Below are positions 1 through 64,000 of a stretch of DNA of 64,000 bases, piece after piece (within the stretch, counting starts at the first letter, position 1; each line of letters opens with the position of its first letter). The stretch comes from a virus, in the UHGV virus genome UHGV-1364187. One strand, 5' to 3'. The translations under genes and the position numbers were made by a program. The notes under the pieces are model-generated. The model did not search any database, had not been told where the DNA came from, and was given only the letters and a program-made list of their open reading frames with translations.

Positions 1-2184
1 GGAGAATATGTAAATGCTTTACCAAATCTCCATATACTAAAATCTAAAGATATTCTTATTACAGATACTAATAATAGTTTTGAAGATTTTGATAGTACAT
101 ATTCATCATATGTAATATTAAAAGCTTCTGATTTTACTGGAGGAACATTCTCATTATCTGGAGAATCATTACGTAATTTTTCATATGTAGCATTTCCTAC
201 AATAGATTATGTAAATGGTATATTTGCTATGGTAAGTTTCTTAACACCATATGCAAATGCACAAACACCATTAGTTAAAGATAGTGATGATATCTATAAA
301 CTAATACCATTTACTAGTAGAATATTTGATACTAGTAATGTATTTGATTCTGCTAAAACAAATTCTATCAAAAATCGTGATAGTAGATATGCTTTAGGTA
401 ATAATGGATTCTTTGGATGGATTAAAGAAGCTAATAGTGGAACAGAAATAGATGATATGTATAATGTAAACTGTAGGGTTACTAATCTAAGACATATGAA
501 CAATAATATCGTAAATAATACTGTAACTGTAAAGACTAATGAACTTGTGAATAGTACATCTGACAGATTACCATTAACAGATCAAAAGAAACTTACAATT
601 ATGAATGAACAGTATGATAGTATATCTACATTATTAGAAGACGAAGCTGAACTCAAATATATTATCAATCCATCTAGCGGTTCTTATGATATATCGCAAT
701 CACAAAATAAACAATTATTGTCTAATAATGGTAGTGTGTATTATATTAAGTATTGTTCAAATAAGAGTTTAGGTGGTATTATTAAATCTGGAAATGCCCT
801 ACTGTACGTAAATGCTATGCAAACAGGATACTTACAAATATTAGAAGCATATGCAGATATAAATCAATGTAGTAATACTGATATTTCAAATACTACACTA
901 TATTCTTCATTATCTAATCCTAGTGAATTATTAGGATCTTCATATAAGAAATCTGCAATTGAATTAAGAACTTCATTAGAATTCGGAAATCCTTCATGTT
1001 TCAATTCTATTGTAGAAAAAAATGTGACTTATATTGGTCATGATAATGGATTAATATTAGTACTTGATAATACTACACTAGATGTAATTTATTCAATTAA
1101 TATTAAAAAGATAATTATTGATAATACAGATCAATTCTATAATAACTATAAGATCAATACTATAGATTGGTTTGATGATAATTGTTTTGCTTTTACGTGT
1201 GAATATAATCCATATGTATATTGTATTAATAAAACTGATGGATCATTAGTATGGGCACATAATAGCGGTATATCAGAAGGATTACAAGTAGTAAGTAGTT
1301 TAAACCAATCAGTTTATTTCTGTTATAGAAATAAAGATGATCAAATAAGATTAGCCGAATGGAAGAAGTTTGCTAATAATAACAATAGTGGAAACACAAA
1401 TACATCTAGTGGAGAAGATCCTTGGAGAAAAGTTTTAGATCTACCAACTAATGTAATGTTTAGTAGATCATGTGTATTGGGAGATAAAATTTACATTATA
1501 GGTGGATTACAACCAAGAGATATGTATATTTTTGATGGTAATAATTTAATAAAATCAAATATAGAATTGCCATATCCATTCATGGACGGTTGTGTTATTG
1601 GGTATGATGGTAAAATTCATATGCTAGGTGGATCAGTGACAGATAGTAAAAATCTACATTATACATTCGACGGTACTAAATGGGAAAAGATGAATGATTT
1701 ACCATACGATTTTACTAATGGTAGTGTAGTTAGTACATATAATACTTATTATAATACACCAATGATGTATCTTGTTGGAGGAACAGAATATAATACAAAT
1801 AATAAACTTACAACATATTATAATAATAGTGGAAAATACGAAGTGCGTACACATCCAGTTAGTTTTAAAAGAACATGCTCTGTATATTATAATGATGATC
1901 TTCATATTCTTGGAGGTCAAGACACATCAAAGAGTCATTATTATAATGGGTCATTATATAAATTAGAAGATATACCATATCAATTATATGGTGGTGATGC
2001 TGTAGTTTATAATGATAAGATTCATATCTTCGGTGGTGGAGGTGGAAAACGTCGTCATTATAGTTATGATGGAAATTCGTGGACTAGAGAGAAAGATTTA
2101 AATTTTGATTTTGATTGGAATTGTATGGTTATATATGATAACAAACTTTATGCAATAACAGATAATGCTATTTATACTTTATAA
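1..2184 (+). CDS. Kelch-repeat beta-propeller protein, 5'-partial (reading frame is open from nt 1)
   Basis: Frame 1 has no stop from nt 1 to the TAA at 2182-2184. The C-terminal half has repeated ~47-aa units with the Kelch-like pattern GG...Y.(F/Y)DG..W (IYIIGGLQPRDMYIFDGNN; IHMLGGSVTD..HYTFDGTKWEKMNDLPYD; LHILGGQD..HYYNGSLY; IHIFGGGGGKRRHYSYDGNSWT). Confidence 0.6.
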   Translation, partial: GEYVNALPNLHILKSKDILITDTNNSFEDFDSTYSSYVILKASDFTGGTFSLSGESLRNFSYVAFPTIDYVNGIFAMVSFLTPYANAQTPLVKDSDDIYKLIPFTSRIFDTSNVFDSAKTNSIKNRDSRYALGNNGFFGWIKEANSGTEIDDMYNVNCRVTNLRHMNNNIVNNTVTVKTNELVNSTSDRLPLTDQKKLTIMNEQYDSISTLLEDEAELKYIINPSSGSYDISQSQNKQLLSNNGSVYYIKYCSNKSLGGIIKSGNALLYVNAMQTGYLQILEAYADINQCSNTDISNTTLYSSLSNPSELLGSSYKKSAIELRTSLEFGNPSCFNSIVEKNVTYIGHDNGLILVLDNTTLDVIYSINIKKIIIDNTDQFYNNYKINTIDWFDDNCFAFTCEYNPYVYCINKTDGSLVWAHNSGISEGLQVVSSLNQSVYFCYRNKDDQIRLAEWKKFANNNNSGNTNTSSGEDPWRKVLDLPTNVMFSRSCVLGDKIYIIGGLQPRDMYIFDGNNLIKSNIELPYPFMDGCVIGYDGKIHMLGGSVTDSKNLHYTFDGTKWEKMNDLPYDFTNGSVVSTYNTYYNTPMMYLVGGTEYNTNNKLTTYYNNSGKYEVRTHPVSFKRTCSVYYNDDLHILGGQDTSKSHYYNGSLYKLEDIPYQLYGGDAVVYNDKIHIFGGGGGKRRHYSYDGNSWTREKDLNFDFDWNCMVIYDNKLYAITDNAIYTL

Positions 2185-2195
2185 AAAATAAATGC

Positions 2196-2228
2196 ACATG
2201 TGGGATTTGATTCTCACATGTACATTTT
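2196..2228 (+). terminator. Imperfect hairpin (cacatgtg..cacatgtac) followed by ATTTT, downstream of the Kelch gene
   Basis: Inverted repeat acatgtg/cacatgt read directly; the T-run is weak. Confidence 0.3.
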
Positions 2229-2257
2229 AATAATATCTTAAAAGGAGGTAAAAATAA

Positions 2258-3985
2258 ATGATAGGAAGACAGATGAATATATATACTAGAAAGCCTGTTA
2301 TGCTTACAGTAACATGGAAAGCTAATGGTGTTGTATTAAAAGAAGAACAAGTAGAAATAGGAGATCCTGCAACACCTCCAACTAATGTAAGTATAGAAGG
2401 ATATGATTTTTTAGGATGGGATAAAGATTATTATAGAATTATGAACAATATGGTTATAAATGCTAAATTAAAGATTAAAACTTACACTGTAAGATTCTTT
2501 ATGAGTGGTATATTATTATCAACACAATATGTAGAATATGATAAATCTGCAAATCCACCAACAAATCTAACAATACCAGAGGGATATATTCATAAAGGAT
2601 GGGATAAAGATTATACACACATCAAGAGTGATACAGATATTAATGCTATTATAGATATTAAAAGATTCATGGTATACTTTTATGATAATTCTTATGATGC
2701 AAAATATAAGAGAAATGTATTAAAAACAGAAGAAGTCGAATATGGTAAAGATGCAACCCCTCCTACATCTATAAATACTCCAATAGAACAATATAAAGTT
2801 CTTTCTGGATGGATTATGAGTTCTATATCACAATATACATATAGAGAAGATCATAAAAACATTAAAGATGAAATGCACTTATATCCATTTATTACAAATG
2901 ATTGGTATTTTGCAGATGGTGTATATAATGAAGTAAGTTCATATAGCTTTACATCTCCTGTCACTGGAGCTGTAACACAAAGTTCATACTCTTGCTTCTT
3001 TGGAGATTTATATAAGAAAAATGTCCAAGGTGCTACAGGTTATGATCTAGAATATAAATATTTTAATACAGAATTGTCTAAATTATCATATGATACTTCA
3101 TATATTAATGCAGAAATTCAAAACTTGATGTATATATGTACTGTAGAAGTATTAAAGAGTGGTGCTATAACACTGACAGCAACAATTGATGGTATAACGC
3201 ATAGTACTACTATAAATGGAACAAGATTATATACTAAAGATGAATTGATATATAATGTAGGATTAAATTATAATATATTTACAGATAATCCTACAGGTGA
3301 TGATTTCTATAAACTAGAACAATGGTATGGTAATCCACTTATTCATATAATTCCATTATATGATGAATCTGGAAACTTTGTAAAGAACTTTGCTGGATAT
3401 GGAGAATCATCTACTCCTTATAATAGTAACAATCTTGTACAAATAGAGAGTGCTGAAAATATGATAGTGCGTACAGAGGATTATTATCTACATGCTGATG
3501 ATTTCGCTGATAGAACTCATCCTATTCTATTAGATGCTATTATGAAACCTGGAACATTCTCTATTACATTTAAAGGAACACCATATTTTGGTTCTCCTAT
3601 AACATGTAAGAAAGTTATAAATATTGCAGATAAAGGTATTTCTTCTATAGAATATAATGGAAATGCTATAACTGAATTAGAAATTCCAGTTAGTCAAACT
3701 ACAACTTTAAATTACAAAGTTAAGAGATCTGTTAATGGATCTTCAGAACAATGGTTTGATACAACACAAAGTACATGGAATGGTAAGAGTGTAAAAGATA
3801 TTGTAACTGTAGGAGTATTTGCTGGATATAGTTATGATCCATATACACAAGTTCCTAGAATGGATATAGAAATTACATCAGGTGGAATAGCTATAACACC
3901 TAAACTTACTGGATATGCGTTATTAGAAATAAAATGTAATGATAATAGTGAATATACAAGACATGTATTATTAATAATCAAATAA
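2258..3985 (+). CDS. Listeria-Bacteroides repeat (Flg_new-type) domain protein; likely surface/structural or host-binding
   Basis: AGGAGG RBS 8 nt upstream of the ATG. Repeated motif P(P/T)TN(V/L)..EGY.F.GWDKDY (EGYDFLGWDKDYYRI, EGYIHKGWDKDYTHI, YKVLSGW), characteristic of the PF09479 repeat. Confidence 0.6.
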   Translation: MIGRQMNIYTRKPVMLTVTWKANGVVLKEEQVEIGDPATPPTNVSIEGYDFLGWDKDYYRIMNNMVINAKLKIKTYTVRFFMSGILLSTQYVEYDKSANPPTNLTIPEGYIHKGWDKDYTHIKSDTDINAIIDIKRFMVYFYDNSYDAKYKRNVLKTEEVEYGKDATPPTSINTPIEQYKVLSGWIMSSISQYTYREDHKNIKDEMHLYPFITNDWYFADGVYNEVSSYSFTSPVTGAVTQSSYSCFFGDLYKKNVQGATGYDLEYKYFNTELSKLSYDTSYINAEIQNLMYICTVEVLKSGAITLTATIDGITHSTTINGTRLYTKDELIYNVGLNYNIFTDNPTGDDFYKLEQWYGNPLIHIIPLYDESGNFVKNFAGYGESSTPYNSNNLVQIESAENMIVRTEDYYLHADDFADRTHPILLDAIMKPGTFSITFKGTPYFGSPITCKKVINIADKGISSIEYNGNAITELEIPVSQTTTLNYKVKRSVNGSSEQWFDTTQSTWNGKSVKDIVTVGVFAGYSYDPYTQVPRMDIEITSGGIAITPKLTGYALLEIKCNDNSEYTRHVLLIIK

Positions 3986-3991
3986 AAAATA

Positions 3992-4034
3992 AAATACATA
4001 GAGAAGATTAAATTTCTTCTCTATGTATTTTTTA
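3992..4034. terminator. Bidirectional rho-independent terminator
   Basis: aatacatagagaaga-ttaaattt-cttctctatgtatt perfect 15-bp stem flanked by an A-run and a T-run, lying between convergent genes. Confidence 0.65.
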
Positions 4035-5222
4035 TTATTCTTCATTTTTTAATATATCTAACCCTACATAATTAGAAAATGTATCAGAAAGTCTATCACT
4101 AACATTATCAAGAATACTAATACATTGTTCTAAATAATTTCTTATATATAATGAATTATATACATAAACGTTTCCGTTATATAACAATAATACCGTCGTA
4201 GCACCATATTTTTCTAGAACTTTTTCTTCTTCTATTTCGTTAAATTGTTTAATGATTTCTGATATATTATCTTTAGCCTGTTTTAATAAATCTTCTCTAT
4301 AAAAATCATTTTTATTTACTATATCCATAATAGTATTAATACTATTCATAGATGTATACATAAATATTATTCCAGATTTAATTTGGAAATCTGAATCATT
4401 TAATGGATAAACTATTGGAGCTAAATCTAATTGGGATACATTACCAACTACTTCTCCATCTTTATATATATAATCATTATTTATAAACAACATTTCGTCT
4501 GTAAGTAAGATGGCTTTAGACATCATTAAATCTTCGTATGGTATAATCATATTAGTTGGAACATAGCCATCTACATTGTACATATTTGTTGTAGATACTG
4601 ATGCTACATTAGTTCTTAGATCATTAATAAGATATATTGATCCGTTATGATAAATATAAAATCTAGTATCTTGACCATTATAATAATCACTATAAACAGT
4701 CTTGATAATATCATACATAAAAGATTGTATCTGTTGATTTTTAACAATACTTTCCATACAACATTTTGTTTCTAATAATAACATTTCTTTCATATACATT
4801 CCTGGAATACAGAATGTTCTAATCATACCATCTTTGATTTCACATCTATATTGTGGGTATGAATCAAAGATATTAAGTTTTCTAGTTTCAAATCTAATAC
4901 CTTCTAATTCTCCATTATCATTTGTATATTCAGATACATATAAGAATGAATCTTTTAGTTGTAAATCTAATGATGTAATAGTTCCTTCTCCATTATCATA
5001 ATATACATGATATGTTTCGTTATCTTGATCAAATATCACTTCGTCGATATCATAAATTTCTATGATATTATTATCTATAATAATTCTATCTACTGTATCT
5101 ATTGTATCTAGTTCTAATTTAATATTTCCATCTTCCATTCTTTCTAATTTAGCCTTTTCAGTTTCACACATAAATGCAATTCTTTTATCACTCATATTAT
5201 TTATCCTCCTCAGATAATTCAT
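4035..5222 (-). CDS. Hypothetical protein (395 aa)
   Basis: Long ORF in an AT-rich genome; AGGAGGAT RBS upstream of the ATG at 5222. Confidence 0.6.
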   Translation of the reverse strand: MNYLRRINNMSDKRIAFMCETEKAKLERMEDGNIKLELDTIDTVDRIIIDNNIIEIYDIDEVIFDQDNETYHVYYDNGEGTITSLDLQLKDSFLYVSEYTNDNGELEGIRFETRKLNIFDSYPQYRCEIKDGMIRTFCIPGMYMKEMLLLETKCCMESIVKNQQIQSFMYDIIKTVYSDYYNGQDTRFYIYHNGSIYLINDLRTNVASVSTTNMYNVDGYVPTNMIIPYEDLMMSKAILLTDEMLFINNDYIYKDGEVVGNVSQLDLAPIVYPLNDSDFQIKSGIIFMYTSMNSINTIMDIVNKNDFYREDLLKQAKDNISEIIKQFNEIEEEKVLEKYGATTVLLLYNGNVYVYNSLYIRNYLEQCISILDNVSDRLSDTFSNYVGLDILKNEE

Positions 5223-5418
5223 TAATAAATTTTACTATAATATACTTGCTATCTCCCATTAAATCTAATGTCATCTGTCTTGTAGTATGAATTATAATAT
5301 CATAACCATATTCTGTAACAATATCATATCTGATAAGTTTGTCACTATCATCAACTATAATAAGTGAAATATTAAAAAGTGATTGTGCACCAAATTCTGT
5401 ATTAACAGTAAGTACCAT
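5197..5418 (-). CDS. Hypothetical small protein (73 aa); its start lies inside the upstream 33-aa ORF
   Basis: ORF only; no good RBS; may be translationally coupled to 5402..5503. Confidence 0.3.
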   Translation of the reverse strand: MVLTVNTEFGAQSLFNISLIIVDDSDKLIRYDIVTEYGYDIIIHTTRQMTLDLMGDSKYIIVKFINELSEEDK

Positions 5419-5503
5419 TGATTCGTTGAATACTTAATATTTTACCATTAATAGTTATATACTTCTTGATATAATCATCTCTTATATCAAAATATTCTTT
5501 CAT
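5402..5503 (-). CDS. Small ORF, 33 aa (MKEYFDIRDDYIKKYITINGKILSIQRINGTYC)
   Basis: AAGGAG RBS 10 nt upstream of the ATG; preceded by a copy of the early-promoter-like motif. Shorter than the 60-aa cutoff of the ORF track. Confidence 0.35.
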   Translation of the reverse strand: MKEYFDIRDDYIKKYITINGKILSIQRINGTYC

Positions 5504-5533
5504 AATAAAATCACTCCTTATATATGTATTCAA

Positions 5534-5556
5534 TTATATAATATATAATTGAAATT
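5534..5556 (-). promoter_or_regulatory. Early-promoter-like motif copy (minus-strand reading TTTCAATTATATATTATATAATTG)
   Basis: One of at least 6 copies of a ~24-bp AT-rich motif, each upstream of a gene start. Confidence 0.4.
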
Positions 5557-5590
5557 AGTATTACTCCATTGTTGGAGTAATACTAATTTT

Positions 5591-6331
5591 TTATAACTCA
5601 TGGTAATGATAATACTTACCATTAAGTTCCCCATTTAATTTAGACAATACATGCAAACTATCCATTTTCATATCAAATAGATAATCATCCATACATTCAA
5701 GAATTCTGGCTCCTTTAATTTCACATGTTTTATATGTGTCATTAATAAGTGCTATATCACTTATTTTTCTAGCCAACCTCTCTAATCTATCTCGATTCCA
5801 ATCAATGAACTTGTCTCTAAATATAACGACCGCTTCATAATCTTGAGAATCGATATTCCAACCAGAAAGCTGTTCACATGCCATTCTTCCTTCAGAGAAC
5901 ATATTCATTGCCAATGTATATAGCCTATTGCATTCATTACAATTTGATGCACAATTATCTATACATTCCTGTGCTTCTTGTGCAAATTTAATACATGGTT
6001 CTTTCCAACAAGATATTGAAAAGGACAAAAAATCTGACGCTAACTTTAATCTCCCCACATTACTAACACCATCCATTGTAATTATCTGTGCGTTTCTCAT
6101 ATGATGATCAATATTTACATGAACAGGATGTGTAGTTAATGATGGATAAGATTCCTCAACTCCATTTTGTTTAATAGTCTTCATTTTCTTATTGCAAATA
6201 AATGTCACTACAATTGCAATTACAGAAAACATTCCTGCAACAAGTTGGGAAGCAATATCTGTAAAATCTATCATGTTTACGGGTATTAGAATAATAAAAT
6301 TTTGGATTATGAACGGATCTAATACCTCCAC
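5591..6331 (-). CDS. Membrane-anchored, Cys-rich hypothetical protein (246 aa)
   Basis: One N-terminal hydrophobic segment (FTDIASQLVAGMFSVIAIVVTFIC); cysteine-rich soluble part (CIDNCASNCNECN). Confidence 0.55.
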   Translation of the reverse strand: MEVLDPFIIQNFIILIPVNMIDFTDIASQLVAGMFSVIAIVVTFICNKKMKTIKQNGVEESYPSLTTHPVHVNIDHHMRNAQIITMDGVSNVGRLKLASDFLSFSISCWKEPCIKFAQEAQECIDNCASNCNECNRLYTLAMNMFSEGRMACEQLSGWNIDSQDYEAVVIFRDKFIDWNRDRLERLARKISDIALINDTYKTCEIKGARILECMDDYLFDMKMDSLHVLSKLNGELNGKYYHYHEL

Positions 6332-6418
6332 ACCCCCTTTAATTACTTGTTACCCATAAAGTTTCAATTTTATATCAATAACTTTATATTAAAATATAAC
6401 ATTTGGAGGTATGCTTAA

Positions 6419-6757
6419 ATGATTGAAATTGTTATATCTACAATAATAGTATTAGTATTACTAAATGAATTTAGAAAGATATTAGAATATTTATATACAG
6501 AAGAAAAATACATAATCGCTAGCACATTAGATTTCCTTAGAGATAATCCAACTGAAATCAGATACACTAAAGGAATACATTATATGATTGATTATATAGT
6601 AAATAATATAATGATATCTTATTTACCTAATGATATATATAAAACTTCCATACATAAAATTATATTCTCTTGTGTAGTACGTAAATACTTAAAAGATCTT
6701 ATAAATGATAATATTGCTGAAGTTGTAAAAATTATCGTGGATGAAAAATACAGATAA
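6419..6757 (+). CDS. Hypothetical protein (112 aa)
   Basis: GGAGG RBS upstream of the ATG. Confidence 0.5.
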   Translation: MIEIVISTIIVLVLLNEFRKILEYLYTEEKYIIASTLDFLRDNPTEIRYTKGIHYMIDYIVNNIMISYLPNDIYKTSIHKIIFSCVVRKYLKDLINDNIAEVVKIIVDEKYR

Positions 6758-6760
6758 ACC

Positions 6761-8074
6761 CTAATATGGTTTATCTGTAGTTATTCTGTTTTTATTTAAT
6801 TCTTCCATTATAATAGTTTGTTCATGTACAAATTCAGTATCTAAATATAAAGCTATATATGTAGTTATACCTTTAAAAGGTTCAGAATAAGTTCCAATGC
6901 ATGTTTCCCAGTCCATAGATACTTGTAGTTCTTTATCTGAATTAAATGTTTTTATATCTATAAACTCTCTAGGACTTATACCAAGTTTTAATGCTTGTCT
7001 TATAAGAGGAGTTACATGAATACTATCAAATAATTCTATAAACGGAATTTTTGGTATCTCATCTTGATCAAATTCTGCATAATCTACGTTAAGATAATTA
7101 TTCCATCCTTTTTCATTTACTGTAGGTATATGTAGTGTAGTTATTTCTCCCACAATAACAGTTTCTTCACTACCTTGAGATAATTTATGAATAATCTCAT
7201 GTTCTGTTCTAGAATAATATGCATACCATCTAGGTGCTGGAATCTTGACTCCTATATTAAAATCTATCATATATGAATCAGATACATGATTTTTTGTTTG
7301 TCCATCATCAAGACTCATTCTCTCTGTTAGGTCTATATCTATTGAAAAATTTCTCATTCTAACAAAGAATTCATTAATACCATTCGTGCGTCTAAATTTA
7401 TATAATATCGGTAATTCTGATTTGGAATTAAGGTATCTTACAAATTTAGCACATTCTGATACATCACCACTTTGTATATTAAATCCTACATCTTTAGCAA
7501 ATTGAATCATTACATGTAATGGAATATGGAAATCTAAATCTATCTTGAATCTCCTCTTTGTTCCAATAGGTAATACAACACCAAGTCTTTCAAATAAATC
7601 TACTTGTTTTGATCTAGTATCAACTTTAATTTTTACATTATAATTCAATTCTACTAATTTAAGTCCTAGTGCTAAGAATAAATGTCTATCATAATCTTTT
7701 ATGAATGATGTATCTAATCTTCCCATTTGCATTGCTAAATTTACACCAAATCTTACATCATTATGATCATTATTATTGAAATCATAATTTATTCTTGGTG
7801 TAATAGCAATAGCTGGAGTTGGTTTACTTATAAAATTATAAGATTTATCCATTTTTCTATACTCATCCAATATATGTTTTTCATTAATATATACTGTCTT
7901 AAAGTAATCTTTTGGTAATCCACTTAATATGAAATCTTTAATATATTCAGTTGCTATTGATTCTGTGTGGATTAATGATGGTGAAGCCATACTCATATTT
8001 AAATTTACTTCTTGTTTCTTTTTTAATATATCTGCAGGATTACATTTCTTTAGATTAGGATTTCTATTAATCAT
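6761..8074 (-). CDS. Hypothetical protein (437 aa)
   Basis: Long ORF; GGAGTGAT RBS-like sequence upstream. Confidence 0.6.
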   Translation of the reverse strand: MINRNPNLKKCNPADILKKKQEVNLNMSMASPSLIHTESIATEYIKDFILSGLPKDYFKTVYINEKHILDEYRKMDKSYNFISKPTPAIAITPRINYDFNNNDHNDVRFGVNLAMQMGRLDTSFIKDYDRHLFLALGLKLVELNYNVKIKVDTRSKQVDLFERLGVVLPIGTKRRFKIDLDFHIPLHVMIQFAKDVGFNIQSGDVSECAKFVRYLNSKSELPILYKFRRTNGINEFFVRMRNFSIDIDLTERMSLDDGQTKNHVSDSYMIDFNIGVKIPAPRWYAYYSRTEHEIIHKLSQGSEETVIVGEITTLHIPTVNEKGWNNYLNVDYAEFDQDEIPKIPFIELFDSIHVTPLIRQALKLGISPREFIDIKTFNSDKELQVSMDWETCIGTYSEPFKGITTYIALYLDTEFVHEQTIIMEELNKNRITTDKPY

Positions 8075-8095
8075 TATATCACTCCTTTATCATAA

Positions 8096-8136
8096 AAAAT
8101 AAAAGCATTTACGTTAATGTTCCACGTAAATGCTTT
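8096..8136. terminator. Bidirectional rho-independent terminator after the beta' N-fragment
   Basis: aagcatttacg-ttaatgttcca-cgtaaatgctt stem flanked by an A-run and a T-run. Confidence 0.65.
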
Positions 8137-8144
8137 TTATTATA

Positions 8145-8495
8145 TTAGAAGTGTTTCTGTTCTTTTATTCTCTTAATCTTCTCTAATTGTTCTTGAGAAT
8201 AGTTCTTTCTAGATAATCCAATAAGTGTATTAATATTAATAATAGTATCTCTTGAGTGGTTCATTGCTTTATTAAACATACCATTATTTCTAGAGATATA
8301 TAATGCATTTCTTGGATTAAGAACTTTAAATGCTTCTTCATAGAATGCTTTGTTATTAATTAGGAATATAGATAACGTATCACCATCAAAATCTGCAGCC
8401 ATAGTCTTTAAGATCTGTAATGGTAATGCCATTGTATATGTGTCTAATATTCCTACTACATGCATTTGTAAAATACTTCCATATGAAATTGTAGG
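8145..8495 (-). CDS. RNAP beta' subunit, N-terminal fragment, exon 2 (contains the AADFDGD catalytic motif)
   Basis: TMAADFDGDTLSIFL matches the universal NADFDGD Mg-binding motif of multisubunit RNAP beta'. The preceding PTISYGSILQMHVV region corresponds to E. coli NRAPTLHRLGIQAF. The exon boundary is approximate (+/- ~10 nt). Confidence 0.75.
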   Translation of the reverse strand, partial: PTISYGSILQMHVVGILDTYTMALPLQILKTMAADFDGDTLSIFLINNKAFYEEAFKVLNPRNALYISRNNGMFNKAMNHSRDTIININTLIGLSRKNYSQEQLEKIKRIKEQKHF

Positions 8496-8986
8496 CTCCG
8501 TCTTCACATAGAGTCGTGACTTCTATGCAGTTCTCTTATGAACTTCTATGAGTATTACTCATAAGGAGAGACTATATCTTCATCTTTTACTATTCTTATA
8601 TTATTTCAAATATAAGATACTACTAGCAGTCAGATGCCTTGCACTTCGGATATACTATATCCTACTCTACTCACTTCGTCTATATCTAATTTATTAGATA
8701 TACCTTATTTTTAACTAGATTACTAGTATATTAGCTTTCGATAGTCGTTGAACCTTCTCCTATATAATTTATATAAGAGCTTGGCTGCTGATTGGACATT
8801 GTTTGTTACTTGGCACGATACTTAGGCTCTCACCATATATCATCTTAATGATTATTTCTGTCTTTCGACTGCCATTCACGCTTACCTGTTACAGTTACGT
8901 TGTAGCTCATTAAGCATTAGCCCTTCCCAGACAAGTTCACAAGGTTTTTCTCCGTACATTTCTGTAGGGAGGACCCATCCACAAAT
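8496..8986 (-). mobile_element. Group I self-splicing intron (ORF-less, ~491 nt) inside the beta' gene
   Basis: A GC-richer island separates two ORFs that together give a colinear beta'. On the minus strand it contains GTTCAACGACTATCGAAAG (an R/P6-like core shared with the nrdD introns) and GAAGATATAGTCTC (11/12 match to the S element AAGATATAGTCC), followed by a P9-like hairpin (tatgagtaatactcata). The 5' exon ends in U and the intron ends in G. Confidence 0.65.
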
Positions 8987-10147
8987 AGGTCGATTTATTA
9001 AAATAGGTATACCTTGACCGTCATCTATTAAAGATTGAATAATATTTCTAACTCTTTGGTCTTCTTGAATAGTGGCATAATACCAAATATTATGTGCTTC
9101 ATCATAAGACATATTATAAGATTTTACTAAAACATTTATAATTCTCTGTTCTAATAATCCTACTAATGCAAAGTATGATAATTTTACTTGGTCTACTTTT
9201 AATGTATCATCTGGAATGATTACACATCTAGAAGAGAAGTTAAATCTTCCTCCGAATACTCCTCTAAATATACCTTTCTTTCCAGATAATATATTTTCAA
9301 CTTCAGCATAAACTTTATTAAGTTTATATTGTAAATCGTATAATAATTGTAATTTAGGTTTCTTCTTTCTATGAATACGTAATGTATTCATATTGATATC
9401 ATGAACTAATTTTACAATCATATTATACAATCCATTAATATCGTTGAATACAAAGTTTCCACCATCAAGTTTGAATGGTCTTAATAGTGTCGTAAATATT
9501 GGTATAGAATGAGTAAATATCTTATCTTTATTCTCTAACAAATCAAGATAAGTATCAGTCTTAGCTTTCTTATTAGAAGAATTATTGTAATAATAATCTA
9601 AAACTGTTTCAAAGTTATCTCTTAACCATAATATACCTTTTCCTTTATATGGTTCATCTTTAACTTGTTTATTTTCTTCTATTGTAAATCCATCTTCATT
9701 CTTATTGTCTATTGGTTTTATGATATTATAAAGTTTCTCTGTTCCAATAATAGTCTCTAATTCTTTATATAGATTAGGATGGATTATACAATATTCATCT
9801 TTCAATACTGTCCAACCAAATAAGTCATAATTATCATCAACAAACTTTACTTTAGTATTACATATAGGACATGTCATGCCATTATTAATTTTACCCATAG
9901 TGTAACCACATGAACATTTATATTTGTTAATGAACGGGTTAGAGTCATTTAATGTAGAACCAAATCTAGTACTAAAAATACCATTTGGTTCTTTTAAATC
10001 CTTCTTAATGTTTTGATGTTGAAAGATAATGAACCCGTTACCAGTACGAAGATCATTATCTTTCTCTTTATCCAAGTCAATTCTTTCTAGTAATGTTTCA
10101 ACTTTAAATAAATTTCCAAGTTCATCTACAAGATGTGGATAATTCAT
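8987..10147 (-). CDS. RNAP beta' subunit, N-terminal fragment, exon 1 (zinc finger to NRP)
   Basis: CxC..(13)..CxxC zinc finger (YKCSCGYTMGKINNGMTCPICNTKV); FRGVFGGRFNFSSRCVIIPD matches beta' [27 protein letters not shown] matches LLNRAP. GAAGGAG RBS upstream. In the unspliced genome the ORF runs on to a stop at 8882. Confidence 0.75.
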
Positions 10148-10164
10148 ATTTATATCATCTCCTT

Positions 10165-10205
10165 CAATAATATAATATATAAGTTAATAATAAGTTACAT
10201 ATACA
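10165..10205. terminator. Strong hairpin (18-bp stem, aagttacatatacattaa/ttaatgtatatgtaactt)
   Basis: Perfect inverted repeat between the 10214..10687 gene and the beta' N-fragment. Confidence 0.5.
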
Positions 10206-10213
10206 TTAATTTT

Positions 10214-10687
10214 CTAATGTATATGTAACTTATTATATTTATATTTATATTCTATAGACTTAGAATCTCTTTCTTGCTTCTTTTCTATCCACTCTTGAAC
10301 TTTATCTTTTATTTTATACTTGTTCACTAAACAACAGATTACATTATATGTGTCATTCATTGAATAGAAAAACCTAGATTTATAATTATTATACAAATAA
10401 GATTTACTAACAAGTTGTTGAAATCTTGATAAATTATAAATACACTGTTTAAGACTATATTCACGTCTTGATATTCTTATTCTCGCTTTCTTTTCGATTT
10501 TATGTCTAAGTCTATATAAACATGTGTAAACATCACATATTTCTTCAGAAAGATGATATATATCAATTTCTTGTTCAGATAAGCAATTTATCAATTCTGA
10601 TAACTCTTCTTGCATCTTCATAAAAATAAAATCATCACCACTCATATCAGTGATACTATGTTGTAATTTTGTATCTATTAAAAACAT
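10214..10687 (-). CDS. Hypothetical protein (157 aa)
   Basis: ORF abutting the upstream gene (4-nt gap). Confidence 0.5.
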   Translation of the reverse strand: MFLIDTKLQHSITDMSGDDFIFMKMQEELSELINCLSEQEIDIYHLSEEICDVYTCLYRLRHKIEKKARIRISRREYSLKQCIYNLSRFQQLVSKSYLYNNYKSRFFYSMNDTYNVICCLVNKYKIKDKVQEWIEKKQERDSKSIEYKYKYNKLHIH

Positions 10688-10689
10688 TT

Positions 10690-11622
10690 CTATTCACATC
10701 CTTTATCAAAATACTTTCCTTTATAATAATTGCCAATTTTTATTGTATCTAAATTATATTCTGTGCATTTTTTACCGACAGTCAATCTAATATTTTTCTT
10801 ATGTAAAAGTTCTTCTGTTATTCCGATAGAATTCATATCTTCTTCAAAGTTAGTAAATGTTAACCATCTTTCACATATAGTATGTTCACTACACCATTCA
10901 GTATTATATACCATATATATTAATCTTGACCATTTTATATATAGTCTATTTTTGTTTTTATCACTAATAACTCTTCCTGTAGATGCTATACCACCACATA
11001 TGTTTTTATAAGTATGATCTATAACTTTTCCATTGTCCACACATCCAATATTATATTCTGTTTCATATCCAGATATTAAGAATTTTATTTTACACATTGT
11101 TATTTTTGTTCCATTTTTATTACGTGTACTATATGTTGAAGTTACAATGAATTCTAATCCATCTTTACTTGTATGAATTGTGGATTCAACAGTATTTAAT
11201 CTTTGTTTTGAATCTGAAATAGAACCATTTGTTATATTGCTTCTTGTGACATAATATATATTCTTAGATTCAATAAATTGTATTTTGTAATTACTACTTT
11301 GCGTATTATGTATCATCTTATATTTCTCATCCATATCCAATACTTTAAATTCTAATCCGTCATTATTTTTAAATATTTTACCTATAATATTTGATTTGTT
11401 ACATGGTCTATTGTATGTCTTATCTACTGCTAAATTATGCATTATTATATATCTTGATGCTTCGGTTTCATAATCAGTTTCTATAAATCTTATATTATAA
11501 TAATGATTATTATTTCCATCATATATACATCCAAGATGTTTTAATACAATAAATCTTCTTCCATATTTTCCTTCAAATTCTTTTCCAATGATATCGTTAT
11601 ACTCTACTACACTTCTTCCCAT
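10690..11622 (-). CDS. Hypothetical protein with three internal ~55-aa repeats and a Cys-rich C-terminus; possibly endonuclease-associated
   Basis: Likely start at MGRSVVEY (AAAGGAGAG RBS). Three units follow the pattern G(K).F...G..F.V......Y.I.F....YE. The gene is preceded by an early-motif copy. Confidence 0.5.
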   Translation of the reverse strand: MGRSVVEYNDIIGKEFEGKYGRRFIVLKHLGCIYDGNNNHYYNIRFIETDYETEASRYIIMHNLAVDKTYNRPCNKSNIIGKIFKNNDGLEFKVLDMDEKYKMIHNTQSSNYKIQFIESKNIYYVTRSNITNGSISDSKQRLNTVESTIHTSKDGLEFIVTSTYSTRNKNGTKITMCKIKFLISGYETEYNIGCVDNGKVIDHTYKNICGGIASTGRVISDKNKNRLYIKWSRLIYMVYNTEWCSEHTICERWLTFTNFEEDMNSIGITEELLHKKNIRLTVGKKCTEYNLDTIKIGNYYKGKYFDKGCE

Positions 11623-11651
11623 TATAATACACTCTCCTTTAGTATTATTAA

Positions 11652-11677
11652 ATATATACTCACATATATAATATATA
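11652..11677 (-). promoter_or_regulatory. Early-promoter-like motif copy (TTTTGATTATATATTATATATGTGAG)
   Basis: Motif recurrence, read directly. Confidence 0.4.
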
Positions 11678-11864
11678 ATCAAAATGAATATTAGAATACC
11701 TTTTTTGGTATTCTAATATTCATTCTTTTCGTTCAAACAGCATATATATTTAGGAGATGATTTTTAATGGACTTAACTAACCCATTACAAATATGTTGTA
11801 TATATTATAAACTATTACTTTTTATATTTAGACAAATTAATAGATAGTATAGAATATATATATT

Positions 11865-13052
11865 CTATACTACATTTTTATGTGTTCTATATTTTACAAT
11901 ATCACTTATAGTACTAATATTATATCCAGTACTATATTTTATTTCAGTTAGTGTCATACCCTCTTGTTCATACATTCTTCTTATATCTCTTACAATATCA
12001 TCTGTTATACTTCTTCCAGGAGCATTGGATAAATCATATTGTTCATATATATCTCTATGTGCTCTACCGCTAGTAATATTCACAATAGTTTTTCTATTTA
12101 TATCAAGATGATGTGATATCATTGTTGGAGTATATCCATTGGAAAACAATATCATTATATTATGCACATCTTCATCTGTAATCTTAGTTGGAACATAAGC
12201 ATTAGATAAATCGTATTGATTTCTAATATCTAAATGTTTCTTTCCACCATATACAATATTAGTTACAGTTTTTCTATTTAAATTTAATTCATCTGCAATC
12301 TGATATGCTTGATACCCTTGAGAATATAATCTAAATATATCATGTAAAGTATCTTCTGGAAGTAATCTTGTAACTTGATCTAATTCTAATTCTTCATATA
12401 CATCTTTATGGCTAGAACCACATGATATATTTCTTACATTAACATATGAAACTCCAGTTTTTTCTGCAATTTCTTTAAGAGATAATGTTGTATCCTTAAT
12501 AAGATTACCAACTTCATAAGCTTTCTCTTTAGATATACATATAGCTTCTACTTCTGGTCTTAATTCTTCATATGAATGATGAACATTTTCTAATGGAGTA
12601 GCCCATTCAAGATTACATAACCAATTACACCATGTACAACCATTTATATGATTGACTTGATATTGTTCTGGATTTTCTATTGGAAGAAATGTCATCATTA
12701 CTAATCTATGAACAAAGTATATATGTTTCTTTCCATCAAGACATGATAATCCAACTCGTAGATATCCTTTATCTGTAGATTGTTGTTGCATGAATACATT
12801 ATTAAGTAATGAGAATATTCTTCCGTAATTACTTACCATATATCTTCCAGGAACAATTTCTTCTGAATTTATAAATACAAATATTTCATCTGGAGCCATA
12901 AGTGGGATATATGTATATTCTTGTTGATAATTTGAAAATTGTTCTGGTATATAATTTGGTGGTAGTTCTTTTCCAGTCTTAGAAATATATGCTGGAATTA
13001 TTAAATTTTTGATTTCTTGTCCTTCTTTATACTCTTTGTTTTTGTAATACAT
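11865..13052 (-). CDS. HNH homing endonuclease (NUMOD4-like N-terminus, HNH_3 core, four NUMOD/IENR-type helix-turn-helix repeats)
   Basis: HRLVMMTFLPIENPEQYQVNHINGCTWCNWLCNLEWATPLEN is a textbook phage HNH motif. The C-terminus has four ~35-aa repeats (..LNLNRKTVTNIVYGGKKHLDIRNQYDLSN..). Confidence 0.8.
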   Translation of the reverse strand: MYYKNKEYKEGQEIKNLIIPAYISKTGKELPPNYIPEQFSNYQQEYTYIPLMAPDEIFVFINSEEIVPGRYMVSNYGRIFSLLNNVFMQQQSTDKGYLRVGLSCLDGKKHIYFVHRLVMMTFLPIENPEQYQVNHINGCTWCNWLCNLEWATPLENVHHSYEELRPEVEAICISKEKAYEVGNLIKDTTLSLKEIAEKTGVSYVNVRNISCGSSHKDVYEELELDQVTRLLPEDTLHDIFRLYSQGYQAYQIADELNLNRKTVTNIVYGGKKHLDIRNQYDLSNAYVPTKITDEDVHNIMILFSNGYTPTMISHHLDINRKTIVNITSGRAHRDIYEQYDLSNAPGRSITDDIVRDIRRMYEQEGMTLTEIKYSTGYNISTISDIVKYRTHKNVV

Positions 13053-13128
13053 TTAAATCATCCTTTCTATTTTTAGATTATTTTTTTGTTAGTGTAATAT
13101 TAAAAAATAAATATAAACTAGGAACACC

Positions 13129-14364
13129 CTAGTTTATATTTAATATTCCAAATGCATCATTTAACATATCAGTAATGTCAGTAGTTTTAACAACACTATT
13201 ATGAAACGCTTTTAAGCTTCTTTGTTTGGTTGTTGAAGCGATTTTGCTCATAGCCATACCTATATGGGCTATACCTATTCTTCTAAATAGACTACTACCA
13301 CATACCTCACATATATCTTCACCTTCACATAATGCAGCGAATCTAAGATTAACAGTTTTATCTATAAATTGATTCTTTGTATCTGAAGTAATTTCAATTA
13401 CTTTATCTCCTTGTTGGACAAAACAATACATATATTGTTTAATATTCTTCTTTGTTAATTTAACTCTAATTGTACGTTTCGTTTTACAATCACTTCCCTT
13501 AGGAGAAATAGAAATATGTTGAAATCCACTGAATAATAATTTCTCCCAATATCCACCAATTTGAGTTTTGATAGCTCTCGCTGTTGCTCCAGGTGCAATA
13601 GAGTTAGCAAATATATGATAATCCTCTTTAGATATACCATCCATATAACATGATGTAGCTATATCATATTTACCTGTTACGTTATTATATACAGCACCTT
13701 TCATCATACACATATTCTTTAAGTTATTTTCAATATTACCTCTGGCTTTACAATCAAAGATTTCCATCGCATCATCATCTTTTAATATTTCTTTTGTTTG
13801 TGCTATTAATTGATTAGAAATATCTTCTGCTACAACTTCATCACCATCTTCAAGAGCTTTCTTATTCTCTTTAATAAGTTTAGTCTTTAATGGCTTAAGT
13901 TTATCTGATAAAGATAATATAGCATCATCATAATGAGCTGCTAATACTGTAGTTAATCTCATTAGTATTTGTGACTTTAATAAGAAATGTTTTAATGCAT
14001 CTAATGGTACTTTATCTTCCAATCTAGCATATGTAATATCAGATACAATATCATTAAATACATCATCATCTACAGAATAATTTATATACTTTTCTAATTC
14101 AAATAGTTCTTTCTCTATACATAGTCTATTAAATATCCATAACCCTACAGTAGTTGTAAATTCATTCTTATTTCTCTTTCCTTCAGGACCATAAGAATTT
14201 GGTGGAATTTTAATATAATTAAATGGTTCAAATCTTCTTTTATTGTTAAACTTTCCAAGTAATTCTATAATAAGACTTATAGTTAAATCTTTTTCTTCTA
14301 AAGATAATAGATAATCTATATCTTCTTGTTTTGTTATAAACACACCATCTTTTACTTTAGGCAT
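13129..14364 (-). CDS. RNAP beta' subunit, C-terminal fragment (bridge-helix/trigger-loop region)
   Basis: TTTVGLWIFNRL matches beta' TTVGRAILWMIVPK. AKARGNIENNLKNMCMMKGA...ATARAIKTQIGGYWEKLL matches SGARGS..QLAGMRGLMA...ADTALKTANSGYLTRRLV. EDICEVCGS matches DFGVCAHCYG. Start chosen at MPKVKDG (AAAGGAG RBS) rather than the upstream ATG that lies inside the RBS. Confidence 0.75.
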   Translation of the reverse strand: MPKVKDGVFITKQEDIDYLLSLEEKDLTISLIIELLGKFNNKRRFEPFNYIKIPPNSYGPEGKRNKNEFTTTVGLWIFNRLCIEKELFELEKYINYSVDDDVFNDIVSDITYARLEDKVPLDALKHFLLKSQILMRLTTVLAAHYDDAILSLSDKLKPLKTKLIKENKKALEDGDEVVAEDISNQLIAQTKEILKDDDAMEIFDCKARGNIENNLKNMCMMKGAVYNNVTGKYDIATSCYMDGISKEDYHIFANSIAPGATARAIKTQIGGYWEKLLFSGFQHISISPKGSDCKTKRTIRVKLTKKNIKQYMYCFVQQGDKVIEITSDTKNQFIDKTVNLRFAALCEGEDICEVCGSSLFRRIGIAHIGMAMSKIASTTKQRSLKAFHNSVVKTTDITDMLNDAFGILNIN

Positions 14365-14454
14365 ATTATAATCTCCTTTCATCTAATTTATATTAATTAG
14401 ATGTAAACAGACAAAAAATAAAAGAGCAGAAACTAATCTACTCTTTTATATGTA

Positions 14455-14910
14455 TTATTCGATTACTAATTTAGATTTAACAATAGTAATTGCTAATTCT
14501 TTATCTTTAAAAATCATCGGTAAGATATCTTTACCATCATATACTCTAAAGTCAGGTCCACATAATTCTGTAACGATTCCTTTGATTGCTGGAAGTATAT
14601 ACTTTTCTCTAGCAATATATCCATCATCGTAAGATTCAATCATCTTTACAATCTTTTGTCTTTGAATTGTATTTTCAACTTTACCATTTGTTGGTAATTG
14701 TTTTACCAATTTCTTAATATCGATAAGTGTTTTAAGAGGATTAGTTCTAAATAATTCCTCTGTAATCTTTTCTGCTTCTGTTTCTTTAAATCCTTCTGGA
14801 TTGAATAATGATACCTTTTTATTTGTTCTTTCTGTTTCCATAATTCTAATACCCTCCATAATTGCACCTAATAATTCTACTTCTTCTTGTGTGAATGCTT
14901 TTACTATCAT
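14455..14910 (-). CDS. Hypothetical protein (151 aa)
   Basis: ORF with AAGGAG RBS. Confidence 0.5.
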   Translation of the reverse strand: MIVKAFTQEEVELLGAIMEGIRIMETERTNKKVSLFNPEGFKETEAEKITEELFRTNPLKTLIDIKKLVKQLPTNGKVENTIQRQKIVKMIESYDDGYIAREKYILPAIKGIVTELCGPDFRVYDGKDILPMIFKDKELAITIVKSKLVIE

Positions 14911-15191
14911 TTTTAAACAACTCCTTTAATATTATTATTGTATTATTTACACTATTATAATATATAAGTGAAATATTAGACTTTTACATAATATAATAAC
15001 ACACTAAGTCACATAGGGGATGAGCTTAGTGTGTTATTAATTTGGTAGATTGATGGTTAAGCAAGCAAAGTGGATTGTTTGCTAAAAAAATAGTGTTTTT
15101 TTGGAGTAAGACAATATTTGATATTACTTTGTATTTTGGGATTTGACTTAAGACAAATACTTGTCTCAAATATATGTTATTATATTTTAAA

Positions 15192-15228
15192 AGTTTAATA
15201 TCCACCATAGATTTTACTCTATGGTGGA
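15192..15228. terminator. Hairpin (tatccaccatag-attttact-ctatggtggata)
   Basis: Perfect 12-bp inverted repeat; first of four tandem hairpins in a 450-bp non-coding stretch. Confidence 0.4.
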
Positions 15229-15309
15229 TATACACACAAAAAAGGAAAGAAGAAAAAGAAAAAAAGTTTTAATATGGTTTACTAATATGTTATATTGTAT
15301 AAAAAGATA

Positions 15310-15348
15310 AAAACCTATACTATTATAGTATAGGTTTTTACAAATAAA
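15310..15348. terminator. Bidirectional terminator (aaaaacctatactat/atagtataggttttt)
   Basis: Stem flanked by an A-run and a T-run. Confidence 0.6.
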
Positions 15349-15414
15349 TTTAAAAGGAGATTGCTTAATACAAAAAGACTTATATCCCGATGGATTATAT
15401 ATATATGTTTATAA

Positions 15415-15455
15415 TAAAAAAATAAGATAAGCCATAATAGCTTATCTTATTTTTC
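15415..15455. terminator. Bidirectional terminator (aagataagc-cataata-gcttatctt)
   Basis: Stem flanked by an A7 run and a T5 run. Confidence 0.6.
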
Positions 15456-15584
15456 AAAAGAATTGTAGAGTTAAAAAAACAGCTAATTTAATATATAAAG
15501 GATTATTTATATGTTTATTAAAATTTAAACCTTAATAATCTCAGCTTGTATTATCATATTTTTATCTTCAGAATAATATATAAT

Positions 15585-15625
15585 TAAAAAATTAGACCAT
15601 ACTATAAAAAGTATGGTCTAATTTA
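15585..15625. terminator. Bidirectional terminator (ttagaccatact-ataaaa-agtatggtctaa)
   Basis: 12-bp stem flanked by A6 and T3. Confidence 0.55.
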
Positions 15626-15686
15626 ATATGTTTAGAACATTAATATAATAAAATAACGAAAAAATAAACTATAACCAGTAGAGTTC

Positions 15687-16523
15687 CTAATAGAAGCAGA
15701 GATAAGTTATATCAAGGCTCTTTGTATATTCGTTAAGTGGTTCGCTTGGAAAATGAAGAACCGTTAATGGTCTGATGGATTCATAATATATATACCCATT
15801 AATTTCGTGTTTATACCCAGTTAATAATGAAATAGCATTAATTTTTGCAGTATCTAATCCAGTTGTAGATGCAAACCATTCTCTACAATCATCTACTGTA
15901 ATTTTCAATTTCAATTGAACAAATGATTCAATCTCTAAAGTATTAGTTGAATCAAATACATTAGCATCAATAGGAGTACCGTCAACATATCTTTGAATAA
16001 GTTCTGGTTCTGTATCAAATGCTTTAAAATAATAAGCAATTTTTCCATTAGTAAGTGCTCTACCAAAATATCTAGTTCTATCTAAATCTGATAGATCATT
16101 AGGTGGAGTAATATATCTAAATGGAACTAAATCACTAGGTTTAATCCATTTTGAATAATCAACATCATATACTTGATGTTGTTCTTGTCCACATCCACCG
16201 ACACCAACAGCAAATAGACAAACTACTTCATCTCTTCTAACTCCAGGTTCTGGGTTAGGAGTATTTAAAGTGTTTTCTAATCCCAATACCGTATTATACG
16301 ATGGTGTTCTTGTTGGCACATCAATATTATAATGTTTCATCATAGTAAATGCTGAACCTGATACAATGACTTTATTATGTAAGCCTTGATGTAATACATT
16401 TCCTAAACCATCTTTAATAGTGATTAATGATCCAGGACGTTGTATATTAGCTTTATCTGCATTACGAACAGCATCTGATAAAATTCGCATTTGTTCTTGT
16501 TGTTCATCTGTAGGAATAGCCAT
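15687..16523 (-). CDS. Hypothetical protein (278 aa), probably abundant/late (CGT arginine codons, AACA-N6-TA motif upstream)
   Basis: GGAGG RBS; codon usage skewed toward 'highly expressed' synonymous codons; late-promoter-like motif 33 nt upstream. Confidence 0.6.
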   Translation of the reverse strand: MAIPTDEQQEQMRILSDAVRNADKANIQRPGSLITIKDGLGNVLHQGLHNKVIVSGSAFTMMKHYNIDVPTRTPSYNTVLGLENTLNTPNPEPGVRRDEVVCLFAVGVGGCGQEQHQVYDVDYSKWIKPSDLVPFRYITPPNDLSDLDRTRYFGRALTNGKIAYYFKAFDTEPELIQRYVDGTPIDANVFDSTNTLEIESFVQLKLKITVDDCREWFASTTGLDTAKINAISLLTGYKHEINGYIYYESIRPLTVLHFPSEPLNEYTKSLDITYLCFY

Positions 16524-16555
16524 TATAATTCCTCCTTTATAAGTAATATAATATT

Positions 16556-16567
16556 ATATAGATGTTT
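16556..16567 (-). promoter_or_regulatory. Late-promoter-like motif AACAtctataTA (minus strand)
   Basis: Matches the pattern AACA-N6-TA that recurs upstream of six other genes. Confidence 0.4.
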
Positions 16568-16573
16568 AGACGT

Positions 16574-19030
16574 TTAAATACGAGTTATCTCTATCATGTC
16601 TTCTGGAATACAACTATCATTATAAGTATTGATAACTTTTATATCTAATTCATGTTGGAACATAAAATGGTTTATATCATCAAACTCATAGAATATTTTA
16701 AACCATATTTCTTCTCTGTTAATTCCAATAAATTCTGGATCATCTGGTTTATCTCCAAGATCTAATCCCCAACCAATACTAATTTCATCTCTAATTGGAA
16801 TTTTATCATCTAATGTATTATATACTTCAAACATTGGAGTTTCATCAAACTCAGTGTATGTTTTTACATCAAAAGCACTAATCCATCTCATGGTATCAAT
16901 AACTTTTATTTTATTACCAATAACATCATCAAATCTATACACTGTATTGATCTTGTCTAATTGAATTTTATAAGATTTATAAAAGTTTATTACAGTATAG
17001 ATATATTGTTTTACTACATTACCTATCATTGGCATATTCATGAATAGATAATCAAATTCACTACAATTAATATAATCTTCTAATGAAGATAATATCTCAA
17101 TCATAGTATCAGAAATAGCATTCTCTTTTTCTTTTCCGTCTAATAATCTTATATTACTAATATGATTATAAATATCTATATTATTATATAAGAAGTATTC
17201 TGTATATGTTTTAGCCATACTACCATCTGGTAATTGATATACTTTATTTGATACGTCTGTTACCATTAATGCATTATATATATCTTCATATATTCTGTAT
17301 ATATCAGCATCGTTAGCATTTTTCATTTGATATATAATATGATCATAAATCTTCTTATTAGTAAGGAATATATTAGTTAATTGATTGAATGTAAGAATTT
17401 GTTCTGTTGGTATAATAAATTCATCTATTCCTAGTTGTTCTAAAGTTACATGATTATTCATTAGATATTCTGATAATTTGGTAAAATCTAATTGAAAATT
17501 AAATCCCATAACAGATAATACTTTAGACGGTGCATCAGACACAATATCATCTTGTAAACCTGATTGTTCATAATTAAGTAGATATAAATACATTATAGCA
17601 TGTTTAATATTGATAGATGCTTCTGATATCTTATACACTTTAATATTTAGATTGTCTTCTAAGAATACATCATCCATAATCATATTAAAGAAATAACATG
17701 TTTCAAATGTAAGTTTATCCATTTCATATATAGTATCTATAGATAAGTATTTACTTCTTTCTATATTAAATTCTCTAGATATGATTTGTTTATATATAGT
17801 ATCTTTATCATTACCTCCACACCAGAATGGATCATCCTTTGTCATATCCTCATATGATACATAACATTTATCATCTCTGATATAGTTATCAAGTATACCA
17901 TCTATTGGAACTTTGATAAATTTAAGTTCAAAATTATTTACATAATCATCAACAGTTTCATATTGACCAGTTTCTTGATTGATTTCTGTAACCGTATCAA
18001 ATAAATATTCACCGTTTTCATCAACTTTTCTAGCTCTAAGAATATAATATTTAAACAATTCTACATTCTTAAATCCGAATAATGAACATATATCAACCAT
18101 GTTCTTTGTAGTAGATTTAAATGTAAGAAGAGTATTCATATTCTTTAACATCGCTAATTGATATTTCATAGGTATTTCCTCAAAATATGTTATACCACTT
18201 GATTCAAATATATATTTTACAGTTCTAAGATCAAATACATCTTTACGAATAATCATATCTGGTATATCCATTAATAAATCACACATAGCTTGAATCTTTA
18301 TGAAGATTATTATAAATTTATTATAATAATCATTTTTATAAAGCATAGCATCTTTATATAAACATGTAAGAGCATAAGTTCTTGCATTCTCTATTTTTTC
18401 CCTATATCTATTCTTTATTTCTGTTATAGATACTTGTGGCATATAAATAATACCAAATCTAGGTAATGTTCTTAATAGATATGGATCTATACTTAATGAT
18501 CCTAAATAATTAAGATATTCAGCATCAGGATATAATTCTCTATATTTATCTAATATACCCAATCCTTCTAATACATTTAATTCACTAGTAGTCATTTTAT
18601 GTAATGGTATTTTATTATTAACACCAGCTATTTGTTCCGTTATTTTTATACCATCATCATCCAACGGTGGTAATCCACAAAATGTTCTATAATAATCATT
18701 CTGTTCTTCATAATTATTTATAAAATCTCTAACAGCAATTTTTAATAATTTATCATGGTATTCTTTTGGAATATTAGCATGGAATACATATGGATCATCT
18801 GCTGTTAGTCCAACCTCATTAAGCTGAGCTACAGTATAATTAAACATATCAAATGATGCTAAACCTCTTCTACATTGTATATATGTATTTGCAATTCTTG
18901 ATATGTCTAATGTTTCGTATTTTCCGACTTCATCTTCATCTTTTAATATAGTATCCATCATTAATGTTTTCCCTACATGTATTAACGTGTCTACCATAGG
19001 ATAATCTGTTTCTATTTTATTATATGACAT
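16574..19030 (-). CDS. Large hypothetical protein (~818 aa)
   Basis: Start chosen at MSYNKIE (GGAGG RBS) rather than the upstream in-frame ATG at 19087. Confidence 0.6.
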   Translation of the reverse strand: MSYNKIETDYPMVDTLIHVGKTLMMDTILKDEDEVGKYETLDISRIANTYIQCRRGLASFDMFNYTVAQLNEVGLTADDPYVFHANIPKEYHDKLLKIAVRDFINNYEEQNDYYRTFCGLPPLDDDGIKITEQIAGVNNKIPLHKMTTSELNVLEGLGILDKYRELYPDAEYLNYLGSLSIDPYLLRTLPRFGIIYMPQVSITEIKNRYREKIENARTYALTCLYKDAMLYKNDYYNKFIIIFIKIQAMCDLLMDIPDMIIRKDVFDLRTVKYIFESSGITYFEEIPMKYQLAMLKNMNTLLTFKSTTKNMVDICSLFGFKNVELFKYYILRARKVDENGEYLFDTVTEINQETGQYETVDDYVNNFELKFIKVPIDGILDNYIRDDKCYVSYEDMTKDDPFWCGGNDKDTIYKQIISREFNIERSKYLSIDTIYEMDKLTFETCYFFNMIMDDVFLEDNLNIKVYKISEASINIKHAIMYLYLLNYEQSGLQDDIVSDAPSKVLSVMGFNFQLDFTKLSEYLMNNHVTLEQLGIDEFIIPTEQILTFNQLTNIFLTNKKIYDHIIYQMKNANDADIYRIYEDIYNALMVTDVSNKVYQLPDGSMAKTYTEYFLYNNIDIYNHISNIRLLDGKEKENAISDTMIEILSSLEDYINCSEFDYLFMNMPMIGNVVKQYIYTVINFYKSYKIQLDKINTVYRFDDVIGNKIKVIDTMRWISAFDVKTYTEFDETPMFEVYNTLDDKIPIRDEISIGWGLDLGDKPDDPEFIGINREEIWFKIFYEFDDINHFMFQHELDIKVINTYNDSCIPEDMIEITRI

Positions 19031-19139
19031 TATATTTACCTCCATTTCATTTATCAATTTACTTATATGTAAAAATGTTCTAAACATATGATATTACAAC
19101 ATAATAGTAAATTGATATAGAAAGAGGTGTAAAAAAAAT

Positions 19140-19802
19140 ATGAATGAATTTCCAGGAATAAAAATATTCGAAGGTATAAATCCAACATTAACTTCGCCTT
19201 ATTCCCCATTTTCATTGTCTTTTTATCAAACAAGAAAAACATTGATTGATATAGATCTATATCAGCGATTTTTATCTAATGCTATAAAACAATTCAGGGG
19301 AACAGAAGTTTATAAACATTATAAAGCGTTCTTGATGGGATTAGGATTAGATAAGTCACAAATGCATTCTAATATAAATTCAGAAATGGCTAATTTAGAA
19401 ATGCATCATAATGTTCTTACAATATTTGATATAGCTATTATTCTTACTGAGCATACATTAAATCAATATGGATATATATCATCATTTGATTTAGTAAACA
19501 TGCTTAGAAAAGAACATACCGAACATAGAGTACAACTTATCATGATTGATTTAACGACTCACCAATTATTTCATAATACTGGAGAAATATATTTTCATCC
19601 AAATATGTGTGTTGGAAATTGGTGGGAATTCTTAGAATTATACAAAGATGGTGTAACACCAGATATAGCTAAAAAAGTTATAAAATATATAGATAGAGCT
19701 GAAGAGTTAGAAGGTTCTATTGATGGTAAGTATTCTGAACTTAGAAAAAATGTAAAAGATTGGAGTGTTTATAATGAGTCCTTCAAGCATAATGAATTTT
19801 AG
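19140..19802 (+). CDS. Hypothetical protein (220 aa)
   Basis: ORF; AGAGGTG RBS. Confidence 0.5.
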   Translation: MNEFPGIKIFEGINPTLTSPYSPFSLSFYQTRKTLIDIDLYQRFLSNAIKQFRGTEVYKHYKAFLMGLGLDKSQMHSNINSEMANLEMHHNVLTIFDIAIILTEHTLNQYGYISSFDLVNMLRKEHTEHRVQLIMIDLTTHQLFHNTGEIYFHPNMCVGNWWEFLELYKDGVTPDIAKKVIKYIDRAEELEGSIDGKYSELRKNVKDWSVYNESFKHNEF

Positions 19803-20235
19803 TAATATTCTTAATATTGTAACTATAATAATGTCACTATATATGATACATTTTTTAAATTGCATGCTAAAATATGTAAACGATAAAAACAAAATTAGAA
19901 AATATGAGATTGATATAAACTGTAAAGTTACACAACAAGAAGTTGAAGAGGAATTGGATGGATTTATTAGAGCTAGATGGGAAGAATATTTTATTTGTAA
20001 ATTAGGATGGAAAGAAACATATGCTCCTAATTCTAAAGAACAAGAAAAAGTGTTATCAGATATGGCAACTATTATAAGTTGTACAATATCACCATTATTA
20101 ATGACAAGATTATCACGTTTTTATAATCCTGAAAAAGATAAAGATGGAGTATCTGGTATTGATAAAGTAATAGCCGAAAAAATCCATATTATTGTTCTAA
20201 ATTATAGCTTAGAAAACAGTAAACCTACAAAATAG
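19774..20235 (+). CDS. Hypothetical protein (~153 aa)
   Basis: Start chosen at MSPSS with a GGAGTG RBS; overlaps the upstream gene by 29 nt. Confidence 0.45.
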   Translation: MSPSSIMNFSNILNIVTIIMSLYMIHFLNCMLKYVNDKNKIRKYEIDINCKVTQQEVEEELDGFIRARWEEYFICKLGWKETYAPNSKEQEKVLSDMATIISCTISPLLMTRLSRFYNPEKDKDGVSGIDKVIAEKIHIIVLNYSLENSKPTK

Positions 20236-20266
20236 ATAAAAAATAAAGGTATATAGTCTAAAATGA

Positions 20267-21064
20267 CTATATACCTTTATTTGTTAGTATTCTCATATAA
20301 TATGAAAGAATCATTTCCATAATTCTTCTATTATATGATATATCCATTATATTTGGATCAAATGAATATAACTCTTGTAATCCATAATTCATATAAAACG
20401 GACTATTTATTCTAAATAAACTAGAGTCATTGAATTCTCTATAGAAACCAGGTTCTACTCTAAAATTCATATATTCATTAAGAAAATTAGATAGAATTTG
20501 CACTGCGTCCAATATATTCAGTTCAGCAGCTTCAAATACACACTTGAGTAATTCGATAAAGTAATTTTCATGTACTGGTAATATTTGATCAGATATACCT
20601 TTCACATCAAAATTCTCTAACATTCTTACTCTATCACAAAAATAATAGTATTCATATCTGAATATTCTGTAAAATGATGTGTATATATTCTTACATACAA
20701 ATTCCACTTTATCAAAAGTAGTATATCTTGGTTCTTTTGATATTACAAATATAGCATCTTTTCTTATAGCTAATACTTCTTCATCTTGAATACCATTAGC
20801 TTCAAAAAACATTTGTCTATATTCCTTAAATCCATTATTAAGTTCTTTCTTTATAACTTCATTATCTCTTTGTAGCTTTCCAATCACAATACTTCTATCT
20901 TTGAGAGAAGCATAATAATCGTACTCACTTTGAGATATAAGTCCTTTTGATAAGAGAATACTGATATTAGCTTTCCTCATATCATATTCTCTTATATAAG
21001 TAGATATAAGGAAATCTATATCTTTATTAATATAGACGTCCTTCAGGTAGCTCCGTGACACCAT
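20267..21064 (-). CDS. Hypothetical protein (265 aa)
   Basis: ORF. Confidence 0.5.
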   Translation of the reverse strand: MVSRSYLKDVYINKDIDFLISTYIREYDMRKANISILLSKGLISQSEYDYYASLKDRSIVIGKLQRDNEVIKKELNNGFKEYRQMFFEANGIQDEEVLAIRKDAIFVISKEPRYTTFDKVEFVCKNIYTSFYRIFRYEYYYFCDRVRMLENFDVKGISDQILPVHENYFIELLKCVFEAAELNILDAVQILSNFLNEYMNFRVEPGFYREFNDSSLFRINSPFYMNYGLQELYSFDPNIMDISYNRRIMEMILSYYMRILTNKGI

Positions 21065-21551
21065 TATGCAATGCCTCCTTAGCTATATACTTTACGTAAT
21101 TTTCTTTATCAATATCAAAGTTATACAACCCATTAACAGACATTGACATATTATATTGTGTAGGTGTAAAGTTATAATCTTCAACATCATTGATCATAAT
21201 GGGAATAACTCCATATCTATGTTGTATAAATTTATATACAGATTCTATAATAGCATCAAAATATCCACCATTATCCCTATAGACAAGAAGATATATATTT
21301 TTACCTTCATAAAATGGCATCATCGCTTTCATTAACTCATTTATACCATTTGATTGTAAAATATAGTTTGCATAATTTATATCAAATTCTCTTTCTTTTC
21401 CTTCTTCTAATATAAAAGAACCAGTAGGTATTATATTCAATCTCTCAAATCCTTCTAAAGGACTTAAGAGATTGAATACTAAAAGGTTCTTTACATATGG
21501 TTCTCCAGTTTGAAAATCAACTAATGTAGTATGATCTCCTATGAAAATCAT
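21027..21551 (-). CDS. Hypothetical protein (174 aa)
   Basis: ORF. Confidence 0.5.
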   Translation of the reverse strand: MIFIGDHTTLVDFQTGEPYVKNLLVFNLLSPLEGFERLNIIPTGSFILEEGKEREFDINYANYILQSNGINELMKAMMPFYEGKNIYLLVYRDNGGYFDAIIESVYKFIQHRYGVIPIMINDVEDYNFTPTQYNMSMSVNGLYNFDIDKENYVKYIAKEALHNGVTELPEGRLY

Positions 21552-21599
21552 AAATAATCACCTCTAAAAGAATCAATAATGTTCATGATTAATCTCTCC

Positions 21600-22265
21600 T
21601 TATCGTTGAATTATAGCTGGAATTTGTAATTGTTGATTATTATAACCAACAGCCATTCTTAAGAAGTATTGATTATACTCTTGTAATGTATAATTTGATG
21701 GTACTGGAGGATTTAATTCTCTAATAAGTTTAAGAATTAGCCCATCATTAAATTCTACAGTAGGAACCATCTTCCAAGCTTCAAATAAATCATGACTTGT
21801 ATATAAATCAAACATATATAATGTCATTGCTATATTAATGAAGTAATTTTGCATCCAACTAAATTGAATATATTGATCTCCACATACGATACCAAATGTC
21901 TGTGCTAAATATGCTTTAAATACATTTACATAATTCGTCTGTGCTTCATCTGGTGTTGCGTATAATATAATATTCTTTCCTATAGTTAATGCTTTAAGAA
22001 TACTAGCTATATAGTCCATGCACTCTTTTCTATTTAAATGCTCATAATACATTGTACAAAAACCGTCCATATCATTATTAACTTCGTGCATAAAACATTC
22101 GTAAGTTGGTGTTAATATACTAGCTACCAATGCTCCACATTGATTTACAAATTGTGGATCTACATTTTGACTAATTGCCACAACCACATTATTCTGTGGA
22201 TCTTGTCTAACGAAATCAAATACTACATTAGTATCTGATGTAAAATAAAGTGTTCCTGTAATCAT
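21600..22265 (-). CDS. Hypothetical protein (221 aa)
   Basis: ORF. Confidence 0.5.
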   Translation of the reverse strand: MITGTLYFTSDTNVVFDFVRQDPQNNVVVAISQNVDPQFVNQCGALVASILTPTYECFMHEVNNDMDGFCTMYYEHLNRKECMDYIASILKALTIGKNIILYATPDEAQTNYVNVFKAYLAQTFGIVCGDQYIQFSWMQNYFINIAMTLYMFDLYTSHDLFEAWKMVPTVEFNDGLILKLIRELNPPVPSNYTLQEYNQYFLRMAVGYNNQQLQIPAIIQR

Positions 22266-22266
22266 A

Positions 22267-22572
22267 TTAATTCTCCTCTCCTAAATCACAAGTTCCAATA
22301 CATTGTGGACATCCATACATTTTAATATAATCATCTTTACCTAATCTTTTAATACACACATAATGGTCGTTTTTCCAACCAATTCTATCGTCACTAAAAC
22401 TGTCTTCTTTAATCACAATATCATCTATATCAAATAATAAATCACCATTATTAGGTCTCCAGTATGTGTCTACAATATATTGTTTCATTTCTTCTATTGT
22501 ATTAAAGTATTTAACACATTTCATTGACTCTTCTAACATATGCCTAACTGGACGATATTTAATCATATACAA
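22267..22572 (-). CDS. Hypothetical small protein with a CPQC..C motif (101 aa)
   Basis: ORF; 1-nt gap to the next gene. Confidence 0.45.
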   Translation of the reverse strand: MYMIKYRPVRHMLEESMKCVKYFNTIEEMKQYIVDTYWRPNNGDLLFDIDDIVIKEDSFSDDRIGWKNDHYVCIKRLGKDDYIKMYGCPQCIGTCDLGEEN

Positions 22573-22608
22573 TTCCCCCCTTATTTTTTATATAAAATAG
22601 AGAACTTT

Positions 22609-24036
22609 TTATAAGTTCTCTAATCTTCTTTGATTAACTTTCTTTTTGTTTGGTACAAAGTTTTTAAGACTATCCTCTTTATCAGATTTTGTATCATCTT
22701 CATCTTGTTCGTCTTCATCTTGTTCTATCTCTTCTGTAGGTTCTAATCCATAAGAAGAATAATCTGGTTCTTCATCATCAGAACCCATCATTGCATCTTG
22801 AATAGATTTTGGATCTAAAGAAACATTATCATCTTCATCATCTTTTGTTACACTATATGTTTCTCTATCGTCTTGATAGAAATAATCATTCTTCTCTCTA
22901 GCAGAATAATCAGTTCGTGTTTCATGGTATTCATATGTGGTTGGTTCTGTATAATATGGCATTGTTGTTTGAATATTTTCTTGTTTTATAAAGTCTTTAA
23001 GAGCATCTCCAACAACATCACCAATAGTTTGTTGTGTATTATCTTCAATAACTCCAATAGGACCACGTTCTTCTTGTTTCTTTCTTTGTTCCTCTTTTTG
23101 TTTTCTTCGTTGTTCTTGTTCATATTTCTTAATTTCTTTAGGTGTCATCTTAACTTTTCTTGTTTTAATTACACCTGCAACTTCTTTCTCTTGAATAGTT
23201 TCTGTAGAACCATCAGATTCTGACATAACTTTTCCTCCAATAACTAATTGTGATACTAAACTCATATCATTCTCCTCCTTCATAATTTTTATTTCTTGCT
23301 TATGAATTGCACTAGCTAATTTTCTAGCTTGATAATGCATTCCACATTTTGTGCAATATAAATGATTAAATCCTTCATCGTAGTCTATTTCACCACCACA
23401 AGGAAATCCATTTATCATATTATTACAATATAATTTAGAGCCATCTAATTCAAATAGCATTGCATAATCTATTAAGACAACTCCAAAACCAGGTCTTACT
23501 CCATAGTTAAACATATAATTAGTTCCTATATCTTCCATAACATACTTACCCAATATCTTAGTAGTTATAAGATCATATATGTCTGGTGCTATAGATATAT
23601 ACTCTTCTCTTGATTGAACAGCTTTTACTCGTTCATAATTACCAACTACACCAGTATTTGCCTCTACCTCAAATGATTTACATACGTAAGGTTTAATAAA
23701 ATTCTGATTATAGTTTTCAGCATAGTTAGCCTTAATACCAACTTTATCTAAAGCTATTTTAAAACAATTTACATTACATTCATATGGTGCATATACTACT
23801 CTATTAGTACCACCACCTATTTTATGACATCCTCTTTTTATAAGTAATTGATTAATCATATCCTTCTTTTGATCAATCTTAGATGCATATTTTACAGAAT
23901 TGACTATCCATTGTAATGAATCTATATCATTATAATCTAACCAATTATATAGACTCGGTGCAGCCAATGTTTCAAAATTAAATTCTAATGGGGACATTTC
24001 TTTAGAATATAATATTGATCTAGGATTAAGTTTCAT
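22609..24036 (-). CDS. Hypothetical protein with a zinc-ribbon (CGGEIDY..CTKCG) and a long acidic/charged C-terminal tail (475 aa)
   Basis: ORF. KEEQRKKQEE and DDEEPD low-complexity tail. Weak, unconvincing kinase-like glycine loop (IGGGTNRVVY). Confidence 0.55.
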   Translation of the reverse strand: MKLNPRSILYSKEMSPLEFNFETLAAPSLYNWLDYNDIDSLQWIVNSVKYASKIDQKKDMINQLLIKRGCHKIGGGTNRVVYAPYECNVNCFKIALDKVGIKANYAENYNQNFIKPYVCKSFEVEANTGVVGNYERVKAVQSREEYISIAPDIYDLITTKILGKYVMEDIGTNYMFNYGVRPGFGVVLIDYAMLFELDGSKLYCNNMINGFPCGGEIDYDEGFNHLYCTKCGMHYQARKLASAIHKQEIKIMKEENDMSLVSQLVIGGKVMSESDGSTETIQEKEVAGVIKTRKVKMTPKEIKKYEQEQRRKQKEEQRKKQEERGPIGVIEDNTQQTIGDVVGDALKDFIKQENIQTTMPYYTEPTTYEYHETRTDYSAREKNDYFYQDDRETYSVTKDDEDDNVSLDPKSIQDAMMGSDDEEPDYSSYGLEPTEEIEQDEDEQDEDDTKSDKEDSLKNFVPNKKKVNQRRLENL

Positions 24037-24042
24037 TATTCA

Positions 24043-24846
24043 TCATCCCCTTGGTATAGAATTTAAGAAAGCCATTTTCTTTCTTTGTAATTGTTCTTGT
24101 ATTGACGCTGGTGGAGCTATTTCCATATCATCAATACTAGTATTTTGCATAGTATTATTCTTATTGTAAATACTACCGAAATAATTTGATTGATTATGCA
24201 TATTAAGTAATTTATTATATGCTTCTCTATTATATAGATTATTAAGTTGTCTTTGCTGCATACGAAGTTGTTGTTCGTTTAGTCTTATAGCTTCTTCTCC
24301 GTATGATTCAAAGAAATCTGATAATCCACAATCCCCTAATTGATTATCCATACGTTCTCTTTCTCTACACATATTCGTATATTGATTTTGTTGTTGTATA
24401 GGGTATTGTTCATTCATAGTTCTAATACTCATTAGTCTCATAGTATTTTGATCTTCTCTTTGATCATCTGTCATTCTTTGTTCTTGAATAAATTGAGGAT
24501 CATACTGTTTTAGATGTTCTTCCATATCATCTTTATGAAGCCCCAATGCCTTATTAACTCTTTTACTGACTTCTTTAAACTGATTTGCATTTTGGATTTG
24601 TGCTTGCCTCATTTGTGCTTCCATTTGTCTCTGTCTTTGTTGAGCCAAATAAGGATTATACAATCCAGTATGCATACCACCATAATACTGACCCATTCCC
24701 ATCATTTGATTTGGTGGTTGATTGTAACCCGTTCCCATATTAACCATATTGCCTATAGATTGAGGCATCATGGGGTGTTGATATGGTATATTCATTTGAT
24801 TTTGTTGATGAAATGCACTCATTATAGGTGAATTATAATTAATCAT
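24043..24846 (-). CDS. Q/N/M/P/Y-rich low-complexity (prion-like) protein (267 aa)
   Basis: N-terminal ~80 aa are almost entirely Q, N, M, P, G, Y. Central region QRQRQMEAQMRQAQIQNANQ. Ends with a TGA stop. AAGGAGG RBS, and an early-motif copy plus a TATAAT hexamer upstream. Confidence 0.55.
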   Translation of the reverse strand: MINYNSPIMSAFHQQNQMNIPYQHPMMPQSIGNMVNMGTGYNQPPNQMMGMGQYYGGMHTGLYNPYLAQQRQRQMEAQMRQAQIQNANQFKEVSKRVNKALGLHKDDMEEHLKQYDPQFIQEQRMTDDQREDQNTMRLMSIRTMNEQYPIQQQNQYTNMCRERERMDNQLGDCGLSDFFESYGEEAIRLNEQQLRMQQRQLNNLYNREAYNKLLNMHNQSNYFGSIYNKNNTMQNTSIDDMEIAPPASIQEQLQRKKMAFLNSIPRG

Positions 24847-24877
24847 TATATCTAAACCTCCTTTAGATTATATCTCT

Positions 24878-24900
24878 CATATATATAATATATAATTAAA
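24878..24900 (-). promoter_or_regulatory. Early-promoter-like motif copy (TTTAATTATATATTATATATATGAGAG) followed by ATATAAT
   Basis: Motif recurrence, read directly. Confidence 0.4.
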
Positions 24901-25012
24901 ATAATTAATGCTCAATGAAAAATAGAGCATTAATATTTCCTATAAGTATAAGTTATGAGGGGTTTAAAAAATAAAACTAGAGAGATTTTACACTCTCTAG
25001 TTTTTTATTAAT

Positions 25013-25708
25013 TTATTCTGGCATTTCTTCAAATTCTATTTGTTGAAACTTACTGCTAAAAATGATACGGTCTTTATACAATTCACTATATTCTTTTACC
25101 ATAGCTACAAGTGATTTTGGTAATGTATATGATAGACTATTCATAAATCTATTAAAATTAACAATATCCTTTTCACAGTCTATTCTATTAAGGCACATAT
25201 CATATATACATGATAATACATATACACTATATTCATACATATACGTTTCATCAATTTGTTCTATACAACATTGTCTATAAATATATTGATCTAGATTATT
25301 AAGAATCATATCTAAAGTTTCTCTTGTAGTAAATAACTCTTGTGGATTTCTTGATGGTTCTCTATTATATAGTGGATTATCATCACAATCATACACACTA
25401 TGACCATTGATATTGTATAAAGTTCTATCACAATCACCTACAGGGTTATTAACTAAATTGAATGCTGTAATACATAGCATTTTTATAGTACTAAATAATT
25501 TATGTGAAAATATATTATTTGGTAAGGATTTCAAAGAATAGTTTTCAGTAATAATAGGATCATTATTTGATATATTATCTTCGTATTCACTAAATGGACT
25601 CATTATAGCAAACAATTTATTGTCTGGTGTTCCTATTTGTGGAGCAATAATTACTGCTGGTGTTACCATTTCTTTTTTATTTACTTTTACTTCGTTCTTT
25701 TTACTCAT
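25013..25708 (-). CDS. Hypothetical protein (231 aa)
   Basis: ORF. Confidence 0.5.
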   Translation of the reverse strand: MSKKNEVKVNKKEMVTPAVIIAPQIGTPDNKLFAIMSPFSEYEDNISNNDPIITENYSLKSLPNNIFSHKLFSTIKMLCITAFNLVNNPVGDCDRTLYNINGHSVYDCDDNPLYNREPSRNPQELFTTRETLDMILNNLDQYIYRQCCIEQIDETYMYEYSVYVLSCIYDMCLNRIDCEKDIVNFNRFMNSLSYTLPKSLVAMVKEYSELYKDRIIFSSKFQQIEFEEMPE

Positions 25709-25720
25709 ATTACATTCCTC

Positions 25721-26176
25721 CTATAAATTAGATTTAATAAATAATAGATCATTCTTAATACTATTAAGAATGATTGATAGTTTGGTTAAACTACTAATTT
25801 GATTGTCGTTAAATTTAAATACATGTTTCAGTATCTTTTTAATCTCATTTTCTAGCATAACCATAATCAGATCAATACCAATTTCATCAATCTGAACTGA
25901 TTTGATTGATAGATTATCTAGAATATTATTAACAACGTTGAATTTATCTACAGTAGATTCTAACGGATTAAATAATCTATAGAGATGGTTACTAACAACA
26001 TTATTAGCAACTATTGATTTGTATACAGCATTAATAGTAATACCATTAGGATATTTACCATTAAGTGTATAGATTTTATTAAGATAATCGGAGATATCAG
26101 TTTTCATAACTAATACCCCACAACTATCACCACTACAATCTGAACTATTACCATAACCATAAATACTATTATACAT
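25721..26176 (-). CDS. Hypothetical protein (~151 aa)
   Basis: Start chosen at MYNSIYGYG with a strong AAGAGGAGGAG RBS. Confidence 0.5.
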   Translation of the reverse strand: MYNSIYGYGNSSDCSGDSCGVLVMKTDISDYLNKIYTLNGKYPNGITINAVYKSIVANNVVSNHLYRLFNPLESTVDKFNVVNNILDNLSIKSVQIDEIGIDLIMVMLENEIKKILKHVFKFNDNQISSLTKLSIILNSIKNDLLFIKSNL

Positions 26177-26906
26177 ATCTTCTCCTCCTCTTAATTTGTG
26201 TTTTATAATTATCCATATTGACTGTTGTATTATCAATATAGAAATTAGCTGGAATTTGATAATCTTCTCTACAAAATCTTTGATGATAAGAATCTTGTAG
26301 AATAAAATTATCTAGATCTTGTTTTGTTTGTACATCTACCATATCATTATATTCTGATATGACTTGAATTAGTAATGGATCTACTATACGTATCCCATTG
26401 CTTTTTGTAAAACATTCACTAGCTTTCTTTTGTGAAGCTGGTGAATGATTAACATGTCCTTTTTGATGGTAAAAATTAGCATATAAATTATTATAGTATA
26501 TAGCACAGAATAACTCAATAATGAATTGTTCATTCTTTACTTCTTGTCCACTAGAATTATACATATGACCATTATACATACAATTTATCCAACTAAATAT
26601 CCATTTAGTAATTCCATATATACAATATTGACTATCACCAAAGATATTAATCTTATATCCAATTCTATAATAATCAATAGCTCTATATACAGCAAGTAAT
26701 AATGCTCTATTTTCTGTCATATTATTAGTACAATCCCTAAGTATATAAGACTTATAATCGACTACATTTCGATTTCCATATTCATCTGTTAAAACACATA
26801 CAGCTCCTGGACATCCTATAGTCTCTCCTGTTGATTCTACCTTATGAATAGAACCATCACAAAATATATTACATGTTTCTGGATTGAAAATGTCTCTATA
26901 ATCCAT
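26169..26906 (-). CDS. rnh: Ribonuclease H (RNase HI family)
   Basis: IFCDGS (catalytic Asp), TNNMTENRALLLAVYRAI (the TNN..AEL motif), IFGDSQYCIYGITKWIFSW (the TDSQY..GIT.W motif) and HQKGHVNH are all colinear with E. coli RnhA. GGAGG RBS. Confidence 0.75.
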   Translation of the reverse strand: MDYRDIFNPETCNIFCDGSIHKVESTGETIGCPGAVCVLTDEYGNRNVVDYKSYILRDCTNNMTENRALLLAVYRAIDYYRIGYKINIFGDSQYCIYGITKWIFSWINCMYNGHMYNSSGQEVKNEQFIIELFCAIYYNNLYANFYHQKGHVNHSPASQKKASECFTKSNGIRIVDPLLIQVISEYNDMVDVQTKQDLDNFILQDSYHQRFCREDYQIPANFYIDNTTVNMDNYKTQIKRRRRYV

Positions 26907-26921
26907 ATTATATTTACCTCC

Positions 26922-26945
26922 TTTTCATATATATAATATATAATT
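26922..26945 (-). promoter_or_regulatory. Early-promoter-like motif copy (TTTTCAATTATATATTATATATATGAAAAGGAGG)
   Basis: Immediately upstream of the RNase H RBS. Confidence 0.4.
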
Positions 26946-26953
26946 GAAAAATA

Positions 26954-26982
26954 GCTTAGATAACCAAAAAGGTTATCTAAGT
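26954..26982 (-). terminator. Terminator hairpin (cttagataacc-aaaaa-ggttatctaag)
   Basis: 11-bp stem; T-run on the minus strand; downstream of 27039..27503. Confidence 0.5.
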
Positions 26983-27038
26983 TTAATGAGATTATTACGA
27001 GTGGAAAAAGTTAATTATAATCACCTATTACAAAAATG

Positions 27039-27503
27039 TTATTTACATTTTTTAAGTTTAACTTTTTTACCTAAGTTCTTAATCTTTTTCTTCACGTTTT
27101 TGATTTTATTTTTAGCTTTGCATTTTCCTGCTTCAGATTGACATCCACTAGCTTCTTTTGCACAAGCTTCAATAAAAGCTTCAAATTGTGCTTTTGATGG
27201 GATAACAACAGCTACAGTATTAATATCCATATCGATTCCATTAGCTTCACAAATTTTACATAAAGCTTTATATTCATCACATTCTGAGTAACTTTCTGAT
27301 AAATATTTTGTCACTTCAACTAATTCATCTAACCCAATACAATATTCATTCTGTGCTGTTCTAATAACTCTTGCTGTTTCTGGTGTTACTTCTAATGATA
27401 CCTCTTCTTCAACAGTTGCATATACATCATCAGTATTATATAATTCTTGATCTTCATCTGAAACTGTTGTACTTTCTAAAATACTTCTAAGATAAGAATT
27501 CAT
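27039..27503 (-). CDS. Hypothetical protein with an acidic N-terminal half and a poly-Lys C-terminus (154 aa)
   Basis: The C-terminus KAKNKIKNVKKKIKNLGKKVKLKKCK is strongly basic. Confidence 0.5.
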   Translation of the reverse strand: MNSYLRSILESTTVSDEDQELYNTDDVYATVEEEVSLEVTPETARVIRTAQNEYCIGLDELVEVTKYLSESYSECDEYKALCKICEANGIDMDINTVAVVIPSKAQFEAFIEACAKEASGCQSEAGKCKAKNKIKNVKKKIKNLGKKVKLKKCK

Positions 27504-28277
27504 TTACTTTTCCTCCTTTTTAACTATTACAGCTGGTATAACTAAACCTTGTTCAGTATACTCATTTCCAGCTATATTATTTGTATGTTGATTTTGGTCA
27601 ACATTTAAAATATTTCGTATAGTGTCCATTGTCGGTAATTTGTTTCCACCACCAAATTCTACATACAATTCACTCTTCTCTAAGATATCATAATTAATCT
27701 TAGTTTTATAAGTCATTTCTTCTATACGCTGTAAAATATCAAGTTGTTCTGGTGGGAAAAATGGTCTATATAAATCAACAAACTTCTTATAATTACCCAA
27801 TACTTTGTCTGTCGGTACAAATAGATATCCATTATGAATTAATTGATGTGGTGTTTCTGATACAGATATTAATCCTATAATTCCATAATAGTGTACATAC
27901 ATAACTTCTTTAGCTACCAATTCTATTTCCAATGGTTCATTATATGCAACTCTTTTATTAAATACTATTAGACATATATCATATAATGATAATGGATCAT
28001 GATGTAAATGGATTTTAATCTTAGAAGTCTCTTCATTGGTCACATTCTCATAAAAACAACATTTATTCATGTCCATATTCTCTCTAAGATACTGAATAAG
28101 CATTTGATACTCTATAGAATGTCTTACCATTCTTTCTAAATCTTTCATAAATTTTTTGAATGATTTATCATCAAATAAGTCATAATCTTGAATATCAAAT
28201 GGTGGTAATTCTCTGATATGCAATATTGTACTTTTATCGTTTAATTGAATAGGTATTAAATTATTCGGATCTCGCAT
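27504..28277 (-). CDS. Hypothetical protein (257 aa)
   Basis: ORF directly abutting the downstream gene. Confidence 0.55.
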   Translation of the reverse strand: MRDPNNLIPIQLNDKSTILHIRELPPFDIQDYDLFDDKSFKKFMKDLERMVRHSIEYQMLIQYLRENMDMNKCCFYENVTNEETSKIKIHLHHDPLSLYDICLIVFNKRVAYNEPLEIELVAKEVMYVHYYGIIGLISVSETPHQLIHNGYLFVPTDKVLGNYKKFVDLYRPFFPPEQLDILQRIEEMTYKTKINYDILEKSELYVEFGGGNKLPTMDTIRNILNVDQNQHTNNIAGNEYTEQGLVIPAVIVKKEEK

Positions 28278-28353
28278 TATATCAGCTCCTTTCTTACGTA
28301 TATGTTGAAATATACTGTTTACCGAACATATAGATAAAAAGGGAGATGATAAT

Positions 28354-28536
28354 ATGCCAGGAACATATAAATTTTACATAGGAAGATGTGTGGAATGTGA
28401 TAAAGAAGATTTCTTTCCAATATACTTATATAAAAACTCCAATACATCAACATGTGAATATTGTGGAGGTACGGTATATATAGATAAATCGGAAACATTT
28501 AAAGGAAAAATATACATAAACAGAGAAAAAAGATAA
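28354..28536 (+). CDS. Small zinc-ribbon protein (60 aa, CVEC..(17)..CEYC)
   Basis: GGGAG RBS; a lone plus-strand gene inside a minus-strand block, followed by two hairpin terminators. Confidence 0.45.
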   Translation: MPGTYKFYIGRCVECDKEDFFPIYLYKNSNTSTCEYCGGTVYIDKSETFKGKIYINREKR

Positions 28537-28540
28537 AAAA

Positions 28541-28585
28541 TAAGTATAGTGGGCATTTGCCCACTATACTTTTCATATGTTAGAA
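28541..28585 (+). terminator. Terminator hairpin (aagtatagtgggca-tttg-cccactatactt + T-run)
   Basis: 13-bp stem followed by TTTT. Confidence 0.6.
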
Positions 28586-28591
28586 ACCCAC

Positions 28592-28625
28592 AAATGGTTG
28601 TGGTTATATATTTTTTAATATATGA
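28592..28625 (+). terminator. Second hairpin (aacccacaa-atgg-ttgtggtt) followed by a T-run
   Basis: Read directly. Confidence 0.45.
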
Positions 28626-28686
28626 GCTAACACCTAATAGGAAACAATTTAACAGCAAGATAAAGGTCATTACGATCATTAACTTC

Positions 28687-28711
28687 ATATATATAATATA
28701 TAATTGAAATT
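28687..28711 (-). promoter_or_regulatory. Early-promoter-like motif copy (TTTCAATTATATATTATATATATGAAG)
   Basis: The motif's ATG is the start of the doubtful ORF 28374..28688. Confidence 0.35.
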
Positions 28712-28827
28712 TTAAAGATATACATTATGGACATCCATAATGTATATCTTTATATTGTTAAACAATAAAACAGTAATAAGAGGATTTTATAGAATGTTAA
28801 ATCAGATATATCTGATTTATATTTATG

Positions 28828-29946
28828 TTATTCGTCTTGTAAATCTTTATCTTCTTGTTGTTCTAAATATAGCTCTAAATATTCTTCATTTGTCATAATA
28901 TGTTCATCTACAACTTCGTCTATGAATTCCTTTTCATCATTACATACAATCTTTTGTTTATACTCAGGTAATAATAGATTGTCAATATCAAAATCTTCAC
29001 CAAAATTATCAGTAATATATTTAAATATAGATTCTTTGATACTTGAATATGAGTCTATATTTAATAATATCTCTTCTAATGTGTATGTTATATAACAATC
29101 AACTGTATTACCCAAAGGTCTATATAAATCACTTATAGTATTATCTGATATAGATTCTTGTACAGACATAACAGCTTTAGCTAATGAATTTAAATCCCAT
29201 TCATTTCCAGCCCATTCAACTTTTTTCTTTATCATTGGAATAAAGCTATTATCAAAACTATAAGTACATTTGTTAATATTACATATATCTATATACGGTA
29301 TATTCTTTAAATGTAATGTGACATTGATAAATTTTGGTAATCTTCTCATTGGAATAATTCCATCTACAGATGACCATAGATCTAATATATTATCAATATG
29401 AAATATACTAATATCATCATTAATCTTATTAAGATATTCATCTTCACATTCATAAACAAATCTATCTTTTATCATAATCTCATCGTTAATTAAATCTTTA
29501 AAGAATCTATAATCTAATTGATATAGACTATCAATTACTAGCTGTAGTATATTATTATTTGTATCTTGGATAGATTTTATCATATCTTTATAATCAAATA
29601 TAGATCCACCTATTATAATAGTATACTCATTATCTTTCAGAACGACTTCAGTTTTAAGTTCATTCTTATTAGACAAAAACTCTATTAATGAATCTTTTAT
29701 ATTTTCAAAAGCTTTTATTACAATAACGACATTACTATGAACAAGTAAATCTTCATTATTCTCTATTGTAGATATCATATTTGGTTTATTTGATTGATCA
29801 TTAAAAGAACAATAAGAACACAAAAGATATGTGTTCTTAATTGTTATTAATGATCTATTATCATGAATTTTACCAAGTTCTATTTCTTCACTTTTTTTAG
29901 TTGAAGATTTGATATTGCTTAGTACTTTCTTAATAGATCTCTTCAT
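28828..29946 (-). CDS. Hypothetical protein (372 aa)
   Basis: ORF. Confidence 0.55.
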   Translation of the reverse strand: MKRSIKKVLSNIKSSTKKSEEIELGKIHDNRSLITIKNTYLLCSYCSFNDQSNKPNMISTIENNEDLLVHSNVVIVIKAFENIKDSLIEFLSNKNELKTEVVLKDNEYTIIIGGSIFDYKDMIKSIQDTNNNILQLVIDSLYQLDYRFFKDLINDEIMIKDRFVYECEDEYLNKINDDISIFHIDNILDLWSSVDGIIPMRRLPKFINVTLHLKNIPYIDICNINKCTYSFDNSFIPMIKKKVEWAGNEWDLNSLAKAVMSVQESISDNTISDLYRPLGNTVDCYITYTLEEILLNIDSYSSIKESIFKYITDNFGEDFDIDNLLLPEYKQKIVCNDEKEFIDEVVDEHIMTNEEYLELYLEQQEDKDLQDE

Positions 29947-30346
29947 TATATTTCCCCCTATATAAGTCTACCATTTTTTGATAGACTTCTGATACTTCAT
30001 CTCCCCACTCTGGTTCTAATGGTCTAATGAGTTTTTGTATATCTTTAGTCGTAATGATTTCGTTTCTTTGAACAATTTGATTCATTGTTCTTACATAAAG
30101 TTCAATAGATGTTTCTACACTATCATATTCAATAGGCATAACAAATTGTGTTTCTTCAGATTTAATATTTCCTGGATTTCTATAATCAGAAATTAATTTT
30201 GGATGTTTTCTATTCTCAAATTCAAATATAGCCATAATAAGATATGGATCTACGTTATAGTAATCACAATATTTCTTTACTATTGGTAATAACCAATGGA
30301 TCTTCTTATTTGTTGATAAGAAGATTATCTCTTCTTTAAACTCCAT
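29930..30346 (-). CDS. Hypothetical protein (138 aa)
   Basis: ORF overlapping the next gene by 17 nt. Confidence 0.5.
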   Translation of the reverse strand: MEFKEEIIFLSTNKKIHWLLPIVKKYCDYYNVDPYLIMAIFEFENRKHPKLISDYRNPGNIKSEETQFVMPIEYDSVETSIELYVRTMNQIVQRNEIITTKDIQKLIRPLEPEWGDEVSEVYQKMVDLYRGKYNEEIY

Positions 30347-30364
30347 TTTACATCACTTCCATTT

Positions 30365-30997
30365 TTAATATTTTAAACTATTCCATTCTGGGAATGGTTT
30401 TTGTTCTACTACTGGTTTATCAATAGTATCTTTGATTGTATGTGCTAATTGAATATTATCTTTTACAATTCTTAGAATAGTTTTTTTAGAATTAAAATCG
30501 ATATTCTTAATAGCTTCATAACAAGGTTCGATATATTTGATAAATCTATCAATATATTCAACCAATTCTTTATTAGAACTAAATACACCACCAGCTTCAA
30601 AACTTACTGCTAACTTGGTATTGATAAGTGTATTAAGATCTTCTAGTACTTTAAATTGATCCTTGATTGATTTTGTTTTATTGAAATAAAAGTTTTCATT
30701 AATATACTTTTGAATTTCGTCCGTACATGTAAAATCAGATTCAATATGTACACCTTTTAAAATTTCTCCTGTTCTGTCTGTAATAAAAGACAAGTTGTAT
30801 AACGGATTACTATTATATATAATAGCAGTAATGAATTTAGAATCTGTTTGTGCAATCCCTTTTAAATTCTCTGTTCTATATCTTTGTTTACCAATAAATG
30901 TAAACTCTGGACGTTTATTGATTTTATCTGCTAGAACATAAAGTTCTTTAAGCATTTTCATCTTGTCTACTAATACTGATTGTGACATGATAATCAT
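30365..30997 (-). CDS. Hypothetical protein (210 aa)
   Basis: ORF; AAGGAGGAATG RBS. Confidence 0.55.
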   Translation of the reverse strand: MIIMSQSVLVDKMKMLKELYVLADKINKRPEFTFIGKQRYRTENLKGIAQTDSKFITAIIYNSNPLYNLSFITDRTGEILKGVHIESDFTCTDEIQKYINENFYFNKTKSIKDQFKVLEDLNTLINTKLAVSFEAGGVFSSNKELVEYIDRFIKYIEPCYEAIKNIDFNSKKTILRIVKDNIQLAHTIKDTIDKPVVEQKPFPEWNSLKY

Positions 30998-31046
30998 TCC
31001 TCCTTATATTAATATTAGTTATTATAGTGTTTTTTATATAATTAAA

Positions 31047-31072
31047 TATTATTTCGATTATATATTATAAAT
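31047..31072 (+). promoter_or_regulatory. Early-promoter-like motif copy on the plus strand (TTTCGATTATATATTATAAATATGATAG)
   Basis: 50 nt upstream of the Bro-N gene's RBS. Confidence 0.4.
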
Positions 31073-31124
31073 ATGATAGATAAATGAGATATCTATACTA
31101 TTATATTATGAGGAGGTACTTATT

Positions 31125-31811
31125 ATGAATAAAGTACAAGAGTTTATTTTCAACAATCTAGGAAGCGTTAGAATTATACCATCCGAGAATGGTAACCAAA
31201 TTGACACACTATTCTGTGCCAAAGATGTAGCATCTATTTTAGGGTACAGTAACACAAAAGATGCAATTTTAAGACATTGTAAGGGGGTCGTGAAACACGA
31301 CCTCCCTTCAAATGGAGGAAATCAATTAACAAACTTTATTAAACTTCCAGATGTATTCAATCTTATTTATGGATCTAAAATGCCTTTCGCTGAAGAGTTT
31401 AAAGATTGGATCTCTTATGAATTATTACCATCTATTTATATGAATGGTAGCTATACAGATCAAAATCATGATCCAAATTTCAAATTACCAAATACAATAT
31501 ACAATAGTGCAACAGATACATATGATCTAGCACAAAATGTAGATAGTGAATTTGAAATTCCGTGGAATGAAGAAACTTTAAACCAATTCCCAGAATGTAT
31601 GAGAAGATATCAACAAAATCCAAATATTCAATTAAATAAACATGATTCTATGATGTTATATGGTGTAAATCTTATGATGAATGAATATCAACAAAGACAT
31701 TTTGAGTATACAATAAATATAATTAACCAATTACAAAATCAAATCAATCAAATGCAACAAGATGTAAATAAAGTCAAACAATTAATCGTTCCAGTAACAA
31801 TTGAAAAATAA
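31125..31811 (+). CDS. Bro-N domain protein (antirepressor-like DNA-binding N-terminus)
   Basis: FNNLGSVRIIPSENGNQIDTLFCAKDVASILGY..NTKDAI matches the Bro-N (PF02498) signature. GAGGAGG RBS. Confidence 0.65.
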   Translation: MNKVQEFIFNNLGSVRIIPSENGNQIDTLFCAKDVASILGYSNTKDAILRHCKGVVKHDLPSNGGNQLTNFIKLPDVFNLIYGSKMPFAEEFKDWISYELLPSIYMNGSYTDQNHDPNFKLPNTIYNSATDTYDLAQNVDSEFEIPWNEETLNQFPECMRRYQQNPNIQLNKHDSMMLYGVNLMMNEYQQRHFEYTINIINQLQNQINQMQQDVNKVKQLIVPVTIEK

Positions 31812-31834
31812 TATAGTTCATAGGAGATGATTTT

Positions 31835-32257
31835 ATGTTAGTATTAGGAAAATTCGATTATGTATATTCAGATCAACAAAAAGATGCATTAAGAAACGCA
31901 ATTACTAATAATATTGAAGTTGGTGATATTAAAAATCCAGGCATTCCATTGAATCTTATGGAAACATATATTGAACTTAGGTCTTATGGGTATGATATTG
32001 AATTTTTAGAAGATCACGGTATTGGACTTTTAAGTATAACTTATCTGGATTGCCTTAAGGAATTAGCCAGAAATGATATTGATATTTATCAATTCATCTA
32101 TTGTGATAAATTTATACCATATGACAATAGACAAATACTTACTATTACTGATGGTCTATTAGAAGGATTTGATATTAGATACTTTGGAAATATTAATCTA
32201 TCTAATACAGAAATGAGAGAAATTATTGAAACTTTAAAGAAGGAGAGAATAGCATAA
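31835..32257 (+). CDS. Hypothetical protein (140 aa)
   Basis: ORF with GGAGATG RBS. Confidence 0.5.
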   Translation: MLVLGKFDYVYSDQQKDALRNAITNNIEVGDIKNPGIPLNLMETYIELRSYGYDIEFLEDHGIGLLSITYLDCLKELARNDIDIYQFIYCDKFIPYDNRQILTITDGLLEGFDIRYFGNINLSNTEMREIIETLKKERIA

Positions 32258-32586
32258 TGAATTATAGAACAATATATTATCAACCATCATTAGCAAATAA
32301 AGTCTTACATAAATCTATCAATCTACGTAAGATTAAATATTCAGGTTATAAAAGTAAACATGAAGCAATTAATCATGTTATATATAGAAATATACTGAGA
32401 TTAATAAGTAGTATTGGCAGTTATATAGAATTCGAAGTATCTACAAAATTTGTAGATGATTTTACTATAGAAATAGATTTAAACTACTATAAAGTACTTA
32501 ATAGAATGAGATTTTATGAACTTATTATAGCTTTATGCACTACCGATTATGTACAAGAAGATCAAATAAAAGAATTTGATATATAG
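32257..32586 (+). CDS. Hypothetical protein, paralog A of a tandem pair (109 aa)
   Basis: Shares an N-terminal YYQPSLANKVLH(K/R)S(I/V)(N/D)L block with the next gene. Confidence 0.5.
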   Translation: MNYRTIYYQPSLANKVLHKSINLRKIKYSGYKSKHEAINHVIYRNILRLISSIGSYIEFEVSTKFVDDFTIEIDLNYYKVLNRMRFYELIIALCTTDYVQEDQIKEFDI

Positions 32587-32598
32587 GGAGATAATTTT

Positions 32599-32961
32599 AT
32601 GGTATATAGAACAAGATATTATCAACCATCATTAGCAAATAAAGTCTTACATAGATCTGTTGATCTATGTAAGATTAATTATTATAGTAATACTAATAAG
32701 AAAATTGCACTTAAGTCTGGTATAAATAGTACTATAATGAGCATGTTATCTCAAATTACGAAAGATTATATGTATAATGTAGAATTTGAAATATCAACAG
32801 TATTGAATGGGGAAATATTGGATATTTATATAAAGTATTATAAAGTTATCAATAATATGGATTTATTAAATATTACTATAGATCTAAAATGTATCTCTCT
32901 AAAAGTATATATATCTGATAAAGATTTTAATAATATATTAAGAAAGCTTAAATTGATATAG
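32599..32961 (+). CDS. Hypothetical protein, paralog B of the tandem pair (120 aa)
   Basis: See paralog A; GGGAGAT RBS. Confidence 0.5.
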   Translation: MVYRTRYYQPSLANKVLHRSVDLCKINYYSNTNKKIALKSGINSTIMSMLSQITKDYMYNVEFEISTVLNGEILDIYIKYYKVINNMDLLNITIDLKCISLKVYISDKDFNNILRKLKLI

Positions 32962-33174
32962 ATATCTTTTGTGATATCTATATCTTTATTTTTTGTAAAA
33001 TTGTATTGGTATATAAAAATTATTATCTCAAATATCTCTATAATATTATTGTATAGATTATAAATATACATATATACTTTATTAAAGTATATATGTATTA
33101 TATCAATATTTTCATCTATTGTTTTGTTGTATATTATGGAGATTTTTATAGATCTCCCTGATTTCCTTCTGTAA

Positions 33175-33216
33175 TTTTTCAGGGTTCCTAGTCAACGCCT
33201 TTAAAAGCCCCCCTAC
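33175..33216. repeat. GC-rich direct repeat, copy 1 (ttttcaGGGTTCCTAGTCAACGCCTTTAAAAGCCCC)
   Basis: 35 of 36 nt identical to copy 2, which lies 347 bp downstream; GC-rich island in a >80% AT region. Confidence 0.6.
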
Positions 33217-33521
33217 CCCCCATTACTTTTTTGTTATATATTTTATAAATTATTATATCAAAATATCTATATTTATATATAAAAATTGAGAAATCTGTAT
33301 TACAATATTGATATCTATCTTATATTGATAAATATGTATTGTAATATAGATTGTTATGATATGTAAATAAAGTTATGTGTATATTGTATATCTATGTTTT
33401 TATATAGATGATTTTATTATAGAGATATAGATATCTCAGATTTGTATCTAAAGTATATCTATATCTCTATAATATTTATATATGTATATTATCTATGTAT
33501 TTATCATTGTTTTCCTCTTAT

Positions 33522-33560
33522 CTATCTTTTAAGGGTTCCTAGTCAACGCCTTTAAAAGCC
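33522..33560. repeat. GC-rich direct repeat, copy 2 (ttttaaGGGTTCCTAGTCAACGCCTTTAAAAGCCCC)
   Basis: See copy 1. Both copies are followed by a ttttgtta tract. Confidence 0.6.
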
Positions 33561-33668
33561 CCTTAGTATTTTGTTAGAACTTTAATAAAATTTAAATATG
33601 GACAGTATATGAATAGTATAAAATATACTAAATATAAGGAGGAATTGAATATGAATATTATTTAATCA

Positions 33669-34040
33669 ATGATTAATGAAAAATTAGGAGAAGTAAGAGT
33701 AATTAGAAGTGAAGATGGTAATGTAATGAATACATTATTTTGTGCATTAGATGTTGCAAGAGCATTAATGTATACTGAAAATAGTATAAGAAATGCAATT
33801 AATAGTCATTGTAGATATGTGTCAAAAATACACGTACATCATCCACAAAATCCAGATAAAACAATTAGTATCAATTTTATTCCATTATGTGATGTATTTT
33901 CATTAATATATGGATCATGTAAAGAAGAAGCTGAAGAATTTAGAAGATGGATTAATGAAGATGTACTACCACAGTTATATCAATTTGGTACGTATACAGT
34001 TAAAGATTATATTCCAGATTTACCATTAGGTAATCCATAA
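33669..34040 (+). CDS. Bro-N domain protein, second paralog (123 aa)
   Basis: LGEVRVIRSEDGNVMNTLFCALDVARALMY aligns with the 31125 gene's N-terminus; C-terminal FRRWINEDVLPQLYQFGTYT matches FKDWISYELLPSIYMNGSYT. Confidence 0.6.
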   Translation: MINEKLGEVRVIRSEDGNVMNTLFCALDVARALMYTENSIRNAINSHCRYVSKIHVHHPQNPDKTISINFIPLCDVFSLIYGSCKEEAEEFRRWINEDVLPQLYQFGTYTVKDYIPDLPLGNP

Positions 34041-34070
34041 TTTAATCAAAATAATATAGATGATATCTTT

Positions 34071-34343
34071 ATGAATTCATCAGAAACATGTATGAGTAAT
34101 GGTGAATCATTCAATAATTATTCTTTAGTAGTAGATATAGTAAAACGATTAGTTAATTATATTCAACCATTATATAGAAATCAACAACAGATTGCAAATT
34201 ACATACAACAAACAAATTTACAAAATCAAAAAGCATTAGAAGCAATAAACAATAGATTAGATAATATGGCTTCTAATTATTTAACTGAAGACGGAATGAT
34301 AATACCAGCAAGAATTATTCCAAAAGAACAAAGAATGAATTAA
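34071..34343 (+). CDS. Hypothetical protein (90 aa)
   Basis: ORF. Confidence 0.4.
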   Translation: MNSSETCMSNGESFNNYSLVVDIVKRLVNYIQPLYRNQQQIANYIQQTNLQNQKALEAINNRLDNMASNYLTEDGMIIPARIIPKEQRMN

Positions 34344-34479
34344 TATAAAAGAGTACATTGTACTCTTTTATTTTTTGTCTATATACGTTAGTATTGAACT
34401 TATATTTTTCTGTAAACAAAATCTTAATCAATTATATATTATATATATGAATATAATAATATTGAAAGGAGATTGTATT

Positions 34480-34776
34480 ATGAGATTAAAACGAGTAGGA
34501 ATGATAGAGAGAGATAAAAATGTATATCCTATTATAAATGAGGATGAATTAGAACCTGGAAGATATGCAATAAAGGTTGATGAATTTACACATGGGATAT
34601 CAGTATTAGAACGTGGAAACATCAATGATGGTACATCTTTGTATTATTGTAAACAAATTAAGACTTATAATGATAATAGCGTTTACCTTTATACTAATAA
34701 TATGTATGAAAGTACAAGAAAGAAATTTAGTGTTAATAAATTACTTAGAAATGCAGTAGTATGTAATATGATATGA
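34480..34776 (+). CDS. Hypothetical protein (~98 aa)
   Basis: Start chosen at MRLKRVGM with an AAAGGAG RBS; the upstream part of the tracked ORF lacks an RBS. Confidence 0.45.
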   Translation: MRLKRVGMIERDKNVYPIINEDELEPGRYAIKVDEFTHGISVLERGNINDGTSLYYCKQIKTYNDNSVYLYTNNMYESTRKKFSVNKLLRNAVVCNMI

Positions 34777-35111
34777 GTAATTTTAAAAGAATACCAGCAA
34801 CAATAGTTCCAAAAGGATATATACCAATAATAGCATATGGTATTGAAGGTAAATACATTTATAATGATAATGATAATCCATATGATAGTGTAATATATCC
34901 AAGGAGAGGTATTCATTATAATATGGATTATGGTATACAATCTAGTGAAGATAGTGGAACAGTTCCACTATATATAGATAACAAAAAACAACGTATAGAT
35001 CTATATTCTCTTATAGAAGAAAATGATAGAGAAATTTCTAAACTAGAACATGAAATAGAAAAAGAAAGAGATAGAATCATGATAGAAAGGATGATGAATA
35101 ATAATGAGTAA
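34773..35111 (+). CDS. Hypothetical protein (112 aa)
   Basis: ATGA overlap with the upstream gene (translational coupling). Confidence 0.45.
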   Translation: MSNFKRIPATIVPKGYIPIIAYGIEGKYIYNDNDNPYDSVIYPRRGIHYNMDYGIQSSEDSGTVPLYIDNKKQRIDLYSLIEENDREISKLEHEIEKERDRIMIERMMNNNE

Positions 35112-35427
35112 AAGATGCAAAGAAAGAGGATTTAGTGGTAAATGTAAAATAAGTAAAGATAGAATTATATACTTTGAAGGTAAATTACCAGCTGTAAGTG
35201 AATTACAGCTTAAATATTTCATAATATGTAGTATCAAAAAGATTTTTAATGTAAGTAATATTATTCATCCAGAAATGCATTCTGCAACATATGATTCATC
35301 ATCATTTGTTGCTAGAAAAGTAGCAAAAGATGGTATATTCTATTATGAAGATGAAGAATATACTAAATTTATAAAATCTGATACAATTTTAGAGGAGGAT
35401 GATGAAAATGGTGAGATGCCTTTCTAA
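35104..35427 (+). CDS. Hypothetical protein (107 aa)
   Basis: Overlaps its neighbours by 8 and 29 nt. Confidence 0.45.
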   Translation: MSKRCKERGFSGKCKISKDRIIYFEGKLPAVSELQLKYFIICSIKKIFNVSNIIHPEMHSATYDSSSFVARKVAKDGIFYYEDEEYTKFIKSDTILEEDDENGEMPF

Positions 35428-35935
35428 TGATGTAATAGGATTAACTAGAGAAAATCCTATATGGAAATATTTAGATAGAGAAGATTTAGAAGAAAAAAGA
35501 TATAAGATATCATCTAATGGTGATATCTTTGATAATATTTTAAATAAAGTTGTAGTTCCATTTAAACAAGCTAAATGTAAACATAAATTAGTTAAACTTT
35601 GCAGGAAAGATGGAACATTAACTATCGGAAATGTAACATCTTTAGTTGTGTATACATTTATATCTAAAGATATAAAATCAAGTACAGAGTTTTATTTTGT
35701 TAATAATGATCATAATGATACTTATGTACACAACATAGGGTTTTCTAGTAGATCATTAACAAAATTAACAGATAGAGATATACATCATATATGTAATATG
35801 ATAGAAAGTCATTGTGATGATGAAGAAATATGTAGATTATACAATTTCATGCAAAGAGCGACATTCTTAAATTTCTTAAGGAATATAAGAAATGGAAAAG
35901 TAAGAAAAGATATTAGTAAATTTTATCAAATATAA
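35399..35935 (+). CDS. HNH homing endonuclease-like protein (NUMOD4-like N-terminus plus HNH-like core)
   Basis: W.YL...YKISSNGDIFDN...KLVKLCRKDG matches the NUMOD4 pattern (W..i..Y.VSn.G.v.s....GY..v.L). FVNNDHNDTYVHNIGF fits the HNH_3 signature H.DgNk.NN...NL. Confidence 0.5.
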   Translation: MMKMVRCLSNDVIGLTRENPIWKYLDREDLEEKRYKISSNGDIFDNILNKVVVPFKQAKCKHKLVKLCRKDGTLTIGNVTSLVVYTFISKDIKSSTEFYFVNNDHNDTYVHNIGFSSRSLTKLTDRDIHHICNMIESHCDDEEICRLYNFMQRATFLNFLRNIRNGKVRKDISKFYQI

Positions 35936-35954
35936 AGAAAAACTATTATAATAA

Positions 35955-36000
35955 ACAACAAAAAGGCTATAAGAGATTAAATTCTCTTATAGCCTTTTTT
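35955..36000. terminator. Bidirectional terminator (aaaaaggctataagaga-ttaaatt-ctcttatagccttttttttt)
   Basis: 15-bp stem flanked by A5 and T9; lies between convergent genes. Confidence 0.7.
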
Positions 36001-36072
36001 TTAACAAACAACGATTAATTTACTTGGGACCAATGCATAATAGCATTACAATATAGTTATATCTTTTATTTT

Positions 36073-39000
36073 TTACATTTGGTCTAAATATTTCCATTTA
36101 ATTCCCGCTAAATCTTTTGCATGTCTGTCTAATTCTATCATAGCTTTATTAATAGCACCAACAATAATAGGTGCTCCTGTCATACGTGCTAATGTAGATG
36201 CAACACATAATATAGTATGGATTTTTTCATCTGGTCTATATGATGATGTTGGTTCTTTTCCTTTTTCTAATACAGTTCTACATACACCCTTTACAGCAGA
36301 ATAATCTACAATTTTATCACCAACTGCTAATTTGTCTTCATATTCTAGATATATCTCTATAAGAATTCCGCTTTCAATATTTTTAAGTTTTCCAACAACA
36401 GGCAATGCTTCTGTAGATTCTAATCCATAAATATAATCTATTCCATATTTCTTTTGAGCAGACTTTATTTTTTTAATAGGTTTTTCAATTTCAGTTACAA
36501 ACTTCTTAAGAGAATCTGATAGTTCATCTATTTCACATGTTCTATATACTTTGATATCACTTATGATACCATTAGCTTTAGCTTTAATTGTAAATCTTCC
36601 AAGATCAGATACAAGTTCGACATCTCCAGATAAAGATTTCATTAAAGCATTAACATCTTCTTCATCATATGCGTCTTGAAATACTAATAATGTATCTCCT
36701 TCTTGCACATAATCCCCTTTCTTTACAATATCTAATAATATAGCATTTTTATCCATAGATACATCTTTCTTAACGTCTATATATGACGTTAATGCATCTG
36801 ATAAATATTCTGAAACGATTGTACTATCTTCAAATCCTTCTTCTGTAGACATAATAGCTACTTTAGTTAATAATCCCATTGAGTATGTAAGATTATCATT
36901 AGCACCATAAGCATGGTCAAAACTAAATTTATCATAGGCTATAATATCATTAGCTTTGAATTTATCTCCAACTTTTAGTTCTGTACTAAGTTGTAATGTG
37001 ATATAGAATCCACCATCTGAATTTTTTCTAATATTGTTTCTTAAATCTATAAAATCATGAGTTCCATCAGAATAAGTTACAATCATATAGTCATCTGTAA
37101 TAGTCTCAACTGTACCATTCTTTTTAGCTTTAAATGCAAAGTTATTTGTTACCATATATGGTAAAGCTTGATCTGCACCGTTTGTAATTAAAGATGGGAA
37201 TGATATTTTTGTTGGTAATTGATGTTTTGATGTTTGGATAAAGTCCATTGCTGAACGCATAGCATCATTACGTGTTACACCATATGGAGTTAATGCTTCT
37301 TGGATAGAAAATGAACTAGTAATATTCATATCATCTCTATTTTTAGTGGTTTTAATATACCCCCTAATAGTATCAACATTCATATTTATTGTAGCCTGCC
37401 TTACAATACCAGAGTTACCAGCGAAGTTTGTAGCACATGCTAATATATTAATCATAGAAGGATCATATGAACGTTTATCAGCTTTATATGCTCTATCTGC
37501 ATTCATACCAGAATGACCTTTAGTTGATAATGCATTAATAGCTTCTAACTCTCCAATAGGAGTAGTATATGAGTAATCACCAGCAGTATTAGCCATTAAT
37601 ACTTCATCTATTACTGCAGATTGTTTCATTGATATAGTGGCATTCTTAAATCCTTTTTTAATTTTATTTTTATAATCATTATAAGCATATGCCAATTCCT
37701 TATAAGCATAAGCTGCCACTATTTCATTACTACGATATCTATATGCATCCATGTTAGTATGATTACTATACTGTGTTGATGCTAGTAAATCATTTGCATA
37801 TAACAATATGTCTGTAAATTCTGTAGGTAATCCGTAATGAATCAATGATTGCAATGTGATATAATCAATCATACAATCATAGAAGTTTTCTATACCATCA
37901 GATAATTTAGCTCTAGGACCATAATTATCTAAGATTTCTATCCACATAGATTTTGAATCTATATCTCCAATAGAATATATTTCTGTAGTGACATCTTTAA
38001 TTCCATTTAGTAATAGATTTGAACTGTTAGTACATTCAAAAACTATATATCCATCTGAAAATCTTATAAAATCTGCATTATCTGCTTTTTTGTCACTTTG
38101 ATCAAGTTTTTCTTTTATAGTATATTTAATATTAGCTTTTTTAAGCATTTCAGTTAAACCAATTTGATAGCATATGATGATAGCTAGTGGAATTTGAGTA
38201 TTAAGAATACTAGCTCTAGAATAAATATACTTCTTACCTTTAGTTGTATTATTGTATAATTCTCTAAGTTCATTATCGTCTCCAATTAATAAGTCCAATA
38301 TTTTATTAGGGACATCTGGAAATGAACTATAGATAACTTCTTTAGACGTTTTGTGATATGCAATAGGAATTTTTCCTTGTGGAACTTTCTCTATATTATA
38401 TTTAGTTCTAATCTCTTTTTGATTAAGATATACTATAACATCTTTAGTTTCTAACTTATTGTACTGAGAAGCTAAATATTCATATGTATATGGTACATCA
38501 TAAATATTATTAGCTAATGTACAATCTCCTATAGTAGATTTTATCTTATCTGTTTTGTTTATAGTTTTTATCAATCTGTCAGTAACAGAATCTGATTTTT
38601 GTCCATATCTTTTAATGAAGATTTTATTGTAGTTTGATACAATTTGAACAGTATCTGGGTCTGTTTTTGATATTGGTAACAATAATAATTGACCATTAAT
38701 AGTCTTATCATTACCTTTAATAATAAGAAACTTATTATCTTTAAACTTAGGTACGTCGAATTTAAATTGAAATCTTTTACCGAACGAATCTTCGCAAAAT
38801 ACAGTATATGTATCTTTATAATCTTCTGACGTTGATGAATCTTCAATTTTTATATCTCTTACTGCAACAGGATAAGATGATTTTGTAAGAAGTTCTGTAA
38901 TACAGTTAATTATATCTTTATTTACATCATAATCGTTTTCGATATTCATATATTTTAGATTAGACCATTCCTCTTCATTTACAGTGTCAATTCTTGTTGA

Positions 39001-40410
39001 TAAATTAGTTGATGTGAGTTCTTTATCAGTATCAGGACCAAGAATATCATCTAGTTTAATATTGTTTATTTCTTTTTGTCTTAGTTCTTTATTAAGATTT
39101 TCTAAACGGTCTAATCGTTGTTTGCTTATTTTACCACTATTATCTTGCTCAGCTGCCATTTTCAATATTAATTCTTTAAACTCTGGATCGTTCTCTAATT
39201 CTTCCATAGTAGCTTCTATATCTGAAGATTTTTCTGCAGCATTTTCAATTCTATTTAATAATTCTTTTTCATCTATAGAACCATCTTCTCCAGTAAGAGA
39301 ATTGATCTTGATTTTAGCCTTACCAGTTTCTAGTTTAGATAGAATAGCCATTACAATAGATTTTGTTGATGAATTATTATTAGCCATGCTATCTTGTTCT
39401 TCTGGTGGAATTGGCAAATTGTTTTCAATGATATTAATAAACTTATTAAATTTGATATAAGTTTCATTGTTGATATCATCTACTACTAATTTGAATTGAG
39501 TATTACCATTAGTAAATACAAATTCTTCACCAGATAGAAGTTCTTTAATCTTATCTGGATTTCTTCTTAATAATCTTGAGAATAATGATATAGGATTGAT
39601 ATTTTTCATATCTAATGTAGAATTCACACCTTCTGGAAGATTCCTATACCAACCATCAACAGGTATATATGACACTTTATTATATGAATCAAATCTTTCA
39701 TCTTTAATAAATCTATGAAGTAGTTCTAAGTATAGATATATACCTTTCATATTACTCATATAATTATTTTTAAAGAAATTTTCATTATAATAAAAGAAGT
39801 CTACATACATATTACGTCTTCTATATTTGTCCATATAAAGATATGCGTATTTGATAGATTTACATTCTTTCTTAATCTTATCATATACCAATACTACATC
39901 TTTTGGTGTTTTAAATCTTTCTCTATATAGTAATTGTTTTAAGATTTTATTGTATTTTGAAGATGATAGAATATTACTATTATCTTCTGCTTCTAGTAAA
40001 GAATTTAGTTTATCATTGTTAATGATTGTAATGCTAGATTCATCCATAATATAATCAATTCCAAATTCATTCATAGCTTCTAGTAAACCTTCTTTAGTTT
40101 GAGTATATAGATATCTATGTTTCTCTACATCTAATACCGTTTCGTTGATTATACTATCTTCTTCTAATATAATATCATCACTGTTTGATAAGAATGATTC
40201 TTGAGATATAATAAACGAAATATCTTTCTCAATATAATATGAGTCATATTGTTTATTACAATCTTTTGTATTGATAATCTTTATAGATTCATCAATATTT
40301 GGTGTTATTAAAAACATAATACTATCTTTGAGTTTATTTTTCGTATTGAACGGAAAATAAACAGGTTTATTGTATAATTTCATATTCTTTAAATCTTTAT
40401 ATAAAATCAT
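36073..40410 (-). CDS. Multisubunit RNA polymerase beta-like subunit (1445 aa, highly divergent)
   Basis: C-terminal KLAVGDKIVDYSAVKGVCRTVL matches beta GDKMAGRHGNKGVVSKI. HTILCVASTLARMTGAPI matches VLNPLGVPSRMNIGQI. The mid-region KRSYDPSMINILACATNFAGNSG matches [23 protein letters not shown]. GGAGG RBS. Confidence 0.8.
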   Translation of the reverse strand: MILYKDLKNMKLYNKPVYFPFNTKNKLKDSIMFLITPNIDESIKIINTKDCNKQYDSYYIEKDISFIISQESFLSNSDDIILEEDSIINETVLDVEKHRYLYTQTKEGLLEAMNEFGIDYIMDESSITIINNDKLNSLLEAEDNSNILSSSKYNKILKQLLYRERFKTPKDVVLVYDKIKKECKSIKYAYLYMDKYRRRNMYVDFFYYNENFFKNNYMSNMKGIYLYLELLHRFIKDERFDSYNKVSYIPVDGWYRNLPEGVNSTLDMKNINPISLFSRLLRRNPDKIKELLSGEEFVFTNGNTQFKLVVDDINNETYIKFNKFINIIENNLPIPPEEQDSMANNNSSTKSIVMAILSKLETGKAKIKINSLTGEDGSIDEKELLNRIENAAEKSSDIEATMEELENDPEFKELILKMAAEQDNSGKISKQRLDRLENLNKELRQKEINNIKLDDILGPDTDKELTSTNLSTRIDTVNEEEWSNLKYMNIENDYDVNKDIINCITELLTKSSYPVAVRDIKIEDSSTSEDYKDTYTVFCEDSFGKRFQFKFDVPKFKDNKFLIIKGNDKTINGQLLLLPISKTDPDTVQIVSNYNKIFIKRYGQKSDSVTDRLIKTINKTDKIKSTIGDCTLANNIYDVPYTYEYLASQYNKLETKDVIVYLNQKEIRTKYNIEKVPQGKIPIAYHKTSKEVIYSSFPDVPNKILDLLIGDDNELRELYNNTTKGKKYIYSRASILNTQIPLAIIICYQIGLTEMLKKANIKYTIKEKLDQSDKKADNADFIRFSDGYIVFECTNSSNLLLNGIKDVTTEIYSIGDIDSKSMWIEILDNYGPRAKLSDGIENFYDCMIDYITLQSLIHYGLPTEFTDILLYANDLLASTQYSNHTNMDAYRYRSNEIVAAYAYKELAYAYNDYKNKIKKGFKNATISMKQSAVIDEVLMANTAGDYSYTTPIGELEAINALSTKGHSGMNADRAYKADKRSYDPSMINILACATNFAGNSGIVRQATINMNVDTIRGYIKTTKNRDDMNITSSFSIQEALTPYGVTRNDAMRSAMDFIQTSKHQLPTKISFPSLITNGADQALPYMVTNNFAFKAKKNGTVETITDDYMIVTYSDGTHDFIDLRNNIRKNSDGGFYITLQLSTELKVGDKFKANDIIAYDKFSFDHAYGANDNLTYSMGLLTKVAIMSTEEGFEDSTIVSEYLSDALTSYIDVKKDVSMDKNAILLDIVKKGDYVQEGDTLLVFQDAYDEEDVNALMKSLSGDVELVSDLGRFTIKAKANGIISDIKVYRTCEIDELSDSLKKFVTEIEKPIKKIKSAQKKYGIDYIYGLESTEALPVVGKLKNIESGILIEIYLEYEDKLAVGDKIVDYSAVKGVCRTVLEKGKEPTSSYRPDEKIHTILCVASTLARMTGAPIIVGAINKAMIELDRHAKDLAGIKWKYLDQM

Positions 40411-40442
40411 ATATAATACCTCCTAATCTTATTAATATGGAT

Positions 40443-40454
40443 TATTTAAGTGTT
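40443..40454 (-). promoter_or_regulatory. Late-promoter-like motif AACActtaaaTA (minus strand), 31 nt upstream of the beta gene ATG
   Basis: Pattern AACA-N6-TA, read directly. Confidence 0.45.
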
Positions 40455-40510
40455 ACATAACTTAATAATAAAGGAAAATACATATATTTTTTACAAAGGA
40501 GGAGTTCAAT

Positions 40511-40867
40511 ATGAGACGAGAATGTAAACTCAGTTTGCACTTTAGTCAATTAGTTGATGGGGAGGTGGCTATAAGACATATAAGAAAGAATGTTCTATAT
40601 GATGAAATTATACGATCATTTGTATACTCTTGTAAATTAAATAATAATGATCCTAATTATATTAGCTTTATTAATAAAGAGTATCTATTGTTTATGATTA
40701 AGAAATATAACGGTTGTATTATAAGATATAAGAGAAAATCTATTCTTATGAATGAAAATTGTTATAATGAATTCATGCAATTACAAAATGATTTTAAGAA
40801 TAATCATAAATTATTAGAGCTTGCATGTTTTTATTATTTTAACATTATGCCACCCGAATTAAGATAA
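40511..40867 (+). CDS. Hypothetical protein (118 aa)
   Basis: AAAGGAGGAG RBS. Confidence 0.5.
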   Translation: MRRECKLSLHFSQLVDGEVAIRHIRKNVLYDEIIRSFVYSCKLNNNDPNYISFINKEYLLFMIKKYNGCIIRYKRKSILMNENCYNEFMQLQNDFKNNHKLLELACFYYFNIMPPELR

Positions 40868-40903
40868 ACATATATATAAACCAAAAAGAAAGGTGTGATA
40901 CTA

Positions 40904-41401
40904 ATGGCTTTTAATAATAATCTTATTACAAGCTCAAGACAAGTTGAAGTTGATATTTTCAGACTTGAACTTCTTATCGATTCAGAAACGAAACAAGTTA
41001 CATATAACCAAGATTTAATTCCTGGCAAAGTAACTCAAAGTGCTAGTGGAATTGTTAGTGTATATGATCCACATAGAGAATGTAATGTTCAGATTGTATG
41101 CAATAACAGAGATATTATTGAAAGAAAAGTTATTGACAATGGTGAGTATATTAAATATTCTATCAATTGTTCAAAAGCTAGAATTGCAGAATTCAAAGAA
41201 GCTTTAGTAAGATATGCAAGAGCTAAAGAGGCAGAATTGCTTACAGCTTATCAAAAAGCTGTAGAAACAAAAACCGAACTCATTGCACAAATTGATGCAT
41301 ATTTAGGTGCTAAAGATGAAGATAATACAACTCATTCTGGTGGAACTTCTACAGATCAAGAACAACTTCCAGAAGGTTCAGGCACAACTACAACATCTTA
41401 A
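40904..41401 (+). CDS. Hypothetical protein (~165 aa) with a Thr/Ser/Gly-rich C-terminus
   Basis: Start chosen at MAFNNN with an AAAGGTG RBS. Confidence 0.5.
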   Translation: MAFNNNLITSSRQVEVDIFRLELLIDSETKQVTYNQDLIPGKVTQSASGIVSVYDPHRECNVQIVCNNRDIIERKVIDNGEYIKYSINCSKARIAEFKEALVRYARAKEAELLTAYQKAVETKTELIAQIDAYLGAKDEDNTTHSGGTSTDQEQLPEGSGTTTTS

Positions 41402-41475
41402 TTATTAAGAATATAAAGTACTGATTACATTTGAGTAATCAGTACTTTATATTTTATTTAAGGAGGCTAAATTAT

Positions 41476-42219
41476 ATGAGTAAGAAAAAATTATTACTAT
41501 TCACTATGTATAATAAGAATATTTATAGTGAGTTATTCTTTGAAGATTCATTTGAAAAAGAAAACGTAACCCCTCAAATGTTAGATAACTTAAGAGGAGA
41601 GATTTTAACAGCACTTGGTGAATCACACTATCAATATGATATAGATGATATTAGAAGTAAGTGTGATAGAATTATAGATGACATTTTCAATAGAAGTAAT
41701 AAACTAAATAAGACACATAATAAAGAAACAGATAATGTATGTGTTAGTGTTACAGAAGATTACATCGAACTTGTTGTTGGAATTTTACCAAACGGTAAAT
41801 GTACAACTCATAAATTTACGATAGATCAATTCAATAATCTTAAATCTACATATGCATCTAAAGATATAATTAATATTATATCAAAATATATATCTCCAGA
41901 ACAAAATTTTGATGCTGAATTTATATATGAAAAAGCAAAAACAAAAATAGAAGATTTTATATTAAACAGTGAAAGATATATGCATATAATCACAAATCAA
42001 AACAGCGATACTATATCTATTCCTCGTATTATTATAGGAAAAACATCTAAAGGTGTAGATGTAATTTCTGATACTACTATAGATGAAGCTATAAGTAATA
42101 CAAAAACGGAATTTGTGTCAAAAATTGAAAGATATACAAACAATGTTCTTATAGAAGAAGGAACAGTATTATATAACCCATATCTTATTTGGGAATCTTT
42201 AAACACTATTGATAAATAA
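41476..42219 (+). CDS. Hypothetical protein (~247 aa)
   Basis: Start chosen at MSKKKLL with an AAGGAGG RBS. Confidence 0.55.
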   Translation: MSKKKLLLFTMYNKNIYSELFFEDSFEKENVTPQMLDNLRGEILTALGESHYQYDIDDIRSKCDRIIDDIFNRSNKLNKTHNKETDNVCVSVTEDYIELVVGILPNGKCTTHKFTIDQFNNLKSTYASKDIINIISKYISPEQNFDAEFIYEKAKTKIEDFILNSERYMHIITNQNSDTISIPRIIIGKTSKGVDVISDTTIDEAISNTKTEFVSKIERYTNNVLIEEGTVLYNPYLIWESLNTIDK

Positions 42220-42233
42220 GGAGAGATGTAATT

Positions 42234-42899
42234 GTGAAATGGTATGAAGTTTATGAAAAAATAGAACAATTTTTAGAAAGAAATCAAGCATTTGTTGGTG
42301 AAGTTGATGTTGCTATGTTAACATCTTTACTCAGTGTAAATATGCGTTATGGTGAAAATATTAGTGTTGATGATAATTATATTTGCAAAATGGCTATTGA
42401 TCTTATTAAAGATCAAAATACTATTACAAATAGAATTATTAATAAGTATTTTAGATGTTGTATAGATAGATTTAAAAAAGAGGTATTAGAAACATACAAT
42501 TATATTAAAATAAAAGTAAAAGAAACAAAAATTCAAATTTCATTTGCTGGAGACTCAGATTTATCTGTTATCAAAGATCAATTACAAGAACTTGTTAAAG
42601 CTTATGAAAATGAACCATATATTAAATTCTGTCATTGTTTCTTACCAAGAGAAGTTGTTATTTCTAAAGGATTTGATACTGGTATTGTAGATCTTTTAGA
42701 TGAAGTTCTTGGAGATAAGCAATTGAATTATATTGGAAAATGTAAAACATTTGAAGAATGTATGGAAGCTTTACCAGAAGCAAGAGAAAGAGTTGCTAAA
42801 GATGTATATAGAATTCATGTACTTGGGACTTTTGATATTGCTAAAGGTGTTAAAGAAGAAATTAGGCTTTCTAGTAATGATAAAGTAATTTTAGTATAG
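42234..42899 (+). CDS. Hypothetical protein (221 aa), GTG start
   Basis: AAGGAGAG RBS followed by a GTG start codon. Confidence 0.5.
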   Translation: MKWYEVYEKIEQFLERNQAFVGEVDVAMLTSLLSVNMRYGENISVDDNYICKMAIDLIKDQNTITNRIINKYFRCCIDRFKKEVLETYNYIKIKVKETKIQISFAGDSDLSVIKDQLQELVKAYENEPYIKFCHCFLPREVVISKGFDTGIVDLLDEVLGDKQLNYIGKCKTFEECMEALPEARERVAKDVYRIHVLGTFDIAKGVKEEIRLSSNDKVILV

Positions 42900-42916
42900 G
42901 AAGGATGTTTATTAAT

Positions 42917-43309
42917 ATGAAGAAAGTATTTTTAGGCGGTACATGTAACGAAAGTACATGGAGAGACGAGTTAATTAAATTACTTAAGATTGATTATTTT
43001 AATCCAGTAGTAAAAGATTGAACAGAAGAATGTATGAAAGAAGAAATTAAACAAAGACAAATTTGTGATTATTGTCTTTATGTAATTACACCTAAGATGA
43101 CTGGTGTTTATTCTATCGCTGAAGTTATAGATGATAGTAATAAAAAACCAGATAAGACTATCTTTTGCTTTCTAAAAACTGATGGTAAATTAGTATTTGA
43201 TTTAGGTCAAATTAAATCACTTAATCAGGTAGGAAGTATGGTTGTTAGAAACGGTGGCAAATTCTTCAAATCTTTAGAAGAAGTGGCTAATTTTTTAAAC
43301 AATAATTAG
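42917..43309 (+). pseudogene. Nucleoside 2-deoxyribosyltransferase-like (Rossmann-like) gene interrupted by an in-frame TGA at 43019-43021; either a pseudogene or a readthrough gene
   Basis: GGAAGGA RBS then ATG. MKKVFLGGTCNESTW...YFNPVVKD-TGA-TEECMKEEIKQRQ.. continues in the same frame into ORF 43034..43309. KVFLGG..W resembles the KIY(F/L)AG..W N-terminus of N-deoxyribosyltransferase-fold proteins. Confidence 0.4.
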
Positions 43310-43441
43310 TGCAATAAACATCTAAAATACATATAGAAATATACGTATACTCATTATATTTGATGAGTATACGTATATTTAATGTCTAATAAACACTATA
43401 ACATCATAGTAATTCTAGATATTTTAAGGAGGAATTTATTT

Positions 43442-44305
43442 ATGGAAGAATTTAAAAGTGTAATTAAAAGAAATGGTAAAATTGTAGATTACGATAGAAA
43501 TAAGATTAAAACTGTTGTTAGAAATAGTGGTCTTACAGATGAAGATAAATTAGAAGAATTTACATTGGAAGTTGAAAAACGACTACTAATAGAAAATGAA
43601 TCAGTTGATCATCAAGGTATATTTGATGTTGAACTAATTCAAGATATTATCATCCATCTGTTAGGACTATTAGGATATAAAAACGAACAAAATGAGTATA
43701 AGAGATATAAGAAAGAACGAGAAAAGATTAGACAGTCTAAATCTGATTTATTAAAAGTGGTTCATTCATTAGGTGTTGAAACTGATAGAGACAATGGGAA
43801 TGTTGGTAATAACTTCAGTGCCAAGTTATTACGTATTGCTAGCGAAACAAATAAATGTACGAATCTAGCATTAAATATTCCTAAGCATTTAGCGAAACCT
43901 CATGAAAATCATGATTACCATACTCATGATCTAGATAGTTATAATCTTACTACAAATTGTTTACATAATGACACTGGTGCTATATTAAAGAGAGGATTTA
44001 ATACTGGATATGGGTGGATTAAACCACCTAAAAGAATCGAATCAGCTGCCAACCTTACATGTATTATTATTCAATCACTTCAGAATGATTTTTATGGTGG
44101 GCAATCTTGTGTTGATATTGATAATGACCTTGGTGAATATGTAGAACCAACAAGACAAGAAATTATTGAAAGATTAGAACCTACAAGAAAATATGTACCA
44201 GAAGATGTATTCAATGATACAGTTGAAAGAATGTTAGATGAACAAATTCATCAAGCAGCACAGAATATTTGTTATAATCTTAATACTATGCATAGTAGAG
44301 CAGGT
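43442..44305 (+). CDS. nrdD: Anaerobic ribonucleoside-triphosphate reductase NrdD, exon 1 (ATP-cone and N-terminal region)
   Basis: AAGGAGG RBS. MEEFKSVIKRNGKIVDYDRNKIKTVV is an ATP-cone. HDLDSYNLTTNC...NLNTMHSRAG is colinear with class III RNR. The 3' exon boundary is approximate. Confidence 0.75.
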
Positions 44306-45463
44306 CAAGATGACTTAGCCGTGTTAGATAGAAATATCTAATATGATTATCGGGGAAATTCGGTAGAGGTCTAAGTAAGATTATCAATTAAAAAGAAATG
44401 ATGATATTTATGAATTATAATAAAACTGAAATTGAAAGATTATATTTTGAAGAAAATATGACATATGATCAAATATCTGAAATTGTAGGATGTTGTAAAT
44501 CTACTATAGGAAATATTATTAGATCAAATCCAAACTATAAAAAGAAATCACAAACACTATATAGTAATCCATTATTAGATGAAAATTATTTTGAAATAAT
44601 AGATACAGAAGCAAAAGCTTATATATTGGGACTTATGATAACAGACGGGAATGTTTGTTATTATGGTGATGGATATCGTATTAGATTACAATTAAAATAT
44701 GAAGATTCTTATATTTTAGAATTCTTTAAAAATCAGATTCACTGTTCCAATAAACTTATTGTTGATAAGCGAGATGGTTCTATTGCATTTAGTATAAAAT
44801 CAGAAAAGATGTTTTATGATTTATCTAAATATGGAGTAGTTCCTAATAAAACTTTAAATAATTATGTTCCACCAAATATACATCCAATGCTAATGCCTCA
44901 TTTAATAAGAGGAATATTTGATGGTGATGGTTGGATATCAAAATCGTTTGATAAAAATGGAAAGAAACATATAGCTATTGGTATTTGTGGAAATGAAAAT
45001 TTTCTTCAACAATTCAGGATATATTAGTAATAAATGCTCGAGTAAATATGAATATTATAAATTCTTATAGCTCAATTAATGAAGCTCCATTATACCAAAC
45101 AATGTGGTGTTCTATTGGAGATATTATTAGATTATATAGTTATTTATACATAGGTGCTAATATATATCTATTTAGAAAATATCATACTATAATTGATATA
45201 ATTTTATATGAAAATACCGAGAGGGCTTTAATCGAAAGTCTTTGTAACGCATAGGAGTTGAACGTTATGATAGTAAAAATACTCCCAAGAGTCTCCGACA
45301 CAATATACTATAGGTATATTTGAGGTGGAAATTGCTCACCACCAAACCTAACGTTAAACGAGGGTGAATATATATGCTAGGCTGGATTGGAAATGACCAA
45401 TCGATGAAAATGAGGGAAACCTCCAGAGGTCTAGATAAAAAGCTAGACGTTAATAACAGTCCG
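44306..45463 (+). mobile_element. Group I intron 1 in nrdD (~1158 nt) carrying a LAGLIDADG homing endonuclease ORF
   Basis: Separates ..MHSRAG from SQVPFSSLN, which are contiguous in NrdD homologs. The 3' portion has CCGAGAGGGCTTTAATCGAAAGTCT and GAGTCTCCGACAC core elements similar to intron 2, plus a terminal hairpin gtctag..ctagac and a final G. Confidence 0.65.
44398..45027 (+). CDS. LAGLIDADG homing endonuclease (two motifs) with an N-terminal helix-turn-helix, encoded inside nrdD intron 1
   Basis: AYILGLMITDGNV is motif 1 and HLIRGIFDGDGWIS is motif 2. Confidence 0.8.
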   Translation: MMIFMNYNKTEIERLYFEENMTYDQISEIVGCCKSTIGNIIRSNPNYKKKSQTLYSNPLLDENYFEIIDTEAKAYILGLMITDGNVCYYGDGYRIRLQLKYEDSYILEFFKNQIHCSNKLIVDKRDGSIAFSIKSEKMFYDLSKYGVVPNKTLNNYVPPNIHPMLMPHLIRGIFDGDGWISKSFDKNGKKHIAIGICGNENFLQQFRIY

Positions 45464-45766
45464 AGTCAAGTTCCATTTAGTAGTTTAAATATTGGACTTC
45501 CTAAAAATAAAAATGGTGCTAGAGTATGTATGGCATTATTAGAAGAATACGATAAAGGTATGGGAAAAGGAGAACAAATGATTTTTCCTAATATTATCTT
45601 TAGATGTAAAAAAGGTATTAACAAAAATCCTAATGATCCATATTATTATTTATATGATAAAGCTTGTGATGTAGCAAGTAGACATATGAATCCAACATTT
45701 ATGAATATTGATAGTAAAATTAATATGGAGTTATGGAAAAAAGGTATTACACCTGCAATCATGGGT
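45464..45766 (+). CDS. nrdD: NrdD, exon 2
   Basis: SQVPFSSLNIGLP...FPNIIF...PAIMG continues NrdD; the exon ends with ...ATG GGT immediately before the in-frame TAA. Confidence 0.65.
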
Positions 45767-46075
45767 TAACAGAAAATGTTACACGGTTTCTACAGCTCAT
45801 GTAAAACCTATCTAAACAGGGAAAGCTCATAAGAGTCAATCCTGTGCTAAATTCTAATATTATATAGAATATATAATTATTTATACATTGTATATAGTAC
45901 TAGATAAATGCCGAGAGACTATCGAAAGACTATTTTATATAGAATCAAGTAGAGTAGGATACAAGTGTATTCGAAAAGATAGGCTTAGATATTTATATTA
46001 TCTATGAAGATATAGTCCGACACCTATAGTGATATAGGAAAGATTATGGAAACGATAATCTTATAACAAGAAATG
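45767..46075 (+). mobile_element. Group I intron 2 in nrdD (ORF-less, ~309 nt)
   Basis: Contains an exact S element AAGATATAGTCC (gaAGATATAGTCCgacac), GCCGAGAGACTATCGAAAGACT (shared with intron 1 and the beta' intron) and an IGS-like ACCTAT complementary to the exon end ATGGGT. The intron ends in G, and the junction restores the conserved MG-CR motif (PAIMG|CRTYVG). Confidence 0.7.
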
Positions 46076-47035
46076 TGTAGAACATATGTAGGTACAAATA
46101 TCAATGGTCAAGAAGGACCATCTAGAAGAGGAAATAATGCACCTGTTACTATTAATTTACCTAGATTAGGTATTAAAGCTAAAGGTGATTTAAATAAATT
46201 CTGGAGTTTATTAGATGATATGCTTAATTTATGTAAAGAATCTTTATTACATAGACATAGTATATTATGTAAACTTAGAGTAAAAGATTTACCATTTGCT
46301 GCAGGAGAAGGTATTATGATGGGTTCAGAAAATCTTGGACCTGATGATACTATCGAACCAATTCTTAAGAACGGAACATATGGAATTGGATTTGTAGGTT
46401 TAGCTGAAACATTAGTAGCATTAATTGGTAAACATCATGGTGAATCTAAAGAAGCTGACGAATTAGGATATAAAATTGTAAGTCACATTAGAGAATATTG
46501 TGATAAAACTAAAGAAGAGACACATCTTAATTTCTCATGTTACTATTCACCTGCTGAAAGTACAGCTGGAACATTTGCAAATGCAGATAGAGAAAAATAT
46601 GGTATTATTAAAGGAGTTACTGACCATGATTTCTATACAAATTCTGTTCATATTCCAGTGTATTATAATATCTCTATTAAAGATAAGATTGATATTGAAT
46701 CTAAATATCATTATTTAGGAAATGGTGGTCATATCTTTTATGTGGAAGTTGATGGATATCCATCTAAAGAACAAATTAAGAAAATTGTAGATTATGCGTT
46801 TGATCAAAGTGATATTAGTTATATGGGAATTAATTTCCATATTAGATATTGTAAAAAATGTGGTAAACGTGTAACGAATAATGTTATGGTATGTGATTGT
46901 GGAAGTACAGCTTTCCAAGGTATTAGTCGTATTACTGGATATTTAGCCCTAGATGGAAGATGGGGTCAAGGAAAAGTTGCAGAAAGAAAAATGAGAGTAT
47001 CGCATACTACAGGTAAAAATGTATATACAGAATAA
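46076..47035 (+). CDS. nrdD: NrdD, exon 3 (C-terminal glycyl-radical domain and zinc ribbon)
   Basis: CRTYVG..INLPR; CKKCGK..CDCGS zinc ribbon; glycyl-radical motif SRITGYLAL. Confidence 0.75.
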   Translation, partial: CRTYVGTNINGQEGPSRRGNNAPVTINLPRLGIKAKGDLNKFWSLLDDMLNLCKESLLHRHSILCKLRVKDLPFAAGEGIMMGSENLGPDDTIEPILKNGTYGIGFVGLAETLVALIGKHHGESKEADELGYKIVSHIREYCDKTKEETHLNFSCYYSPAESTAGTFANADREKYGIIKGVTDHDFYTNSVHIPVYYNISIKDKIDIESKYHYLGNGGHIFYVEVDGYPSKEQIKKIVDYAFDQSDISYMGINFHIRYCKKCGKRVTNNVMVCDCGSTAFQGISRITGYLALDGRWGQGKVAERKMRVSHTTGKNVYTE

Positions 47036-47039
47036 CAAA

Positions 47040-47076
47040 TAAGAAAGAGATCATTAAGATCTCTTTCTTTAATTTT
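47040..47076 (+). terminator. Terminator hairpin (aagaaagagatc-attaa-gatctctttctt + T-run)
   Basis: 12-bp stem followed by TAATTTTTAT. Confidence 0.65.
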
Positions 47077-47095
47077 TATAAGGGGGTAAAATATA

Positions 47096-47386
47096 ATGCC
47101 TAATGTGTTTGTTGTATATAGTTATAATACATATAGAATGTATACATTATTAATATTACCAATAAAACATACTAGCAAATATAGAATTGTAAATCTTACA
47201 AATTTATATGTATCATCTTGTACATTTGATAGTATAGAAGATGCTATATGTGATATATTTAGATATCAGTATAATAAGAAGAATAAAGTTATAACTAGTG
47301 GATTATATTATAATATAGTAAAATTAATATGTTCACTTAGTAAAGGAAAGTTTATATTGAATAATGAAAAAGAGATATGGTACTAA
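47096..47386 (+). CDS. Hypothetical protein (96 aa)
   Basis: GGGGGT RBS-like sequence. Confidence 0.4.
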   Translation: MPNVFVVYSYNTYRMYTLLILPIKHTSKYRIVNLTNLYVSSCTFDSIEDAICDIFRYQYNKKNKVITSGLYYNIVKLICSLSKGKFILNNEKEIWY

Positions 47387-47449
47387 TCATATCTCTAAAC
47401 ATTTTTTCAATCATATATTATATATATGAATAAAAACTTATAAAGGAGA

Positions 47450-47791
47450 GTGTTTTATATGATTAAAGAGATTAAGATTGGTGGAATTAGAAGAACAAGA
47501 TGTGGGTATTATATCTTAAATATTAATGGTGATAATATTTGTTATATCTTTGATGATTCAGAACGTTATAATAAGATTATTATGTATAGAAATATTGAAG
47601 ATATTCCTTCATTATTATCTATTAAAAGTTCTGGAACTAATATTATTTCTATTAAAGGTATAGCTATAAATACAAAGAATAAAACAATTATAATACAAAC
47701 AAAAACTAAAACATATTGTATTAAACCAAAAGAACATAATAAATTAACATTTGAAGACATGTATGAAAGATTAGAAAGGATGTGTAAATAA
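47450..47791 (+). CDS. Standalone paralog of the NrdG N-terminal extension domain (113 aa)
   Basis: AAAGGAGAG RBS. MIKEI.., EDIPS, GIAINTK..II.QT and YE.L.R blocks are shared with residues 1-105 of the next gene. The stop overlaps the next start (TAATG). Confidence 0.5.
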   Translation: MFYMIKEIKIGGIRRTRCGYYILNINGDNICYIFDDSERYNKIIMYRNIEDIPSLLSIKSSGTNIISIKGIAINTKNKTIIIQTKTKTYCIKPKEHNKLTFEDMYERLERMCK

Positions 47792-48621
47792 TGATTAAAG
47801 AGATATCACAATTCACAATTAAACTTGTAGAAAAAGACACATATGGAGAGACATATAATGTTCTTAATAGAAAGGATATTACAATATGTACTCTATATAA
47901 ATCTAAATTAGGAACAGTTAGAGTATATTTATCAGAAGATAAATATGTTAGTGTATATGTATTTGATGAAGATATACCATCTATAGATAAACTCATTACT
48001 GGTATTGCGATCAATACAAAAAGAAATAATATTATACTTCAAACTAATGAAAGAATAATTTCATTTAGACAAACTGATAGTGTATACGAACAACTTATGA
48101 GATATGTTTCTAATTCATATAAATTACAAGTTGCAGGATTTTATGATAATAGTTCAGTTAATGGACCTGGATTAAGATCTGTTTTATTTGTATCTGGATG
48201 CAAGTTTAATTGCCCAGATTGTCAAAATAAAGAAGCTCAATCTATGACCTATGGAGATAAAGTGAGTGTAGGTGAAGTTGTAAAAAGAATTAAATCAAAT
48301 ATCCCAATTATAGATGGCGTTACATTAAGTGGTGGAGAACCAACGTTACAATCAGAAGCATTATTAGATTTAGTAAAAGATTGTAAGAAGTTAGGTTTAA
48401 ATGTTTGGATGTACACTGGAGATAAATATGAAAATCTTATGAAAGATCCAGTAAAATCTAAATTAGTTAAATCAGTTGATGTATTAGTAGATGGAAGATA
48501 TGTAAAAGAATTAAATGATCCTAATCTATTGTATAGGGGAAGTTCTAATCAAAGAATTATTGATGTATCTAAATCTACTGTAGATGATATTGTATTATGG
48601 GATGAAAGTGAGGACTTTTAA
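47791..48621 (+). CDS. nrdG: Anaerobic RNR activating protein NrdG (radical SAM) with a ~105-aa N-terminal extension
   Basis: GPGLRSVLFVSGCKFNCPDCQN is the CxxxCxxC radical-SAM/NrdG motif; SGGEPTLQ follows. Confidence 0.75.
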   Translation: MIKEISQFTIKLVEKDTYGETYNVLNRKDITICTLYKSKLGTVRVYLSEDKYVSVYVFDEDIPSIDKLITGIAINTKRNNIILQTNERIISFRQTDSVYEQLMRYVSNSYKLQVAGFYDNSSVNGPGLRSVLFVSGCKFNCPDCQNKEAQSMTYGDKVSVGEVVKRIKSNIPIIDGVTLSGGEPTLQSEALLDLVKDCKKLGLNVWMYTGDKYENLMKDPVKSKLVKSVDVLVDGRYVKELNDPNLLYRGSSNQRIIDVSKSTVDDIVLWDESEDF

Positions 48622-48701
48622 TGAGAACTTATACTATTCATTATTTGATTAAAAGTGAATATATTTTATAATTCTGAATTGTAATAGTTTATTACATGTA
48701 G

Positions 48702-48713
48702 AACATAAGTGTA
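48702..48713 (+). promoter_or_regulatory. Late-promoter-like motif AACAtaagtgTA inside the repeated element TAATAGTTTATTACA..
   Basis: 3 nt upstream of the AGGAGG of the 48729 gene; the ~30-bp element is repeated at 48880. Confidence 0.45.
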
Positions 48714-48728
48714 AAGGAGGAGTTATTT

Positions 48729-48869
48729 ATGAATACCAAAAATAACGATTCTAAGACAAAATTTATAGACGAGTTAATGAAAATGTCTAAAGATGATATA
48801 GAAGAATTAATATCATCTAAAGGTAAACCAAGAAAACTTATTAAACCAGCATTTATTGTTCGAAAATAG
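48729..48869 (+). CDS. Small protein, 46 aa (MNTKNNDSKTKFIDELMKMSKDDIEELISSKGKPRKLIKPAFIVRK)
   Basis: AAGGAGGAG RBS; shorter than the ORF-track cutoff. Confidence 0.45.
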   Translation: MNTKNNDSKTKFIDELMKMSKDDIEELISSKGKPRKLIKPAFIVRK

Positions 48870-48903
48870 GTTAAATTATGTAGTAATAGTTTATTACACA
48901 TAT

Positions 48904-48915
48904 AACTTAAATGTA
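48904..48915 (+). promoter_or_regulatory. Late-promoter-like motif AACTtaaatgTA (second copy of the repeated element)
   Basis: Read directly. Confidence 0.4.
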
Positions 48916-48948
48916 ATCAAATTATTGAAAATCAAGGAGGAATTAATT

Positions 48949-49455
48949 ATGTCAGAAGTATTAAAATTAACACAAGAAATTAAAGAAGGATTAACACAAA
49001 CAAGCTCAAGTGTAAAAGATGAACAACGTTTTATGAGAACTATGCTAAATGACCGAGAATTTGTTGTTGACCAATACAGTAAAGGTGAAGTTGTAGGACA
49101 AATTTGCCCAGCTCAAGAAGCAAGAGACATGTTAACAAGTGTTATCGCATCAGCTACAAAAATTCCACAAGCAGAAGCTGCACAATTAGCAGAAGCTCAT
49201 GAATTCAAAAATGCTGAAGCTACAAATATGATCAATGTATCAAAATCATTTATTAACTTATATCTTAATACAGGTCGTAAATTACCATTAGGTGGAACAA
49301 TGGATGTAGCACTTTCTCAAAAACATATTGAAGAAACACAACGTCCATATCCAAAACGTGTTGGTGTTGATGATCAAGGTAATTCAATTTACACAACAGG
49401 TCTTGCACCAGTTCCAGCACATGATACAATCAAAGTGCACAATCCAAAATTCTAA
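48949..49455 (+). CDS. Probably abundant (virion?) protein, 168 aa
   Basis: Start chosen at MSEVLKL (AAGGAGG RBS). Strong 'high-expression' codon bias (CGT for Arg, CAA, GAA, CCA, GCT); followed by a strong terminator. Confidence 0.6.
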   Translation: MSEVLKLTQEIKEGLTQTSSSVKDEQRFMRTMLNDREFVVDQYSKGEVVGQICPAQEARDMLTSVIASATKIPQAEAAQLAEAHEFKNAEATNMINVSKSFINLYLNTGRKLPLGGTMDVALSQKHIEETQRPYPKRVGVDDQGNSIYTTGLAPVPAHDTIKVHNPKF

Positions 49456-49458
49456 CAA

Positions 49459-49498
49459 ATAAGTAGGTACTTAAATGTACCTACTTATTTTATTTTTT
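49459..49498 (+). terminator. Rho-independent terminator (aagtaggtac-ttaaat-gtacctactt + TTTATTTTTT)
   Basis: Read directly. Confidence 0.7.
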
Positions 49499-49506
49499 GA
49501 GAGGAT

Positions 49507-49938
49507 GTGTTTATTATGATTAATGGAGTTGTTGAAATTAGAGATTATAGGATAGAACAATCAGAATTATTATATAAGACTCTAAAAGTCTATAATATAA
49601 TAGACAATGTATCTAATCGATCTATATTCTCAGTACATATTAATCATAATAGAGTTATTATGCATACTTTATTTTCTAAAGAGTCTATAACACTAGATAT
49701 TAATATAGACAATATTAACGATATAAGAAAACATATTAAACATATAAAACTAGAATATAAAGATGACAAATTCTTTGTATATATTAACGATATAAAAGTA
49801 AGTGTACTGAATGTAAGTCTGTATAGAAATATGTATAAAATGAATAGTAAAAGAGTAGGGTATTACCCTACTCTTTTACTATTTGTCCAAAACTCCACAT
49901 TTACTAGGAATAACACTATAGTAATCGAAAGGAGGTAA
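49507..49938 (+). CDS. Hypothetical protein (143 aa)
   Basis: GAGAGGATG RBS. Confidence 0.5.
   Translation: MFIMINGVVEIRDYRIEQSELLYKTLKVYNIIDNVSNRSIFSVHINHNRVIMHTLFSKESITLDINIDNINDIRKHIKHIKLEYKDDKFFVYINDIKVSVLNVSLYRNMYKMNSKRVGYYPTLLLFVQNSTFTRNNTIVIERR
49912..49923 (+). promoter_or_regulatory. Late-promoter-like motif AACActatagTA, 20 nt upstream of the giant gene ATG
   Basis: Read directly. Confidence 0.45.
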
Positions 49939-49943
49939 TCTAT

Positions 49944-52900
49944 ATGGCACAAAGAACAAGTTTAACAAAATATGCAAAGAATTTAGTAAAATCAACTAAA
50001 TATGCTACTGTTGATGTTGTAAAGGAATTAATGCCAAGTGCAACAGATTTTATGGAAACAAATAATGAATTATTTAAAGATATTACGTCTAATATACGTA
50101 ATAGACGTGTTATTTTTAAAAGAGTAAACGATAAAGTTACTCAATCAAAAATCTATGAAACTGTAGATGAAGCTAGAAAAAATATCATAGAAGATATAAA
50201 ATCTGGTAATTTATATAACAAAGATCCAATCAGAGAAAGACGTATTAATAAAAAATCTGGTATGGAGAGTATGTTAGGTGGATTTGATGATTTTAGTGAT
50301 TTTGAGTTTGAAATGGATGATTCATTCGAATTTGAAGATAGTGATAATGCCGAATTAGCTGATGCTTTTGATGATTCTAATAGAACAACATCAGAAATGA
50401 TCGCTAATACAATTGCAAAAACATCATCTAATCAGATCCAATCACAAAGAATATCAAGCCAGATGACAATGATGCAATTACAAGAAGGATTTACATTAGT
50501 AAATTCAAATCTTGGTGGAATAGGTAATGCTATTTCTGAATTAGGGAATACTATGTCATCTATTCAACAAACTAATGCTGAAAATGCAAAAACTTATTAC
50601 GAAAAATCTACTGACTTGCAAGCTAATATGGTATCATATCTTAAAGAGTTAGTAGATATGAAAAAATCTGAAATGGGATTAGATGCTAAGAAAGATACAT
50701 CTCGTGGACCTAAATCATATAATGACATAACTACATATGAAGGTATGCCTGATCTTAGAGCATATGGTAATATATTAGCTAGTAAATTAAATGATAATTT
50801 ATCAATGATTACAGGTCTTAATGAAATGGGTATCGAAGGTGGAAACATGTCAATGCAATTTGCTATGTCACCACTTGCATTTCTTCCTAAGATGGTTGTA
50901 AAGAAGGTTATGGGAGTAGCTGTTCAAAATTCAGCAAAAGCTTTAGATAATACATTATCAAATATATTTGGTACATTCATATCTGCTATGAATGATATGG
51001 CTGATAATTCTGGATATATGTCAATAAAAGGAATGATAGGACGATTCTTTGGTTTAAATGACACTGTAAAAGATGAACGTAGTATAAGAACAGACTATGA
51101 TAAAGGAAATAAATCATGGAATGGTAAAGCCGAAAAAGCATTAACTGAAGTAATTCCTACATTAATTTCTAAAATTTTAGCTGTAGTATCTGGAGCAAAT
51201 GAGATGACATATAACTACGATAATGGTAAATTTACTACAGTAAAACAATTAAGACAAGATGTAAAAAATAGAACTACTAATGAAATGAATAGTGCATTTT
51301 ATGATATAAGAAATAAAATGGACGAAATGATGAGATCTATTAATTTTGATTTTTCTGATGAAGACACTAAAGCATCATTTGAAAAAGATTATAATAGATT
51401 CTTTGAATATTTCTTTAAATCTAATAATAGATTTAATCCAAATAAGAAAAACTATGAAGATTATGATGGTCTTGGTATTGATAGAGGTAATTTTGAAATT
51501 ATATCTACATTGTTTGAAAGACTAGATCCATCATTAAAAATGTCTATGGATAGTAAAAAAATAAGAGCTAGAGGTGCTATTAATGATTATATTGATAAAT
51601 TAGGACAGAATAGTCCAGTATATACTATCCTTAATAATGATTCAAAATTAACAGATGTCGATAAATCTGTAGATGGAAAATCTGGAGGGTTATTAACAGC
51701 ATCTAAAGATTCATTAGGACATGACATATTCTGGTTTTTGGATAATATTCTTAAATCTATTAGAGATTTAAATCCAGATTCTGAATATAATGTAAATGGA
51801 AAGAAACGTAAAAAGAAAAGAACTAAAAATATAACTTCAACTCCTATTGTTCCATCTTCAGATAAAACATCTTCTGCTGGAAATAGGAAGAGATATGTTA
51901 GTCCAGATGCTCTTACTGCAGAATCTATATTATATAATAGAGCAGAGGGTACTACTATATCTGGTATTATTAATAATAGATTGGATATTGCTGACGAACA
52001 GAGAAAATTGGAGGAAGAAGAAAAAACATCTATTATTGATGATTTATTAGACTCACCATCTTTACCAGCGAAAGCTAAAGCTTTCATGAAAAGAATGAAA
52101 TCTACTAAAGAAGGTGCTAGAAATGGTATATCTGGACTTTTAGATACTGTAAATCTTAAGATATATCAAGCTATGTATGGTAATAAAAAATATAAAGGTA
52201 AGGATGTAAATGGTATTATAGGAGTAATGATGGAAAATATCGAAGAATCATTCACCAAGTTCAATACATTCTTAGATGAAAAGATCTTATCTCCATTGAA
52301 AGAAAAGTTAGATGAACAAGGTGGAATTAAAGGTATTCTTAAAAACACATTAGGAATAGATGTTGATTCTATTAAAGAAAGATTCTTTGGTAAAGATACT
52401 CTTTTTGGTAGAACTGTTCAATCTATTAAAGATAATTTTAAATCTGCTTATGAGTATTCTAAAGGAGCTGTAAAAAACACATACAATGAAATCTATGATA
52501 AATTAGGTGGAAATAGATACAATAGTAGATTCAATCGTGTAATGAACACTATTAAATATGGTAAGAAAAATACACAAGGTATGTTTATTGTAGATTCAGA
52601 TGGACAACTTAATATACTTAATCAAGTAAAAAAAGTTAAACCTTCAAATGTTACAGAAGATGGAAGATTAAACACTCAAGAAGAAGCTTCATCTGTTATG
52701 GAAGGACAAATGAGTTTCTTACCAAAAGACGAACAACAAGCTATAAAAGAAGCTGCAAATAATATGAATGTTCCAGTAGAAAATATTGCAGATGCAATCA
52801 ATAAAGGTAATATCGAAAAATATGCTAAAGGTGGAAATATTCATAAAACTAAAATTGTTATGGTTCATGATGGAGAAGAAATCATTACCAAAGAAGAAAA

Positions 52901-55900
52901 ACGTAAGAGAGATAGAGAAAGAGCTTATGATCTAAGAGTTAAAAATAACATAAATAAACTAAATACTGAAATGAGCGAAGATTTTGTTGGGCCTTTACCT
53001 TTAAAAGATCAAAAAATAAAAGATTTCTTATCTGGAATTAATGAAGAAAACCTTGGAACTATTAAAGATTCTTTAGGAAAAGATTTTAAAGCTACTACTG
53101 TAGAAACTTTAAGACAGGAAATTATAGAAGCTGTTGGTCATAAAAAAGGTGATCCTACATTAATGGAAACCATGAAAGACACTGCATCTGATGGAATAAA
53201 TAAAGTAATGTCAGTGTTATTTGGTACAGATGAAAATGGTGATGAAAAAGCTGATGATCTTAAAGAACGTGGAAAAGCTGCAATGAAAGATATTATGGGT
53301 AAATTTAAAGAATATCTCCCATCTGGAATATCTGGTGCATTAATTGGTACTCTAGCTGGTGGTGTTGTTGGTATGCCTATGATTGGTGCAGCATTGGGTT
53401 CATCTATTAATCTTATTAGAAAATCAGATAAACTTCAATCATATTTATTTGGAGATTTAGATGAAGAAGGTAAGAGAATAGGTAATGGTAAACTTCCAAC
53501 CAAATTTGTAGATGCTATGAATAAATATGGTCCAGATATGAAAAAGTACGGTATTACAGGTGCAATTACATCTATTTTACCTTTTGTTCCTGGTGGTCCT
53601 GTTGCTGGATTATTATTAGGAGCAGGTGTTGGGTTTGCTAAAAATAACGCTAAAGTACAAGACTTCTTATTTGGAGATATGGGCATATTAAAAGGTCTTA
53701 AAGGTAGTGGTGAGAAATTAAAGAAAGCTTTACCTAAAATGGGTCTAGGTGCGGCTGCTTTAGCATTAACTGGTCCATTCGGTTTACTTGGTAATGCTAT
53801 GCTTGGTGCTGGTGCAGGATTTGTTACTCAAACAAATAAATTCCAAGAATTTATGTTTGGTAAAGATGGTAAAGATAAAGATGGTAACCCTATTAAAGTT
53901 GGTGGATTTTTACCAATGATTAGGGATAGAGTAATCAACCCTATTAAAGAATTTGGTTCTACATTAGGTGATAAAGTTAAAACTTTTGTAGATGAAGAAA
54001 TAAGAAAACCATTTCATAAAGCAATGAGTCCATTTATAGAAGAATTTAAATACCAAGGTAAGAGATTGTTTGATGGTATAAAAGATTCTATCAGTGGAGC
54101 TATTAATAATGTATTTGAAAAGTCAGTTGGTAAACCATTAAATGAACTTATCGAAGATAAGATTGTAAAACCAATTACAGGATTATTTAAGAAAGTATTT
54201 AACTTTTTAGGAGGTATTGTTGGTGGTATTCTTAAATTCCCTACTAAAATCATGTCAGGAGCTGCAGACTCTTTAAGAATTAAACATTTAAAACAAGGTC
54301 GTGCTGATTATATGTCTGATGAAGAATTAGGTGAATTAAAAGAAAAGAAACCATTTGATTATTTAATGGCTACATCAGGACAACGTTTCATAAATGCACT
54401 TAATGAACGTGGTTTATTTGGTTCTATGAAAGATTTATTTACTAGAGATAAAGATGAAGTTGTTACTGACGAGGAATCTGTTAAAGAAAAGAAACCTACA
54501 TTCAGAGAAAAAGTATCAGGAATAGTAGCTAAAGGTTTAGATTCTTATAATGCTAAAAGATTAGCTATTACAGAAAGAGTATCATCTGGGTATGCTAATA
54601 CTAAAGAAGAATTAAGAAATGCTAAACAAAATCTTAAAACAAAAGCTTATCAAGCTGCAATGAATGCAACAGATAAATTATCAGCTAGTATTGAAGCTGG
54701 TAATAGGTATTCTAAAGTTTCTTCTTATAGGGAATCAGAAACAGAAAGCGAGGGAGACTCGACTGGTTCTTCAGAGAAGCGTGTTGATCTTAGAACTAGA
54801 ACACCTAAAATTAAATCTGTAAAAACACAAAATGTAAGTTTAGTAAATCCAGAAGTTGATGCTTTGAAACAACAAGTAAAACAATTAACCACCGAGCTTG
54901 CAGTAATGCAAAAAGAAAAAGAAGAAAATAAAGATACATCTTCAGACAAATCATCAGAATATATCAAAGATATAAGAGATGAGGTTAGAGGGCAATTAGA
55001 TGGAGTTGGATACAATATCCATACGATTGCTAATATACTAGTAGAACAATTCGGTATGCCTAAGATTAAAGCTACAGGTGCTAAAGTATCTCGTGGAAAT
55101 CTTAAACGAAAATTATGGTTTGAGAGAATGTTTGGATTTATTCTTAATCCTGTTAGAAAAGTTAAAGATAGTATTCATAATCTATTCTGGGGTAAAGATG
55201 GTAATGGTGGTTTATTAGGCACTCCAATGAGATGGGTTAAGAAAGGATTTGAAAAAATAGGTAATATTGGAACATTAATTGGAAAAGGATTAGCTGGTAT
55301 ACTAAATATTGGTTCAGGTATTGTTCATGGACTTGGTATATTAGGTGGTATCTTTAAAGAAAGTTTAGCTGCAATAGCTCCAGCTATTGGAAGTTTATTA
55401 AAAGGTGCAGTTAAAGTATTAACGTTACCTATCGATTTATTATCAGGTGCAATATCAGGTCTTGGTAATATGCTTGGTGGATTAGCTAATGGTATTGGTA
55501 TTCTTGCTGGAAAAACTATTGAACTTGTTTCTTTAGTTCCATCATTAATTACTAATATTGGTAAACTGACTATTGAAGTTGGTAAATTTGCATTCAAATT
55601 AGTTAAGAAAGGTGCAGAACTTATAACAGCTCCAATAAGATGGATGGCTAATGGTATTATTGATATATTTAGAGGAAAAAATAAGAAAAATAAAAAGAAA
55701 GAAATCAAGCATATTATAGAAGGTGGTTTCTTAGATAAAATCAAAGAACCTATCGATATTAGTGGTGAACAAGATAGACATGATAAATTATTATCTTTCT
55801 TTGATGATAAATTTAATAAATTATTTGATTTATTAAGTGGAACTGATAATAAAAAGAAATCTATTACAAATAATATTACTAATAAAGAAGAAATAGAAGA

Positions 55901-58900
55901 AGATAAACCAAAATTATCTACTGAAGAATTACAAAAGATGTCATTTAGTGATTATATTAGATCTGGTCAAAGTATGTCTCTTGATGATTTAGAAAGATAT
56001 GCAGACGCAAGAAAGAATCTAATGACTACTGTTAAAAAACCAGAACAACCTGCTAATAATGGAGATGTATTGAAAAAATCTTTATATGATATTATCAATG
56101 ATAATAGAGCAGGAATGAAACCATCATATGATAAACCACTAAATGTTCAAACTGAAGAACAAATTAATATGCCTACTGAATTTGGTGTTATTAGATATGA
56201 TAAAGATACTTCTGGTGAATTAAGACCAGTACAAGACTCAGTGTATACTCAGTATAAAGAAAATCAAGATAATCTTGCTGAACACAATTCAAAAATGTTC
56301 AATCTTCTTAATACTGGAGATGCAGAGGATGACGGTAAATCTACTAAGAAAGAATCTTGGATTTCTAAGATTGCTAAAAATATTGGTAGTGTATTAATGG
56401 GTGGTACTCTTCTTAAAGTTGTTGGTGCAGGTTTAATGGCTGGTGCTGTATATGATCTAGCTAAGAATGGAGAAAATTCATTTGTTGGTAAATTTGTTTC
56501 TTTCTTTAGTGATAAAGTTTTACCAAAAATAGTAGATTTTACAATAAATACAGCAATTCCAGTATTAACAGATGCATTACTTTCTCTGTCAGAAATGATA
56601 TTAGATAGAGTTACAAATCCACAAAAATATTCAAATCCAGATCATGAATTATCAAAAGCTAATGCGAAAGCTAAACTCAGTGATGGATCTTATATTACTG
56701 ATGATGGAGTTTATGATAAAAATGGTAATTGGATAATGCAATCATATACACCTACCACAACTGGTTCATTAATAGAAAAAGGTTGGAATAAAATAGCTGG
56801 AAATAAAATAGAATCATGGGCAAAAGATACATTCGGTGAGAATTCAATAGGAGCTAGATTATTTTCAACAAATGTATTATCAACAACTATAGATGATAAA
56901 GAGATAGAAAATGTTTCTCATAAAAATTCAGAAACAACAAAAACTAATAAAAACAAAGAAGAAACAATGTCAGATAGTGAGTTCTTTTCTAAAGCTATAT
57001 TTGGCAAAGGTAAAAAGAAATATGGTCTAGGTGAATCATTCTTCTCACAAAATGATCCTAGATGGAGTAATTTACCATTTAATACTGAAAATGATACAGA
57101 AGCTCAAACTATTGCAGATTCTGGTTGTGGTCCAACAGCCGCAGCTATGGTAGCTGATCAATACGGAAGAGCTAATCCAGTAGAAGCTTCAGCTTTCGCT
57201 TTAAATAATGGATATAAAGAACAAAATGGTGGTACTGATCCTAGATTCTTTAAAGATTATTTCAATAAAAAAGGTATTGATAGTGATATTGATACAGATA
57301 TTGATACTAATTCTGATAAGAAATTATCTATTATTAATAATCTTAGAAAGAATAAACCTGTTGTATTAATGGGTAAATCTAAAGGTGGTAATACACCATA
57401 TGGTAAAGAATATCCACATTATGTTGTAGCTACTGGAATGAGAGGCGACAAGATTCAAATTAATGATCCCAACTCTAATCATGGTGGAGAATTATACGAT
57501 GCTAATGATACACTTAGATCTTCAACTATAAGCGTAAAAACTGGCAGAGGTAAGAAATCTAAATATGGTAGAGTAAATATGCAAGCTATGCTTGACACAA
57601 CAATGAATGTTGCTGGAGCTGTATCAGGTGCAGTTATGCCTACATCTAGTACATCATCAGTAGCTAGAACGGTAACAAATAACTTCAGTAGTGCTAGTGG
57701 ATTTGCAACATCATCAGATGGATCTTTAACAGAAGGTAAAAGTGCACTTAATTTCGTAACAGATTTAGGTACCACATTTACTAAAGCTATCGGTGAATTC
57801 TTTGGTGTTGATATGTTTTCTAGTAATACTGCTAGTAGAGATGTTGGTTCCTATGGTTCTATGGGAGGTTCTGTACAAGTAGGTACGGCAGGTCAATGTT
57901 TTGATGCTAACGTTGCAGCTCAAGTTATCAATGATTTCTTTAAAAATAGTCCTAAACTTAGTGGAAAAGGTGCTACTATTGTATCTATTGCTCAACAAGC
58001 TTGTCATAAAAGTGCTAATGGACAAAATCCTGGTATTGATCCATTCATTCTTGCAGCTATTATGATGCAAGAAACAGGAGGAAATTCTAATGCATTAAAT
58101 AACAAGAATAACCCTGGTGGTGTTAAGGGAAGTAATGGATTACAAGTATTTAGTACAATTGAAGATGGTATTATGGCTGTTGCTAAGATTATCCATAGAG
58201 AATGGGTAGTTAATGGTAATAGCAGTATTGCTGGATTAGGTAGTATTTATTGCCCAGTAGATGCTGCAGATGATCCTAATGGATTAAATAAAAACTGGGT
58301 TGGAGGAGTAACCAAATTCTATAACCAGTTAGTACAAGCAGCTATAGCTGCAGGAGGTTTATTAGGTACTTCTGATAATATGGCTATTAGTAATATGGGA
58401 ACAGCTAATAATGTTGCAATACAAATTGTACGAATAGCTAAATCATATATAGGCAAAGTTAAATATGTATTTGGTGCAGAAACTCCAGATAAAGGTGTAT
58501 CTGACTGTTCTGGATTTACTCAAGCTGTATATAGAAAAGTAGGTCTTGCTATTGGTAGAAATACTGAAGCACAAATTACTAATAAAAATATTGTAAAAGT
58601 TAGTGATTCATACAACTTTAAAGCTCAACCTGGTGATTTAATATTCTTCAAAAACACTTACAATTCTGGATATATTTATGGTGTATCTCATGTTGGTATT
58701 TGTACTGGAGAAGGAACAAAATTTATTGAATGTAATAGTAGTAAGGGTGTTTGTGTAAGTGATTATACTAGTAACTATTGTAAGAAATATTTCTTAATGA
58801 TTAAACGTCATACTGCATGTGTCGACAAGAATGCTATGTATAAGACATCTCAAGCACAACAAACTGCTAAAAAAGCAAATACTACAACTGCAACAACTAC

Positions 58901-60011
58901 TACTAAATCAAATGATCCACTTAAAAATGCTAATAACGCTATTAATTCAAAAAATGCAACTTACAATGCATATAATACCCTTTCAGGAAAAGGTAAATCA
59001 AAAGATATTAGATATAACTCTGATATTAAGAAACCATCTAAGAGAATTAATAGAACTGTGTCTAGTAATAATGATTATTTAGAAGAAATAAATTATGGTA
59101 AAGGAATTGGAAAAGTAAACTTAGAAAAACTTAAGAAATTACCAAAAGTTCAAAAATTAATTTCAGAAGAGTTATCTAAAGCTGTTAAGAACAAGTCAAA
59201 AACTCCAGTATCTACAGCTGCAGCAAAAGTATATGCTAAGCTTAAAGCTTCTAAATTTACTGATGTAACAGATTCTGAAGGAAATTACATTGATTTCGTT
59301 GAACTTGAAAGAAACAATAATGCTACTCCTATTGTTGATGGTAAATTAAACTTAAGAGAATTTGATGCTGATGGGAAATTAATCGATTGGGATGCTGTAA
59401 ATGAGAAGAATGGTGTTGTTACAAAACAGGATGATACTCCAGTTATTGGAGAAGCTAATCCTATCTCTACAGTATTAAATACAATCTATAATAAACTTAC
59501 AGGGAATAATCAAGATACTGCTAAGAAAGAAGATCTTGATTCTGAAGGTAATAAAATAGATTGGAATGAAGTTGAGAAGAATAACAACATCGAGGTTAAG
59601 ATTCCTACTAATGCTTCTCAATTAACAGATCAACAATTGAAGAAGAAAGAAGCTGAGAATAATACTACTCAAACTAATACGACATCTACAAACAATAATA
59701 CAAAAGAACAACAGCAAATTGAGGCTCAACAAAAAGCTGTAGAAGCTAAACAAACTCAAGTTGATAATCAATTGACTGCATTAACTAATATAGCTAAATC
59801 TGTAGAGAGTATTTATAACTTAATATTATTATTAGTAAATAATGGTATAGATATTAAGAACTTAGCTGAAATTCTTAAAGCTATTGGTGTATCATCATGT
59901 GATGGAGGAAGCAATAATGCGTTCTTTATTCCACAAAATAATACACAATCATCAGATGCCCATAATGCCGATATGGAACTTCTAAGTAAACTTAAAGAAA
60001 TAGCTAAATAA
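49944..60011 (+). CDS. Giant virion-associated, tape-measure-like protein (3355 aa) with three C-terminal peptidoglycan-hydrolase-type domains
   Basis: AAAGGAGG RBS. Three Gly-rich hydrophobic repeats each ending ..Q(D/E)F(L/M)FG; a glycine-zipper segment (GLAGILNIGSGIVHGLGILGG). C39-like peptidase signature ADSGCGPTAAAMV (~aa 2393). Lytic transglycosylase motif ILAAIMMQETGG (~aa 2700). NlpC/P60 motif VKYVFGAE..DCSGFTQAVY..HVGICTG (~aa 2850). C-terminal coiled coil. Confidence 0.75.
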   Translation: MAQRTSLTKYAKNLVKSTKYATVDVVKELMPSATDFMETNNELFKDITSNIRNRRVIFKRVNDKVTQSKIYETVDEARKNIIEDIKSGNLYNKDPIRERRINKKSGMESMLGGFDDFSDFEFEMDDSFEFEDSDNAELADAFDDSNRTTSEMIANTIAKTSSNQIQSQRISSQMTMMQLQEGFTLVNSNLGGIGNAISELGNTMSSIQQTNAENAKTYYEKSTDLQANMVSYLKELVDMKKSEMGLDAKKDTSRGPKSYNDITTYEGMPDLRAYGNILASKLNDNLSMITGLNEMGIEGGNMSMQFAMSPLAFLPKMVVKKVMGVAVQNSAKALDNTLSNIFGTFISAMNDMADNSGYMSIKGMIGRFFGLNDTVKDERSIRTDYDKGNKSWNGKAEKALTEVIPTLISKILAVVSGANEMTYNYDNGKFTTVKQLRQDVKNRTTNEMNSAFYDIRNKMDEMMRSINFDFSDEDTKASFEKDYNRFFEYFFKSNNRFNPNKKNYEDYDGLGIDRGNFEIISTLFERLDPSLKMSMDSKKIRARGAINDYIDKLGQNSPVYTILNNDSKLTDVDKSVDGKSGGLLTASKDSLGHDIFWFLDNILKSIRDLNPDSEYNVNGKKRKKKRTKNITSTPIVPSSDKTSSAGNRKRYVSPDALTAESILYNRAEGTTISGIINNRLDIADEQRKLEEEEKTSIIDDLLDSPSLPAKAKAFMKRMKSTKEGARNGISGLLDTVNLKIYQAMYGNKKYKGKDVNGIIGVMMENIEESFTKFNTFLDEKILSPLKEKLDEQGGIKGILKNTLGIDVDSIKERFFGKDTLFGRTVQSIKDNFKSAYEYSKGAVKNTYNEIYDKLGGNRYNSRFNRVMNTIKYGKKNTQGMFIVDSDGQLNILNQVKKVKPSNVTEDGRLNTQEEASSVMEGQMSFLPKDEQQAIKEAANNMNVPVENIADAINKGNIEKYAKGGNIHKTKIVMVHDGEEIITKEEKRKRDRERAYDLRVKNNINKLNTEMSEDFVGPLPLKDQKIKDFLSGINEENLGTIKDSLGKDFKATTVETLRQEIIEAVGHKKGDPTLMETMKDTASDGINKVMSVLFGTDENGDEKADDLKERGKAAMKDIMGKFKEYLPSGISGALIGTLAGGVVGMPMIGAALGSSINLIRKSDKLQSYLFGDLDEEGKRIGNGKLPTKFVDAMNKYGPDMKKYGITGAITSILPFVPGGPVAGLLLGAGVGFAKNNAKVQDFLFGDMGILKGLKGSGEKLKKALPKMGLGAAALALTGPFGLLGNAMLGAGAGFVTQTNKFQEFMFGKDGKDKDGNPIKVGGFLPMIRDRVINPIKEFGSTLGDKVKTFVDEEIRKPFHKAMSPFIEEFKYQGKRLFDGIKDSISGAINNVFEKSVGKPLNELIEDKIVKPITGLFKKVFNFLGGIVGGILKFPTKIMSGAADSLRIKHLKQGRADYMSDEELGELKEKKPFDYLMATSGQRFINALNERGLFGSMKDLFTRDKDEVVTDEESVKEKKPTFREKVSGIVAKGLDSYNAKRLAITERVSSGYANTKEELRNAKQNLKTKAYQAAMNATDKLSASIEAGNRYSKVSSYRESETESEGDSTGSSEKRVDLRTRTPKIKSVKTQNVSLVNPEVDALKQQVKQLTTELAVMQKEKEENKDTSSDKSSEYIKDIRDEVRGQLDGVGYNIHTIANILVEQFGMPKIKATGAKVSRGNLKRKLWFERMFGFILNPVRKVKDSIHNLFWGKDGNGGLLGTPMRWVKKGFEKIGNIGTLIGKGLAGILNIGSGIVHGLGILGGIFKESLAAIAPAIGSLLKGAVKVLTLPIDLLSGAISGLGNMLGGLANGIGILAGKTIELVSLVPSLITNIGKLTIEVGKFAFKLVKKGAELITAPIRWMANGIIDIFRGKNKKNKKKEIKHIIEGGFLDKIKEPIDISGEQDRHDKLLSFFDDKFNKLFDLLSGTDNKKKSITNNITNKEEIEEDKPKLSTEELQKMSFSDYIRSGQSMSLDDLERYADARKNLMTTVKKPEQPANNGDVLKKSLYDIINDNRAGMKPSYDKPLNVQTEEQINMPTEFGVIRYDKDTSGELRPVQDSVYTQYKENQDNLAEHNSKMFNLLNTGDAEDDGKSTKKESWISKIAKNIGSVLMGGTLLKVVGAGLMAGAVYDLAKNGENSFVGKFVSFFSDKVLPKIVDFTINTAIPVLTDALLSLSEMILDRVTNPQKYSNPDHELSKANAKAKLSDGSYITDDGVYDKNGNWIMQSYTPTTTGSLIEKGWNKIAGNKIESWAKDTFGENSIGARLFSTNVLSTTIDDKEIENVSHKNSETTKTNKNKEETMSDSEFFSKAIFGKGKKKYGLGESFFSQNDPRWSNLPFNTENDTEAQTIADSGCGPTAAAMVADQYGRANPVEASAFALNNGYKEQNGGTDPRFFKDYFNKKGIDSDIDTDIDTNSDKKLSIINNLRKNKPVVLMGKSKGGNTPYGKEYPHYVVATGMRGDKIQINDPNSNHGGELYDANDTLRSSTISVKTGRGKKSKYGRVNMQAMLDTTMNVAGAVSGAVMPTSSTSSVARTVTNNFSSASGFATSSDGSLTEGKSALNFVTDLGTTFTKAIGEFFGVDMFSSNTASRDVGSYGSMGGSVQVGTAGQCFDANVAAQVINDFFKNSPKLSGKGATIVSIAQQACHKSANGQNPGIDPFILAAIMMQETGGNSNALNNKNNPGGVKGSNGLQVFSTIEDGIMAVAKIIHREWVVNGNSSIAGLGSIYCPVDAADDPNGLNKNWVGGVTKFYNQLVQAAIAAGGLLGTSDNMAISNMGTANNVAIQIVRIAKSYIGKVKYVFGAETPDKGVSDCSGFTQAVYRKVGLAIGRNTEAQITNKNIVKVSDSYNFKAQPGDLIFFKNTYNSGYIYGVSHVGICTGEGTKFIECNSSKGVCVSDYTSNYCKKYFLMIKRHTACVDKNAMYKTSQAQQTAKKANTTTATTTTKSNDPLKNANNAINSKNATYNAYNTLSGKGKSKDIRYNSDIKKPSKRINRTVSSNNDYLEEINYGKGIGKVNLEKLKKLPKVQKLISEELSKAVKNKSKTPVSTAAAKVYAKLKASKFTDVTDSEGNYIDFVELERNNNATPIVDGKLNLREFDADGKLIDWDAVNEKNGVVTKQDDTPVIGEANPISTVLNTIYNKLTGNNQDTAKKEDLDSEGNKIDWNEVEKNNNIEVKIPTNASQLTDQQLKKKEAENNTTQTNTTSTNNNTKEQQQIEAQQKAVEAKQTQVDNQLTALTNIAKSVESIYNLILLLVNNGIDIKNLAEILKAIGVSSCDGGSNNAFFIPQNNTQSSDAHNADMELLSKLKEIAK

Positions 60012-60017
60012 AAAAAT

Positions 60018-60056
60018 AATAATGTTGTGGAATAACCCAATTCCACAACATTATTA
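60018..60056 (+). terminator. Hairpin terminator (aatgttgtggaat-aaccca-attccacaacatt)
   Basis: 13-bp perfect stem immediately after the giant gene. Confidence 0.6.
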
Positions 60057-60058
60057 TA
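60047..60058 (+). promoter_or_regulatory. Late-promoter-like motif AACAttattaTA overlapping the terminator stem
   Basis: Pattern match only. Confidence 0.3.
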
Positions 60059-60083
60059 ATTAATATGAAAGTAGGTGATATAA

Positions 60084-61903
60084 TGGCTAAAGAACAAGTA
60101 AGTTATAGAGTAAGATTAAAAAATACAACTTGTGACTTATATGAAAATTTATCTAAAAAATCTAAAGTTGTAGCTACTATTAAAAACACCAAAGATTACA
60201 TTTGTTCTGTAACTGATGATACTAATGGAATGTGGTTCTATTTAGCTAATCCTGCAGGATGGATATATGGCGGAGATGTAACTATAGTTGCAAAAGGATC
60301 AACTCAAGAATTAATGAATCTAAAACCAGAAAATCAAAATAAACAAACTACAACAAATCAACCAGCCACTAAGACAAACCAATATACAAATAATACCGTA
60401 AAGAATATAAATGACGGTTCTACTAGTAGTACTAAAGGTGGTGGCGGAGTAAGTATGGACACTGGTCAATATACAGGAGATATGGATACTTCTGTAACAG
60501 GGACTGGTGTAAATGATATATCAACATTAGATCAATCTCAGTTTACATATGAAGCTGATCTTGATAAATATGATATTGGTGGCGATTTAGAATCTCAGTT
60601 AGATTTTAAAACAATTAAAGGTATATTTGGTATGCCATATCAATATTCTACAAGTGTAGATAGAAGACTAAGTGGAAAAAATGATGAAATGGAATATGGT
60701 AGAAAATTCTCAGAAAAAATTGTAATGAATGCTCCATTATTATTTATGACTCCTGGACGACCAGCTTTTATGGCTGGATATTCTGATGAATATAAAAGAA
60801 AGATAGCACAAAAGCTATACGGTATGGGATTAAATGATGATGAAGCATTATCTGATGTAAGTGATGGTAGATATTATACATTTGAATTTGCATATGATGA
60901 TTACTATACATATGTAAATCAAATGGTACAGAAAGCATCAGTTATGGCTGGAATAGGTGATGAGAAATTTGATGGTGTTCCATTAAAACGATATAATTGG
61001 GCTAATTATAAAAATGATAATTTAAAGACATTTATTAGTGGTAGTGAGTATGTGTGTTTTTATACAGAATTTGAGCCGCAAGTAAATGAATCATTTGGTA
61101 ATACTACTGGAGATAGTTCTATAGCAAGTACTATTAACCAGTTATCTGATTTAGGTAAAGAAGCTGCATTTTTAATGGGAGCTGGTGCTGGTATTGATTT
61201 GGATGCTGCTATTAAATCTGGATTAAATGAAAACTTAGAATCATTTACAAATTTCTTTAATAAATGGGGTGGAAGTGGAGTAGCATCTGTTGCTAATAAA
61301 TTGTTTAAAGGTGTTAGTACTTTAGCATTAGGTGGACATATAGCTTTCCCTGAAATTTGGAAAGACTCAGATTTCACACAATCATATAATATAACAGTAA
61401 AATTTGCATCTCCAGATGGAGATCCATATAGTCAATTCTTAAATGTATTAGTTCCATATTATCACTTATTAGGATTTATGCTTCCACAAGCATTAGGAGT
61501 AAATGATTATACATCTCCATTCTTAGTAAGAGCATCAATGGGTGGTGCATTTAATTGTGAAATGGGAATGATTACAAGTCTTGATGTAACAAAAGGTCCT
61601 ACATGGAATCAATATAATCTACCAATGGAAATGACTGTAAGTTTTACAATAAAAGATATGTACAAAACGATGTATATGACTAACACTGATAATGTATCAA
61701 AATTCTTAAAACATTCACAATTTGTAGATTTCTTATCTAATTCTGTAGGAGTAAATGTAAATATGCCAGAGATAGGTCGTACTTTAAATTATTATAAGAA
61801 TTTCTCTATTGATAGTAAAATTAATAACGCTGTAAATAATATTGGAAATAGTATGAATAATTTCTTATCAAATCAAGTATCCAAATTAAAGATATTATGG
61901 TAA
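60084..61903 (+). CDS. Structural (tail/baseplate?) protein with an N-terminal SH3b-like domain and a Thr/Asn-rich linker (~606 aa)
   Basis: Start chosen at MAKEQ (AGGTGA RBS). The N-terminus KVVATIKNTKDYICSVTDDTNGMWFYLANPAGWIYGGDV resembles a bacterial SH3 domain. Confidence 0.55.
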
Positions 61904-61943
61904 ATAATGAATATACCGATAACAATAGAATAATGTATCTCGA

Positions 61944-62735
61944 ATGATACATTATTCTAATTCTGTTTATGGAGGTGATATTACGAAAGCCAAAAATAGA
62001 AAACAAAAACAATTTGAATATGCTCAAAAATTTGGGCACATCCCTGTAAATTATAGAGATAGATTAGAGTGGATGTATGATGAATATAATATAAATGAGA
62101 TTAAAGCGAATAGGATATTACAAAAAAGAGATGCAATGCTCTGTAGTTTATTCTATCATGATATAGATTTAGTTTTATACCAATTACCAGAAGGTACACC
62201 TAGACCTAGATTTAGACTAGTTAATAGAACTAATATGATAGACTCTGCATTAACAAATGGTCAATTTGTTCATGTGTATAATTTATATGCTAAAGATGAT
62301 AGTATATATATGAATAAAATGGTAGAGACTGAAATTAGAAGTTTGGAACAGCTTATTTGTACACCTATTAATGTTGTATTTAATATATTTTTAAAGACAC
62401 CATCAGCTTTTAATATAGATGATATGTTTTTAGCAGAGATGGGGTTAATACGACCGATAGTCAAACCAGACTATGATAATCTAGCAAAAAAATATTCAGA
62501 TATGTCTAACCACAATATATGGTTAGATGATCAGATGGTTATGAGCGGAACAGTTAATAGATATTATTCCGTTCTACCAAGAATAGAAATAAATATAAGA
62601 TTCCTTAATATGCTTTATAATAATTATCAATATAAAGCTGTTAGTGGAAGAAAAGATTTCTCGGATTATAATTGTAATGTGGACTATTTTAAATACGGAG
62701 GGATAAATGATGCTAGCCAAATTATATACAAATAA
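61944..62735 (+). CDS. Hypothetical protein (263 aa)
   Basis: ORF. Confidence 0.5.
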   Translation: MIHYSNSVYGGDITKAKNRKQKQFEYAQKFGHIPVNYRDRLEWMYDEYNINEIKANRILQKRDAMLCSLFYHDIDLVLYQLPEGTPRPRFRLVNRTNMIDSALTNGQFVHVYNLYAKDDSIYMNKMVETEIRSLEQLICTPINVVFNIFLKTPSAFNIDDMFLAEMGLIRPIVKPDYDNLAKKYSDMSNHNIWLDDQMVMSGTVNRYYSVLPRIEINIRFLNMLYNNYQYKAVSGRKDFSDYNCNVDYFKYGGINDASQIIYK

Positions 62736-63135
62736 TAAAGTAGATACAATTTATAACTTAAAGATTATTATGATTAATTTTATATATTCAAAAGAAAACA
62801 TTACATTACTTATGCAATGTATTCAAGAAAGATTAGAATCTTCTTCTATCAATTTCTATCAGAATGATATGTCGATAAATGTAAGAATAAAGAAGATTAA
62901 TACTAAAAAGATTGTAGATTTTGTACATAACCCATTATTTTATTATAATTACTTATCAGATATTTTCATTGGATTTCTTAGTGCTAATATAGAAAATATC
63001 AAGAATAAGTATATTGAAATTTTTGGATATAATAAAGATGACATAGATTTCATAGAAGAACTATGTACAACACAAAACTATTGTCATCTTATCAATATTC
63101 TCACATTTAATAATAATATTATTATTAAATTATAA
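62707..63135 (+). CDS. Hypothetical protein (142 aa)
   Basis: ORF overlapping the upstream gene by 29 nt. Confidence 0.45.
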   Translation: MMLAKLYTNNKVDTIYNLKIIMINFIYSKENITLLMQCIQERLESSSINFYQNDMSINVRIKKINTKKIVDFVHNPLFYYNYLSDIFIGFLSANIENIKNKYIEIFGYNKDDIDFIEELCTTQNYCHLINILTFNNNIIIKL

Positions 63136-63145
63136 AAAATATCCC

Positions 63146-63178
63146 TATAGACTAAAATGTCTATAGGGATATTTTTTT
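63146..63178. terminator. Bidirectional terminator (atccctatagac-taaaat-gtctatagggat)
   Basis: 12-bp stem flanked by A6 and T8; lies between convergent genes. Confidence 0.7.
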
Positions 63179-63181
63179 TGT

Positions 63182-64000
63182 TTAGTGTGTTAATTCATTA
63201 TATACTGTTTCTATATATGATTTATCTACATTATCAAACTTTGCAGTATTAGTCATTTCTAGAAATGTGTACATAATAGTTGCTGTTTCGATAATTGATG
63301 GTAAATCTAATTTACTATCTTCTGTTAAGAATTGCTCCTTAATAAGATCATTCTTATAAGTAGATTCACAAATTTTATTTACCATAACTTCATAGATTGA
63401 TTTATCTCTTTTCTTAACTTTATTGATAGCATATTTACAATCGTTTTCATATAAATTGATTAAAGATTCTTTCACTGTTCCATCAATCTTTTCTTGTGTT
63501 GCTGCAATAATAGCTTCAATATGCTGACTATCTTTTTCATTTAGATCAATGAATTCTGCTTGTGCCTGTTGTACTCTATCAGCAATTTTATCTGCAATTT
63601 GATCAATAGTACCAAAGTCTACACTATCTAAGAATTTATTCTTATTCTCTTCATCAACTTTGATATTAATAATCTCATTACATTCACCTTTATCACATGC
63701 TTCTAAAATACTAGATACAGTTTTGTTAATTTGAAAAGCAACTTCTGATAAATATTCGCTATTTTTAGAGAAATTTTTAACGATATTATTAGCTCCATTC
63801 TCTTGAATATAGTTGTTAATCATACTGTATCGAATACCATTTTCATCATTAATATTTAAGTGTTCTAATGTAACTGTATACAGTTTATCCATAAATGCTG
63901 ATAGTAATGCTTCTCTAAGAACTGATGGTGCTTTGATTCTTAAATCCTGTCTCTTTTCTCGTGCGTATAATTTTTCTCTAAAATCTGCACTAGCTTGTTC
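63182..64000 (-). CDS. Hypothetical protein, 5'-partial (the ORF continues beyond the window end)
   Basis: The minus-strand frame stays open upstream of MDKLYT through nt 64000. Confidence 0.5.
   Translation of the reverse strand, partial: EQASADFREKLYAREKRQDLRIKAPSVLREALLSAFMDKLYTVTLEHLNINDENGIRYSMINNYIQENGANNIVKNFSKNSEYLSEVAFQINKTVSSILEACDKGECNEIINIKVDEENKNKFLDSVDFGTIDQIADKIADRVQQAQAEFIDLNEKDSQHIEAIIAATQEKIDGTVKESLINLYENDCKYAINKVKKRDKSIYEVMVNKICESTYKNDLIKEQFLTEDSKLDLPSIIETATIMYTFLEMTNTAKFDNVDKSYIETVYNELTH

Follow-up and report, generated by a model that had tools for sequence, protein, structure and literature searches.

The window, by which we mean the whole stretch of 64,000 nucleotides analysed here, contains a giant gene of 10 kb whose product of 3355 amino acids (aa) has a long, glycine-rich body and three predicted enzymes near its C-terminus (Table 1). 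The open reading frame (ORF) was verified as a single one, as originally predicted, and an identical protein has also been called on a 256,505-bp ENA/JGI metagenomic contig. The ribosome-binding site expected for it is likewise present. The late-type promoter proposed for the gene is compatible with the sequence: AACActatagTA fits exactly the AR9 late-promoter consensus, AACA-N6-TA/G (PMC5312081), but the AT-rich window holds 146 such matches, and its assignment as the late promoter of the giant ORF is weak, being one match to a common motif. Twelve of these 146 sit 10-60 nt 5' of an ORF start, where 4.9 would be expected (P = 0.004). Two long perfect hairpins occur in the region, compared with 0.1 expected from shuffles, and the one upstream of the giant ORF is probably a transcription terminator or an RNA-processing hairpin.

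Table 1. Features of the giant gene and its flanks (positions in the window)
Feature	Position	Strand	Remarks
Perfect hairpin, 19-bp stem	49843..49883		about 60 nt 5' of the start codon, within the preceding 143-aa ORF
Late-promoter candidate AACActatagTA	49912..49923	+	exact fit to AR9 consensus; predicted transcription start A49923
Shine-Dalgarno AGGAGG	49930..49935	+	8 nt ahead of the giant-ORF ATG
Giant ORF	49944..60011	+	one uninterrupted frame, 3355 aa, ATG start, stop codon included
Conserved N-terminal domain, aa 1-520	49944..51503	+	family hallmark; homologous to the N-termini of AR9 g204, PBS1 gp95 and BpSp gp263
Three tandem ~55-aa units, aa 1118-1172, 1192-1246, 1254-1308	53295..53867	+	kept in the four closest homologs (P0002-P0005)
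Second Gly-rich hydrophobic block, aa ~1775-1875	55266..55568	+	within the Gly-rich stretch aa 1701-1900
Peptidase_C39_2-like papain-fold domain, aa 2363-2535	57030..57548	+	predicted catalytic Cys2395, His2492, Asp2508
GH73/PF01832-family glucosaminidase-type lysozyme-like domain, aa 2652-2808	57897..58367	+	predicted catalytic Glu2710 in QETGG
NlpC/P60 (C40) endopeptidase domain, aa 2839-2954	58458..58805	+	predicted catalytic Cys2855, His2916; Glu2929 third
C-terminal tail, aa ~3270-3355	59751..60008	+	family-wide helical motif, terminal ..LKEIAK
Hairpin, 18-bp stem, terminator-like	60016..60057		directly 3' of the giant-ORF stop codon

Judged by its gene content, the source phage is a jumbo phage of the phiKZ/AR9 type (AR9/PBS1-like), and the window encodes the split RNA polymerase beta/beta' fragments that are typical of phiKZ/AR9 phages. 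The neighbours of the giant gene are NrdD/NrdG, two small ORFs, a virion protein and RusA; the order of giant gene, virion structural protein and RusA is the one found in AR9 g204-g208. No tail tube, sheath or frameshifted chaperone gene adjoins the giant gene within the window, a point against a tape measure; the literature on this group describes the structural genes of jumbo phages as usually scattered. Upstream, the 143-aa ORF has no similarity to AR9 g203, and a search of the split nrdD region with Rfam found no intron model. At the nucleotide level, the region of 44-64 kb has no close relative in the phage database, the sole match being a 97-nt segment unrelated to the giant gene.

The original prediction of a giant phage structural-type protein is borne out by the N-terminus, which is related to that of AR9 g204 (BLASTP E 5e-19, 23% identity over ~500 residues), a gene annotated as a tape measure. 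It also matches phrog_26249 (E 9e-18), the sole PHROG for this part of the protein, which is labelled "unknown function". The proteins AR9 g204, PBS1 gp95 and vB_BpuM-BpSp (BpSp) gp263, from Bacillus phages (Takahashivirus), carry the annotations "tail tape measure protein", "lysis domain protein" and "hypothetical protein", respectively. With the AR9 g204 group the 3355-aa protein shares the N-terminal ~500 residues, the position before a virion protein and RusA, hydrophobic blocks rich in Gly, and a lytic domain at the C-terminus. Unlike it, the Bacillus phage homologs are only 1797-1925 aa long, and just one lytic domain, C-terminal and VgrG3-like (PF21277), can be recognised in AR9 g204, with no C39-like, GH73 or NlpC/P60 match in Pfam; beyond the N-terminus, the two proteins cannot be aligned.

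The body of the protein is Gly-rich with a glycine zipper, in agreement with what had been described. Two Gly-rich hydrophobic blocks, at aa 1101-1300 and 1701-1900, contain 15-21% Gly, and GxxxGxxxG occurs at aa 1131/1135 and 1218/1222. The three (K/N)xQ(D/E)F(L/M)FG repeats were found at aa 1163, 1237 and 1299 and, in the form (K/N)xQxF(L/M)FG, are retained in the four closest homologs. Each closes a ~55-aa unit in which a Lys-rich lead is followed by a Gly-zipper hydrophobic segment, and these three units are putative membrane-inserting segments. The coiled coils also proposed for the body are putative, helical content having been gauged by a crude count of helix-former-rich segments. Neither aa 1-2300 nor aa ~2953-3355 has a match in Pfam or the PDB. 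Conservation across a family of 65 homologs is seen at both ends, in the first ~520 residues and in the last ~80; for the C-terminal tail, this was seen by aligning the last 110 residues of the 65 homologs together with those of AR9 and BpSp.

The three signatures follow each other in the order predicted, with SGCGP at aa 2393, QETGG at aa 2709 and DCSGF at aa 2854. When the domains behind them were submitted to profile searches, the C39-like and NlpC/P60 assignments held, both scoring above the Pfam cut-offs, whereas the lytic transglycosylase had to be replaced by GH73. The C39-like domain gives 39.4 bits with PF13529 (Peptidase_C39_2, papain-like clan CA; cut-off 24) over aa 2376-2510 and profile positions 11-143 of 143, and its triad is intact, Cys2395, His2492 and Asp2508 being kept in 95%, 100% and 100%, respectively, of 42 family copies. 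Its AlphaFold model (pLDDT 96) shows a C39-like fold, with 3erv, PCAT1, ComA and PeiR as top Foldseek matches (E 1e-6 to 1e-5). Among these solved neighbours, 3erv is an uncharacterised putative C39-like peptidase of B. anthracis, PCAT1 and ComA are leader-peptide proteases and PeiR is a pseudomurein isopeptidase; a CdiA toxin domain is a further one. The classical C39 bacteriocin-processing peptidase (PF03412) was rejected, with 16.7 bits against a cut-off of 22 and without an ABC-transporter context. For YvpB, which we take to be a Bacillus PF13529 protein, the literature offered nothing on function. PF13529 is counted among the lysin catalytic domains of phages of Gram-positive bacteria on bioinformatic grounds only (PMC8223927), and our search of the literature found no experimental report of peptidoglycan cleavage by a PF13529 domain. 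Peptidoglycan would be the presumed substrate of the domain in the giant protein.

The middle enzyme had been read as a lytic transglycosylase from its QETGG motif, which is indeed present, but the family is a different one. Besides QETGG, the domain has NNPGG and YCPxxAxxDP motifs, and Glu2710, which lies in the E-(S/T)-G motif of GH73, is invariant in 23/23 aligned homologs. The 3355-aa protein itself gives 17.4 bits with PF01832, below the cut-off of 30.2, and membership is therefore argued from transitive homology: a profile built from five orthologs of the domain retrieves 2024 representative proteins, and the ten nearest of these, the ones tested, all score above the PF01832 cut-off where they match the profile. 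A second profile, made of the domain and 22 homologs (23 sequences) and searched against the PDB, has as its best match 8yxk, the glucosaminidase domain of Ecd09610 (E 1e-30), followed by LytB (4q2w, 7pj3; 3e-10), 5wqw (5e-8), Atl (6fxo; 5e-7), the lytic transglycosylase EmtA (2e-4) and AtlE (2e-3). The AlphaFold model (pLDDT 90) superposes on 8yxk with a TM-score of 0.72-0.75 and an rmsd of 2.0 A; its matches to GH73 structures other than 8yxk are weak (Foldseek E 0.14-1). The SLT lytic transglycosylase family (PF01464) was rejected: its score of 15.7 bits falls short of the cut-off (21.3) and comes from just 32 residues surrounding the catalytic Glu, and EmtA reaches only 2e-4. By profile and model, the middle domain is a member of the GH73/PF01832 glucosaminidase family, and it is predicted to cut the GlcNAc-beta-1,4-MurNAc bond as a glucosaminidase, in place of a muramidase or lytic transglycosylase activity.

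The last enzyme, announced from DCSGF and a downstream His as an NlpC/P60 endopeptidase, has the support of Pfam, with 61.2 bits for PF00877 (cut-off 23) over aa 2839-2954 and profile positions 2-104 of 105. Cys2855 (DCSGF) and His2916 (SHVGI) align with their equivalents in the PDB entries 4hpe, 7cfl and 4fdy (E 1e-12 to 2e-10), and the third position of the triad is Glu2929 here and Glu in the three closest orthologs, compared with His in more distant homologs. With its catalytic residues intact, the domain is predicted to be a stem-peptide endopeptidase. When the whole protein was searched, PHROGs returned only a "tail protein" family, on the NlpC/P60 part, and NCBIfam only sub-threshold NlpC/P60 matches.

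The GH73 and NlpC/P60 part was also used to scan genome contigs, in which its modules are only 31-41% identical to their matches. These lie mostly in Clostridia (Lachnospiraceae and Peptostreptococcaceae), with some in Cohnella, Bradyrhizobium and Nitrobacter, and the predominance of Clostridia may be taken as a hint of the host, not as an assignment. With Bacillus phages and Clostridia-type hydrolases as relatives, a Gram-positive host is plausible.

Contrary to the suggestion that three wall hydrolases in one protein are unusual even for jumbo phages, at least three catalytic families are present in 50 of the 65 giant homologs, which are 2751-5786 aa long and in many cases lie on phage contigs of ~250 kb. 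Most of the 65 match the conserved N-terminal domain at their own N-terminus, 61 have the C39-like domain, and this domain is the first catalytic one in 10/10 members checked. The architecture C39_2-C39_2-Phage_lysozyme2-NLPC_P60 is already listed in a survey of lysins of the gut phageome (PMC13284279). By these domain predictions, the three-enzyme layout is the norm in its family and not an oddity, and the 3355-aa protein appears to belong to a known kind, that of the virion-associated multi-lysin proteins.

Several systems of this kind have been described, and tape-measure or tail proteins with lytic domains include phiKZ gp181, T5 Pb2, phiIPLA35 TMP and TP901-1 Tal (PMC6024856). They follow the same concept of a huge virion protein with C-terminal hydrolases that breach the wall at infection, and our search of the phage database detected no sequence similarity to proteins of this type. 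SPbeta CwlP is another such protein. Proteins of the phiKZ gp181 type carry one or two lytic domains, and we know of no report of a C39-like domain in any of them. The Staphylococcus jumbo phages DC4, MarsHill and Madawaska, which belong to an AR9-related group, also have giant alpha-helical proteins bearing TM segments, to which the 3355-aa protein has no similarity by BLAST. In these phages the functions are split over two adjacent genes of ~2000 aa, a tape measure with M23 and an adjoining "tail lysozyme" with PF18013 (Phage_lysozyme2) and PF00877, as opposed to the one 3355-aa gene found here.

The tandem of glucosaminidase and endopeptidase is shared with Ecd09610, a prophage lysin of C. 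difficile 630, whose glucosaminidase domain is 28% identical to ours and in which each of the two catalytic domains is lytic (PMC9405191). Ecd09610 is far smaller and is described as having just one uncharacterised domain, at the N-terminus, ahead of its two catalytic ones, and the literature that we found reports no C39-like domain, hydrophobic repeats or tape-measure-like body for it. The NlpC/P60 domain has some of its best solved relatives (E 1e-12 to 2e-10) in the bifunctional wall hydrolases of the CwlT/Tn916 Orf14 type (4hpe, 4fdy, 9ubf), which likewise place a glycosidase before NlpC/P60, making a local hole for DNA transfer. In CwlT the N-terminal domain is a muramidase from another lysozyme family, and these are conjugation proteins of ~300 aa, not structural proteins of a phage.

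We favour, with a probability of about 60%, the interpretation that the product of the gene is a giant tape-measure-like protein associated with the tail of a jumbo myophage of the AR9/PBS1 type, and that a cassette of three wall-breaching enzymes is fused to it near the C-terminus. It has the hydrophobic Gly-zipper segments and the conserved ends around a variable middle of tape measures, as well as orthology and synteny with an AR9 gene annotated "tail tape measure protein", its N-terminus matching at E 5e-19 and the same neighbours lying downstream. The protein would be synthesised late and assembled in the tail, where its two conserved ends would dock to tail or baseplate partners, and sheath contraction would expel it into the envelope of the host, a Gram-positive bacterium that is probably of the clostridial type. 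In the wall, GH73 may cut the glycan strands and NlpC/P60 the stem peptides, roles that match those of the homologous Ecd09610, whose two domains are each lytic on their own. The Gly-zipper repeats may insert in the membrane and help form a DNA conduit, a role already suggested for tape measure proteins elsewhere, and the C39-like domain, as the constant leading enzyme, may either cut a third wall bond (a cross-bridge or isopeptide, as PeiR does) or trim the giant protein itself. The protein would thus be located in the virion and act in ejection, and it may also set the length of the tail.

Other placements of the protein in the phage have to be weighed. Canonical tape-measure profiles (Pfam, NCBIfam, PHROGs) match no part of it, and by the rule of thumb of 1.5 A per residue the ~2300 residues ahead of the enzymes exceed typical jumbo tails, which suggests that the whole chain is no simple ruler. 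Both points would suit a lysin attached to the tail tip or baseplate (or a fibre-like protein), with a separate unrecognised gene measuring the tail, and so would the weak matches of AR9 g204 and BpSp gp263 to phrog_3201 ("tail fiber protein") and the pair of adjacent ~2000-aa candidates, a tape measure and a tail lysin, in the related Staphylococcus jumbo phages. We hold this to be unlikely, though a serious contender, because tape measures typically have hydrophobic Gly-zipper segments and conserved ends with a variable middle between them, the AR9 annotators assigned g204 as a tape measure, and no second giant helical ORF lies in the window, which covers 64 of the contig's 256 kb. The virion proteomics of BpSp is uninformative at its low coverage, gp263 not being among the 23 proteins identified by mass spectrometry (PMC4870245). 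It is very improbable that the protein is packaged in the capsid and ejected before the DNA, as T7 gp16 is: lytic domains are a familiar feature of internal proteins that are ejected (PMC6024856), and the literature on these jumbo phages describes many packaged head proteins, the virion RNA polymerase included, but homology and synteny point to a gene annotated as a tail protein. Automated lysin catalogues class such multi-domain proteins as endolysins, enzymes that work from inside the cell as infection ends; the gut phageome survey (PMC13284279) enters the same string of domains under "endolysins", and Ecd09610 has been termed a putative endolysin (PMC9405191). For the giant protein we consider this hardly credible, given that ~2300 of its 3355 residues are non-enzymatic and include hydrophobic repeats, that its N-terminus is homologous to a structural-gene family, that Pfam found no cell-wall-binding domain in it, and that AR9 has a separate amidase endolysin, g195.

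A different question concerns the C39-like domain within a tail-associated protein, since it may be a maturation protease and not a wall hydrolase, cutting the precursor or a partner at Gly-Lys/Arg-Gly linkers that flank the enzymes. If so, the protein would have two wall-cleaving activities instead of three, and GH73 and NlpC/P60 would be released or activated during assembly or ejection. The domain is constant (61/65) and came first in the ten members checked, with the other enzymes shuffled, and its near solved relatives PCAT1 and ComA are Gly-Gly leader-peptide proteases. Moreover, G[KR]G follows the end of the domain in 30/74 copies versus a background of 2.8%, reaches a 3.4-fold higher density in the last 40% of the family proteins and, as xG[KR]GK, falls between the modules of the 3355-aa protein, at aa 2354, 2534, 3015 and 3052. 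Nevertheless, G-K/R-G differs from the canonical Gly-Gly site of C39 peptidases and may be a mere flexible linker, the wall isopeptidase PeiR is structurally just as close, and PF13529 is counted as a lysin catalytic domain (PMC8223927); we regard a maturation role as possible but unlikely. Somewhat more doubtful still is a self-dismantling tape measure, in which the C39-like domain would cut the conserved G-K/R-G linkers during assembly or ejection and set free the shuffled modules, glycosidases and peptidases alike, with perhaps the membrane-inserting body as well, a mechanism that would be new to the descriptions of jumbo phages.

The architecture at this locus is as expected for its family, and the original prediction chiefly needs correcting on two points, namely which enzyme sits in the middle and how rare the arrangement is. 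Virion-associated lysins govern the way in which phages get through thick Gram-positive walls, and antibacterial enzymes are sought among them. This family is a large, almost unannotated set of giant jumbo-phage proteins. Its plan is a fixed scaffold, made of the N-terminal domain, the hydrophobic repeats and the C-terminal tail, with shuffled wall-degrading modules behind a constant C39-like peptidase. As such, the family is a natural library of lysin combinations, presumably tracking the chemistry of the host wall.

The identities of the three enzymes in the giant protein can be regarded as almost certain, and all three folds have intact active sites. The motifs SGCGP, QETGG and DCSGF lie in the order given by the original prediction, which read them as a C39-like peptidase, a lytic transglycosylase and an NlpC/P60 endopeptidase; the C39-like and NlpC/P60 calls pass Pfam thresholds, whereas the transglycosylase (SLT) call does not. 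The C39-like domain is modelled by AlphaFold at pLDDT 96 from a 23-sequence alignment, and Cys2395, His2492 and Asp2508 are kept in 95-100% of 42 family copies. Structurally it lies closest to the C39-like protein 3erv of B. anthracis, the leader-peptide protease domains of PCAT1 and ComA, a CdiA toxin domain and PeiR, a pseudomurein endoisopeptidase; it would either cleave another wall bond in the manner of PeiR or process the giant protein itself. The NlpC/P60 domain has CwlT/Tn916-Orf14-type hydrolases and C. difficile 7cfl as its best solved relatives, with whose catalytic residues Cys2855 and His2916 align, while the third active-site position is Glu2929 here and His in distant homologs.

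The middle domain is glycan-cleaving and lysozyme-like, but its family is GH73. Taken alone, aa 2652-2808 stayed below the Pfam thresholds, with 17.4 bits for Glucosaminidase and, over 32 residues, 15.7 bits for SLT. A profile of five orthologous copies retrieved 2024 representative proteins (947 at E<=1e-10), and the ten nearest representatives tested all exceeded the PF01832 cut-off exactly at the matched region. Searched against the PDB, a 23-sequence family profile scored 1e-30 with 8yxk (the Ecd09610 glucosaminidase domain from C. difficile), 3e-10 with pneumococcal LytB and between 5e-8 and 5e-7 with GH73 enzymes from C. perfringens and S. aureus; AtlE was weaker, and EmtA-type lytic transglycosylases came to just 2e-4. 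The AlphaFold model (pLDDT 90) superposes on 8yxk with a TM of 0.72-0.75 and an rmsd of 2.0 A, and Glu2710 of QETGG is invariant in the aligned homologs. Transitive homology and predicted fold thus place the domain in GH73, and the transglycosylase call was wrong at the family level. The same GH73-then-NlpC/P60 tandem is found in Ecd09610, each of whose two domains was shown to lyse C. difficile (PMC9405191).

Searching with the whole protein returned 65 homologs, which are 2751-5786 aa long and in many cases sit on contigs of ~230-274 kb, and in all but a handful the N-terminal domain lies at the homolog's own N-terminus; a few are in NCBI, as unnamed MAG phage proteins (e.g., "CHAP domain protein"). 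By family HMM, 61 carry the C39-like domain, nine of them in two or three copies, and it was the first catalytic domain in 10/10 members checked (five close orthologs and five diverse ones), the order of the rest varying. Glycosidases in the family are Phage_lysozyme2, Glucosaminidase, SLT or VgrG3_C, and peptidases or amidases are CHAP, M23, NlpC/P60, VanY or Amidase_2. Because 50 of the 65 have three or four distinct catalytic families (family HMM plus precomputed Pfam assignments), and proteins of the type C39_2-C39_2-Phage_lysozyme2-NLPC_P60 are already on record in a survey of gut-phageome lysins (PMC13284279), the triple array is the rule in this family and no exception, contrary to the view that three such activities are unusual even for jumbo phages. 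The N-terminus places the giant protein in the AR9 g204 family, and its enzymes belong to PF13529, GH73 (via transitive homology and fold) and PF00877.

In a phage database search, the N-terminal part matched nothing but giant proteins of Takahashivirus phages, namely those of AR9, PBS1, Goe21, Internexus and BpSp; aa 7-502 can be aligned with AR9 g204 (E 5e-19), which carries the annotation "tail tape measure protein", and match phrog_26249 (E 9e-18). The order giant gene, virion structural protein (phrog_20401), RusA is common to the window, AR9 and BpSp. Given this N-terminus and gene order, the window comes from an uncultured AR9/PBS1-like jumbo phage; a nucleotide search with its 44-64 kb part found no long similarity to any deposited phage. 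Also present are split RNA polymerase beta/beta' genes, which typify the phiKZ/AR9 type of jumbo phage with its virion and non-virion RNA polymerases. The anaerobic ribonucleotide reductase encoded in the window and the hydrolase modules, which most resemble those of Clostridia and Bacillus phages, point loosely to an anaerobic Firmicute host. For the phrog_20401 gene (60065/60083-61903), the ATG at 60083, which follows a GGTGAT-type ribosome-binding site and is the start called at ENA, is likelier than a start at 60065. The gene is continuous here, whereas in AR9 two small ORFs split the counterpart, g205, which is joined from three pieces.

Coordinates of features in the giant protein (aa) and in the window
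Feature	Position	Strand	Remarks
Peptidase_C39_2	aa 2363-2535		Pfam PF13529, 39.4 bits (cut-off 24)
GH73-family glucosaminidase	aa 2652-2808		Family profile and AlphaFold fold match
NlpC/P60	aa 2839-2954		Pfam 61.2 bits (cut-off 23)
xG(K/R)GK linker motifs	aa 2354, 2534, 3015, 3052; window ~57003, 57543, 58986, 59097		Between modules
Conserved extreme C-terminus	aa ~3270-3355; window 59751-60008
RNA polymerase beta/beta'-like PHROG matches (phage multisubunit), 3 ORFs	8882-10147, 13129-14382, 36073-40410	-	One of 1445 aa
nrdD piece 1	43382-44341		ATP-cone and NRDD profile positions 1-156
LAGLIDADG-like ORF	44398-45027		Between nrdD pieces 1 and 2
nrdD piece 2	45374-45769		NRDD profile positions 155-252
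nrdD piece 3	46073-47035		C-terminal part
Long perfect hairpin	49457-49490
Long perfect hairpin	49843-49883		~60 nt upstream of giant gene
Long perfect hairpin	60016-60057		Directly downstream of giant gene

The giant gene (49944..60011, +) is, as proposed, a single 10-kb ORF with a ribosome-binding site: 3355 codons in one unbroken frame from an ATG, with AGGAGG 8 nt 5' of it. An identical protein is predicted on ENA/JGI metagenome contig ERZ27229639 k119_250412 (256,505 bp). The proposed late-type promoter fared less well: AACActatagTA at 49912-49923 agrees with the experimentally derived AR9 consensus AACA-N6-TA/G (PMC5312081), but the motif is frequent in DNA of 27% GC (146 matches in the window), so this candidate promoter is compatible with the data but weak. 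Matches 10-60 nt upstream of ORF starts numbered 12, where 4.9 would be expected (P = 0.004). In the AR9 stretch 156313-180660, g204 belongs to a co-oriented cluster that starts with an early promoter annotated ahead of g200, and the expression timing of the giant gene is therefore not simply inferable from synteny. The three hairpins, with stems of 14-19 bp, lie between and around genes; that at 49843-49883 falls within the 143-aa ORF directly ahead of the giant gene (49507-49938), whose 3' end either is not truly coding or tolerates the hairpin.

Further upstream, the anaerobic ribonucleotide reductase gene nrdD (43382-47035) is in at least three pieces and looks as if a pair of intervening sequences (introns or the like) had broken it up; such interruption is common in AR9-type phages. 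A 97-nt stretch (45361-45457) has 88-90% identity to DNA of AR9, PBS1, Internexus, BpSp and Yersinia phage phiR1-37, where the matching DNA either has no annotation or falls under a gyrase/topoisomerase II gene. Its place directly before the NRDD-homologous part of piece 2 makes it a probable conserved 3' end of a self-splicing intron common to these phages; a search of this region against Rfam found nothing at E<=0.01.

We favor, at a probability of roughly 0.6, a tail-associated tape-measure-like protein with three enzymes. As a late virion component in or at the tail, it would reach the Gram-positive envelope upon tail contraction, where GH73 would cut glycan strands and NlpC/P60 stem peptides, opening a local hole, while the hydrophobic Gly-zipper repeats would engage the membrane. 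Orthology and synteny with AR9 g204, family-conserved ends and the Gly-zipper repeats speak for the tape-measure reading; its length, beyond a simple ruler's need, counts against it. Profile searches found no canonical tape-measure match, no tail tube or sheath genes adjoin the giant gene in the window, and BpSp gp263, its relative, is missing from the 23 virion proteins detected for BpSp (PMC4870245). On balance, a virion and tape-measure role is somewhat more likely than not. The giant protein would then work like T5 Pb2, phiIPLA35 TMP and phiKZ gp181, in each of which a virion-associated lysin is joined to a tape-measure or tail protein, and resembles the giant TMP plus tail-lysin pair of Staphylococcus jumbo phages.

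Neither profile searches nor the PDB yielded a match for aa 520-2360 or ~2953-3355. By composition, Gly-rich hydrophobic blocks occupy aa 1101-1300 and 1701-1900, and the three predicted repeats were recovered as (K/N)xQxF(L/M)FG motifs at aa 1163, 1237 and 1299, each terminating a ~55-aa unit with a Gly-zipper hydrophobic segment; the closest homologs keep these motifs. The C-terminal motif ..I(A/V)xN(T/S)..IxxLL.. is kept family-wide (homologs P0002-P0065), its last part, (M/L)xxIA(K/R/S)x, falling 1-3 residues from the stop and persisting despite the shuffled enzyme modules before it, which suggests a docking element. In 30 of 74 family copies (background, 2.8%), the C39-like domain has G[KR]G after its end; the density of this motif is 3.4-fold higher in the C-terminal 40% of family proteins, and it may be a linker or cleavage site. 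What remains most interesting lies at the family level, namely the constant leading C39-like peptidase with a conserved basic Gly motif behind it; this leaves room for a self-processing mechanism, although we consider it improbable.
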